Assembly (NCBI GenBank): GCA_965644295.1
Contig: CBFFRP010000297.1
Span: forward strand, 372,001 to 436,000
Reading direction: 5' to 3'
DNA from: Paraphysomonas bandaiensis
Lineage: Eukaryota; Protista; Chrysophyceae
DNA: 64,000 nt
In this document: piece after piece, positions 1-64,000 of the stretch
How positions within the stretch are numbered: position 1 is the first letter of the stretch
Layout: every line of letters starts with the position of its first letter
Notes under the pieces: model-generated
Databases searched by the model: none
Seen by the model: the letters and a program-made list of their open reading frames with translations, nothing else
Told to the model about the DNA's origin: nothing
Position numbers and translations under genes: made by a program

Positions 1-47
1 CGAAAGAGAACATCTGGTAAGAAAGGTCCGTATGAAATGATGTATAG

Positions 48-142
48 TTGTTCCGGATGACTACAAGTGGGTGGATACTGGGGCTGTTTATTCCGCCATT
101 CACTGTATCCGTCAAAGGCAAGCAATCGAATGTAAATTATAA
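48..142 (+). CDS. Possible last exon of a gene starting before the window; ends in a PTS1-like CKL tripeptide
   Basis: After an AG at 46-47 the frame reads VPDDYKWVDTGAVYSAIHCIRQRQAIECKL*, followed by an AT-rich 3' region. Confidence 0.3.
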
Positions 143-351
143 AATGTGAATTCGCTTGGGACATTTGTACGATTATAAAAAAATATTTCCCATTATTTAA
201 TATGTTATATATATGACTTCTTACGCATAATATTGTTATAGTTAATAGTTATATATTATGGTAACTATAATGCTTGTATCGCTAATTTTATTTTGAACAA
301 ATATATATAGCTAATAGCTTATTTGGCCTGTTTTGACCGTTTGACCTGGTC

Positions 352-773
352 ATCGCCTCCCTCCGACATATTGCCATCAGAGAACAAGTCGCCACGCACT
401 CCATTATTGTTGATTACATGCCTACAACGAGATGCTGGCCGACATTCTAGCTAAACCTCAAACATCAAACACTTTCCGCAGATTGGGGGATTCACTTCTG
501 GGGGGGGGAGGCATCAACATACCAACATACCTGCTAGCAATAAAAGAACAAGAGTATCTATCCCACCGGCAGAGAACTCAACCAAAAGACCACGATTAAT
601 GACTTAGAGATCTACGGAGTTTCCCACGATTATGTTGTATGTTGACATCAGTGTAATCCACAATCTGTGATTGCACTCGTGGGTTTTAACCTCAGTAGAG
701 CTATCTCCAAATATATACACCTATATTCATAATATATCTATGTACGTCATATGATTATTTCATTGAGGGGAAG
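352..773 (+). mobile_element. 3' remnant of a Ty1/Copia element (RNase H end, 3' UTR, PPT)
   Basis: Frameshifted RHIAIREQVATHSIIVDYMPT/EMLADILAKP motif. PPT ttcattgaggggaag at ~759-773 resembles the PPT of the intact Copia. Confidence 0.75.
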
Positions 774-935
774 TGTTAAGATTCATTGATTCACGTATAT
801 ACCTCTTTATGCGTGAATATAACACATGTATACAAATAGACTGAATAATTACCAAACTATATAAGATACGCGACTGTACAAGATACGCACATGTGTGTGG
901 TTCTAACGCTCTGTTCAAACGTGTCTTGCTATTAT
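774..935 (+). repeat. 3' LTR (left part) of the Copia remnant, split by a hAT insertion; right part is 5543-5655
   Basis: Starts TGTTAAGATT after the PPT. Joined to 5543-5655 it aligns with the solo LTR at 45348-45781. Confidence 0.8.
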
Positions 936-1074
936 CAGGGCCAGTCAAAAATATATTGGATTTTCAATATATTGCTATTATTTATTCTTGATTGCTACAA
1001 TATATTGATTATTATTTTAGCAAAATTTGGCTTCGCAATATACTGCAATATATTGATATATTGTGTGTCTTAGA

Positions 1075-4000
1075 AAATATACTTGATTAATCATAAACGA
1101 CTCTTCATAATCACATAACTCATCTACTATATTTATAACATCGAACGATTATAACCTGTAATAAGTCTAAACAGTAAATAAGCAAGTGCCAGTAAAATGA
1201 TCGCCATATCCGCCCAAACTATAACACTAAACTATCACTGTACAGTATACGGTCCAAACTATTCGGCCATTATCTCTTTCATATTTATTACGTAGTAGTG
1301 AATGTCTGATTATTTAGCAATAGGCGTTGAGACCTTGCATCAATTAGTGGCTAGAAGAATGCTAGTCATACTAGTTAGACCACTACCCGTAACTAATCAA
1401 TACAAACTCTTTTATCCTACTATTTAACGCTACGAAAGCTGCTTGTGCGTCGCCGCAAGCACCAAGGTGCAACCACTTCCGTTCTTTTTGTGTGATATGA
1501 AATTCGCCTTTATGGTGTGTCCGTGGACTCACCGGCGCTATTGATCTGGGGGTCTCCCTTTGGGATGGGTCTCCATTGGTTTTGGAGGGGGCTCAGCGTT
1601 CTGAATTAGGGTCTTGAGTGCACCTAGTTCCAGATGTGTGGGTTGAGGGTGGTGGGGATTGTTGGGAGGAGGGGTAGGGTTTGTAGTCTGTGTTACTGTG
1701 CTCCTGTGGGGCCGCGGGTGTAGATAGAGTTGTCGAAGCCGTCGGCGTTGTGGAGGTCTGGGCAGTCCAGTGCTCTGTCGGGTAGGACCTGTGAGGTGTG
1801 CACGTGTGTCTGGAGTCGGATACGCTGTGGGGGGTCTTCGTTGGACCCCTAGTAGTCGAAGGACTCTCGGACGTTGTCTTGACTGACTGCGTTTCGGACG
1901 GGGTCTCGGGAGTAGCCTGGGCGGCCTTTTGGACATGGTGATATAGCGACAACCGCGATCCTGTAACATAAGCTTCGCTGCAGTGTAAAGCGGTTGCAGG
2001 AGATTAATAACCGCTGTTTCTATAGGTTCCGTAGACTGTGTGCCGTCAGGTGGTTGTGTATGGCATCTCCGAAGACCGTTTCCAGTTGGGCTGCTGTGAT
2101 GGTTCCAGTCCAGTATCTCTCGACCTGTGGGATGGAGGGATTCCAGGCTCTGCTGGAGAGTCTCCGTAGTGCAGATGTGATCCAGTTGGGTAAGGTCTGA
2201 GTTCTCTGTATTTCGTGGAGCACATTTTTATGCGATTGAAATGCAGTTTCCCGTATTTGGGTGATGGATTCATGTGTGCAGTCGAGGCACATATGTTTTA
2301 GGGAATCTAGTCGAAACCCGCAGTCAGAGCATGCGGCTTTGGTCAGGTCAAGCCCCTGTTTGGTTTTGGCCCGGTTCCTCCCTATGCAGAAAGATTTGTC
2401 CCATGTCAGTGCCGTGTTGAGTATTCTTTGGCGTAGATTTGAGCTGAGTTTGTCTTTGGGTGCACTGCCATCCGCTTGAGCTAGTTTGCGCGGGAGGTGT
2501 ACTCCGCTATTGGTCCACAGTAGCCAGGCGCTCGATCAGGATTGTGTCCGTAGCGTTGATCTCTGGTTGAAGTGTAGTTCTCAAGTGTCCTTAGGTCGCA
2601 GAGATCCTGGAAATTAGTAAGGAGTGGGCTAGAGTAGTATGGCCGTCTTGTACTGTGCATACGCCAGTGCCATAATCCAGCAGTTAGTAAGCGTTCGATG
2701 GCACTGTCAATCGCAATTGTACAGACAGTGTAGTTATTTTTTCCAAGGATGCGATCGAATTCATGCCAGTCTTCACCCGCAACTGCGTCCGCAATATAGA
2801 TGCCCTTGTCCTCAAACGTCTACTCCGTTTCATCTGTGGTACGTCGTTCGGGATGAGACCTCACCCAGGTCACCTGTCGTTTGCAATCTCTGCTGGCCGC
2901 GATGCTTTCGAGTAGTACCCCTTTTGCACGGTGACCGAGAGCTCTGCGTCTTGTGGAGAGTGCTTCCTCAGTGCGGGTGCACACTGCCTGACAGTCTGTG
3001 TGGCTTCTTATGTGTTCGGGAATACGTGTTGAGAGTATAAGCCCCATGGCTGTGCCTATGAGTTCATATGCGTATGAGTCCAAACCGGGCACGTCACGAA
3101 AGGGTGTATCTAGTCGTAGTATTGTGGTTGTACCATCTTCCCAGGCATTTTCTGGGGGTAAGTAGACGACCGCTGCACCTCCTCGGTGTGTCCATCGTGT
3201 TCGCGGATTGACATGAGTGAGGCGACGCGTGGAGAGCGCACTGGCTGTGTATGATCCATCTGTGAAGATAGCCTTGAAAGTATCTGGTTGGACACTATTA
3301 AGGCCGAGTTCTTGTTTTAGGTTGGTCAGCATGTGTTCATCCTGTGGTTCGGGGGGCTCAGGTTCCTGAAGGGTAAGGCCCAATTCCGTTCCCCATTCCC
3401 TGAGGCTGAGAACATAGTGGTGGTATTGGGGCTGTGGCTCTGTTGTCTGAGTGAGTAGAAAATGTGCTGCTTGACCTGCTTCTCCCCCGAGGGTTATTGC
3501 GCGCTGTAGAGATCCCCATTTTTGCTCCTGCGCCGAGTCTGAGAAACGTTTCATACCTAATCCGTTGTGCTTGAGTGAGAGGTAGATCAGTTCCGTGGGG
3601 TATCCAGGGCCTAGACTGAGGGCCTTTCTGTAGAGGGTTGCGCAAGCAGCGTCAATTTCTCTGTACCAGTGTAGCGGCCATGAAGCTTTGGTGGCTCTAT
3701 AGAGCAAAGTCGGTATGATTTGGGTCTCGATAACCATGACTTTACAGCCGGCTGAGGCCTGTTTAATCCCTAGGTGTGTGGTCACGACTTTCAGGTATTT
3801 TAGACACCAGTCATGGGAGGCCTTGTCTGTGATTGTGAGAGGAAGGTCTGCTCCGAGGTAATGTATCGACTCTAGTGATGTTTGGATAGGGACTGGGTGT
3901 GGGCGCCATGACCAGTCGTAGAGAATGATGTAGCCAATGGGGTCGGAGGACTTGTTGGAATCCTGTAGGATCGGAAACACTGTGCAAACTACTTTGGGGA

Positions 4001-4390
4001 TAGAGAGTTCCATTCCCGAAAGTACGCAGAACGCAGATATTTGTTGGGCAATGAGTTGGGCAGCGTGTATGGATTTAGCTATTGTGTTAAGATCATCCGC
4101 GAAGGAGATCTTTATTTCGCCGGTAGTCGGAGTCGTGAGTTGAATAGTTGGTAACGTTGGACTCGTTGTTGACAGTTCAATGTCCAGCCACGTGAGAAGG
4201 ATGTCGTAGAGTGCCACCCAGGCGCATGTGGATTCTGTGCCCCCTTGGGTGATACCCCTTTCGGCTTCGAAACCCAGACTGAATAGTGCAATGAAGTGGC
4301 CGTCTGCGGACAGGAGGTCAAGGAGAGAACGTGGCTCTATGTTGTTTGCCATGAATGGTGTCCAGGGAAATGTTAGACCGCCGGCATCTA
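1075..4390 (-). mobile_element. 5'-truncated non-LTR retrotransposon (LINE) with RT, RNase H and CCHC knuckle; disrupted
   Basis: ORF 2820-4415 has RGITQGG and FADDL (RT) and FTDGS, AYEL, HTDC, WVRSHPE (RNase H). It continues past an in-frame TAG as GIYIADAVA, then CSDC...KHMCLDC near 2340-2280. Element ends are approximate. Confidence 0.88.
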
Positions 4391-4542
4391 AGTATTTATT
4401 ACGTACAATATGCATGTGAACAGCAGGCGAAGAAACTGATTGTTCTTATTACTTTGACAGTATAGTTCAGTGGGTTGATTCTTCATCTCTGCTCATGATG
4501 AGTTTTGATGGATTCATTCCTCTGAGTTCATTATTTCATTAA

Positions 4543-4620
4543 AAGTAAACATTTTGTAAACGTGGGAATTTTACGAAGTTTTTGGAAAAACTAGGGGGTT
4601 TTAAAGTATTCATGTACTGT
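4543..4620 (+). mobile_element. Truncated copy of the MITE at 45459-45627
   Basis: aagtaaacattttgtaaacgtgggaattttacga matches the MITE left end. Confidence 0.7.
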
Positions 4621-4769
4621 AGAAGTGTTTCAAAAGCTATTATGTTTGTGTACGATCGTAGTGTTATTATTAAGCAAAGAGGCAACGAAAAATATCAGTG
4701 TGGTGTGGCACATACAGAGTATGTTTTCAACAAAGCAAATCATAGAATCTTTTTCCCTGTCCCAGATTC

Positions 4770-5250
4770 CCACCTCTCCGTAGATGCTGATATAGTTCAA
4801 AACCCTACCTTCGATAAGGCCATTGTGAAGATCAGAATGAATACGAAGAATCTCTGACTCGTCAAGAGAGAGAGCAGCGGTTGCAAGATTTCAACGGATG
4901 CAGAAGAAGCTGAATCACTGGATAGTGCCGTCGAAGTGGCAAATGTAAGAAACGCTGCTGCTGCTTTTAATAGCCACAGAGCTACCAAGAAGTTACGATT
5001 ACAGCTTGACACCCAGTATTGATCGACCACAAGCACATATTCAGTACAACTAATGTTGTGGAGCGTTTGTTCAGCAGAGCCAATATTATCATGACACACT
5101 TGCTACAAGGAGGAATAACCCTACGACCCCTCCAACTGCTGCTGTTTCTTCGCTTCAACAAGCACTTGTGGACCGCAAATACAGTGCAACAGGTCATCGA
5201 TGATGGACGGTTCGATTATAAGAATGAGGACGACAGTGGCGAAGAGTTGG
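4770..5250 (+). pseudogene. hAT transposase C-terminal remnant (dimerisation domain)
   Basis: HLSVDADIVQNPTFDKAIVKI and IFSTTNVVERLFSRANIIMT...LLLFLRFNKHLW, followed by an acidic tail. Confidence 0.85.
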
Positions 5251-5358
5251 AACTAGTTGTTGCATTGTTATTAGATTTTCAGCATAATGTTTTAACCTCT
5301 ACTAACTAGTTTAATACTACCGATCAAGCTCGTTTCTTCTTTTAGCGCCCAATATATA

Positions 5359-5428
5359 AGAAAGTCTGATTATTACATGAGAACGGTTGTGTATATCTAT
5401 AGACTGACTAAGAACTGGACTTGCTATA
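5359..5428 (-). mobile_element. Short retro-insertion (3' end of a non-LTR element or SINE-like)
   Basis: 16-bp TSD tagcgcccaatatata at 5343-5358 and 5429-5444. Near-identical to the insert at 44987-45110. Confidence 0.8.
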
Positions 5429-5542
5429 TAGCGCCCAATATATATCAATATATTGCAACATATTTAATAATTATTATTGGTCTTGAAAATATTATTATTT
5501 ATTTTTATTTGCAATATATTGTTGACTGGCCCTGGCTATTAT

Positions 5543-5655
5543 ACTATTAGGCCTTATCCTTCATGTGAAATATATATGTACATTCAATCTTTATCTCTGA
5601 TATAATATACGAAGTGCATCTTTACTAAATACCAAGACTACTGTAAATCTTATTT
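5543..5655 (+). repeat. Right part of the split Copia LTR (continues 774-935)
   Basis: actattaggccttatc...aagacta..taaatcttattt matches 45691-45781. Confidence 0.8.
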
Positions 5656-6002
5656 CTACCATACCGTCTATCTTGACATGTTCAACAATTATATCTAACA
5701 GCCGCTGAAGTAGCTTGTCAAAATGGTCACCAATGTATAATTTTGATTTCATATTGTTGTATTATTTTGACGTTAATAATTACCTGGTGTCCTAAATGTT
5801 AAACATTTCCATTACTCAGAAATTGATTACTGTAATGAGCGATTGTATGCAGAATATATTTAAATGCTTACAAAAGAAATCTGGTTTCTTTAATGCACCA
5901 CAGCTCCATGTATATGCTACTTCTAGACAACTGGGCAAATTAGTGAACTCAATCCATTAAGTTCCGAGAATGCAATGGAGTCTGCATATGCATAGAGGTC
6001 AA

Positions 6003-7708
6003 CTACTGCGCAGGTATGGCTCTGACCGCATTCTTTTTAATCACGGCAAGGGCTTTGTCAAGCTCCTTGAGTGTGAGTGCAGTAGATACACATATCCGGA
6101 CAGACGGTCGAATGCATGTTTTGTTTCTGATGTCTCTCAGCTTCGACGAGCTCACTTTGAGACTCGTAACTCCAACGCCTTGAAACAAGCACATATCCAC
6201 AATTTTGTTGATAATAGCCTCATCGTCCTCCCAGGTGCGGTTGGGACGTGGTTTTAAACGGAAATGGACAACAGGAGACGAGATATCAGGAGAAGAAGAG
6301 GCAATCTCGTATCCGGGGATATCTTTAAGAGCTGCCACCACCCTCTGAGCGCGCTTCTGCAAACTCGTTATCAGACTCGGCCCATTAGTGGCAAGGCGCT
6401 GCAGTGAAGATAATGCCGCTGCGGCAAGAAAAGGAGGAGCTGCAGCAGAGAAGCAATATCCCGCGCCGGAGAGGCGTTGGTGATCAACAATCTCATGTGA
6501 ACCAATGCAAAGTCCACCAACAGATGCTAGAGCGGTATCAACAGCCACAGTAATAATCTCCACATCCTTGACATCTATATTGAAGTGCTCTGTCACACCT
6601 CGACCAGTAGCCCCCATGACCCCAAACGACAAAGATTCGTCAAGAATAAGTCTGTAAAAAAACTCTTCTTTTAGCTGCATGATAGTAGGGAGGGGACAAA
6701 TATCTCCAGTTTGCTGAAACAGTCCTTCTGTAACTATGAATCGCCGTTGCTGCAGCGTGTCTCTCTTGAGTCTCCTATCGTCCTTTGCAATTGATTCAAG
6801 GATCTCCCGCAAGTGAGCCATATCGTTGTGTCTATACTCCACAACTGTTGAACGGGATAGTTCAACACCAGTACAAATAGCGTCGTTGCAGGCTTCGTCC
6901 ATGATAATAAGGTCGCCCCGTTTCGAGAAGGCCGGAATAGTGGACGTGACAGTCGATGCTCCGTCAGAGTAATATATGGCTTCCTACAAAGAGAATGTAA
7001 AAACAAACCAACGGCAAACAGCAACGATACTTTCAACAAGCAAACACCACGTGCATATATTGAGAGGCTTATAACTGATGCATACTTACTTCAGTTTTCA
7101 TGAATTCTGCAATTGCGTTCTCCAATTCGAGGTGTACATCAATAGTTCCATAAAACCCTCGGGGTCCACAACTACCACAGCCATATTTGTGCAGCGCCTC
7201 TTCAGAAGCAGTTTTCATTCCCTGATATTGACTAGAGCCGATAAAATCGAAAGTTGCCAAGTTGAGTACTGGGGTGTCTACACCATCAATTAAAAAATAA
7301 TTTCCTTTGACGCCCTCGACAGTCTAAACGTAAAAGCAATATTCAACTATGCATATCTAGCTCAAATTATAAACCAACCAGCATGTTATCACAGATATCT
7401 TTGGACCTCTTATCCAGGGGAGGGCCTAGAGGCTCTGGTTCCCATGTATCAATCAACCACTCTATTTCTTTATTCGAAAGTTTTTCATTCTTTGCTTCTC
7501 TTGTTGGATCAACTGTTCGACGGATAAACATCAGCCATATAATGAATAGTAAAAGCCCTGTTTCTATTATAATATGCTGAGGAGACTCGTGATATAGTGT
7601 TAACCACCACTCCTTATAGAGCAATGGCAGCTGCATGATGTGACCTTGCACTGCATCTATGTCAGATAGCAAGTGGAGACCTTGCATCCAATCTGTGAAG
7701 TTCGACAT
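6003..7708 (-). CDS. LCB1: Serine palmitoyltransferase subunit 1 (LCB1/SPTLC1); 3 exons (7708-7379, 7323-7090, 6983-6003)
   Basis: N-terminal TM segment and WEPEPL; motifs KYGCGSCGPRGFYGTIDVHL, LILDESLSFGV, HQRLSGAGYCFSAA; GT-AG introns. Confidence 0.93.
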
Positions 7709-7832
7709 ATTTGTTAGTACAACTATATAATTAATTCATTCAGTTAATTTTAAAAGGTTGAGTATGTGATGCATCAAATCATGCCTGTGTCACACACAGC
7801 TGTAATTCTACGCACGACATGGCCGCCCACTC

Positions 7833-8448
7833 TCCTAAAAAACAGGCACTCATCATCACCACTCACCCAAACTTACTCTGGACACGTTTTTCGACAAAAA
7901 GCGGGGGGTGGTTGTGCATATCGATTTCATCGATTGTTCATCGTTTATTTCATCGAAAAATCATCGTTTTTCATTAAAAAGTCACTTTTTTTCACTTTTC
8001 ACTGAAAAAACGATGATTTTTCGATGAAATAAACGATGAACAAATCGATGAAATATGCACAACCAGTCTGGTCCCACTTCATTTTTTTGTATTGTGTTTT
8101 TTCGTATGGAACATGAGTGTCGTATCGGCATCCTTTGTATATTTTTGTTCAAATATGCCTCTAATATTGAGACAACAATTATCTGTATACCAGCCGTAGT
8201 TGTATTGAAGTAATGTGGAGTATTTTTGCTTCAATTTATTACCGCAAAATAAGATGCTGGCAGCCGATACGTGTAGAGCTTTGAAATTGTAGTCAAAATG
8301 ACCACAATTTTTTTGGGACGAGTGGGACCATCTACACTCCGACAAGTGGAGGGCTGGTCCACTTTGTCGAAAAACGTCTCCCTGGTTGGTTTGGGTAAAA
8401 TGGCAAAAACCCGAAGAAGTATGAAAATTAAAACCTCAATTTTTAGGA
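7833..8448. mobile_element. Foldback/MITE-like element with long imperfect inverted arms
   Basis: Paired arms tcctaaaaa/tttttagga, acccaaac/gtttgggt, acgtttttcgacaaa/tttgtcgaaaaacgt, tggtcccact/agtgggacca. The core 8120-8275 recurs at ~20034-20190. Confidence 0.65.
7909..8065. repeat. Near-perfect palindrome (~65-bp arms) nested in the foldback element
   Basis: tggttgtgcata...catcgaaaaatcatcgtttttca pairs with tgaaaaaacgatgatttttcgatg...tatgcacaacca. Confidence 0.9.
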
Positions 8449-8469
8449 ATCTGGAATCATTATATTGAA

Positions 8470-9650
8470 GGTACACTTCGGCACCGCTGTATATCATTCC
8501 CGCCCTATCTGCTGCATATCCTACAGCCCTATTTCAAAACGATGGAGTTGTATTCACAGGTTGCTAGAATTCATGAAATCTGCTCTTCGCTGGCTATCTA
8601 TAGTGACATTGGTAATGTCTCTTGATAAATTAAATTGTGATGTTGATGCTGTCCATATTCAGGATGTAAAATACAGAAAAACTATATAAAGGATTGCATT
8701 TCGGGGTCCTGCGTGTGGTCTTCAGATCAGTTTGTCACCAAGGCATTTACTACTATCGAGTTAGAGAGCCAGGTGAGATATGTTGTGGATTAGGATGTAT
8801 GTTTTGATTAATTTCGAGCAGAGGTCTGTTTCTGTCAATGCAAGTGGTACCCTCTCCGAACTGCGTATTGTTTTGAGTATAATATCTCAACGCATAGCTC
8901 GATACGACAAGGCAGGGGTAAAATTTGTATCATCAAATGCGGTACGTTTCTTTACGAATATACTTGAGGATTTTTTTCCAAGACACGCCAGTCGAGACGA
9001 ATATATATCTACACGTGTGGATAAGCTTTTATCGTGCATGAGCTGAGTGGTTTAAACCACTTCCTGAGTAAAGCTCTTATTCATGCAGTTATCGATGTAC
9101 ATATATAGGCGCTAGAATTATAGCTTAATCTTGTGCCCCATTCGCGTGCATTGAGCTGTCAGATGTGTAAGTATGATGTCGGGGTGTATGAATATTTCTC
9201 TGGTTATTTCTTCGTGAATCGCATCATGATATTACCAAGAGGAAAAATTCTATGCAATCGGCCAAATTCGTCAACATTTGTCGAAATGGTTCGGAGGGAG
9301 CGCATTTAATAACAATTTGTATGCCTTCGTGTAGTTCTTTAGCTTCGTTGATTCGAGCGAGAGTATTGAGCTCTGCACGGATGTAGAATGACAATCCTTA
9401 AGGCGATATCTTAAATGCATCAGGATTTCTTCTATATGTACGTATATTTTGATACCGGGGTGTCTAATCCTGGCTCATCAAGTTCATAAAGTTTGCCTAC
9501 AGCTCTGACTTACTCTTCGTTAGCTGTATCACAAGTAGGGTTATATCCCTCTAGCATGATCCTCTTAATCTGCCAATAGGATAGGTTTGAGATGCATCAT
9601 GCGACTCCTACTTAGGTTCCTTAGAGCAAATATGAATAATTGTATCTGCA
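8470..9650 (-). mobile_element. Highly decayed coding-like sequence, possibly an old gag remnant
   Basis: Stop-riddled protein-like frames and a possible broken CCHC near 8475-8520; no firm motif. Confidence 0.25.
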
Positions 9651-9664
9651 ATTACTGACTAGCT

Positions 9665-9903
9665 AAATAAGATTTAAGCTTATTAGTAAAACAATGTTGT
9701 GATTATTAGAGTGAAAATTATGAATAACAATATAGAACGTACTATCATGCACAACGGAATAGTTAGAAGTGTAACTGATAATGACGACGTTATGATGACG
9801 ATCACGTATCTTCGACAGATACTCTCTCTAATTCAGTTCATGGTATATTTCATTGAACATTATAACTCACAGATACAATCATGTATTAAGCTGAATCCTA
9901 ATA
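9665..9903 (-). repeat. 3' LTR of the intact Copia
   Basis: Direct repeat of 15108-15346; preceded on the minus strand by PPT cattgagggggtg (9904-9916). Confidence 0.95.
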
Positions 9904-10135
9904 CACCCCCTCAATGAAATAATCAGTGAACCGTAGATAATAGAGAGAATATGAACTTATGCACACTGAGAGTAAAAACCAGAGTAGCAGTCACTAGTCA
10001 ATAATAAGCGAACTGCAGAGATGCCATATTGTGAGACCATCCTTCTAGTCCAGCATCATGTATTGAATAAAAGTAAAAAAAAATGGTAAAAACTCCGTGT
10101 AACTCAAACTAGCCACCTAGGTCGCTTGTGGCTTG

Positions 10136-13100
10136 TTAATTGTGATTTAGGTGTCTCTGAGGTTGTTGATCGCTTCCTGTTGTTGCTGGATGGGATGTCG
10201 AACCCAGCTCCCCCATCAATGTAGTTCGCAATTGAAGAAAATTAGTTGCTCCTAGTGGTTTCGTGAGAAGATCGGCTAACATTGACGTGGTGGGAATATG
10301 GTCAACAGTCAATTGGTTTTCGGCAATATTTTCTCGAATGAAATGATACCGTATCGCAATATGTTTCGTACGACGATGATGAGTAGGATTGTAACATAAT
10401 TGGACTGCCCCTTTATTATCGCACCAAATAGTTGTTGAGAATGGAAGTTTGAAACCAATTTCTGATAATAAAGAGCGTAGCCATAATGCTTCCTGAGCTG
10501 CTGACGATAGAGCCATATACTCAGCTTCAGTAGATGACAATGCCACAGTTGTCTGTAATCGAGATTGCCATGATATAAGACAATTACCTATGAAGAATGT
10601 AAAGGCTGTAGTGGACCGTCGAGTGAGGTGACACCGTGCCCAATCGCTATCGCAGTATCCTGACAATGTTATGTGGGATCCAGAATATATCAATCCTTGC
10701 TTAGCAGTGCCTTTGAGATACCTAAGAACATGTAACGCAGCATTACAGGTAGTTAGATTAGGCATATCAGAAAATCTGGCAAGAGTATTGACTGCATAGG
10801 CGATATCCGGTCGAGTGCATACAGCTAGATACATTAGGGAACCTATGAGCTCCTTGTAGGGGAAATTCTGAACATAACTTTGATTTGACTCTGAAAGATG
10901 ATTGTATTCATGTAAATCATAGTTGAAAGACAGTAACATAGGTGTTGACATGGGTTTACTGTTAGACATGTTGAATTTGTCCAGTAACTTTCTGACGTAC
11001 TGCTCCTGACTGAGAGTCGTGATATTTTTGTCAAAATCTTGATGAATGGAGATGCCCAAGTAATAGTCTAGGAGTCCGAGATCCGTAATTTCGAACTTTT
11101 TGGATAAATGGTCTTTGAATTGTTGGATATCAGTGTCGGATGTAGATGCTATAATAATATCATCCACATACATGGCTATTAGCATAATCCTGCCATTAAT
11201 CTGCTTTTTGAATATACACGGGTCAGATATTAGTCTGGTGAAACCCATATCTAGCATAAAATTTGTACAGCACTTATACCAGTTAAGACCTGCTTGCTTT
11301 AGACCGTAGATGCTTTTCATCAGTTTGAGGACTTTTCCGTCAGGGACGTCCATGCCAGGAGGGGGATACATGTATATGTTCTCTTCGAGGTCAGCATTGA
11401 TGTACGCAGTTGTGAAATCGATTTGGTGCAATTTGAGTTTCATAATAGTCGAAAGGGCAATAATTGTACGTAGTGATGTAGCCTTCGCGACGGGGCTGTA
11501 TGTATCATTATAATCGATGCCTTGGATTTGAGTAAAACCCTGTGCGACTAGTCGAGCCTTGAATTTGATATCATTCTGTTTTCTTTTTATTTTGAATATG
11601 AGTTTCCCCTTTATGGCTCTTGCTCCAGGTGGTAACGCAGTGTATCTCCAGCACCCTTTCCTCTGAAGAGTGGATATTTCTCTATTGATAGCATCGATCC
11701 ACTGCTGTTTATATTTACCTGAAATAGCATCTTGAACACTCTTTGGTGTATCGGTTAGCTCGTCAATGTCATCGCAATTACTGATAGCATGCATAACAAT
11801 ATCAATATTGTTTGTATGTAATTTTGATATACATTGTGTGTCATGTGCCATATGATTTACTACATGTTTAGCATTTACATCACATGTATATACACCATCA
11901 CCTAGTTTGTGTATATTTACAATTACCCGTTTCCTGGCCATTCTCCTGCTTCGGAGAACACTCTTTCTACCAGCTAAAAATTGTTGTTTTGCTGTAGCAC
12001 GGACCTTACTTGGCCCTTCAGGTGTACCCTGATTTTCCCAATCTCCCGATGAATCAGCAGACTTGTTACCGCGTTTGGCCATACGCTGGTGCACACGATC
12101 CACTTGACCGTGTGGTGCCGGATTCGGCACTAGATTCCCATTGAATTGTTTCGGAGGGCGAGTCTTCGCTATCTTTGCATCGGAGTGGGTAGGTTCACAC
12201 CGATGGCTGCTGATTCTCTCCTGCGCGGCATCATGATGTCTGAGATTCTCGCCACTCCCCCTGGAAGTAGCGGCTGGCGCTGGAGATCCAATAACTGTAT
12301 CGGGGTTTTGATCTGATTTGCTGGATTTATGTATTGGGGTTTTCGATCGAGACGTAATACATTTGAGACCAACTGCTTTGAGTTCTATGTATACTTCAGT
12401 GTACTTTTCGACGTCTGCAGCATGAATGGGGTCTTCGAGCTGGATGAGTCGTATCTTGTCACCGCTGTCGTCCACTAGACCACGATACGCTGCGATTAAT
12501 CCTTTTCTGAGCTTTATTTGAGTCGTTACATATGTTAATCCATCGTCTGGATCTACATGAGCTAGACCTATGAGATATTTGAAACTTTCTACTGTCCTGG
12601 TGGTCTCATTCTCCCTGAAGATCTCATTTATCTCCTTAAAATATCTCTTATCCGCTGGTGGAACACATTCGTTGAAAAATACATGTCCTGATATAACAAA
12701 ATCTCTTAATGCGGGAACAAAGACTATATATCCAGGACCATCCTCTCGATAGCCCATAAAATACCCAGGCCAGCTATGTCTGTCCCAGTTGTTCTTTCGG
12801 AGACTGGAATCGATATTCACAAAGCATTTACATCCCCATATTCTGGCATAACTCAAGTCTGGTATTTCGTTTTCGATGAATTGGAGTGGGGACATAAATC
12901 CTTTAGCTGTTTGACACGGTAACCTGTTCTTGATGTGTATTGTCGCCCTTGAGGCTTGTTCCCAGAAATTCGGTGGGAGTCCAGAGTCGATAAGGCTGCT
13001 GAGTGCTCGTTCTTTAGTTGTCCGCCATGATCGCTCTTGGAATGGGTTATCCTCAGGGGTATACGGGGAGTTGAAAGTCCATGTAGCCCCTATTGATTGA

Positions 13101-15097
13101 AGATACTCTAGAACTTTTTTTGATACCAGTTCCTTCCCGCCATCCGCATGATAATGTTGTAGGCGTTTGCCTTTACTATGTAGATACATAACAACTTTCT
13201 GGATGGATTGGATGACAAAATCTTCATCTCTCGTTGGTCCGTAGGAGTCCCATTGGTGTCTGGAAGCTACATCAGTCATCCCGAGTATGTAACGGTTGCC
13301 AGTAATGATTGCCTCTGGTGCATGAGGTCCAGAAAAATCGGCTACTACTAGCTCCCCCAGCTCATTCGCTCTTCTTACACGCTTGAGCAGCATTTGTCTG
13401 ATAGCGTGTCTATGTTTTCGGCGATGAGATTTACCACTAGCACAACCATCACATAGGCCACCCGGTAAAGAAGTAGCATTCATCTCCGACTTCGTTAACT
13501 TAATACCCGTTACTAATTTTGACTGTACAGCTTTCTGTATGAGTCCAATTGAAGAATGTGCCAATCTCTTATGTGCTAGAGTTGCGAGTGGACCTGAAGC
13601 AGTTGAAGCAAGGTGGGATTCGTCAATAGGAGTACCGAGGTCTGTTAATGGAATTTCATATAGGCCTCCAACTCTCTTACCCTTTGATAGCAGTATTTCA
13701 TCTTTATATATCTCAACTGATTGGTTTCCGAACAAGATTTTATACCCTAGGTCATCTAATTGGCTGATGGACACGAGTGTCCTCGAAGCATGGTCCACGT
13801 GCTTGCACTTGGGGATAATACCAAGTCTTCCATGTCCTGAAGAGGTCATAGTCGATCCTGACTTAGCTGTTTGAATGTCGGTGAGGCATTCCTCATAATT
13901 GGTGATGTATCCGGCTTCAGGTGTGATGGAGACTGTGCAGCCAGAATCAAGGGTTCCCATTCCGGCTTCTTGATCAAAAACGAAGTTCGTTTCGTCGTTT
14001 GTTGGATATCCGACTCCTCCGAAGTCTCGTCCTTTCTGTTGTAGTGGACCACTGTCTTCATAATCTGCAAACTGGTCGGATTCGTCGTTTTCAGTGCTCT
14101 GGTGGGTCTGGAATCTAACTTTTTTGAATTTCCTACTGGTTGATTTGTTTCCAGAGGAACTCTTCATTTGTTGGATCCTTTCCCATGAGTGTTTGCATTC
14201 TGAAGCGATGTGTCCTTTTCCATCGCATCGGAAACACTTAATGTCCTTGTCAGTTCTCTTGTCATGTTTCGGTTTATTGGAACGGTTTCTGAAAGATGTC
14301 CCCTTTTTGCGCTTGGAATTCACTTTACTTTTGAAAAATGGGGGTTTTGAGGCTGCAAGCTGAATACTGTCGGTTTTTGTTTCTTCGTTGCTTGACAAGA
14401 GCATTCCTACAGACGAGCTTCCTAATCCGCGTAGTCTGCGTATGAGTGTTTTGTAGTCATCGATAGGGTGCATCTGCAGGTTGATCGCCAGTTCACGATA
14501 CGTCATATTTTCTTTGGATACCAGGCCTTGTCGAATGCGTGATATGAGATCTTGATCACTTATCCGATGACCATAATTAATCAGCTTGTTTCTGAGCTTT
14601 TCGACAGCGTCAAGAAAGTTGATTATCGACTGACCTTTTTTGATTTTTATGCTCTGAAACTGGCCAATCAGATCGGTGATTACATCGTTAGTCGTTTTTT
14701 CTTTGAAGTGGTTGAGCAAGTCCGTCCAGGCGGTTTTTCCGTCTCCATCGGGGACGTTCTCCAAAATCCCCTCAGCCTCTTCATCCTGACCAATGATAGA
14801 GCTTGCAATGACTGACCATAGGTAGTTATTACCTTCATCATAATATCGTTTCGCATCCTGATACTGTTCGAGTCGATACTGGTAGTCCTCGTCATCTGAG
14901 TTTTCTCCTGCTTCAGGCTCAATTGGGTGATCGTTCTGTAGAGTATAAACGATCTTAGGCTTTCTGTAAAACCATGCACGGCACTTCTTCTGCCACTTGG
15001 AGAAGTTCTTCGCGTCGAACTTTGGCATTGAGTCTTTCTGTTTTTCGGTTGTTGAATCCGAGTCGGTTGAGTCGTAACTTGTAACTTTAACTGACAT
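10136..15097 (-). CDS. Copia Gag-Pol polyprotein (1653 aa)
   Basis: CCHC CFRCDGKGHIASEC; protease LDSGCT; integrase HKRLAH..CDGC and D(ADFSGP)-D(ADGGKE)-E(QER); RT DFTTAY, YGLKQ, YVDD; RNase H DSDWA, STEAEY, CDN, ADLLTK. IN-RT-RH order is Copia-type. Confidence 0.97.
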   Translation of the reverse strand: MSVKVTSYDSTDSDSTTEKQKDSMPKFDAKNFSKWQKKCRAWFYRKPKIVYTLQNDHPIEPEAGENSDDEDYQYRLEQYQDAKRYYDEGNNYLWSVIASSIIGQDEEAEGILENVPDGDGKTAWTDLLNHFKEKTTNDVITDLIGQFQSIKIKKGQSIINFLDAVEKLRNKLINYGHRISDQDLISRIRQGLVSKENMTYRELAINLQMHPIDDYKTLIRRLRGLGSSSVGMLLSSNEETKTDSIQLAASKPPFFKSKVNSKRKKGTSFRNRSNKPKHDKRTDKDIKCFRCDGKGHIASECKHSWERIQQMKSSSGNKSTSRKFKKVRFQTHQSTENDESDQFADYEDSGPLQQKGRDFGGVGYPTNDETNFVFDQEAGMGTLDSGCTVSITPEAGYITNYEECLTDIQTAKSGSTMTSSGHGRLGIIPKCKHVDHASRTLVSISQLDDLGYKILFGNQSVEIYKDEILLSKGKRVGGLYEIPLTDLGTPIDESHLASTASGPLATLAHKRLAHSSIGLIQKAVQSKLVTGIKLTKSEMNATSLPGGLCDGCASGKSHRRKHRHAIRQMLLKRVRRANELGELVVADFSGPHAPEAIITGNRYILGMTDVASRHQWDSYGPTRDEDFVIQSIQKVVMYLHSKGKRLQHYHADGGKELVSKKVLEYLQSIGATWTFNSPYTPEDNPFQERSWRTTKERALSSLIDSGLPPNFWEQASRATIHIKNRLPCQTAKGFMSPLQFIENEIPDLSYARIWGCKCFVNIDSSLRKNNWDRHSWPGYFMGYREDGPGYIVFVPALRDFVISGHVFFNECVPPADKRYFKEINEIFRENETTRTVESFKYLIGLAHVDPDDGLTYVTTQIKLRKGLIAAYRGLVDDSGDKIRLIQLEDPIHAADVEKYTEVYIELKAVGLKCITSRSKTPIHKSSKSDQNPDTVIGSPAPAATSRGSGENLRHHDAAQERISSHRCEPTHSDAKIAKTRPPKQFNGNLVPNPAPHGQVDRVHQRMAKRGNKSADSSGDWENQGTPEGPSKVRATAKQQFLAGRKSVLRSRRMARKRVIVNIHKLGDGVYTCDVNAKHVVNHMAHDTQCISKLHTNNIDIVMHAISNCDDIDELTDTPKSVQDAISGKYKQQWIDAINREISTLQRKGCWRYTALPPGARAIKGKLIFKIKRKQNDIKFKARLVAQGFTQIQGIDYNDTYSPVAKATSLRTIIALSTIMKLKLHQIDFTTAYINADLEENIYMYPPPGMDVPDGKVLKLMKSIYGLKQAGLNWYKCCTNFMLDMGFTRLISDPCIFKKQINGRIMLIAMYVDDIIIASTSDTDIQQFKDHLSKKFEITDLGLLDYYLGISIHQDFDKNITTLSQEQYVRKLLDKFNMSNSKPMSTPMLLSFNYDLHEYNHLSESNQSYVQNFPYKELIGSLMYLAVCTRPDIAYAVNTLARFSDMPNLTTCNAALHVLRYLKGTAKQGLIYSGSHITLSGYCDSDWARCHLTRRSTTAFTFFIGNCLISWQSRLQTTVALSSTEAEYMALSSAAQEALWLRSLLSEIGFKLPFSTTIWCDNKGAVQLCYNPTHHRRTKHIAIRYHFIRENIAENQLTVDHIPTTSMLADLLTKPLGATNFLQLRTTLMGELGSTSHPATTGSDQQPQRHLNHN

Positions 15098-15107
15098 CTC
15101 GCTACCA
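15097..15107 (-). promoter_or_regulatory. Primer-binding site, probably for initiator tRNA-Met
   Basis: TGGTAGCGAGA directly abuts the 5' LTR. TGGT-AGC is the complement expected for an A1:U72 initiator tRNA 3' end. Confidence 0.75.
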
Positions 15108-15346
15108 AAATAAGATTTAAGCTTATTAGTAAAACAATGTTGTGATTATTAGAGTGAAAATTATGAATAACAATATAGAACGTACTATCATGCACAACGG
15201 AATAGTTAGAAGTGTAACTGATAATGACGACGTTATGATGACGATCACGTATCTTCGACAGATACTCTCTCTAATTCAGTTCATGGTATATTTCATTGAA
15301 CATTATAACTCACAGATACAATCATGTATTAAGCTGAATCCTAATA
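15108..15346 (-). repeat. 5' LTR of the intact Copia
   Basis: Apparently identical to 9665-9903. Confidence 0.95.
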
Positions 15347-15392
15347 TAGCTGACTAGCTACAAGCAACTTCCGAAGTCAAGGAATTGCACCT

Positions 15393-15880
15393 TGTTATCA
15401 ATAATTAGTATATAATTAACTCCTTTTTGTAACTATAATCACCCGTTACACCTATGAGTTGGCTTCACCTATTGCACACTATTAACTCACTTCAATCGCA
15501 CAATATATAATATATATCACATCATATTGTAGAACTCAACACTCCCACTCAATTGGATGTAGTTAACCATTCTAATATTTGTGAAGAACATTTCTATCGG
15601 ATACGCAACCACCGAACCTCATAGGACACTGGTGAACGTATAACTCCGCTGATATAGCTAGCTCCCACCATTCATTCACACTTAACTGGTTACGACGAGC
15701 TCTCCTTATCTTGGGTACCGCTGCGATAGTTTCTTCAGTAGTCTTAAATTTTTCCCCAAGATTTCGCTCCCTCTGTTCAGTAAATATTGGACCACACGTA
15801 GCCTTGGTGTATATATCAGCCATCTGTTGTCGACTGCTCACATGAATAAATTTTGGTAAGCGAGGACTACCTGTAGTGTA
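15393..15880 (-). mobile_element. 3' fragment of another Copia (RNase H end, PPT, ~149-bp TG..CA LTR at 15393-15541)
   Basis: FIHVSSRQQMADIYTKA motif; PPT gagtgggag followed by TGTTGAG...TAACA. Confidence 0.75.
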
Positions 15881-15939
15881 GACTGAGTAAAAAGGCAACG
15901 GGGGTATTCCGTCCGTATACGATCTGTAGCATCCGTTAA

Positions 15940-18900
15940 CGTTTAGACCGAGTACCGTGTTTTTTCTCTGCGTAAGAGGAAATTATGAAGAAAACAACAA
16001 AGAGAGATATCCCAGATATCCAAGATCTGGAAGAAGGCAAGAGTCTGACAGTTATGACGCAGTGCCAATGCTAAGATATGGCGCAAACTGTAATCTGCCT
16101 ATCTTCAAGCAGAAATTGGTGGCCGAAGCCATGGTGAGGTACGGAGACCTTGCAAAGGTGAGAGATGAGATGAGAAAAACTGTGCGGTGACCCTAACGAA
16201 CGCATTCACATCCGGAAGCTACCCATTCGAGTGGTACGAGGTACTGCTACATAATCAGGCGGACGTATCAGTGGTCCACCCTGCATTACTGCACAATATA
16301 AGGCCGGTGACCAGAAAATGTACCGTGGCAGGGCTCTCAGGGCACGCTATGGAGCTGCCAAACGTAGGAGATTTGGATCAATTCTTTCCCTGCACAACGG
16401 TTGATCATTTACGTGCGAGTGTGCTATGCCAATCAGATGTGGAAGACATGTACGATGTGACATATGTGAAAGGCAACTCGTACACTGTCCACTTACCTGG
16501 CAGAGATCTGGTATTCGCACGAAGAAACAAAATGTACGTGGCTGATATGCGAGACTGGGCCACTGGAAACGTACATGTCACAACAGCAGCTGACATGGAA
16601 GCGAGGCACTCGAAGGCCGAAGTGGCCCGAGCACGAGAGGCATGGGACCTAATCAAGACCTCAGGATTTGACTGAGAAAGACGCAATCAACTTAGTCAGT
16701 GATGGCAACATAACAGGACTGAAACTCACGCAAGTGACGTACGGAGAGCATTCGAAATATATGGAACCCCATACGAGTCAGTGCGCGGAAAGCACACTCA
16801 CAGAAAAACGGGGCGCCAGTACGTAGACACCGCACTGAAATCGGAGATGCAGCGAGAGCAGAGGCTCTACTCAGACATTTTCAGCGTGCGACAGCAGTCC
16901 TTTCTTCTCACGATGGCGGAGCCACTGGGAGTGTCAGTAGTCGCTGCAGTACAGAATGAGACAACAGAAGCATTAGGCCTCGCACTACAGGGACACGTTA
17001 ATCTGCTACGGAGCTACGGGTATGTGCCGACCATCGCTTACCTCGACCCACAACCTGGCTTCAAACCACTCCGAGGGCAGATTACAGGGGTGGAGATAGA
17101 CGGGAGCAGGCGACCACCTCGACAAAATTGACTCAAAAATACGACGCCTGAAAGAGAAGATCAGGAGCATTCATGCAGGACTACCGTGGGATTTACCTGA
17201 CGTCAACGTAAAAGATCTGGTACGGTATGCGAACTGCAGGATGAACCTGAGAAGGCCATCCACCAATGGGTCAACGGTAGCGCCGCGAGTGGCATTGACA
17301 GGGATCAAACCGAATTTCAAAAACGAGCTGGCTCTCGCATTCGGCGACTACGTGGAGTGCTACGACCCGAAGGTCAAGAGCAACGACGCAGAGCAAGACC
17401 GAACAGAACCGTGCATAGCCCTGTACCCTGCATGCAACGCGAATGGTAGTTGGATTTTCCTAAACCTTAAGACAAACAAGTACGTCAGCAGAACAAACTG
17501 GAGGAAGATGATAACTACGCAGTTGGTGATAGACGCAGTGAACAAGATCGCAGAAGTAAATCGAAAAAACGCAAGGCACTCACCAGCTGTCACGGACCAA
17601 CCAGACCAGTGCGAACAAGCGCAAGACGACACCGCAGAGGGTGACAATGCAACTGCGATAACAGAGCATGAGAGCAATAATACCACAGAGATGAGCGAAG
17701 ACGCACCTGCTACAAACAAGTCAGAATCTGTGGGGCAAATGGGCGAGGAAGTGAGCCCAACGACTACCGGCAGTGACGCCCCTAATGAAATAAATAATAC
17801 AGAAGATATAACAGGGGTGGTACACAATACAATGAGCTCACCGTCACTAACAGAAGGAGAACAGCTGGTGCTATACGGAAACTAGTGATGTACCGTGCCT
17901 ATCACACGAGCATTACACAAGGGTTAAAGGAGCACGGCAAGGAGGCTTACCTACTAGCAATAATTGTGCGGGAGCTGAAGCAGCTGCTGCACGACAAAAA
18001 GGCCATAGTCCCAGTCCACCGGAGTGAGCTGACAAAGACCCAGCAGCTCAAAAGAATAATTCGGTCACTGATGTTCCTGAAAACCAAGTACTATGGCCTT
18101 GGGCGTTTCGAAAAAATCAAGGCCAGACTGGTGGCAAATGGTGCGCAGCAGGACAGAAAGCTGTACACCGATACATCGTCGCCTACAGTAGCTAGCGATG
18201 TAATCAGTATTTGCATGTCTAGCAATAGCAGCGAAAGAGATACGACATATTTCAACAGTGGACATAGAAGGAGCCTACCTGAATGCCGAGATGACCGGAG
18301 AAGAAGTCATTATGGAGCTCGAACCAATGCAAGCCACGATCCTGAAAAAGATGGGCCCAGCCATACAGCCACACATAGACGAGCGCGGAAGACTGCTGCT
18401 GGTACGATTGGACCGGGCCCTATACGGATGTGTTCAGAGTGCAAAATTGTGGTATGATACACTGAGGACGTACCTGGAGAGCATCGGCTTTGCAGTCAAC
18501 CCCATAGACCAATGCGTGTTCAATCGGACCGTCAACGGAAAACAATGCACAGTGACCCTGCACGTAGACGACCTATTAGTGATGTCACAGTGTGCAAGGA
18601 AGACACAGAATGGCTAGTGGCAAAACTAAAACAGCAATACGGCGAGGTGAAACACTGTACCGACCATGACATGTCGTATATGGTATGCATATAAATGTAC
18701 AGGACGGGAAGGCAGTGGTATCGATGAGGGCATACCTGGAGGGAGTGCTCGAGGAAACGGGGACCACAGGAGGGACGGCATCCCCGGCAACAGCATCTCT
18801 TTCACTGAGAAGTCCGAGCAGAAACTGGGCAAGAGACGCCGCAGAATTCCACACAGTAGTGGCAAAGCTGCTATACCTGGCGACAAGGGTGAGGCCGGAT

Positions 18901-19800
18901 ATTTTGCTGTCCATTGCGTACCTGGCTACTAGGGTGAAAGACCCTACGCAAGATGACAAGCAGAAGCTGGGAAGAGTGTTGAAGTACCTGGCGGCCTCCA
19001 AGAACCAGGATCTACACCTGCTGCGGATAGGAGATAAGACTCAGGTAAAAGCATACATTGACGCATCATTTGCGACACATCAGGATGGAAAGGGGCATAC
19101 CGGAGTGGTGGTCAGCGTGGGGGATGCGGCAGTGCTTTGTCGGTCGACAAAGCAGAAACTTGTCACTAAGGACTCCACTGAGTCGGAATTGGTCGCTCTC
19201 TCTCTGACATGATGCCATGTGTGATGAAATTGCATGAATTCCTGTGTGGTCAAGGGTGTAAAATGGACTCACATACAATATTCCAGGACAATGCGTCTAC
19301 CCTCAGCCTCGTAACGAAAGGAGGAGGCAAATACAGATCAAAATATCTGCGAGTAAGGCAGGCTTTAGTCAAAGAGCGCCATGATAGTGGGGGCGTGAAG
19401 CTTCAGTACTTACCTACAGGAGAGATGTTGGCTGATGTGCTGACTAAACCCCTACAGGGCAAATTGTTTCATCATTTGATATGTCTTATCGCTGGAGACG
19501 TATAGACACATCACAGGGGTGCGAAGAGAAATCAGACAGAGCAGATTGAGGATGTTCTTTTCAGTTTAGTACTTGAAGTGACTGTATAAGATATGCATAT
19601 AGGGCACATAGAAGTGTATGGTGTTATATTATGCAGTGTTTTGTACGGCTGTAGGCTAGAAGCATAATTTCCGAGTTAGATTCTCATCCAGCTCATCAAA
19701 GGGAGACCCATCATCACCTATGTCACTTTCGAGCTCCATCTTAATTTCACAATATAGTACAATATAACTATATCGGAACTTCACATCTTACTTCAGCAGA
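15940..19800 (+). mobile_element. Degenerate, internally deleted Copia element resembling the diatom CoDi-type lineage
   Basis: Gag start, protease LL(H)NQADVSV, integrase, RT DIEGAYL/LYGCVQSA/HVDDLL, RNase H YIDASFATHQDGKGHTG, STESE, QDNAS, ADVLTKPLQG. Many frameshifts. PPT acaggggg then TG at 19521; LTR end uncertain. Confidence 0.85.
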
Positions 19801-19904
19801 ACGAACCGACTGGATCTTGTGCTCTTATAATACGCACTTCTATTCCCCAAAAGCAGGAGTTTCTATAGTGGTATGGGAAAATACGTTATAGTTGGGTTGT
19901 AGAC

Positions 19905-20345
19905 CTAATTCCCCCGTGGTTCGGAAATCACCACTATCATATGGAAAATCCTGTAGAATAAAATCCCCCATTTTTTACAATCCTTACAACCCCACTGGAA
20001 ATAGCATTGTTCCAAGTTTGTTTTGAGTTGTTTGCGTATCGGCATCCTTCGTTTATTTTTGTTCCAAGATGCCTCAAATATTGAGGTAATAATTATGTGT
20101 ATTCGAGCCATAGTTGTAGTTCAGTAATATAGAAATATTTTGCTTCAATTTATTTCCGCAAAATGAGATGCTGACTGCCGATACGTGTATGTTTACGTTG
20201 CCCATTTTTTTATCAATAAAGCAAAAAACTAGATTTTTTGCTACAAATTTGGGCTTGAAACCCATATGGAAATACTTGTTTGTCGAGAATGGACATGGAG
20301 TAAACTTTTACATGTATATATATATACATACTGTGTACACCATAG
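19905..20345. repeat. Relative of the 7833-8448 element (shared core), just upstream of the Ca-ATPase
   Basis: cgtatcggcatcc...atgcctc..atattgag...tttgcttcaatttat..ccgcaaaat.agatgctg...gccgatacgtgta is shared with 8120-8275. Confidence 0.65.
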
Positions 20346-20469
20346 GTATACTTTGCTGGTGAGTGTTTTTCTATTGTGAAATCTTGATGTGTGTTACAAA
20401 ACAAGCTCTAACTTGATACTTCATGCCGTTGCATGTTAGTAGCTCCTGAAGTAGAGAGTGAAGTGCGCG

Positions 20470-23400
20470 ATGGATCTCTCCCAGGAAGATATTGCGAGCA
20501 TAAACTCTGAGCAATCTCGCTCGCGAAACATAAGTAACTTGAAGAGACTGGGCGGAATCGATGGATTAATATCTCGACTAGGACTGTCAGTGGAGTACGG
20601 GCTAACCCCTGATCAACTTCTCTATAGCCGAGAAAAGTACGGCTGGAACAGCTTCCCGGAGTCCCCCACAACCCCTTTTTGTATGCTTGTTTTCGCAGCG
20701 CTAAATGATACCACTCTTATTATATTAATGGCGGCTGCGGTAGTGTCCCTTGTTATTGGGGTTCTGGAGAGTCCTAGTGAGGGGTGGATAGATGGAGCAG
20801 CTATTTTATTTGCAGTGTTTGTGGTGTCAATGGTGTCTAGTATCAATGACTATACCAAGGAACTACAGTTTCGCGAGTTGGAGAAGTCATCTCAACAAGA
20901 CGAGCGATGTTCGGTGCTTCGAAATGGTGGAGTGATCGAACGAATTAATCCATCAGATATTGCTGTTGGTGATATTGTTATACTTCAGGTTTTCTTTCTT
21001 GCCTCTTCACGTTGTTTTTGAAATTCTATGTTCAGGCTGGTGACAATATTCCAGCGGACTGTGTGATATTGACACGGAACGAAGTCAAATCAAATGAATC
21101 AGGACTCAATGGTGAGTCGGACGATGTCAAGAAATCTGCTGAGGGCGACTGTTTTCTTCTCTCCTCCTGTCTTTTAACTGAAGGTCGGCCTTATCTACCG
21201 ACTGCGGTGTTTGCTCAGTGACACATTACTTGCGCAGGCGAGGAGGTACGCGCAGTGGTGATAGGTATTGGCCTGAACTCCCAGTGGGGAAAGATAAAGG
21301 CCAACTTGGTTTCGGAGGCTGTGAACACTCCTCTTCAAGATAAACTTGAAGATATTGCGGAGAAGGTGCGTGCATATATATGCTGGGTGCGGTTATGATT
21401 GCCGGTCTAAGTTCTGGTACAGATTGGGAAAATTGGACTTGTATTTGCAGTAGCAACTTTCACTGTGATGTTTGTGTCCATTTGGACACGTGATCATGGA
21501 CACAGCGTTGCAGGAGGAGTGATTGAAGCTTTTATTCTTGCTGTCACGATAATCGTTGTTGCGATTCCTGAAGGGCTACCACTGGCTGTCACAATTTCTT
21601 TAGCATACTCCACAAAGAAGATGTACCAAGATCAGTGTTTCATCAGAGTCCTAGCCGCATGTGAAACCATGGGTAATGCTACAAATATATGTTCTGATAA
21701 AACTGGGACATTAACAGAAAACAGAATGACTGTGGTCGAGGGTTGGTTTGCGGGTGTCGCACTGTCAAGCGATCAGTTCACTGATAATGCTGTAGATATT
21801 GTTGTCAAGCGCATTCTCGTGGAAAACTTCTGTGTTAACCGACAGGCATATCTGGTGACAATGGACGATGATGGTCGACCGCTGCATAGGCCTACTATAG
21901 TAGGTAGTAAGACTGAGGGTGCACTGATGCTTTTGGCACTGCAATGGGGTTTTCAGTATGACCATGTTGCTGCCGAATGTTTCAGTGAGGCTCGTGGGGA
22001 CAGAATATTCGCTTTCAACTCATCAAAGAAAAAATCTACAGCAGTGGTACATAGGCCAGATGGGACAGTACGGGTTCTATGTAAGGTACAGTACACTTCG
22101 CTGAGTACACACCGACCTTGATATACTTACTCCTGTTTGAATTCATTTTAGGGTGCAACAGAGTGGGTACTGAAAACCTGTACCTCCTATCTGTGTCAGA
22201 ATGGTGACACTTATCCTCTTTCAGACGAGACTAGGACAGGTTTTTATCGCTAATTATGTGTACCGCATAGTTATTTAATTCTTGGGGTAGATATTGAGTC
22301 TCATATTGATAAAATGACGAAGAAGTCTCTGCGGACGCTATGCATTGCACATAAAGATTACCCTTCTGCAGGTGGGGTATAGTTTATTAATATGTTGTTG
22401 TGATTTGGATATAACTGAGTATTCAGAGGATCTCCCACATGGGTGGGAGACTGTGGCACCTGATGACGGGGATCTCTGTTGTGACTGTATTGTTGGTATA
22501 GCTGACCCTTTACGCGCGGATGTCAAAGATGCCGTACGGGAAGCACAAGAAGCAGGTAATATACGGGCTTTATCAATCTAAGCTATGCTTTGTGACTTAG
22601 TGATAGGTGTATTTGTGCGAATGGTGACTGGGGATAACTGTGAGACAGCCAAAGCTATAGCGAAAGAGTGTGGGATTCTCACTGAGGGTGGGTTGGTCAT
22701 CGAAGGACCAGAGTTTCGAGCAATGTCGCCTTCCCAGGTATGACAGTGCGTTGTGGCAATTGTCATTGCCAACACAACACTGTAACAGGTGGACGCCATA
22801 CTACCACGACTGCAGGTCATGGCACGATCCTCCCCGGACGACAAATTTTTATTAGTTGTGAGATTGAATGGTCGAAATCTTCCTTCGAATCAGGAGGAGT
22901 GGGAGCATTTCCATCGGGGAAAAGTAGGCGTAAGTTGGGCTTTAGACCGAGAGAGACTTATGCCTGGATACAAGGAAGAATGGGAAAGCGCCCGTCCTGA
23001 AGGGCCACAGGTTGTTGGAGTCACAGGGGATGGAACCAACGATGCTCCAGCTTTGAAGGTAGCCCACTGTATGTGTATTCTATGTATGTGCTGTTTGCAG
23101 TGTAGTGAAACCTTGTGTAGGCAGCCGATGTGGGCCTTGCGATGGGTGTTACTGGAACTAAGGTCGCGCAGAGTGCATCCGACATTGTTATCCTCGACGA
23201 CAAATTCAGCTCCATTGTGCGTGCCATTATGTGGGGACGCTCTGTGTATGACAACATCAGGAAGTTTCTTCAGTTCCAGCTCACTGTTAACATTGTGGCA
23301 CTCTTCGTAGTGTTTATTGGTGCGTGCGCAGGTTTTGATCCTCCCTTGAACGCGGTAATGATGCTCTGGGTAAATCTCATTATGGATAGTTTTGGCGCTC

Positions 23401-24242
23401 TTGCCTTGGGCACAGAACCTCCTACAGCAGTCTTACTAGACAGGAAGCCGTATAAGATAAATGCTAGTCTGGTTTCGCGCCCAATGTGGCGAAATATATT
23501 TGTGCAGAGTGTCTTCCAACTCTGCCTGCTGCTGCTTATATTATTCCAGGGCTCTTCTTTTTTGGGGACAAAGGAATACAGGTGGTGCGAGGAATATGAT
23601 GTTCACTCACCATCGGGTAATCTTTGGGATCCGTATACAGGACAGCAGTCCCTGGACAATACAACTGCCACAGTGTCGTGCTATACTTTTGATGACGTGT
23701 GTGAATCTCATAGCGGCCACTGTTTTGAGTCAAAGCATGATATTATTGAGGAAGAACTTGGCACCGAGCCCGGTCACTTTTCATTTGAAGACTTAAAGGA
23801 CTTCAGGAAGGAGTGCTTGCAATGTACACGTACCGACATCACTCTGAGCACCATTACTTTCAATACATTTGTTTTCTGTCAGGTGTTCAATGAATTCAAC
23901 TCCCGTCGCCTATTTAATGAATGGAATATAGTGAGTGGGCTCAATAAAAATCCTATATTTTTGGCTGTAGTTGCCTTTACTATTGTTACGCAAATATTCT
24001 TGGTTCAAATAGCTGGAAAATTTGTTGGGACTACCCCACTAACTGCTACCCATTGGGGTATATGTGCAGGACTTGCAGCACTAACCATTCCCGTTGGCTT
24101 TTTAATGCGTTTGATTCCTATTAGTGAAAACCCTCATAGCTTCTTTGACAGTGGTGTCGGCCAAGCGCCAGATGGCAAGAAAACTATTATCAAGGACTGT
24201 ATAAGTGATGATGATGTATCGCAACCTCTCCTTAGTATGTAA
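20470..24242 (+). CDS. P-type IIB (PMCA/ACA-type) calcium-transporting ATPase, multi-exon
   Basis: [55 protein letters not shown]; about 9 short introns. Confidence 0.95.
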
Positions 24243-24569
24243 ATTTATGTTTAGTTTAAAATGGATCTGATTCTTTTATTAGGGCAACATAGGGCCGAAG
24301 AACTGAGATATTCTGATCACTTGTAGTAGATACCTTGTTATGAAGTCAAGATCAGTAATACGCTAGGCACAACATCAACGGATAGATGGTATCAGAGTTT
24401 TTTAGTCACGGGAAATTAAAAAACTTTGTGTTGCCGTTCAAGAACTTCTTGGTTTTGGATTCTTGTTCTGTTCTTCTATATAGATCAACTTCTAACGTAA
24501 GCCTTGTATAACGACTACGGGTGATTGAGCCTCGCTATCATGATCATCCCTGTCCATGTGCACAGGTGA

Positions 24570-26600
24570 TGTAGGGTAGGAATAGTCTTCTCACAACACT
24601 CTTCACTTAGCTTACTCTTCTTACTCTTTACTTCGCTACTTCTTAACTTTCAACCCAACTACGATATCAACTCTCTACTATATCTAAAATCCATATCCTT
24701 CTACCTATATTCCCATAGTTAATTCTAGAAGCGGTTTCCCAGCCATAAATAGCTAGTTTTCTACTTCCAGAAATAATCATATAGAAATCCCTTAACATCC
24801 TGTTATCTACTCCTATATCATCCTACAGAATACCTACGTATACCATCCTAGTACTGTACGGGTTACCATCATAAACGTCCGTCACATCCGTATATACGGA
24901 TAGTTCCGGTACACTCCAACCCTATATCTGGCCTTAATACTCGTATCTTCTAATCTAATCTTGCCTACCATCTACATCATCTCATCTCATACTACAACCT
25001 ACATCACTTCATCTTATTCTTCAGCCATAACAACCTCCTAAATCACCCATACTTGTCATACCCAATTTTGCTACACTTCCCCCTCATCCAAGACCTGAAT
25101 AGGTCCAACAACATATAGCGATCTGGCTTCATATCGACCACATGAACTCTCACAGATTCATTCTGCATCATTGTCTTACACAATACTGGTTAGGGCATTA
25201 TTGTCTTGTCTTCCACACAGTATTGACCCTCCGTTCTTCCGTCATATTATCTTGATACACTGGATGTTCTGCTACCCGATGTCTCGTCTTAGCCATCCAT
25301 TTCATTGTTTCTGCGTATGACTTCCCTTTCATGACAACAGGTATACCCTCTGGTGTTCGCACCACAAAAGCACGATGCTCTTTCAACTCCTTCACCTTCG
25401 CTCCTTCCTATAAGCATGAAGCCGTCATATTAGGTATGAGATCAAACTTCAATAATGTCTCCCAACATTTCACCATAATACTCCACTCCGTCTATCCGCA
25501 TACATAGATATACATGCTTTGACACTCGTTCCGGACTTCTTCCTTGTCCTGTAGCTCCCATCACCAAATATTGTTGATCCCTTGGATACTCATGAAATTC
25601 TAAACCCACTACCTCTGCTAGCCCTTCATGCATGAATGCTCCCTCTGATCCACCATGATCCACATGAATTGCCATCGGTATTGTCTCTCCTCTTACAATC
25701 GCTTCTCCACACCACCAAGGTAAAGTATTCATCCTTATCTTCTTATCATCATGTTGTGCCGGTGACGACATCGTATGTGTCACACTGACTTTTCTATTAG
25801 ACACTTGCTGGTTTCCATCCTCTGACTTCACCGTCTCTAATCCTCTGGTTTCCTCTACCCTGTCCTTTTGGTTGGCTCTTCATGGCTTATATCCGTTAAA
25901 CTCCGCACATTTCATATATATATGTCCCGTCATCTTTCTTCCTATCGTCTTCAAATATGGACAATAACGGTTCATGTAGTGTTTAAACCCACATATCGCA
26001 CACTGACTTAAGGAACTTCCATGGTCGGGTACTTCTATCTAGTCCTTCAATCCGTCGCTCACGCTTTTCTGGAGCTGCTCTTCCCGCATACACTCCATGT
26101 GACCTCTTACCACCTTCTCACTCTTTTACTGTTAAGACTGTCTTGATTCACTATCCGAGGTACAATTTGTGCCACAGTAGACACTAAAAAGTACCGATCA
26201 TATTGCACGTTCCTCACTCCCATACACTGCTTTATTTGGATAATGCTCTCCACTTCATCTGCTACTCTTTTACCTACATATATATTATCCGTAGACACAT
26301 GAATCAACTTTGCTGTGTAGGAAATTTTCCACTAACATGTTCTCTTACCCAGCAGTGATACTACTTGTTGATGTCAATATGCTTCGACCCCTTATATCAT
26401 ACACTGGATTCTCGGAAAGATTCTTTGCACTCTTACTGTCCATCATAAAGAATGGAGTCGGCTTTTCGCTACCAAGAGTCCAAGCTCCTTCTTGAACACC
26501 CCCCGAAGCCACACCAGTTTTTGCATAGCCGCATTCTCCGCCATATATACTCAGATTCAATGCTTGAAGTCGCAACTGTGGTCTGAAGCTTGGACTGCCA
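24570..26600 (-). mobile_element. Decayed LTR-retrotransposon remnant (gag/protease-like, probably Gypsy-type) with a possible LTR at ~24570-24913
   Basis: CAICGFKH...C knuckle near 26000; protease-like HVDHGGSEGAF; TGTA...TACA-bounded segment. Boundaries uncertain. Confidence 0.5.
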
Positions 26601-27189
26601 GGCCAAAGCGCCCGCACAAAAAAACACGAGTCATCCTATCACCAGCCCAGTCCGAATCACTGAATACATGTAAATCAAACTCACTCCCCCACTGAATCTG
26701 ATGCCCTCATCAACTGTACCACACGTAAATACTTCAACAAATAATGAATAGCTATATTATATATATAAGAAAGTATGATTATAATTTTGTTGGCACTTTA
26801 CTACTCTGATAGAGTGAAGCTAATTTATACCACAGTATTGGTGCACGAATAACAACATCAGTAATAATATGTTAATCTACACACATCTACTACTAATTAT
26901 TTATGTCGGTGCTACTATCGGTAACAAGCGATATCATCCTCTATTGGTTAACGCCCCGGCGGAACTACTTGTGCATTGCTGCGAGCACCATGATGGTGCA
27001 ACTGTTCCGGCTAATGCATTAGTCCGGGGGGCATCCTCTAGGAAACACCTCTTTTGTACTAGTCTTAGAGGAGTTGGGAACTATATGCGTTTCGGAGTCA
27101 TGAGGCGAAACGGATTTGTGTGGTAAATGAATAGCTAATTCTTGCAAGCTGCATAATATATATTATGTTAGACAAGTACTAAATCAAGC

Positions 27190-27570
27190 TAATAACCCCA
27201 CAGCATAGTAATCCAGATCAGGTCCAGTATGAATTGCCAAATGCAACACCGCTCCAATAAATTATTCGCCTATATATGGAAATGATTCAACCCACTGCTT
27301 TTCTGCTCCTCCGTCGTCAGCTCACGTTGCTCTGCCAACAAGTCCTGAACATTGTTGGTAGGTAGTGGAATCTCCTTGTTCTTACTGCTCTTTCCCATAA
27401 ATGAACTGAATTTCTTAACAATATATTCTTGGCATACTCAGATTGATCTAACATATACCAGTTGTCACCTCTTGTGATCCGGAAATTCAAAAAACGCTTA
27501 CACACACCCAGATCGTGCATCTCAAATGTTTCGCAGAACCTACGCTTAACACTTTTTCTATAAGTAGTAG
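27190..27570 (-). mobile_element. Copia reverse-transcriptase fragment
   Basis: FEMHDLG..RFLNFRITR..LDQSEYAKNIL, then FPY...IGAVLHLAIHTGPDL. Confidence 0.8.
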
Positions 27571-27599
27571 GTGAGATCAGCAGATGCAATTATGATATA

Positions 27600-30278
27600 T
27601 TATATATACATATATCATCAACATAAAAATTATAATATATATATCAACAGTAAATATATATATGCATCCACCTTCTGGCATGGATATCCCTGAAGAAGGC
27701 AAAGTACTCAAACTACTTAAAAGTATCTATGGTCTAAAAAGCAAACAGGTCTTAACTGGTATAAAAGTGCTGTACAAATTTTATGCTAGATATATATATG
27801 GGCTTTACCAGGCTAATATCTCACCCGTGTATATATTCAAATATAGCAGAATAATGGCAGGATTATGCTAATATAGCCATCATGTATATTATAGCATCTG
27901 CATCCGACACTGATATCCAACAATTCAAAGACCACTTATCCAAAAAGTTCGAAATTAAGGATCTCGGACTCTTAAATTATTACTTAGGCATTTCCATCCA
28001 TTAAGACTTCGATAAGAATAATATCATGACTCTAAGTCAGGAACTATATATATATGTATGTCACCAAAATACAGGACAAATTTAATATATTTTATGTCCA
28101 ACTGCAAACCAATGTCTACACCAATGTTGCTCTCATTCAACTATGATTTGCATGAATTCAATCATTTATCGGACTCGAATCAACGATATGTTCAAAACTG
28201 CTCATACAAGGAGCTCATTGGATCCCTGATGTATCTAGCTGATGAATGCACTCGACCGGACATCGCCTACGCAGTCAACACTCTTGCCAGATTTTCTGAC
28301 ATGCCTAAAATCTAACTACCTGTAATGCTGCGCTACATGTTCTTAGGTACCTCAAAGGCACTGCTAAGCAAGGATTGCTATATTCTAGATCTCACATAAC
28401 ATACATTGTCAGGGTACTGCGATAGCGATTGGGCGCGATGTCACCTCACTCTACGGTCCACTACAGCATTTACATTCTTCATAGGTAATTGTCTTATATA
28501 ATGGCAATCTCGATTACAGACAACAAGTGGCATTGTCATCATCTACTGAAGCTGAGTATATGGCTCTATCGTCAGCAGCTCACAGGAAGCATAATATGGC
28601 TATGCTCTTTATTATCAGAAATTGGTTTCAAACTTCCATTCTCAACAACTATTTGGTGCGATAATAAACGTGCAGTCCAATTATGTTACAATCCTACCCA
28701 TCACCGCCGAACAAAACATATCGCGATTCGATATCACATTATTCGAGAACATATTTCCGAGAATCTATTGACTGTTGATCATATACCCACCAAGTCAATG
28801 TCAGCCGATCTTCTTACAAAACCACTAGGAGCAACTAACTTTCTCACATTGCAGACTACATTGATGGGGGGGGGCTGGGTTCGACATTCCATCCAGCAAC
28901 AACAGAAAGCGATCAACAACCTCTGAGACACCCAAATTACAATTACCAAGCCACAAGCGACCTAGGTGGCTAGTTTGAGTTACATGGAGTTTTTACCACT
29001 TTTTTATTATTTAGTTTTGTTCAATACATACATGATACTAGACTAGAAGGGTGGTCTCACAATATGGCATCTCTGCAGTTCACTTATTATTGACTAGTGA
29101 CTGTTACTCTGGTTACTCTCAGTGTGTATATAGTTATATTTAACCACGGGCAATAAGGAGGCTATATCGTCCCGCGCTCAAAATTTTGAAACGAGGGCGA
29201 AAAGCCCGAGTTTTAAAATTTTGACAAGGGACGATACTCTTATCCCTAGGTTAAATTGTAGCTTATCCTCATGACGTTGAAACGTTAATATTACATTGTA
29301 TAGCTATTTGTAGCATGCTTGCTGTATAAAGAAATAGATGTTCCCTGATTAACATTAAGAACACAAATGAGAACTCAAATCAATGATATGTATACTGTAA
29401 GTGTGAGAATGAATGTGAACAGTTGAAGGTGAAAGAGAGGCTTCTTATTCCCTTAATTAGCATCATCATCACATTAATATACAGCAGGCTTTACCTTTGC
29501 AAGTGCATCTGATCGAATGATGTGTGTATGATATGAGGGCACACAATATCATGAGAAGCACGATATGGCTCAAACCCTGAAAGAACTGGGTGTCACTGCT
29601 CCTAACCACCTATCTAGCATCAGATACGGTACTTAAACTCTCCTGTAATGTCCTTGAAGTTGTTTCGAAGTCCTGGATATGAAGACAGATCACTTGCACT
29701 GACATCGTTGTGATCTTATACAGCAGTCGAAGGATGGAATTTAACTTGGAGTGTCTAATGGTTTAACTCATGATTGTGGTTTCTCTATAATTGTGTGTAC
29801 TATAATGAAATCACATATATACGACTGTCATTATCATACTTAGGATAGAAGTGAGCTTCTGTTGAACCCAATATTGAAGTTGAATGTCTATATTTGCCCG
29901 GTGCTGATATGAGCGCCCTGTTGAGACAAAATCAGGTCAAAAAAAAGCTTTTTTTGAGACAAAATGGGGATAAGTTCATATTCTCTCTATCATCTACGGT
30001 TTATTGATTATTTCATTGAGGGGGCGTATTAGGATTCAGCTTAATACAAGACAGTACCTCTGAGTTATAATGTTCAATGAAATATATCATGAACTGAATT
30101 AGAGAGAGTATCTGTTGAAGGTACATGATCGTCATTATCAGTTACACTTCTAACTATTCCGTTGTGCATGATAGTTATGTTTTATATTGTCATTCATAAT
30201 TCTCACTTTACTGTGTTCATCACTTACACTCTAATGATCACAACATTGCTTTACTATTACTAAGATCAATTCTTTATT
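27600..30278 (+). mobile_element. Degenerate 3' half (RT-RNase H, UTR, 3' LTR from 30027) of the same family as the intact Copia
   Basis: Near-identical peptides (KPMSTPMLLSFNYDLHE, HHRRTKHIAIRYH). The 3' UTR and LTR start tattaggattcagcttaatac match the reverse complement of 9665-10140. Confidence 0.92.
29131..29969. mobile_element. TIR-less ~840-bp insertion with a long subterminal hairpin (possibly Crypton-like, non-autonomous)
   Basis: Absent from the intact Copia 3' UTR; flanked by ata/ata; hairpin at 29138-29256; left end repeated at 55720. Confidence 0.7.
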
Positions 30279-30285
30279 AAATTAC

Positions 30286-31434
30286 TTATGGTGGTTTAAA
30301 CCCATGTTTATACATATACGCAGCTGACAAGGCGGTGGCTAATCCAGTGCCAACCAAGCATATCAGTGACAATCCGAGTAACTCTGTACCAGATGCGATG
30401 TGGCTACCACTGTATGTTATTCGGCGGTGCCAGAACTTCAAGAAGACATTAAAAAGTTTATTATCAACCCAAAAAGGTAGGGCCGGATCAATATACGGTA
30501 CGTTGTCATTACCGGCAGTAAGAACGTCGCGTACGAAGCGAAAAGTCATGCCCCACAGCACCCACACTTCTTCTGGGGTTTTAGCGGATGTGTACGAACC
30601 AGCATCTTTGGTCTCATTACCTGGGAATATGGGACCATATATGGGAAGATTGATGCAAGGGAAGTATATAGTGGAGCAGTTGAAGAGCCAGGCAAGCTTA
30701 TAGGCTATAAACTTCCGGATTTTTTGTTTTTCTCCAAAACGAAAGAAGAGCTCTGGTAGAGAGGCAGACCGGACATCTAGAGTGTTTGTATTGCGCCGCA
30801 GAAGTTCTTCTACATTTACCCAGGCAGCCGCAGCAACTTCAGAGGGTTGAAGTGCCAACAACGGACCAGAAGACTTCATGTACAGAAATACGTGGGGGGT
30901 AATGACCTTATGGTTATCGCCAAAATTTGTGTTCCGCAGCCGGCCCAGCCATGCGAACTGAGATGTATCACTCAAATCCAGACCCAATTCTTCACGTACC
31001 TCTCTAAGAAATTGTAACAGCGTATTAAAGTGAATGAAATGTTTAAAGTACCGATGCTGTTACCTTTTCACGCCACACATATCGGACTCATCAATATCGA
31101 TGAACCCGCCGGGAAAGGCAGTATCTACATAACATTTACGACAGACGTAATATAGAAATATGAAAATACCTCCACTCCATCTATCGCCTCCGCGATGTGT
31201 ACGCCTTATAAAAAGCATCTCAACATCGCTGTTATCAAGGTAGTTCAAGGCATCTGAAGGTGATCTTATAATGATATCAGTATTCGGCATTCTCGGCAGA
31301 ATCCGGAGTATGCATGCCACCGAAGCACAGTGATATTTCGACGTCACACAAGGAATTCCATCTGAAAACTTCAACGGTGCATCCCGAATGATGCTCGAAA
31401 GAAAATATTTAGTTGACATACTTCGTGATGTCAT
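30286..31434 (-). CDS. Nudix hydrolase (CoA pyrophosphatase-like) with a hydrophobic C-terminal anchor; 3 exons
   Basis: LFIRR..DRWSG|DTAFPGG..DESDMCGVKR|EVREELGLDL (Nudix box), LQPSEVAAA, LWGMT. Confidence 0.85.
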
Positions 31435-31955
31435 TATCTGCTCACAGATTGCAGGAAAACACTAAATAAGATAAAGAGGTTCAAGCAGCGTACATCACTA
31501 CACAGAAATCGTAATGAAATGAAGATTACTACAGCGTGTACCGCATTCTCACGTCTCTTGAATAGTGGGCATATGAGTGTGGGCAGGTTATAAGGAGTCA
31601 CTGAACTGCTGAAGCAAAGTGTTGGGTGTATGCAAACTATATACTTTTGTAGGTGTATACAGAGTGTACATACAATGCTATGCCACGCTAAACCTATACG
31701 ATCCAGAATACAATACCAATACCGTAAAATACATATCTGCATCAGGATGCTTGCACTCGTGTTTCAGCGGCACTCTTGGTGCTGCTTCATACACCGCATA
31801 CATATTTGTGTCAAAGCAAAGGCCGAAAAAAATCAAACAGTACATACTACATACTATCATATACTAGAAAAACTCGATTAAACACTTCTCGACGTGATAT
31901 CAGTGATATCAAAGTGGGCAAAGACTGGAACACATTGTCCCCTATTTGTTTTACA

Positions 31956-33010
31956 ATGGTACATAAAGTGCTCTACTCAGATCGTGAGTCCCGTGCCGAT
32001 GCAGTGACTATTGCAGACAACCAATACATATGTGGTCTATCCAGATTAGAGGTATGAGAGCCGGTTAGGCTAAGAGACATGCGTTATAACTGTAAAATAT
32101 AGGGAAATATATGGGATGGAAGAATTGTATCAATATGTGCTCGCAGCAGAGATATTACCGCTGATGTTCGGCTCAATGCAGGAGTGAGTCGCCTTTGTTC
32201 TCTAGGATCCAACATTGTAGCTGCACGAGATGATGGGTGCGTATCTGTATACTCCTCAAACTTGGACCATATTGTTACGGCTTTGGCCCATGATGATATG
32301 GTGTATAGTGTGACAACCAATACAACTCATACATGCCAGTTTGTTAGTGGTGGGTGGGATGGTACTTGTGGCGTTTGGGAACTTGGGGATAAGGGGGACC
32401 TTGAGTCCATTGTTCACTTTAAGGGACATGGCAGTGCAGTGAACGACCTCAGCTACTGTCCACAAAAGGGATCCGGATCAATCTTCTGCACGGTTGGATT
32501 TGATGGATTCCTACGAGTGTGGGACACGCGCACAAGCTCCACTGATGGCTGCCAGTCCCTGATGTGTTTAGAACAAATTGGTTGTTCTTGTTCTTGGGAT
32601 GATCGAAACGAGTATGGTATATATTGTGGTCTTGAGGACGGATACTTGGTTCACTATGACTCACGTAAATGTGATTTCACCTCAGAAGAACATCTCCACG
32701 ATGGCAGAATAAGCAGATTGATGTCTCTTTCCTCCAGCCCAGAAAAAGACATAGCAGCGGATGTAGGGTTGATGTCGGCCTCAGACGACCACACCCTGAG
32801 ATGTACAAGAGGTGCTTCAGAGCATTTTTCAAGGTAAGAAATACATATGCATACTTTAAGCGCTCATTACTTTCTCTTAGGGTATATGACCCCGTAAGCT
32901 ACCCGTTGGATGTATGTACGCTGAGGACAAGCAACGATTGTTTAGAAGTAGTGTCCGCGTGGAGTGATGGTTCTCTCCGTCTGAATAATATATCTGATTT
33001 TAAAAAATAG
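31956..33010 (+). CDS. WD40-repeat protein, MEP50/WDR77-like; 3 exons
   Basis: LSRLE|GNIWDG, ARDDGCV, AHDDMV, SGGWDG..VWEL, GHGSAV, DGFLRVWDTR; introns 32052-32102 and 32834-32880. Confidence 0.8.
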
Positions 33011-33139
33011 GTACATATATATGAAATTGAACAAATTATTATTGTGTATTAAAGTGCTTCTAACTTATAATTTGTTCTCAATTTCACATCGGGATACTAT
33101 TTCCTGAATATTTTTTTAAATTCTTGTAGACTATGATAG

Positions 33140-34085
33140 TGTTGGAATACGTCTGGTTCTCTAAGATAGTACTGTAGAATACGTTAAATACAATGTGAAA
33201 AACAGTAATACGTAGTCAATAGTCAAAGGTGCTATATAGCTATAACTGTGAAACTGAGGTATTATATCATGACGATTCAAGATACGGAAGTTGAGCAGTG
33301 GTTGACATAAACGAACTAATTTATCATGTTGTTGACATGTGTTACATGACAACACACACAATTGTGTATACGTGTATACAATTATCATACCGTAATCTAT
33401 CTAGTTTGACTAACTTAAACTTCTCTTGAAACGGTCTTAATCATCTGAAAATGGTCAATACTCAATACGGTAGCGAATGCGGAGGAGAGAAGGAGGATAG
33501 AGCTGATGTTCCATGGTTCGACGAGAGCAACGTTGAGCAATGGATCGAAGATTTTGAGACGTTCCTTACGAGAAAGGAGCAGAGTGAGGTGGCTCTAGAA
33601 ATGCCACCAGAGGAAAGAGGACTTCGGAATTCAACCCCTGAACAGTCTTAAGACCAAGTCCTACAAGGAAGCGGTGGACAAGTATTGGAAGGCGAATGCA
33701 ATTGCTTCCTCATACTGCAGAGAGGCGATGAAGCGATCTCCGAAGGCGCTGCAGAAATTTCATCTGAAGCACAAGGAGTTCAAGGCAGCTGAAGGAAGGA
33801 TTAACAAGTTCAGCGCCAAAGAGATGGTTAGCACTTTGAAATCGTGTTTTGAAGGAGGAAAACAAAACAAGATTAGTGTTCTGCTCGCTCAGTTAGGATC
33901 ATATGAAGCCAGGGGAGACCACGAAAGAATATGTACTGCGTTTTGAGCTGCTTCTCCGTAAACTTCAGGCGCATAACCAAACGGTAACGGAAGAATCAAA
34001 AATTAGTCGGCTGAAGGAGGGAATTATCAGTGATGAATATGACGGTTTGAATTATGCCCTGTATTTAATGCCCGATGATGTATAA
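33140..34085 (+). mobile_element. 5' LTR plus frameshifted gag of an LTR retrotransposon
   Basis: Starts TGTTGGAATACG and is homologous to 44900-45804 (reverse). Gag-like peptides VPWFDESNVEQW and MKPGETTKEYVLRFELL..EESKISRLKEG. Confidence 0.75.
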
Positions 34086-34086
34086 T

Positions 34087-34630
34087 TAGATCTGATTATT
34101 ACATGAGAGAACTTGTTGCATTTATCTATCTATTACTTTAGACTAGTTGTAACACAAATTATGAAATGCTCAGTTATCTCGGGACTGCTTGTGCATTTCA
34201 ACGTATCTAATCGCCACCCTTACTTACAATATATATTATATACTGATTTAGCAATAGGCAGGTAAGTGTTAAAACTAAACAGAAATCTATCTAGACTTAA
34301 TACCAATATCCTACTATGCATAAATTACTCACAAGTAACCCTCAGTAAATTCACTTTGTGCACATAAAGCCACAAGCGTAGAAAAGCACTCATATCAGCC
34401 ATCCGAATCGTTGAAAAAGATTATTACTTTACATAAAATAAAAAAATATAATAAACTAATATATTTCCACAACACAACATACAAAGTTAGCTGAAAAAAC
34501 TATCAAGCATTGATTCTGCTTTATCTAATTTGTGAATAAATGCTTTATTGTGAGTCAAGTTAGGGGCTACTCCGATCCCCCGCTCTTGATCAGGAACACC
34601 TTCAACTTTCTTGTACCGTTTGTTCTTTTA
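34087..34630 (-). mobile_element. Probable 3' end of a non-LTR retrotransposon
   Basis: tctgattattacatgaga end motif shared with the 5359 and 44987 inserts; atttagcaataggc shared with the LINE 3' UTR (~1310). Confidence 0.45.
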
Positions 34631-34675
34631 CACAAGAGATAATTATCACAAAATAAAAATCGCACAAAGTATAAT

Positions 34676-37600
34676 CTATACCTTACTCTTTTTAGGAGGT
34701 ATATTAATGCCTTCTTTATACTGCCACGCAGGATTAGCATAAAGCAGCTGAGATAAGTCTTCGTCTTGTTTGATAATGCCGGTCAAATTTCCAAACTCTA
34801 TGAAGCATACTACCGTTACTTCAGGAGTAATACATACAAGTTCAACATCGTTACAATATAACACAATATTGCAACAATACGAGAGAAACATATCCACCCA
34901 TGGCTAACATAAAAGCAGCATAAACATAATGATTCCATACCAAGAAGAGACAGCACTTGGTTATCACTCATTGCTGCAGCGAGGCGCTTCTCAAGTCGAT
35001 TACGATGGAATAAAAACTGCCTTCTAAACGGCTTCGCGCCAGTATAATCTTCCTCGCATATCACCATCAGCTCCATGAATGATTGATAGTCTAATCGTCT
35101 GCATACCCACAGTCAGACATATACACTTGAATATTTCAAACCTTTCTTTCCCTGGAAAAACATCACGAATAACTTCGTTTTTTCTGGTCATAGGGTCCTG
35201 AATAAAAGTCAGACATACAATCTCTCATGTACAAATCAAATCAGATCGTATTGCAGGCTGAATACATCTCTTATATCAACGTAGCATCGCAATTTAACAA
35301 AGTGAAGAAAACGCTGACTTAATATCTGCCTACCCTTCGCATCTCCACATCCTGCAGAAAAGCCAATGCATTGAACAAATGCTCTATATACGGCTCTTTC
35401 TTCCATATAAATTCATCTCCAAACAACCTCGTTACAGAGAGTAATGTGCACCTATAATCGATGAGTGCGGACATATTCTCAATCACATGAGATTCAATAG
35501 CTGGTAAATCATGCGACAACGGGCAAACGATATTGCTGCACATATTCTTGTCAATTTTCTTATTGCTATACGTGAGCCATTCAGTGTCATCAAGCAATTC
35601 TATCCACTTTTTATAGCAACAGACCCTTTTCTTATTGTCTAATAGGTTCAATTGCCGAATTAGAGCTGTGGAGTTACTCTTAGTGGGTGATTTCGAAGGA
35701 GACTTTATCGGCGATCGATTAGTCCTTTCAATTAATAAAGGCGACACATGAGCCCATTTAATAAACTGACACACTGCAATCGTTTTAATCTCTTTGCCTC
35801 GGAGAGGTGACAATACCCACTCATTACGTAGTCGTCTAGTGTGGTTATGCATAGCAACACAACATTCTCTAAAACATATTGTTAAAATTTCACAACATCA
35901 TGTAGCTGTACCTTAAAGCCTCAAAGTCACCATAGTCGCAATAGGAAAGAATGTTATCAAATATAGTGTCCTGTACACGTAAATATTACACCAACACACT
36001 CAGAACAGCAGTCGACAACTACAATCATAAAAATAGGAAGGCCATACAGCACCTTCATAACTGTAAAGGCCCCAACATCGTAGTTTTTGTATGGATTATA
36101 GATAAGTACACCTCCTCGGCGATATCCAACGGCAATCTTCCCATCGGATGATACAGACACTGATACTGGATACTGCAAATTGAAGAGTAAGAGAATATGT
36201 ATCATCTAGCAAAAACGATGCGAGTGCTATACCTGATCCACAGTGGGTACATCCGCAACAATTATTTCATTCGTCACAGGGTCCCTCAGAGGCTTCCCGA
36301 AAGGTGGAGCATTCGGGAAATCAAAGTACCCGGATGGAACGTCACTTTTGGGTACATGGGAGGTGAATGGCACCCCGAGAGTGTGTATGCATTGCATAGT
36401 GTGTGACAAAACCAGAACCTGTTTTGCGGAATAATCACATATACACAACTCCCCAGTTGAAGTAAATGCTACACTCGTTGGCTCACGTAACGCCACTCCA
36501 CATCCTCTCTTGTATCCACCCACGACATATGCCAATCGGACCTCAGGTACATATATGTCCGATTGCATCCACATGTACTTGAATACTTGGACACGACGGT
36601 TGTTGTAATCAACAACGGCAAACAAGACATACGGTCTTGGGTCAAGCATCTGCAAAGAGAAAAGAGTTGGTAGAGTTGGTGCGACATTACACAATAATAC
36701 AACAATAATAGCTCAATATAATATATAAGCGAAGCTCCAATAACAAAGTGCGGCACCTACTCTATATAATGCACAATACCTTCTTGAATTCTCTATAATT
36801 TCTAACCACATCCCAAACGGACCCATATTCTTTCATACGTATTCCACTACTCGTAAGCATGGCAGCAGAACCAGTTTCCTTATTCTTGATAATATTACAA
36901 CGGGCTAGAAGTCCTGTTGCCGTAATAAACGTGCAGTCAAAAGTACAAGTATTTTTTGGGCGTTGGCCAACTCGGAATCCTCCAGGGAAATTGCTGTTCG
37001 ATTTCACATTACTGTCTATTTTATCTTTCGAAGCAATACCAATATACCATTCCGGCTGAGGCACTGGCTGCGAAATGCACTTTGCATACTGAGGCATTAA
37101 ACAACAGGCCACTGAAGTAGGCCTGTCAAATTCGCCAGGAAGAATACCTGATGTTCCAAACGTGTGTAAAATATGCCCTCCTTCAGACAAAACCATGACT
37201 CGATCTGAGTCTCTTTCGCATACGCAAAAATAAGTTTTGTACCCTAAAGTAAAAGATTCGATACTTATAATATTTTCAAATACAGTTGAGCCATCTTCAC
37301 AAATACCGATTGTACGATCAACTGTCCAGTCTTCCTTATTGATATGTTTAATTGTATTCGAAATACTATCACAGACAGCGATATTTTTCGTGAAAGGAAT
37401 TGTACAGATGTCACTAAATTTCACGTCTAAGTAGCTCACGTTTTCATCAGCGTATGTGCCCGCAGTACGATAAGTTGCCTGACCTCCATCTTCATTATCG
37501 GAATCACTGTCTTGATCATTATCGTTGTGCGCTTGCAATGTAGCAATTGTCGGCACTTGATGTTTGTCACCTTCGTTGGCATTCGGAACACTATCATTTA

Positions 37601-37982
37601 AAGAATTAACTTTCTTGTCAACCTTCCCTTCTTCTAACGAATTTATAGCGGCCGGCTTGCGAAATATGTGAGCAGTGATGCCGCCCTTGACAGCCTGTAT
37701 GTGGAGACCGCCGTCACAGTCGATTACAGCCAAATTCGATTTATCCAAAAACTTCACTTTAACGGGGCCGACATACGGCGTTCCTCTATTGTCCCCAAAC
37801 AACGACAGCACTGACCTGATAGTATCATCATCACAGGCTATCATACAATCCCACAGAGGTATACACACACACCTGTTCCTCCCGACATGATAGTAATCCC
37901 TACCAATCATATCACTCAACCAGACACGATCGTATACTCACATCACGTACGCTCTGGGTGCAGATTGCCCAAAAAGAGTCAT
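34676..37982 (-). CDS. Multi-exon NHL-repeat (beta-propeller) protein with an SH2-like insert and an unknown C-terminal region
   Basis: NHL motifs IAVCDSISNTIK, CERDSDRVMVL..FGTSGILPGEFDRPTSVAC, VVDYNNRRVQVF, LREPTSVAFTSTGELCICDY, LQYPVSVSVSSDGKIAV. Start and some exon limits are inferred. Confidence 0.75.
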
Positions 37983-38044
37983 AACATAAACACACGGGCC
38001 TCAACTGTCCATACAAGTAAAAGCTACTGCAGAAACCGCTCTGT

Positions 38045-38313
38045 GTGTATGTATGTATGTATGTATGTATGTGTATGTATGTATGTATGTATGTATGTAT
38101 GTATGTATGTATGTATGTATGTATGTATGTATGTATGTATGTATGTATGTATGTATGTATGTATGTATGTATGTATGTATGTATGTATGTATGTATGTAT
38201 GTATGTATGTATGTATGTATGTATGTATGTATGTATGTATGTATGTATGTATGTATGTATGTATGTATGTATGTATGTATGTATGTATGTATGTATGTAT
38301 GTATGTATGTATG

Positions 38314-38345
<32 letters not shown>

Positions 38346-38748
38346 TGTATGTATGTATGTATGTATGTATGTATGTATGTATGTATGTATGTATGTATGT
38401 ATGTATGTATGTGTATGTATGTATGTATGTATGTATGTATGTATGTATGTATGTATGTATGTATGTATGTATGTATGTATGTATGTATGTATGTATGTAT
38501 GTATGTATGTATGTATGTATGTATGTATGTATGTATGTATGTATGTATGTATGTATGTATGTATGTATGTATGTATGTATGTATGTATGTATGTATGTAT
38601 GTATGTATGTATGTATGTATGTATGTATGTATGTATGTATGTATGTATGTATGTATGTATGTATGTATGTATGTATGTATGTATGTATGTATGTATGTAT
38701 GTATGTATGTATGTATGTATGTATGTACATAGGTAGGTAGGTATGTAT
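38045..38748. repeat. (TATG)n microsatellite, ~700 bp
   Basis: Direct reading; it explains the spurious MYVC/HTYI ORFs. Confidence 0.99.
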
Positions 38749-38834
38749 GCACACATGGCAGTTGAGTTAGCAGAAGCGCTATTGGTGAGGTGACATCGAA
38801 GCGCCGATAACGTTCAACACTCGTTGACCCAATA

Positions 38835-39569
38835 ATGAGTGATAGCGTGAGCTCTACCCCTATTCTTCAGGGATGGATGAAGAAGAAGGGTCATCTGGTT
38901 AAGAATTGGAAGGAGCGGTTTGTTGTGGTGACTGACGACAAGTTATCATACTATGTTGACGCTAAAATGACGAAAAAGAAAGGAGAAATTTCTCTGAATA
39001 AGAGCACTAGAGTATTGACGAGGGATGGAAGAACACACCCCTGGAAGTTCGGCATATCTGATGGCAACTCATTTTTAGAACTCTCAGCAGCTTCTGAGAA
39101 GGAACGAAGCCTCTGGGTGAGAGTACTGAAGGTTCATTTAGGTATTGAAGAAGGGAGGGAATATGCTCTTTCAATGTCTTCTGTTAGTCAAGATTCAGAA
39201 GTAGGATCTCTTTCATTCACGACCTTCGTTCGTGAAAACGATAAAATAGATACTTTACACTCATTGCCCCCTCAGCCAGAAAATGTATCCACGACTGATA
39301 TTAGTAATATGCAACCAGTGTTAAATGATAAACCGAATGAGCCTGCTAAAGTGAGACCCCACATAGATTTTTCTGCATGTGATTCCGATGATGATGATAG
39401 TGAAAATGAGAGTGGAAGTTCATCTGTGATAGTTTCGCAAGATAACTGTGCAGCTCCGTCTCAATTCGCTATCGTCGAGACGGGAAGTAAGACATCGCTT
39501 GAACCATCTCTAGTCGCTGAAGAGTACCTGTCACTATTACCTGACCTCGACGATTTGCTTACTAAATAG
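38835..39569 (+). CDS. PH-domain protein with an acidic, Ser-rich C-terminal tail
   Basis: LQGWMKKKGHLVKNWKERFVVV...KGEISL...LSAASEKERSLWVRVL. Confidence 0.9.
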   Translation: MSDSVSSTPILQGWMKKKGHLVKNWKERFVVVTDDKLSYYVDAKMTKKKGEISLNKSTRVLTRDGRTHPWKFGISDGNSFLELSAASEKERSLWVRVLKVHLGIEEGREYALSMSSVSQDSEVGSLSFTTFVRENDKIDTLHSLPPQPENVSTTDISNMQPVLNDKPNEPAKVRPHIDFSACDSDDDDSENESGSSSVIVSQDNCAAPSQFAIVETGSKTSLEPSLVAEEYLSLLPDLDDLLTK

Positions 39570-40593
39570 GGTATTTCAGAATTTGAATGCATTTCAAGGC
39601 TTGTACCGTCGATGTATATAACCGCGTAAATTATATAGTCTTAATGAACTTTCAAGAGTTAATGAACTTTCAGGTATGTTCAAAGTATGTTCATGTGATG
39701 GTTTGTTTGTGTGTGTGTTTGGTAAAGTAAATGGAAATTTGTTATTTACATTTCTTAATTTCATTGCGTTTTGATTTTGTGATATGGGACGATATAGAAG
39801 ATAGAAACTGTTTTACCATCTCGTATGAGGAGTGAGGAGTTAATGAACCTGCATTTCGTTAAGAAAGATTTTATACTGTGACCCCTAGCCCTGGGTTAAT
39901 TCATACCATAGAGTCACTCTAAGGGCTCTATGGCAATGAGCTGGTGTCGCACTGACGTTGAAGTTTATGCTATCTAGTTCGATTCATTTATTTAGAGTTC
40001 TAATTGCTTACAAGATATTATTACATATAGTGGTGTAATATTTTGAATTAGTACGATTCATAGTCTTTGTTATACAGGGAACTTATAAGGTATTTCATCG
40101 TAGATTATTTAGGTAATGTTCTTTTAGGGCTACATAGAAAGTTTACAAAATGGCCATAACAGCGACAATCGAAAAGGTCAGGGAAGGCTGAAGACTTACA
40201 GAAGCAGAACTGGGAATTTATTCTGGGTGTAAGGAGTAAAGAAGCAACATATTGTAAGGGAACATTCGATGGGAGAGTTTGAAATCATTATGAGTGTTAT
40301 TCTACATCAACCATCACCACAGTATGTATTGATACGACCACCAATCTGGGTTACACGAGGGAACTGAAATTCGCAGCTCTCCCACTCTATCGATTTTAGT
40401 CAATATATATTCTCAGTAGTATCTAAATAATTTTATATTAAGTAAAAGAAAATTACAGTGTATTTAAGAATATTATTATGCAGTGTTACCATTGAAAATT
40501 TGTGATCACTAAGCAATGTCCTAGTTACGTGATATACAGGGGAGAACCAGTGCAGCACTTACAGTGGCCGCATCATGAAGCACAAGTCAGAAA

Positions 40594-42004
40594 TTAGTCA
40601 TTAATCAGCTTGTCCGCATACCACACTGGATCAACGATGCAACTATTCTGTAAAGAATGGCATTCGTAGTCACCTTGCAGAACACAATTGAGCATCAAGT
40701 AAATTACTCGCAGAAGAGCTGTTACAGGCGGCGTAGAGTGACAGAGGGAAGTAATCCACTGAATTCCCAAAGCTATCATAGGGGTCACTAGAGCAATTAG
40801 CTCGATGGTCATAATTACATGACTCAAAACCCGTAAGTATGTCTGCGGATACTTGTGGGCTAAGTTAATAATACCATTCCTTTTAAATACACTGTCTGTA
40901 TTGTCATGTATTTCTGCCTTATCAATAGTGATTTTTCTAGATCTCGGAGATGCCTTTAGTTTTTTATTAGATAGTTTCTTGTGAATATCAGTCGAGTCTC
41001 GTCTCGCGCAGTAAGAATTCACTGCCTGCAAACAAAACATCATTTAGTTTACACGAGAGGGTGGTAAGGCATCTACAATAATATGCCTCATCAGTAGATG
41101 GATCTATGTGTACGTACATGTTGTAGTTTATCTAGAAAATCTGGCTCCCTTAAGAACGGGTTCCACAATAGTATCCATCCTTTAAATACTGGTAGAATGG
41201 GCACATATGTTCCTGTAAGGTATCCCATGGATGTGAATAGAAAGAAAGACAGTCCAGTAATCCATGCTACTTTTGCATCATGAATTTCGTTCATAATAAT
41301 CGCGGCAGTTACTAAAACAACATAACCTGTTGCGCCCAATGCATGCATTGAAAACGTAAAACTGAACAACGATTGCTCAATTTTTCGTTTGCCATCATCT
41401 TCTTCATATAGGTGGTGAATATCTTTAGATTCTCTCAAAAATTCAAGCAATTTGGGATTGTATTGGTTTAAATCGAACTTCAGATGTTTCTGCATTCCAA
41501 GTTTCTCCAGTAACCAACATGTGATTATGAGTTTTTCTTCTAGAAACACTGCAGAGGATACATCAACTTCAAACATACCCACTATTAGTAAGCAGAAAAA
41601 GCCCGCCTGACAGAGGGAGGCTTCAAGAAAAGTTGCATCGCCCACGGAATGCCATTTCAGTGACCCCAAAAACCCTGCTACAGCACCCATGACAAGAAAC
41701 ACTGTGAATTGCTTGTCTGAAGACGTTCCCCTGAGATGAGTTCACATATAAGTCACGTCTGAAGCAGGTGTGTAACGGGGTACCTTGGAGCGATGAATGC
41801 GCTCACACTTTTCACAGCAAAGTCTATCTTGCAAGAAGTTTTGCACCCAACCACTTGATACATCTTGTGCCTCTGCTCCATATCCACACAGTGCGGATGG
41901 AAGGCCTCACCGTCATTGTAGAGCCACATGAAGGCAGCCGCAAACAAACACCATGTTGAGCTCAGCCACAGCACACAGAGAGATATGAGCAGCTCATAAT
42001 CCAT
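40594..42004 (-). CDS. Multi-pass membrane protein of unknown function; about 4 exons
   Basis: Consecutive minus-strand ORFs with several hydrophobic segments, joined by GT-AG introns. Confidence 0.65.
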
Positions 42005-42727
42005 TGGAACGATACTTTTATTAATCCAAGTCCACTCTACACATGAGCAGCTGATAGATCTACTAGATCAATGATCTCGCTGTATATATGCATGCACACT
42101 GTACACACATATACGGCACTGTGAAGGTATGACGCACACCGACATGATATCACAAGAACACAACTGACTCAGAGAACATACCACACCCATTTGGTGTTCT
42201 GGAAACAAATCCCTAACTTTTTGCTTTTGGCTTACTATAAATTACAGTGTTCTACACTTCATCTCTCTAAAATCAGGATATATAGCATTCAACTAACCCA
42301 AAACTGTATCTTTTAATATAGCTCCGATACTAGTGCTTTACAAATGATTTTACTATAGAGCTGTATGATTGGTGGAGAGGGTTTGTGTGTCAATCATACA
42401 GCAGACTGACAGCAGAGAGCAGAGGGCGATATGACCCTACCGATACTGATGAGACACTATGATATACTGTACTGTAGCTGTATGATGCGGGATACACATA
42501 GAGCAGCAGTTGGGGTTGCTCCGTATATCGGATGAGACCCTACTATGGTGTTGGTAGACATGGCCCGGAGGTTGGGGCTGTGGTGTAGAGACAACAACAT
42601 GTCTGTGACAGTATCAGAGATATCGAGTCAACTGATAGCGTATGATGACCCGGTCAACACACAACACAAGAGAAAGAGAGAGAGTCACTGTATTATCAGA
42701 CTATAGTGAGTTTCATACAACTGCTGC

Positions 42728-43919
42728 ATGAATACAATCACAGACCGCGAGAAATATCTCTTTCTGGCTCGATTAGCCGAACAAGTGGAACGGTATGTAT
42801 ACGCTCTGATTCAGGATCATCAGATAATAAAGTATGCAATAGATATGATGTCATGGCCAGCAATATGAAGAAACTGGCTAGATGTGATGTAGAATTTAGC
42901 CCCCAGGAGAGAGGGTTGTTCTCGACTGCGTTCAAGAACCTCATTGGGCCGAAACGCTCTGCTTGGAGGGTTCTCAACGACTCCATGTCAGCTCAGGAAG
43001 ATGGAGATTACCAAAAACTGGTATTAGAGTGCAAAAGAACTATAGAAGAAGAAATAGAAACGATATGCCAAGATGTTCTCAGCACCTGTGGATACCTCCT
43101 GCACACTGTTACTACGACAGAGGGGCGGGTTTGTTTGCTCAAACTGAAAGGAGATTACTATCGTTATCTGGCGGAATTTAAAACTGGAATGGCTTTTAGT
43201 GAAGCTGTTGACTCTGCCCACGATGCATACATGTCAGCATTTACTCTAGCTGAAAAGAGTCTGTGTAAGATGAACCATGTGCGGCTTGGACTGGCGTTAA
43301 ACCTATCGGTATTCTATTTCGAAATTGTTCGTGATTGTCAGAAAGCATGCAGAATTGCCAACACTGCCTATGACGGAGGTACAGTGACTGTGTGGTATGT
43401 GCTATTGATATACTTGTTATAAACCGTATAATACCGATGTTGTTATTTAATTCTTGTTTTTTACCGTCAATAGCACTAGAAGATGTTGATATGCACCCAG
43501 AAAGGCTTGGGAAAGACTCTGCGCTGATTTTACAGCTACTCAGGGACAACATCAAACTTTGGACAGAAGTGGGAATGCGAACTCCACTCAGGTTGGCTGT
43601 TGCTTATGTATTAGTCTCGTAACACATGGAATTGAATACAGTCCTGCTGGCGACGAACCAAGTGCCACTTCTCCATCTCCGACTGCACATGGAAGAGCCA
43701 GCACATCAACAGAACCTATTCTAGTAGACTCCCCTCGATCACCAGTTCTTCATTCTACAATGGGTACAGTAGTATGCTGTAGATATTTTATATTGATCCA
43801 TATCAGGTGCAACTCCTGTTCCGAACCACTACAGCGCAGGCAGGCGAAAGAGTGGTTCGACAACGTCTCCAGGAAAATCTACGATTTATAAGACGGTTTC
43901 TCAGAGATCTCAGGGTTGA
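42728..43919 (+). CDS. Divergent 14-3-3 protein with a long Ser/Pro-rich C-terminal tail; 5 exons
   Basis: MNTITDREKYLFLARLAEQVER|YDVM, FKNLIGPKRSAWR, KGDYYRYLAE, RLGLALNLSVFYFEI, KDSALILQLLRDNIKLWT. Confidence 0.88.
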
Positions 43920-44986
43920 GGGAGCATAGAAAAACTCGATAATGTCAGAGTTTAGACACGGAATCCCTTTTATGTGCTTGAATTATGCGATTACCAGTGC
44001 ATATGTGGCAATAGACTACAGGTGCACAGTATGTTTGGCGTCGATGAAAATATGAAAATTAGATTTTTAATAATAAAGGCAACCACAGCCTACTACTAAC
44101 ATAAAATAGTTCACTAAAGCGTTAATGCTAGTGACGTGTAGCTTGGTAACTCAATGTACCGATGGAAAAATATTATCACATATTAAGAAAATACCACAAG
44201 ATTTGAGTCGGTTTATATATCATAAGTAAAAGTAATAGCTTAAGTCTCTTGACTCTTGATAGAGAATAGTACTAAATGTTGTATAACGGTATCATAAAAC
44301 AGTAATACTATGAAGATATGATAGTAATAGTATCATAAAATATAATACAAACTATATGCAGTGAGCGTAGCAGAGTTTTTAATTCCTACAGCACAATGCG
44401 TACTGAATCCAGATAATTCAAATATACAATTCGTGGATGCAAGCACATGATACTGCATACTACAAGAAATCTCATCGCCTGGAATAGGTACGCACATATT
44501 CCACATAAGAGAATGGCACGAAATAGATCCAATACTATACACTACACACTATTTCCCTCAACAAAGTCGGACTCGCACCTTTTCGTGGTGTTCTGGGGGA
44601 TAAGTACCGGAGAGATTCTCTCTATGAAAACTAACGTGAGCCGCAAACATAGTCAGCAGATATTGTTCTGCCCACTCATAGCCGAATGCTTGTGTAGTAC
44701 AAGGGACACCAGTAAGTGTTACTACTTGTGTAGACGTCTTTGGGCCCTGACGAATAAATAGGCATCCGGGAATGGGCCCACCTCAAGGGTAACCGGGGTA
44801 TTGGGCTGCCTGCTAAAGTCAAGCATCCGGTATGTTCACCTTAAGAACTCAGAGCGGAAGTGGTCGCACAATACACACTGTTCGCCCTTAGATCAGTAAA
44901 TATTGACTATTGGTCATTTTCACACAATTAAGACCGTTAAAAGAGAATATTATTGTAATCAAACTGAGTAGCCTCTTTTATTATAT

Positions 44987-45110
44987 AAGAAAGTCTGATT
45001 ATTACATGAGAACGGTTGTGTACAGAAACTAGTTTTACATCTATAGACTGACTAAGAACTGGACTTGCTATATACTACTAGTGGCGGGAAACCGCCTCGG
45101 GACGGCTTGA
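44987..45110 (-). mobile_element. Short retro-insertion of the same family as 5359-5428
   Basis: 14-bp TSD ctcttttattatat at 44973-44986 and 45111-45124. Confidence 0.8.
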
Positions 45111-45347
45111 CTCTTTTATTATATTGCATACACAATTGTGTGTTGTCAAGTATAATATTATGTCAAAAACATGATAATATATTTCGTTCATGTCAACCAC
45201 TGCTCAACTTCCGAATCTTGAATCATCATGATACAATACTTCAGTTTCACAGTTATAGCTATATAGTATCTTTGACTACGTGTTGGTGTTTTTCTCATTG
45301 TATTTAATATTTAACGTATTCTATATTCTATAGTACAATCTTAGAGA

Positions 45348-45781
45348 TATTAAGATTAACTGATTCACGTATATCCCTTAACGCGTGAATACAACATGTA
45401 TACAATAAAATATCAAATAGACTGAATAGTTACCACAAACCATATATAATACGCGACTAAGTAAACATTATGCAAACGTGGGAATTTTACGATATTTTGG
45501 GAAATTTAGGAGTATTTACAGTATTTACAATACTGCAGCAGTATAGTATAGTACAATATACCGGTATACGAGAAATACTCCTAAAAACGTGGGAAAAAAA
45601 AATCCCACGATTGCATAATGTTTACTTACTGTACAAGATACGCACAGGTGTGTGGTGCTAACGCTCTGCTCAAACGTGTCTTGCTATTGTACTATTAGGC
45701 CTTATCATTCATTCAAACTTTATCTCTAATAATACCAAGTGTATATATACTAAATATCAAGACTAGCTTTAAATCTTATTT
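45348..45781 (+). repeat. Solo LTR (TATTAAGATT...AATCTTATTT) of the 774 family
   Basis: Aligns with 774-935 + 5543-5655; near-TSD agaga/aaaga. Confidence 0.82.
45459..45627. mobile_element. MITE, 169 bp
   Basis: 25-bp TIR aagtaaacattatgcaaacgtggga (1 mismatch). 3-bp TSD act, confirmed by the empty site cgact|gtac at ~871-879. Confidence 0.9.
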
Positions 45782-46182
45782 AAAGAAACATACGTATTCC
45801 AACACTGAAATGGCATATGTTCTATATTTTCCTCTATATAATATATCGAGTTAATGAAACAGACAACTCCATTTTACATACTAAGTGGCCTCCCAAAATA
45901 GCTCTAATAGGGCATCATTCACAAGTTTTTCAAATCATAATACAGAAGACACTGTATTTTTTCATAGCACATATTCTGATTTTTCTACCATCAATACGGC
46001 ACTTTCAAGCGAACATTACTGCATCGTTTTCTGTAAAGGGTGGTTGTATAATAATGCAGAAGATAACGTAAATATAACAATGGTGGTGAATCAAAAAAGC
46101 AAAATCTTATAAATCCCAAAATTTATTGCAATATTATCCTATAGTTCCACTTACTAAATAGTCACGCTATATTCATCTGATG

Positions 46183-48150
46183 TCATATTTTTTCTAGTGC
46201 AGCTGCGCTGAGACCCTCATAACAAGTCAGATTATCAGCGTTGACGGCAAATTCATCGGCCCCTTGTGATATCAAATATTCTCCAATTTCACGGAACCCA
46301 TAGGCAAAGCAGTAATGAAGTGCGGTATTCCCCTTCTTATTCGACGCTGATATATGAGCCCCTTTCTCGACCAACATTTTGCACACCGACATATGCCCAT
46401 TCTGACAAGCTACTATAATTGGGGTGTTTCCATTAGCATCCGTCATCTCGACATCACATCCGCTTGCTAGAGCATGGCGCAGCTCAGGGATTTTCTTGTG
46501 TCTCACCCAGCTCATGAACTGATCACTATGGTGAGTTCCTGCGGCGCCCTCAACATCGACAGTAGGAATCGACAATGCTACCTCTCCAAACCGACCACTC
46601 GATAATTTTTCGCTGTGTTCACTTTCCCGATAACTTTTTATTTCTGCCCGGTTTGAATTATTTCCGCTTGAACGACTCGATGCATGGGTTGTGGAATACA
46701 CTATCTCAACTGCTTCAACCTCCTTCGCGGTCAGATATTGTTCCGTGTGCTCCCACGTACCTACGCAAAAGACCACATGCCCCCCTCCACATCGTGCCCA
46801 TTTTATGTATTTATCATTCGGTAGGTAAACAGGACACGGCCGCAAGATATTTAGAGTAGAGTCAAATGATCGTGTGTAAACGTTGTAGTAGTAGTCACCG
46901 TGGTTTGGGACAGGAGGGTTTTCAGACTCGATATAAGGCATGTCTTCCAGTGGCCCTATACCAAGCCATCCACCATCCCCATATCCCCATGTGTATAGCT
47001 CTCCATTCGTGGTATAGGCAAATGACCAGCTGGATCCGCAGCAAATATTTTCGATATCTACATTATCAGGGAACTCTACTTTACGGGGTGTGCGTATATT
47101 CATTGTACTGCCGTTGCCGCACTGACCTTCAAGGCCGTATCCCCAGCTATACACAGCCCCATCAGTCCCAATAGCTAGAGTATGAAAATCTCCAGCCGCT
47201 ATTACACGTGCAGGACGGCTACGGAAGTGCTGAATCTCATAAGGTGTAAGCTGATTTTTCCGACTATCCATGACACCGAGCCTACATATATTCTCATTAA
47301 AAGCAGTATATATAGGTATACAATTGCCGGCAATACATGGATAGCTAGTACTACATAAGATGAAATAAATAAACGCTCTGTTATGTTCACACTATTTCAC
47401 TACCACAGTACCCTACTCTATTCACTGAGAGTGCTACCGTGATACAACTCCATACCTTCCAAATCCACCAGCTCCCCAAGAATACACCCTCCCTTCAAGG
47501 GTCAGCAAACAAGTATGGTTTCTCCCACATACTAAATCCCTGGGTTGCCTGCGGCTAATATCCGTGGAGTCCACCGGCCTAGGTTCTAGGACAGACTCTG
47601 CCTTAATACCCGTGCCTGTCTGGCCGTTACGGTTGAGGCCCCACATATAGATTCCTCCAGCCTGTGTCATGACCCCACTGTGAGAACCCCCGCATACTAT
47701 CTTTGCTACTGGAGACCCAAGTTTTTTCGGGTCTAGCGAGCGAATCATGCGAGGTGAGTCCCAGGAGCTGTCATCACCTAATCCTAATTGTCCGAGATAT
47801 CCGGTGCCCCAACTGAACACATATCCACCCTCCATTAAAGCAACTATATGTTTTCTCCCGCAAGCTACTTGGATACATCGTAGTGGATGTTGCAATTCAA
47901 CCGGTGTCAAAGACGGGAAGACACATCCATTGAGTGTGCCGCATAAAGACAGCTGTCCGTCTGTCGTTAAAACCACTGAAAACTGTGTGCCGCATTGAAT
48001 ATCCTGTATATCCTCAGGCTCAAGAGCGCTGCTATCAGTGACTCCAAATCGAACAGGAACATGCGGTGGGCTGGACCGATAAGCATAACCTATTCCGAGC
48101 TGACCGAAAAAATTACAACCAGTGCATAAAAACTCATCTCGAGAGCTCAT
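46183..48150 (-). CDS. RCC1-repeat protein with C-terminal ankyrin repeats; 2 exons
   Basis: Repeated VACGxxH...YSWGxGxxGQLG motifs; ankyrin motifs GNTPIIVACQNGH and GNTALHYCF. Confidence 0.9.
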
Positions 48151-48302
48151 AATATAAGCTGACACTACACCCACACCCCACTACTAGATGATATGCTGGA
48201 AATAAATTCGTTTGCAAATCAAGACTGCGACGCTATAACACTGATTGCCCCATCCGCACCTTAATAACTAACAGACAACCACAAAGACAACACACAGAGT
48301 AA

Positions 48303-48757
48303 CATACATACATACATACATACATACATACATACATACATACATACATACATACATACATACATACATACATACATACATACATACATACATACATACA
48401 TACATGCATACATACATACATACATACATACATACATACATACATACATACATACATACATACATACATACATACATACATACATACATACATACATACA
48501 TACATACATACATACATACATACATACATACATACATACATACATACATACATACATACATACATACATACATACATACATACATACAATACATACATAC
48601 ATACATACATACATACATACATACATACATACATACATACATACATACATACATACATACATACATACATACATACATACATACATACATACATACATAC
48701 ATACATACATACATACATACATACATACATACATACATACATACATACATACATACA
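48303..48757. repeat. (CATA)n microsatellite, ~455 bp
   Basis: Direct reading. Confidence 0.99.
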
Positions 48758-49382
48758 ATACATTGTGTTGAGGGCACAACATGTACACAGCAGTTGCACG
48801 GGAGAGATAAGATGTGTATAAGTCTCACAACTGTTGAATCACAATTCTTATATTGAGGAGAATCGAAAGAGTTACTATTATTCAACAACACAAACCGCAG
48901 TGAAAATTATGTCGTATTCGAAAAGATAGACGGAATGATTACCAGGAAGTACATTCAATCTACACTGAATTGACTGGAATTTAGTAATAAGAAAAATGCT
49001 TAAACGTCATCAGCATGCTTCTGATGACTTCATTTGAGATTTTGGCATAGGATTCAGGAAGAATATTTTACGTGAAAGCCGTGGACTTGTAATATATGGA
49101 CGACCTCGTCGATTAATTTGTTTGTAATGGGCAATTGTTGTGATGTAGTTCACTTCAGTATCAGGAATGAAATGCTTCTAAGAGGTCAGATACCGTGATA
49201 TGAAGCATGTGCCACTCATAATGTTAAGTTTCTTCAATTTTAAATTGATAACTACCAATTAACTAATTATAGACTACAGTTTTTCATTTCCGAAAACACA
49301 ATACATATGACAACATATCGTCGAGTGACATACAATATTAATGCCACACATTTCAGCCAACAAAACACGTGAATTGCATTAG

Positions 49383-52001
49383 CTAAGCTTGGTCACTTAG
49401 GAGAACCTGACTAGAATCAGCAGCATCATGGTCCACCGAGCTGCTACCTGGATACTGCTGGATCTCTATGGCAGACTCTCTTCGTCCCCGTCCTTCTTGG
49501 TCTCTAGGGGATTCCATTTCCAAAATAGCAGCCATCTCATCGTCAGCTTCATCTGGGACACGGTCAATGAGCTTTGACACAATGAAATCTGTCCGCTCTT
49601 TTTGAATCGTAAACTCTCGAGACTCATCTGGGATGAGATAAGCAACGAGATACATCAGCACGAACATGACCCACTGATATCCCACAAATATCCTGTTTAA
49701 CACGTCACATACAAATACGAAAACAAGTGTAGTAAAATATGCATGCATCTCCTCACCAAATTCTAGTGCTCAGTTTGAAACCATCCAGACATTGCATTGT
49801 GAAACAAACAAGACCAGCGTTGGTTACGACTGAAACGATGGCAATCGCTGTAAATACTTCCTGCCAAGCACCCCAGTCCTCTGCTACCTTGGGAATTGGT
49901 CGCTGAAAAAACTGAAACAAATGTTATCTCAAACGTACCACTATATCATTATCAGGTTCGACTCACCGATATCAACTTCCATGCATCAACTTTTATTTCC
50001 ACAAAGTTGTAAATCATGGCTACAAACGTAGCAATAGGAAGAGCACTGATGAAGACCGTCATCAGTCCGAATTGCACCGCCGTTTCAGCGTACTCCTGTC
50101 AACAATACTAAGGTTACTCAATCTACGACTCGATGAATTGTGTGCATCTACTGATGTTCGAGTGGGTACAGTACCTTTAAAACAGCCATGCTCACATCAT
50201 ACTCTTGTAGGAGATATTGCTCCTCGGGAGGAGTCATTATTTTTTTCGCTTCTTTCTCGGCGCGCCGAATCCCCTTCTTACCGGCCTCCTCGGCCTCTGT
50301 ACCTTCGATATTCTCTCTAACTTTGCGTGCATTGTATATATAAGGAGTAAGCAGTTCTACGAAATTGTTAACTGTCAGGTTCATAAAAAATATAATTCCT
50401 AAGTTCGTCGAGAGGGGTACCATGCAGTCAGCGTTCCCACATTCCCCCACATAGTCGCCTTGAGGGCCGTCATCGTCCAGTTGCGGAGGGCGAGGAACAT
50501 AGGGAGCAACGAAAGCGAGAAAGTAAAATGATGCATACGAGTTAACAAACTGGAAAATAAACAGCTTTGCAATCATACTATCGTCAAATGACGTAGCAGT
50601 CCTGTGGTTTTCTCTTATGGTTAATTGTCTAGCAACCCAATTGTAAATCATGTTGAATATCACAATCTGAATAGAATTCAGAGCTGACGCAACAATAGAC
50701 GCATTGCCCCCAATACTGGTGTACAATTGAAATCTCAAGACATATATAGCTGACACGAACCCAACTACCACAAGCACAAGTGTATTTATCACTGCCGTGG
50801 ACTGGAAGAGCAAACAATCTCGCTTGAAAGGTGAAAAATAGAGGATATCCTGTCCATCAATGTAGCTCTTGATCCGTTTACCTTTGAAGTCCGGACGCTC
50901 AGGTTCTTCTGCTTCAAATCCCATAGTTCCCCATTCAAGAGACATTTGCTTCTGTCGTCGCTTCCATAGTTCTAGTAACACAATGACCCTATGTCTAGCA
51001 TTAGTGTGCAGCATGACGTGGTGATGCCCAATTGCAATACGTACCAGATATTGATCATGACACTGTAGAATGGTAACACAGGATCTACAGGATGTAGTTA
51101 GAGGAGACAGGTACAAAATTGAAGAACTTACGAGACCAGTTCCCAGTGCACCACACAATAATCTGAAAAATGAGACCGAGGATGCCTGGTAGTATAAGGA
51201 GGCGAGTGTAGCTGGTCATGAAAAGGAAATACAAGGCTATCTTCTCGCCGAAATACTCCTTCAAAATGTCGATGTTTGCTCTCCAAGGAATAGAATACCA
51301 TTTAACCCACTCGGCTTCAATTTTTTTGAGCTTGTGCTTCTGGTGATTAGGGTACATGGCTAGCATCTGTTTATTAGCCAGCATCTTCTCTAGCCGTAGA
51401 TTGCAGCCGCCAAAGCGCCCAGGAGCCTGCAATAAGTAGTATGTAAGTTTCAATCGGACACTGCGCTTGAAGGGGTGACCAAGACGCTCAGTGTGGTAGT
51501 AGATTTCCTTCGGAAGGCTCGTATCAAACTTTCCATATATGAACTCATACGGACTCATTGAGGAATACTGTCGATCGTCAGTTATGTGGATAGGAGCGAT
51601 ATTAGACTCAGGAAACCCCGCCTCACACATTTCACGGGACACAGTCGGATCTAGCTGAAGGCGGAAGTTAATTGCATCTGCATAAACTTCCAGTTTCTTC
51701 ATTGGGCATCTCAGGAGCACAAAGAGCTGCACATGCGGTCAGTAAAGTCACGGTAGCACACGCACAGCGACCTCATTTTTCTGTACAGAGAGATAGGAAA
51801 ATGTTTCGAAGCCTCTCTGCTTCACTCTCTTCATAAAAAATTCTGCTGTATTAGTCATTCGACCATTTTCTTTAACGGGAAAGACGGCCACATAGTCCTA
51901 CAACATAAACTACATGTCACCCAACCACACACACGATGCATCAATCAACTCACATATTCCGTAGAAAACTCTTTCTCAGTGTCATCGCCTAAAGGAGCCA
52001 T
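49383..52001 (-). CDS. Anoctamin/TMEM16 family protein, multi-exon
   Basis: KEYFGEKIALYFLF, LELWKRRQ, ENHRT, KLFIFQFVNSYASFYFLAF, VEIKVDAWK, QRPIPKVAEDWGAW, IPDE. Confidence 0.92.
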
Positions 52002-52555
52002 GACAAGGTTGAAAAAGTGATGACAATCTGCAGTGTGTTTAAGTTAATCTTCAATGAAGTGACTGCAACACTGCAGATGGAAGCTGCTGTGCGTAGACCT
52101 ACGCGCACGTATACGGTGCCTGTAGCCAGATACAGCACTGTCGTATACTGGATCTTCTATATGTGCGTACACAACTGATCCCCCACAGCAACACCCTCCC
52201 CATATAGTGCTGTAGTAGTACACAAACAAGGGAATAGTGTAGTACATATATACGTATACCACGTATACAGAAAATACGTACGGATCTATTATTGCACAGA
52301 AATACACAAATACACCTATCCTACAGTACGTATACCACCATAATCTCGGATGGAAAATTATTTCGAGAAGAACGTTCTCATGAATATTTCATACGTGGGT
52401 TTGAAGTGCGATGCTGAAAATTTCCCCTAACGGACCTCACGTATGCACAGGATGGCATGATTTGAGTAGAGGATACGCACATACATACATACATACATAG
52501 ATAGCCACTAACACCCCATATATATATATATCGACCATAACTCAATAACTCAAAC

Positions 52556-55435
52556 ATGATCCGTCTACTGTCTTATGCAGTCGCAATAGCGACCCTGCAG
52601 TGTACCATTGCGGATCAGGGCTACTATGAGGTAGTGGATGATGACTATCCAGGCTCTATAGCCTCCCCGTACAACCGACTGTCTCGTGTAGACAGAGAAG
52701 ACGATCATGTGAAGGAAGTGGAGTTACCATTTCCTTTTCCTTTCTTTGGGAAGGAGTTCAACTATGCCTATATATCAACTAATGGTTTAATTAATTTCGG
52801 TAGCGGTGCTGTTGATTCGGATACGATCTCGCAGCATAACGCTAAAGCTAAACTTAACTCAGCATCGAAGGGCAAAGAAAGGGAGGTTCATGTTGAGTCA
52901 GAGCTTGCGAGTGACTTACATATCGTTGTGCTTCAACGACATCTTTCCACTGCTGATGTTGAGTCGTTAGTTTCGCAAACTCGAACCCATCACGGCAGTT
53001 CTTCTCGTCCTCTTTTTAGTGCGGAAGTGGTTCACACCCACCCCAACCTCCGTATGTTCACAGTGCGATCTCCAAGTAAGGAAGCTGCAAAGTTTCTTTC
53101 TGACCACGAACACGTGCTAGCTGTTCACGAGGACAGAGAGGTATCTGCAGTGGGTAACCTTCGCACTTCCTCAATTCAGAAAGAGAGTGTTGGTGACGCT
53201 GTTCTAATGCGTTCCAGGGAATTAAAATCCAATCCTTACTCATGGGGTTTGGACCGCATCGATCAGGCTGATCTTCCACTCGACGAAGAAACATACGTGC
53301 CTTCTGATAGTTCCCGTGGCGGTGAGGGGGTCAGTGTGTATGTCGTAGACACTGGTCTGGATACCACCCACAATGAGTTTGCCAATACTGATGACCGTGA
53401 GGTACTCAACAAATTCAATTACTTCGGAGGGTTGTCAGCGAACACGGATCAGCAAGGTCACGGGACTCATTGTGCAGGGACTGCTGCTGGTATCAACGTT
53501 GGGGTCGCTCCAAATGCCGACTTATATGGTGTCAAAGTTCTCGACGACGATGGACGTGGGTCTACTACAAGCGTGGTTGCGGGCTTAGAATATGTCCTTA
53601 GTCAGAAGCAAAGCAACCCAAATGTTCACATGGTAGTATCCATGTCACTGGGTGGGTCATGTGGCGGTAATTGCGCAACTGATCCTATTAATCTTGCTGT
53701 GGAAGATCTTGCTGCGCACAAAGTTGTGAGTGCGGTTGCTGCAGGTAACGATGAAAGCGATGCGTGCTCGTACTCTCCTGCTTCTGCCACTTCTGCGCTC
53801 ACTGTGGGATCCTCTAAAGACAACGATGACCGCTCTGGATTTTCAAATTTTGGATCCTGTATTGATATATTTGCCCCGGGCTCTGATATTACTAGTGCGT
53901 CTATTTCTAGAAATGATAGATATGAGACATGGTCTGGGACTTCAATGGCAACTCCACATGTGGCAGGTGTCGTGGCTCTCTGGCTTGCACAGACCGAGAA
54001 TTCAGACCCATCACCATCAGCAAATGATGTCATGGCTGCTGTACAATGTTCTGCTCTGAAAGGCGTTGTGGATGATTCGAGATCCGCCCTTAATCTGCTC
54101 CTACAGGTTCCTCCTGAAGACGTTTCATCTCTTGGTGATGTTGATTGCGGAGAGTGTGAGGAAGTGGATGGTCACGTGTGTTCTGGTCATGGAACGTGTC
54201 TTTTTGGTTCCTGCTCTTGTGAATCTGGGTACTCTGGAGAATCGTGTGAGACATACAGAGAGGAATGGCTCGATGAGGACTTCTGCTGCTCTGGAGGTGA
54301 CCTTAGCAGCGACACTCCGCCCTACAACTCTATTGCTGTGCTATGGACGGATCTAAATCCTGAAAGTCGCGGAGTAATTTTGTATGGGAAATTGAGCGAC
54401 ACGAAATTCGCAGTTGTGTACAAAAATGTGGCTGCTTATGGTAACCGTAATTGTTTCAGTAGGATAGAGGTTGTACTTCATGCAGATGGGCAAATAGACT
54501 ACAATAACCTCTACTCAAAGATTGGAAACAGTTGCACGTCATCCTTCGATGATGATATTACTGTTGGTATTAAGGGGCCGAAGCCCAACGATGGGGAAGT
54601 TTTACACGAAACAATTTTCGGCCCGGCAACCAGTGGTCTAGAGTACAGGTTTTACAAGCGCTTTATCCCGATTGCCAACCCGCCAACTTCTTCTCCATCC
54701 ACCCCTGATCCCACCCCAGCTCCTACTACATCTACTCCTTCACTCAGTCCGTCAACTTCAGTTCCTACTGTGTCTCACGCCCCGACTTCTGCTCCCACAT
54801 TTTCCCCAACTGTGAGCCCTACAGTGGTCCCAACTTTGAGTCCGACGTTTTCTCCTACAGCGGCTCCCACAGTGCAACCGTCCATTGATCTAAGGTTTGA
54901 TTGGGATGAGTTTGAAGCCAGGGGTGGTGGCAACACTCATGTTTTCACACAATGGGGTACTAATCGTATGCAGGGGGTACAGAAGTGTTCAGTGCTGTCT
55001 GAGGAACCTAACAACAAGTGGTTAGTGCTGCCTACTTCCGGGGCGATATACACACCCACAGAAGATGGTATTCTATCCGGATTCGCAAGCGTTCTCTATC
55101 AGAAAGTTACTCTCCCTATGGAAACGACAGTGGTGAACATCAATTTCGGAAATGACGAGCATTCCTTTGAGTGGTCTCAGAGTCTGTATGAGAATTCCTA
55201 TATCTTTCAGCTACTAACGGAAACAGATGAATCCTTTTCCACAGGAGGAGCGCGAGAATACTTTGATATTGCATGGCAGTTGAATCTTGCCAACCTCTAT
55301 GACGCATCATTTGAAAAACATTCTTTTGCTGCGGGATCCGGTTATTGGTTTGAGATTCAGATTAAGCAAGGCAATACAGTGCACGACTGCACACGAATGG
55401 AAGACTTGGAAATTCGCCCTTCCGCAACAGCATAG
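52556..55435 (+). CDS. Secreted subtilisin-like (S8) protease with I9-like prodomain, EGF-like domain, split NIDO-like domain and PT-rich linker; intronless
   Basis: Signal peptide; triad [23 protein letters not shown]; SWGLDRIDQ; [19 protein letters not shown]; PT repeats. Confidence 0.93.
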
Positions 55436-55719
55436 TCCGTGGAGTAAAGTTATTCAGTTATGAACTGAATTCGACGACACTAATGAATGACATGACTATA
55501 TAGACTCTGTACACGAAATACGTCACAAATTTGTAGTGCCCTGGAAGTTAACTTCATGGGCGAGCATTGATAATCACTTATAATTTAAAAGTTATCAAAT
55601 TGATTTGGTGTTTGAGTTTGTCTCATTTCTGTGAGGGGGACATCGTGTTCTCGTTATTTCGGATATAACCCTGAATCGAAACATGTATAGCGTATAGCAA
55701 TGGTATAAGGTTTATGATT

Positions 55720-55759
55720 TAGTTATATTTAACCACAGGCTTTAAGGAGGCTATCGTCC
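55720..55759 (+). repeat. Truncated left end of the 29131 element
   Basis: tagttatatttaaccac.gg...taaggaggcta..tcgtcc. Confidence 0.7.
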
Positions 55760-55834
55760 AAGGTCGCAATATGGCAATATTATCTCTATAGCTAATGTAA
55801 TGTTCTATTGAACCAACAACAAGTATATATAACT

Positions 55835-56578
55835 CAGGGGTAGGGAACAATATATTGTGAAATAGAGTGATTGGTGGACTGTTCAAATATTCCGTCAACC
55901 ATCAATATAGTTTCTGTTAAAGTAGAGCTCACAATATATTGCAATCAATATTATATATTATGATAGTCATATAGAGAAGATTCTTAACTGTAGGGTAAAA
56001 AATATAAGTCCATGCATGTATATAAATCTCCGCTCAAGCTGAAGTTGGCTATGCGGAGAAACTTCTTTAATACAGCTCTAAAATTGAAGAAACGGGAAGT
56101 TGAAACATCTAAGTCCAGGTGCACGAGTCATGTAGTATGTACTTCCAACAACACATGTGAACGCCTGTTCAGCGCAAGAAAACTGATTATATCAGTGTTG
56201 CGCAAACGTATGCATCCTACTACACTTAATATGCTGTTGTGTCTGAAAGCTAACCGACAGTTGTGAACGGATGCAAGCATATTTCAATTAATATTGGATG
56301 CATATGGTGATGATGATGTCACCGATGATGGCTCAGATGATGAGTGTGAGGAAACTTTTAATCAGCTAAGAGTAGTGGGTCTGATTATCAAGTGGCCTTA
56401 GACCTTATAATGACAAGTACTAAAAACTAAGGATGTGTTTACTTACAGATTAGTCACATACTAATATATGGCAATATATTGCAGTATAGTATTGTAGGGC
56501 CGGTTTAAAAACTCCATCAATACTTTTGATGGAACGCTATCTAACAATAGTATTGCAGTATATTTTCCCCTATCCCTG
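55835..56578 (+). mobile_element. Non-autonomous hAT transposon with a dimerisation-domain remnant (56012-56266)
   Basis: Imperfect TIR caggggtagggaacaatatattg / cagtatattttcccctatccctg. 8-bp TSD atataact at 55827-55834 and 56579-56586. Peptide TSNNTCERLFS...LCLKANRQL. Confidence 0.9.
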
Positions 56579-58087
56579 ATATAACTGTTTTGAACATCCT
56601 CTTTGTCCTGTTCTTCCTGTAAAGAATTCTAAACCACACGATTAATTTATTGATTGTACCACAACATCGTATCATACTGTAGAACTCAACAATTATCATG
56701 TTATCATTCATTACATCGTGCTATGCCGATTGGATTCACTTGATATTTGATAGTATACATTCGTAGTATTTCAGGTTTAGTACATTTTATAGCATTTCAT
56801 TTAGTTTATATATATAATGGGAAATATTATTCAACCTAGCATTTTTGGTTGAATTGCCTAGTCACACTCGTTTTGGTGTAAATATCTAGTCAAAGTAATA
56901 AATGATTCTTCCTACTAGTCAATTCTAGTTATTATAACAACTTAATCATGAATTGTATTAAAGAACAATGAAGTTTTACAGCAGGCTAAAAGTGAAATCA
57001 ACGCAGCATAATAGATCAGGTTGAAGCAAAGTATAAGGACAGAAAGAGAAATATTTTAAAGTAGCATAGACACAGGACTCTACAGCTCAAGTAGCATATA
57101 GACAGGACTCCACTCTTCTTCGTTCTCTGAACAAGGTATTCATATATTTCTTCAAGATCCCTTCGAACCAAACGTCATGAAATCTTGCCGTCTGGGGGTT
57201 ATCAGTGTCAGTTATGTTTATATAAATTACAATGCACTGATATGACAACAACATGGAACGACCTCACACACGCACAAAACAACATACTGAAATTGTTGGT
57301 TAGGATTTGCAGTTATTTTGATATTATATATCGTAGCTGAAAGATTCAACCAATTAGACTACTTTGAATAATAGATCCCTTATACAATATCGTCTTTTAC
57401 TATTGTATTATTTACCATCGGTTACATTTCAAAAACAATAAACTACAGTACTTAATGTGCAAAGTATATGTTTTTTGTTAGGTATATAGTAAAAGTAAGT
57501 TAGTACGTATATATATATTTACACCACAGTGACAGCCTCTGACAACAGGAATTGTGGTACCAGAATCTGATCACTATAAGTATAATATATTATATATATA
57601 TTATGATAACCTTTGTTAAATAATATCGTAGTTGGTACATATATACTAGTGGGTATTTTCACTCTGATTCCCATGAAGTCGAGGTAATACCAAAACCTGG
57701 TGAAATGTATAACACCTGGTGAAATTTTTGATGATGGTTGGAAAAGGGTATAACTATGCACAATATAAGTAACTATGAAGATATTATCAGTGTGAAAAGT
57801 ATTATTTATAATATTTTTGCTAATTTCTTCCATACTACTTCAGTTTTACAGCTATAAAAGTCACCGACTACACATATATATTACATACAGTTCACAAGTA
57901 TGAACTATAACCATCTCACTACAGTATACACCACTTTACCATCTATCTCACTATACACCCATACATCAGCTCACTATACACCCATATCACATCATATTAC
58001 TATGCATCACTATATTATACCACTATACCATCTCACTATAATGGTTTATGGTTCTATGGTTATTTCATTGGTTGGATATCAACTTAA

Positions 58088-58294
58088 ACCTACTAAATTT
58101 CCGTTTGTTCCTACTAAAAACTAAAAATGATATTTGAGCCTAGGCGAATTATATTCTTAGCTTCGTAGGAATGTCTGAAAAAATTAGTAGACTCAGCTGC
58201 CATTTTATATTTAATATAAGAGCGTCATTTTATTAGCAGAAACTAAGACACTTTCTAGTTTATAGTAGAGGAATACCGGTAAAATTTAGTAGGG
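58088..58294. mobile_element. Putative MITE
   Basis: Imperfect ~40-bp inverted repeats cctactaaatttccg / cggtaaaatttagtagg; no clear TSD. Confidence 0.45.
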
Positions 58295-59512
58295 AGATAT
58301 ATATTACCGTATTGAAGCTAGTATTTAATATTAGAGTTCATTACTACAAAAACTGTTGGTTTGCCTTGGTAGACTGCCTTGCATTACTTTGTACTTTCTA
58401 GTTTATGATAACTTACTATCGTTTGTTTACTCTGGGTCCTGTTACTTACAGTCGCGATGTGGTAGGGTCTCTTCACAAGACAACAACCATGTCAGACTAC
58501 TGGTACCGACATGGTTGCTAGCAGATAGAAGAGCCATACCATATGATTCTTGCAACATGCTAACATAATGGCGACATACGTCTCTACTAGACGCGAATGC
58601 AAATAAGAAACATATGAAAATGCCACGTAATCGGTCCACGTAAGAATTCGTAGCTTGGGGTAATATATAGATGGAGTTTATATATTACATTAGTTTTGAA
58701 GGTAGACATGTAGTCCTACGAGAGAGAATTGTTCCATGGATAAACCAAAGGACAAAATGCCTTGACTGAAAGAATTATATGACACTTTTATATTATACTA
58801 GAAAAACAAACAGCATATTGTATTTAGGTATTTTCATTTAGTGTGATATATTCGTAGTTGTCGAAGTTTCAATAGTGTTTTTTCTAAAATATATAATCCA
58901 CTATATTGATGACTCGTAGTGAACTACTCACGGACGCTATAATCACTACTTAATTGAAAATCATTGAACAGGAGTATGTAAAAAGTAATTTACAATGCTT
59001 TTATCTTTGTTGAAAGTCACTCTCGTCATCAGAATCATTCACCTTTCCTTCATTATGTATATGTCTCTGTAAAATAGTATCAGATGGAGTGTTACCCGGA
59101 GGCCTGCCATCATCTCCATTGCTGATACTTATTGCTTGTGTACATGTAGTCAGCAACATATCACCATCTAACCAACGCATGTATTCTCCCCCAGTTATAA
59201 CTGCTCCATCAACATCATTAGCATGTTATAGTAAACGCCTCTACACAATGTATGTATCACTGCTTGCAACCACAATGAGTCCTGTTGACATGTTGTGCAA
59301 TACGCCATCTGCAACTACACAGTTATAAGTATGGATAGGTAGGTAGATATGTATTGTTCCATATACGCAATGGAGGATTAGCTATGCCTTATCTACATGA
59401 CTCTGTTCATGTGTAGATGATGCTCCGTTGGATGGCTGCCTGCATGTGTGCGGTATGGATATGATGCATGGCCTGAGCGATGTACATATCTGGACAACAC
59501 ATCCATCTCATG

Positions 59513-59681
59513 GCTGTGTACCTGTGTACCTGTGTACCTGTCTGTATGCTGTGTACCTGTGTACCTGTGTACCTGTCTGTATGCTCTGGACCTGTGTACC
59601 TGTCTGTATGCTCTGTACCTGTGTACCTGTGTACCTGTCTGTATGCTCTGGACCTGTGTACCTGTGTACCTGTGTACCTGT
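59513..59681. repeat. Compound minisatellite built on a CTGTGTAC unit
   Basis: Repeated cctgtgta units interspersed with cctgtctgtatgct. Confidence 0.9.
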
Positions 59682-59913
59682 GCAGTATACCAATCCTCCG
59701 GCCCATACACCAAAGTTGGGCCTGAACGGTATACCACAGTATACAGTGTAGAACAGTTGTGGTCGCATGTGTTTTCAGGTCGAAACACATAGCGCTCTCT
59801 TAACATCACCAACCGATCGTTTCTTGCATAATTCATTGGCCTGTACAGTCCACTAGACGAGGTAGGGAGTAATCTGACTTGGTTCCATTATTGGCCACTT
59901 GTAGTTTTACCCA

Positions 59914-60807
59914 ATGCTGTCCCAGGAGGTACATGTTAAGCCCTTGTCCTATAACAAAGAGCTCATTAGCTCTTCATGTGCGGGACTATTCGCTGGTGCT
60001 TGCGGTGTATTTGTGGGATATCCTTTTGATACTATGAAAGTTAAACTGCAGTCTGTTAGTGGTTCTGGAGCACCTGCTGAGGTTGTCTCGTATAATATTG
60101 CTGGCATGAGAGCTCTCTATAGAGGCCTCATGATCCCTATGCTAACCGCTGGTGGAATGCAGTCACTTAATTTTGGGATGTATGATACATTTAAGCGGAA
60201 TATACGCAACCGTGATAGCACTGTGAGTAATCTTAATGCGTCGTTTGCAGCTGGTGGGATTGCCGGTATGTTTTTGTCGACCCTCTCCACTCCTATCCAA
60301 TTGCTAAAGGTTCAAATGCAAACTCACCGACACCTTTCCCTCAGAGAGCTACTAGTAAGGGATATATATAAAAGTGGCCGATGGAGGGTTCTTTATAGAG
60401 GATTTGGAGTAACTGCTATATGTGATTCTGTGGGCAGAGGCTTTTACATGTATAGTTACGAAGCCGCCAAACATACCCTCGCTGTCGTCTGTAATATTTC
60501 TGATTCGACAAATGATAGACTGTTACCAATGCCCATTCGTATGGCGTCTGCGGCTTATGCAGGCATGATATCATGGTTGGTTCTCTACCCACTTGACACA
60601 CTAAAGACGCTCGTTCAGAGCAGTTACTCTGGCCCAGGCGCTATTTCCTATCTCCACCGCATTGTTACAACTGAAACGGGATTTGGAGCTGTAAAGGTGC
60701 TCTATAGGGGGTGTATGTATGCTGTAATAAGGGCAGCGCCCGTAGCTGCAACCATACTTCCCCTGTATGAATATGTTCAGCATAGGATGCTGGAGTGGTG
60801 CTCCTAG
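59914..60807 (+). CDS. Mitochondrial carrier (SLC25), carnitine/basic amino acid carrier-like; intronless
   Basis: Three carrier signatures PFDTMKVKLQ, PIQLLKVQMQ, PLDTLKTLVQ, each with LYRG. Confidence 0.92.
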   Translation: MLSQEVHVKPLSYNKELISSSCAGLFAGACGVFVGYPFDTMKVKLQSVSGSGAPAEVVSYNIAGMRALYRGLMIPMLTAGGMQSLNFGMYDTFKRNIRNRDSTVSNLNASFAAGGIAGMFLSTLSTPIQLLKVQMQTHRHLSLRELLVRDIYKSGRWRVLYRGFGVTAICDSVGRGFYMYSYEAAKHTLAVVCNISDSTNDRLLPMPIRMASAAYAGMISWLVLYPLDTLKTLVQSSYSGPGAISYLHRIVTTETGFGAVKVLYRGCMYAVIRAAPVAATILPLYEYVQHRMLEWCS

Positions 60808-61505
60808 TTGTCTACGAGGATAAGGTGTCGTGATTTCCGTATGAGGAATGCTTGTTGTAGATAAATATATAGGACAGTGTATGAGATCAGAGCCATACGT
60901 CCAATTTGTTTTAGTTATTTTTGTAAGTAGTTTAACTTCTTTGAAACTCTATTTCGAAAGGAGCGATATATACACAAAACCTTAGCGTTATAATACTACA
61001 TACTACCTGGCCTGCATGGAATATACGCGTGCATTTAACTGCTGATAATAGATGCAAATATATTTCAATAGTATTGTTGGGACTGTTGAAACAGTATTGC
61101 AATTAATTGTTACCCTTCTCTCTACGATGTACACCAGTGGGTATCTTGCATACTCAATGCAATAAAATGAATCTCCATAGGTTATTGAACATTGAACAAC
61201 TAATATTTCGGTCTTACTCTTCGAATCTTATGCTATTGTCGAGTGATAGCGTCATGTATTCATATACATTATACTGACATTGTCATCGTGCTGAAAACGG
61301 CATGCTCGTTGCAGTCAAAAACCTATACCGACATCCGACATACAACCATGTGCCTAACCATTGCTTCATCACACTGACATTGGCAATGTACTACATTGAA
61401 TGTAGTATTATGACGACTTACAATTCCAAGATTTCATTAAAATAAAATCTTAAATTGAATGTTATGCTCTTACGATATGGCCCAACCTTGAACTACTTCT
61501 ATAAT

Positions 61506-63020
61506 CTATAATCTCTCTCGTAACCAAGAAAACATTTTTGAATGAAACTCCGGCGCATTATCAAGATACAAATGGTGACCGGCGGAGTTGACAGTGGTGA
61601 GAGTAATATCCACCCCAGCCGTTTTCAAGTCATTGACGTACCTATCCACGTTGGGAAACCTCAGCCAATCATGATCTCCATAGATCAAAAGTATTGGTGG
61701 AACACCTTGAATAGGTTTCGTGCTTGAACTTCCCGTCTTGTGGTCCGAATTAGAGTTTTCAGAACGAGGTATGTGGTTGAATGCACTCAAGAGAACATGA
61801 GGGGTTATTGGCTCCCGAGCATAGACACCCGTACGGCGCCTTGCTTCCACTTGACTACCTACTCGGTCCATAGTGGCTACGTCAGCTAGAGAAAAACATT
61901 ACAACGAAAATGTGGAATATATAACCCTAACTCAGCTTACCTGAAAGTGGCTCATCTTGTGATATGATCGGTTTCAGCAAAGAGTTCATTGCATACTCAC
62001 CACTAGCTGGAGCAGCACTAATATGGTACAGGTAGTCGGATATTAGAGTTGTGTCTTCCGCATTCCACCTATCGGATCCAAATCTCCTCCGTACAGCACT
62101 TAGAACAGTTGCAGGTCCCTTAGGACCTAGCGTGCGCACGATCTGTTGCGGGGTAAAGTTAGATGACCACAGACAATCAATTAGTCGAATGGTGGATGGT
62201 AGCTCGGACGAAGGAACGTGTGTGTGGGCAGGAGGGATGTCAGCCAGCCCAGCGGGAGATACAAGGACTAGAGAGTTTACACCTGTGTGGGGGTACTTCA
62301 TAGCATATCGAGCGCAGAGATAGCCCCCCAATGAGTGCCCAGCCAAAACGAAGTCAGATACGCCAATAGACTCTCTGAATTCCTATAAGTTAACAACTTG
62401 TAAGATGTTCATATGAATATCCTTTGGTGCTATAATTATTACGAACTTGGAATACCTCTAAACTGTCGATAAAGAAATCAGTTGCGCGGGTGGGTCCCAT
62501 GGGCTCTGATGGCCACCACGAACCCATAAGTGGCATTCGAGGGGAATAACGGCAATTTGGGCGAGAGCTTCCGCCCATTCCTAACCAGTCCACAGCAATC
62601 ACGCGATCAAATTCACCTATCAAGGCGTCGTAATTGGCTGGACATCACATCACATTAACACAACAGTAAACTCAGTTACATATGAATAAACTCACCAAAA
62701 AACATCCCGAGTCCTGATCCGAACCCATGCAGCAGTAGCAGCGTCTTATCCCTCTCTCTGCCGCCATCGCCTCTAGATGGTTGTGTTCTCTTCATATCAA
62801 TGAAGTTTATGTACTCTCCAGACTTAAGATTCATGATTTTATGTGTGACTGGAGCCCTCACGAATCTATCGAATATAGCGGTCTGTGACATGTGCAGTAG
62901 TTTGGGTGAGGTGGGGAGGAACAGCTGAGATATCATATCGATATAGGAGTCCTCGGGATACACGTGCTCGGAGATAGGGCTTGGATCCTTCAATTTATCT
63001 GATGCCTTCGCAGTGTTCAT
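61506..63020 (-). CDS. Alpha/beta hydrolase of the ABHD4/ABHD5 (CGI-58/Cld1-like) family; 4 exons
   Basis: LLHGFGSG, VDWLGMGGSSRP, GHSLGGYL, YGDHDW, AGHHLYLDN (HX4D). Confidence 0.9.
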
Positions 63021-63466
63021 AGCCAGTTAAATGATGCCATATGGACTCGTAAGGCTCGATATGTTTGCAGTGAGCTGATACGATCACAAGATGACGTACA
63101 CGTACACATACATACATACATATACAGCACACTGCAGTACAGTTATGTACACAGATATACAGGTACTGTAGATGCCCTGCTGGAGTATACAGCACTGTAT
63201 ATGTATGTATGTATCCTAGGAATTCTATTTAAAAATCCACGAAAATTATGGCTCCTTGCCTCACGCACCGTACACACATTGTAGATCGGTATACGGAATA
63301 CAGCGGAACAGTCCTACATAGCAGTTTAGCTACAGTGATCTGCTGATGATGGTGGAGAGCCGTTAATGTTGAGTTCCATCAATGATGCATCCAGAAATCC
63401 ATATTGACACATATAAAGACCCATAAAAGCTAACATCTCTCTATAGAGACACACTAATCGACACCA

Positions 63467-63963
63467 ATGGCAAGAACTAAACAGGTGAATGACTTGTAAG
63501 TGCTTTTTGTCGAGAATAAATGTATCTTTAGATTGCAAGAAAGCATCAAGGCGGCAAAGCACCTCGAAAGACGTTTGGCAACAAAACTTCATATCGCCAA
63601 ACCACTAAACAACGTATTTGTATGAGAACATTGAAATTGACTTATAGTAAGGATTTTTCTTCAGGTCATCACAGGTATCGTCCTGGAACCGTTGCTTTGC
63701 GTGAGATTCGAAGGTATCAAAAAACATCCGAGTTGTTAATCCGACGCCTTCCCTTCCAGAGACTTGTTCGTGAAATTGCTTCTGATTACAAAAATGACAT
63801 TCGGTTTCAACAAAGTTCGATATTAGCCCTACAAGAAGCCTCAGAAGCGTACTTGACTGGTCTGTTTGAGAATTCTGTTCTTTGTGCGCTGCATGCTAAA
63901 CGGGTCACAATATTCGCAAGAGATATGCAACTAGCACGCAGGCTGCGTGGAGAGCGATTATAA
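63467..63963 (+). CDS. Divergent histone H3 variant (introns 63485-63531 and probably 63614-63664)
   Basis: MARTKQ|[13 protein letters not shown]...[36 protein letters not shown]. Confidence 0.92.
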
Positions 63964-64000
63964 GCCAATCATCGGATATTTGGGGTATTTTATAAACTTT

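Follow-up and report, generated by a model that had tools for sequence, protein, structure and literature searches.

The retrotransposon at 9665–15346 on the minus strand of the 64-kb window (the whole stretch of DNA that was analysed) has long terminal repeats (LTRs) that read TA...TT, and these non-canonical ends are real, are common to its lineage and belong to an element of the known non-TGCA Copia class. TG...CA ends are near-universal in LTR elements and retroviruses, and retroviral-type integrases normally need a terminal CA. Some Copia elements escape this rule, and an intact one with a changed residue in its integrase would help to test how integrases read the DNA ends on which they act.

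Results

An intact Copia element with TA...TT termini

The two LTRs, at 9665–9903 and 15108–15346, are identical in 239 of 239 nt with 0 nt of identity past either edge, and TAGCT (plus strand) stands outside both, at 15347–15351 (the 5′ copy in the orientation of the element, found by sequence comparison) and at 9660–9664 (the 3′ copy), as a 5-bp target site duplication (TSD). The TA...TT ends that the initial annotation had deduced from this TSD are thereby confirmed. In element orientation, the 5′ LTR (15108–15346, minus strand) and the 3′ LTR (9665–9903, minus strand) each read TATTAGGATT...AATCTTATTT. The primer-binding site (PBS) TGGTAGCGAG at 15098–15107 adjoins the 5′ LTR directly, with a spacer of 0, and the polypurine tract (PPT) TTGAGGGGGTG at 9904–9914 abuts the 3′ LTR. 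As judged from its sequence, the PBS likely pairs with the initiator-Met tRNA; no tRNA gene was found in the 64-kb window.

A single open reading frame of 1653 aa (15097–10136, minus strand) encodes Gag, a CCHC zinc knuckle, a protease with DSG, the integrase, an SH3-like domain and a reverse transcriptase (RT), as well as RNase H, where protease and RNase H were placed by motif or alignment. The RT is of the RVT_2 type (E=5e-67) and is preceded by the integrase, which is the order of Copia elements. Both the HHCC (H509, H514, C549 and C552) and the D-D-35-E residues (D587, D652 and E688) of the integrase are intact. Paired LTRs with a TSD, domain order, PBS and PPT and integrase motifs are all those of Ty1/copia, and the element is a recent insertion of an intact Ty1/copia retrotransposon, in keeping with the identical LTRs and intact reading frame noted at the outset. 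The canonical TG...CA termini are absent from this family (family 1, of which the intact copy represents subtype A). The element belongs to the descriptive class of non-TGCA Copia, being a TSD-bounded Copia element with non-TGCA ends in several independent copies, and its LTR of 239 bp shares the short-LTR trait of that class, given for plants as an average of about 270–320 bp.

The ends in contigs of public runs

Terminal bases were surveyed in contigs of public sequencing runs, using X1, X3, X5 and X7 for the TA end and X1, X5, X6 and X11 for the TT end. X1 is possibly the window's own sample and was not counted as independent, and X6 has no contig cover at the LTR end. At least half of the element's sampled words were present in 16 of the 24 runs listed, mostly marine metagenomes. 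Two poly(A) metatranscriptome runs contained 58–62% of them, a word content which suggests that the element is present as RNA. The runs thus point to a marine host. For a host anoctamin, a transcriptome collection of marine protists contains a 100% match, and those of the 37 hits that are named relatives are labelled as stramenopiles, with 53% identity to a record filed under Ectocarpus and 47% to a chrysophyte; the host is probably a stramenopile and may be chrysophyte-like.

At the TA end, loose contig ends fall at 9903 in X1 (26 contigs, with an agreement of 0.42, that is, differing flanks), X5 (five) and X7 (one), and another X7 contig breaks at 9904, where the first flank base matches by chance. 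One X5 contig tracks the host flank exactly to 9664 and then diverges from the LTR, as expected of an empty allele. At the TT end, 15108 is the first base of one X11 unitig and also the point where a separate flank joins. A second subtype (subtype B, see below) ends in ...CTTTATT with the PBS following immediately, as X11 and X5 show; loose ends of 11 contigs in X1 and the start of an X3 unitig coincide with this subtype end. No TG or CA variant was found at the terminal positions among the variants listed, in runs with hundreds to thousands of contigs. One diverged X5 contig appears to end in TG, not TT, and another contig differs within the last four bases, yet ends in TT if the register is kept. 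Neither decay, which the initial annotation considered unlikely, nor mis-assembly accounts for the many different flanks that, in runs from several studies, break at identical bases. Single-unitig depths in X5 of 4.5 for the flank, 141 for the internal region and 379 for the LTR suggest, roughly, a copy number in the tens.

Counting both strands, the window contains four occurrences of the 10-mer AATCTTATTT, all of them LTR ends, against 0.22–0.24 expected from Markov models of the window. No CA was found within 10 nt of the PBS. Shifted boundaries, with either a 2-nt trimmed TT or a longer TSD, were rejected by comparison of the LTRs and flanks. The TG that closes the PPT of the intact copy was also rejected as the LTR start, because the two bases at this place are CG in the copy at 30027 and AG in the copy at 774, and the TG of the latter's own LTR is in register with TA.

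Other copies and a sister family

A 5′-truncated subtype-B copy of family 1 lies at 27653–30278 on the plus strand, with an RT-RNase H remnant, a PPT and a 3′ LTR (30027–30278) that starts with TATTAGGATT and ends with CTTTATT, an end placed by alignment and reads. Its RT-RNase H region is 85% identical to the intact copy at the DNA level and 81 of the 129 substitutions are at third codon positions; it therefore descends from a lineage that was transposing under selection. The TT end is retained despite the altered subterminal sequence.

The initial annotation had also pointed to a second LTR family with the same end, and both of its copies bear this out. The first is a 3′ remnant (358–5655, plus strand) consisting of a broken RNase H end, a PPT and a 3′ LTR, which starts with TG (TGTTAAGATT) at 774 after the PPT, is split by a 4.6-kb insertion (936–5534) and ends with AATCTTATTT at 5655. 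The second is a solo LTR (45348–45781, plus strand) of the form TATTAAGATT...AATCTTATTT, with a TSD matching in four of five bases. An uninterrupted paralog of its insertion site near 33121–33230 (minus strand) matches the flanks in 56 of 62 and 21 of 23 columns and has a single copy of the target. Ends that recur precisely at many insertion sites, and a solo LTR with a TSD whose site is found empty in a paralog, are what integrase action typically leaves behind.

Upstream of the LTR at 774, the remnant is 71–85% identical to the RNase H end of the protein P0004. This protein is 58% identical to the polyprotein of the intact element, and the two are sisters (support 1.0) in a tree of 155 sequences built from the RT-RNase H region. 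The window itself holds family-2 LTRs and the RNase H remnant, and the family-2 integrase is represented here by that of P0004. The LTRs of the two families are nearly unalignable: they match best over the last 13 nt (E=0.003), and elsewhere weak traces of similarity remain. TT stands at each of the five U5 ends in the window, while the U3 start is TA in family 1 and TA or TG in family 2, in register, and a subterminal inverted repeat AATC(C/T)T is likewise in register with the ends. Since sister families with 58% polyprotein identity share the last 13 nt, the TT end is inherited and not a product of decay, and the earlier proposal of a lineage trait stands. As judged from these alignments, TT was present at U5 before families 1 and 2 split, whereas the U3 start can be either TG or TA.

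Relatives beyond the window

A search with the integrase profile gave 10 metagenome loci from 209 candidates, none of the 10 with two full LTRs and a TSD, and no confirmed viral locus from 42 candidates. The LTR-end/PBS 17-mer was found in six viral loci, none with a Copia protein, and these are chance matches; the 20-mer of the LTR start was found in no prokaryote genome and no viral contig. In three of the metagenome relatives (L007, L010 and L015) TATT follows directly after a homologous PPT; in L007 the PPT closes with TG, which leaves the LTR start ambiguous there. U5 ends were fixed in none of the 10 metagenome relatives, nor by an LTR-region alignment of three of them. In another relative, L013, which has Ser at the integrase loop site described below, the ends can be read as TG...CA, the canonical form, followed by a spacer of 3 nt. 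Within the window, a third Copia remnant has TGTT after the same PPT as L015. Together with five environmental proteins the intact element forms a group (support 0.995) that is separate from the plant proteins compared, a set that contained no labelled Ale reference, and no close relative with a name appeared in the trees.

A changed loop before the catalytic glutamate

A comparison of integrase residues near the catalytic Glu, as suggested with the initial annotation, identified Pro685 in a loop position where both Ty1 and the prototype foamy virus (PFV) have Gly. The loop P681–E688 (PEDNPFQE; 13034–13057, minus strand, with the Pro685 codon at 13045–13043) lies in the motif PEDNPFQER, which in most Copia elements reads PQQNGVAER. 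In this region the profile aligns without gaps to the foamy virus integrase, so that Pro685 corresponds to PFV Gly218, Pro681 to Pro214 and Arg689 to Arg222, the PFV residues being numbered by counting from the PFV motif. The same Pro is carried by P0002, P0003 and P0004. The best sequence match of the integrase profile in the PDB is 7z0h_W (E=1e-20), which we take to be the Ty1 integrase. Hare and colleagues reportedly found in 2010 a base-specific contact between the carbonyl of Gly218 and the guanine that lies across from the C of CA. PFV Pro214-Gly218 has been described as intruding between the viral DNA strands and stacking on the terminal adenine (PMC6784120). The AlphaFold model of the integrase (mean pLDDT 65) matches retroviral integrases in its overall predicted structure; it is unreliable at the loop (pLDDT below 50 at model residues 199–227) and silent on loop geometry.

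The motif was aligned in 251 of 259 BLAST hits (293 sequences), and 226 sequences were long enough for a tree of the core domain, leaving out L014, a near-duplicate of L013, and P0132, which is apparently frameshifted in the motif. In a clade of 51 integrases (support 0.96), nine members have Gly at the site and the remaining 42 carry one of Ser, Ala, Pro, Cys and Thr, whereas outside this clade Gly is present in 165 of 175 sequences and lost in 10. The Microbotryum protein P0061 in the set has retained the Gly. These counts are not independent evidence, because the loop residue changed once or a few times and was then inherited, and within the clade the LTR ends are known for the two window families only.

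Discussion

A possible mechanism

We lean towards the interpretation that the element's own integrase joins CA-less ends, and that loss of the loop Gly relaxed the reading of CA, after which the ends drifted. The PBS stands directly against the TT end, so that no base before the PBS is lost on insertion, and the stagger measures 5 bp. Reverse transcription primed by a tRNA would yield a cDNA ending in ...TT-3′ at U5 and in ...TA-3′ or ...CA-3′ at U3, and by analogy with the blunt-ended cDNA of Ty1 the U5 end may be joined untrimmed. The subterminal inverted repeat AATC(C/T)T could position the integrase, and the attacking 3′ base would be T at U5 and A at U3, both being accepted. A change from Gly to Pro, Ser or Ala would thus first loosen the reading of CA, with the drift of the ends to follow. 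In cells, the Ty1 integrase has been reported to require the terminal dinucleotide (PMC2939329), so that a lineage without CA suggests a changed enzyme. The same source describes purified Ty1 integrase as rather relaxed in vitro, which counts against this explanation.

A broader and more speculative extension, which we regard as rather unlikely, is that the loop Gly equivalent to PFV Gly218 acts as the switch by which LTR retroelements at large are held to a terminal CA, and that a large and mostly environmental Copia clade, the 51 integrases above, has lost it and transposes with free TA or TG starts and TT-type ends. If this were true, that clade would be largely invisible to LTR finders based on TG...CA. 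Irrespective of such an extension, finders restricted by motif would undercount an apparently multi-copy family, and probably its protist relatives too.

Alternative explanations

Ordinary tolerance of the integrase combined with neutral drift is a possible alternative, of which we are doubtful; U5 would then be kept for a reason at the RNA level, such as priming beside the PBS, and the loop change would be unrelated. TA...TT does fit the four positional rules reported for lotus (first base T, second a purine, third C, G or T, last A or T), the lotus elements with different ends cluster together in the available text of that report, Ty1 specificity is relaxed in vitro as noted, and the subterminal bases differ between subtypes A and B. 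Nevertheless, drift would have to be reconciled with a TT kept across two families that are 42% diverged in their polyproteins, with the lack of a CA variant at terminal positions among the variants listed in the run contigs, and with the loss in this very clade of an otherwise conserved loop Gly. A true switch, by which the integrase requires the new ends and refuses CA, would explain why TT is found at five of five U5 ends in the window and why the terminal bases are strongly conserved between families 1 and 2. We consider it improbable because the family-2 copy at 774 starts with TG, meaning that a CA-3′ end was integrated at U3 (a later back-mutation in this old copy is possible), which argues for relaxed specificity, and the 3′ bases also differ between U3 (A) and U5 (T). 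The change in integrase specificity proposed in the initial annotation thus survives in part: the loop is altered where it would be expected, and a clean switch is contradicted at U3.

The presence of other Copia families in the window could point to mobilization in trans by another relaxed integrase, or else to entry without an integrase. Such routes are very improbable given that the element's own integrase motifs are intact, that TSDs of 5 bp and sharp ends are found and that subtype B bears the mark of coding selection. Least credible of all is a mis-called boundary, mis-assembly or decay that conceals real TG...CA ends. The PPT of the intact copy ends with TG just before TATT and might mislead in this way, but the CG and AG in the corresponding place before the LTRs at 30027 and 774, the in-register TG of the 774 copy itself, the 5′ LTR that has flank and not TG before its start, and the many flanks breaking at 9903 and 15108 in independent runs all speak against it.

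Comparison with known systems

Exceptions to the terminal CA were initially described as few, which does not agree with the literature as far as its accessible parts extend: 870 non-TGCA elements of seven motif types are reported from 42 of 50 plant genomes (10.1101/137141), eight end types (TGCT, TGGA, TGTA, TGGT, TACA, TACT, TATA and TGTT) make up 26% of Copia in lotus (PMC9804982), families with TG...TT and AA...CA are known, a diverged integrase having been proposed for TG...TT (Yin et al. 2017, PMC5659011), and among 26 diatom Copia families three, CoDi3.2, CoDi4.2 and CoDi4.3, are without TG/CA (Maumus et al. 2009, PMC2806351). Individual examples include Tos17 (TG..GA), AtRE1 (TA..TA) and TARE1 (TA..CA) (10.1101/137141, PMC9804982). 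Copia ends of the form TA...TT were not found in the literature searched, a weak absence as Repbase and most subscription papers lie outside that search, and the available portion of the Ectocarpus transposable element paper contains nothing on LTR ends. The diatom families are, like the present element, stramenopile Copia without TG/CA, and as they were compared by description one of them could be TA...TT.

The GalEa clade resembles the element in its single ORF, LTR of about 235 bp, 5-bp TSD and tRNA-Met-type PBS directly after the LTR, as described in the accessible text of Donnart et al. 2017 (PMC5445492). It differs in having LTRs of the form TGT...CA, the PBS TGGTAGCAGAGC and a DTG(C/A) protease, in contrast to TA...TT, TGGTAGCGAG and DSG, and identity with GalEa was rejected on PBS, protease motif and LTR ends. 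Yeast Ty1 shares the 5-bp stagger, and its cDNA is reported to be joined blunt (PMC2939329); unlike the present element, it has TG...CA ends, which it needs in cells, and has kept the loop Gly.

The TGTT subfamily of Rosaceae, as far as its published description was available, is similar in being Copia with short LTRs (152–266 bp against 239 bp), a TT end at U5, boundaries defined by TSDs and recent activity. It starts with TG and belongs to the plant Ale lineage, whereas in this marine protist family 1 starts with TA and family 2 with TA or TG; the combination of a TG start and a TT end is absent from family 1 and is found in one family-2 copy. Plant non-TGCA Copia in general also have short LTRs, TA starts are known among them and TATT fits the lotus rules. 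TATT, with three of four bases changed, is nevertheless in neither of the two plant lists in the portions available. In lotus, clusters often hold both non-TGCA and TGCA elements (PMC9804982), a pattern that suggests recent mutation with no special enzyme involved, and most lotus cases look recent, while here two families share the trait together with a change in the integrase loop. The plant papers only speculate on the integrase; the present system offers a young and intact element in which both ends are changed and a single loop residue is a candidate.

Insertion site and a deletion derivative of the intact element

The intact Ty1/copia element lies just within the apparent 3' LTR of a third and older Copia family, whose minus-strand remnant (15352-15982) comprises the RNase H end, a PPT at 15552-15542 and, downstream of it, the start of an LTR that begins with TG at 15541; the far end of this 3' LTR was not found. 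An 8-bp direct repeat (9657-9664 and 15352-15359) overlaps the target site of the intact element; it is older than the insertion and is possibly a DNA-transposon footprint. In contigs from three public sequencing runs (X3, X5 and X7) the first ~20 nt of an LTR, with a TA start and a flank other than that in the window, are fused to the 3' internal region of the intact element (window 10030-10064), a deletion derivative common to these runs.

Other repeats and host genes in the window

The LTR of the sister family, family 2, is interrupted by a 4.6-kb hAT-like insertion (936-5534), which ends in terminal inverted repeats and is flanked by an 8-bp TSD (928-935 and 5535-5542). A minus-strand ORF inside it (2820-4445) had no Pfam match; judged by eye, it resembles part of a non-LTR retrotransposon, namely the C-terminus of its RT and its RNase H. 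The family-2 solo LTR likewise carries an insertion, of ~170 bp (45459-45627), part of which resembles 4543-4610. Fragmented, distantly related Copia-like pol lies at 16169-19502 on the plus strand (26-29% to the RT-RNase H of the intact element). Spurious ORFs arise in three long arrays in which an 8-bp unit is repeated in tandem (~37800-39600, 48190-48900 and 59500-60800). Host genes encode an RCC1-ankyrin protein (46183-48180, minus strand), an anoctamin (50148-51738, minus strand) and a subtilase with EGF and PT repeats (52541-55435, plus strand).

Relatives with gag and pol split by a stop codon

Among the related metagenome loci, L013 and L014 are circularly permuted Copia contigs in which a stop codon separates gag and pol, as it does in L009 and L012. 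These four are two-ORF or read-through relatives from the integrase clade of the intact element.
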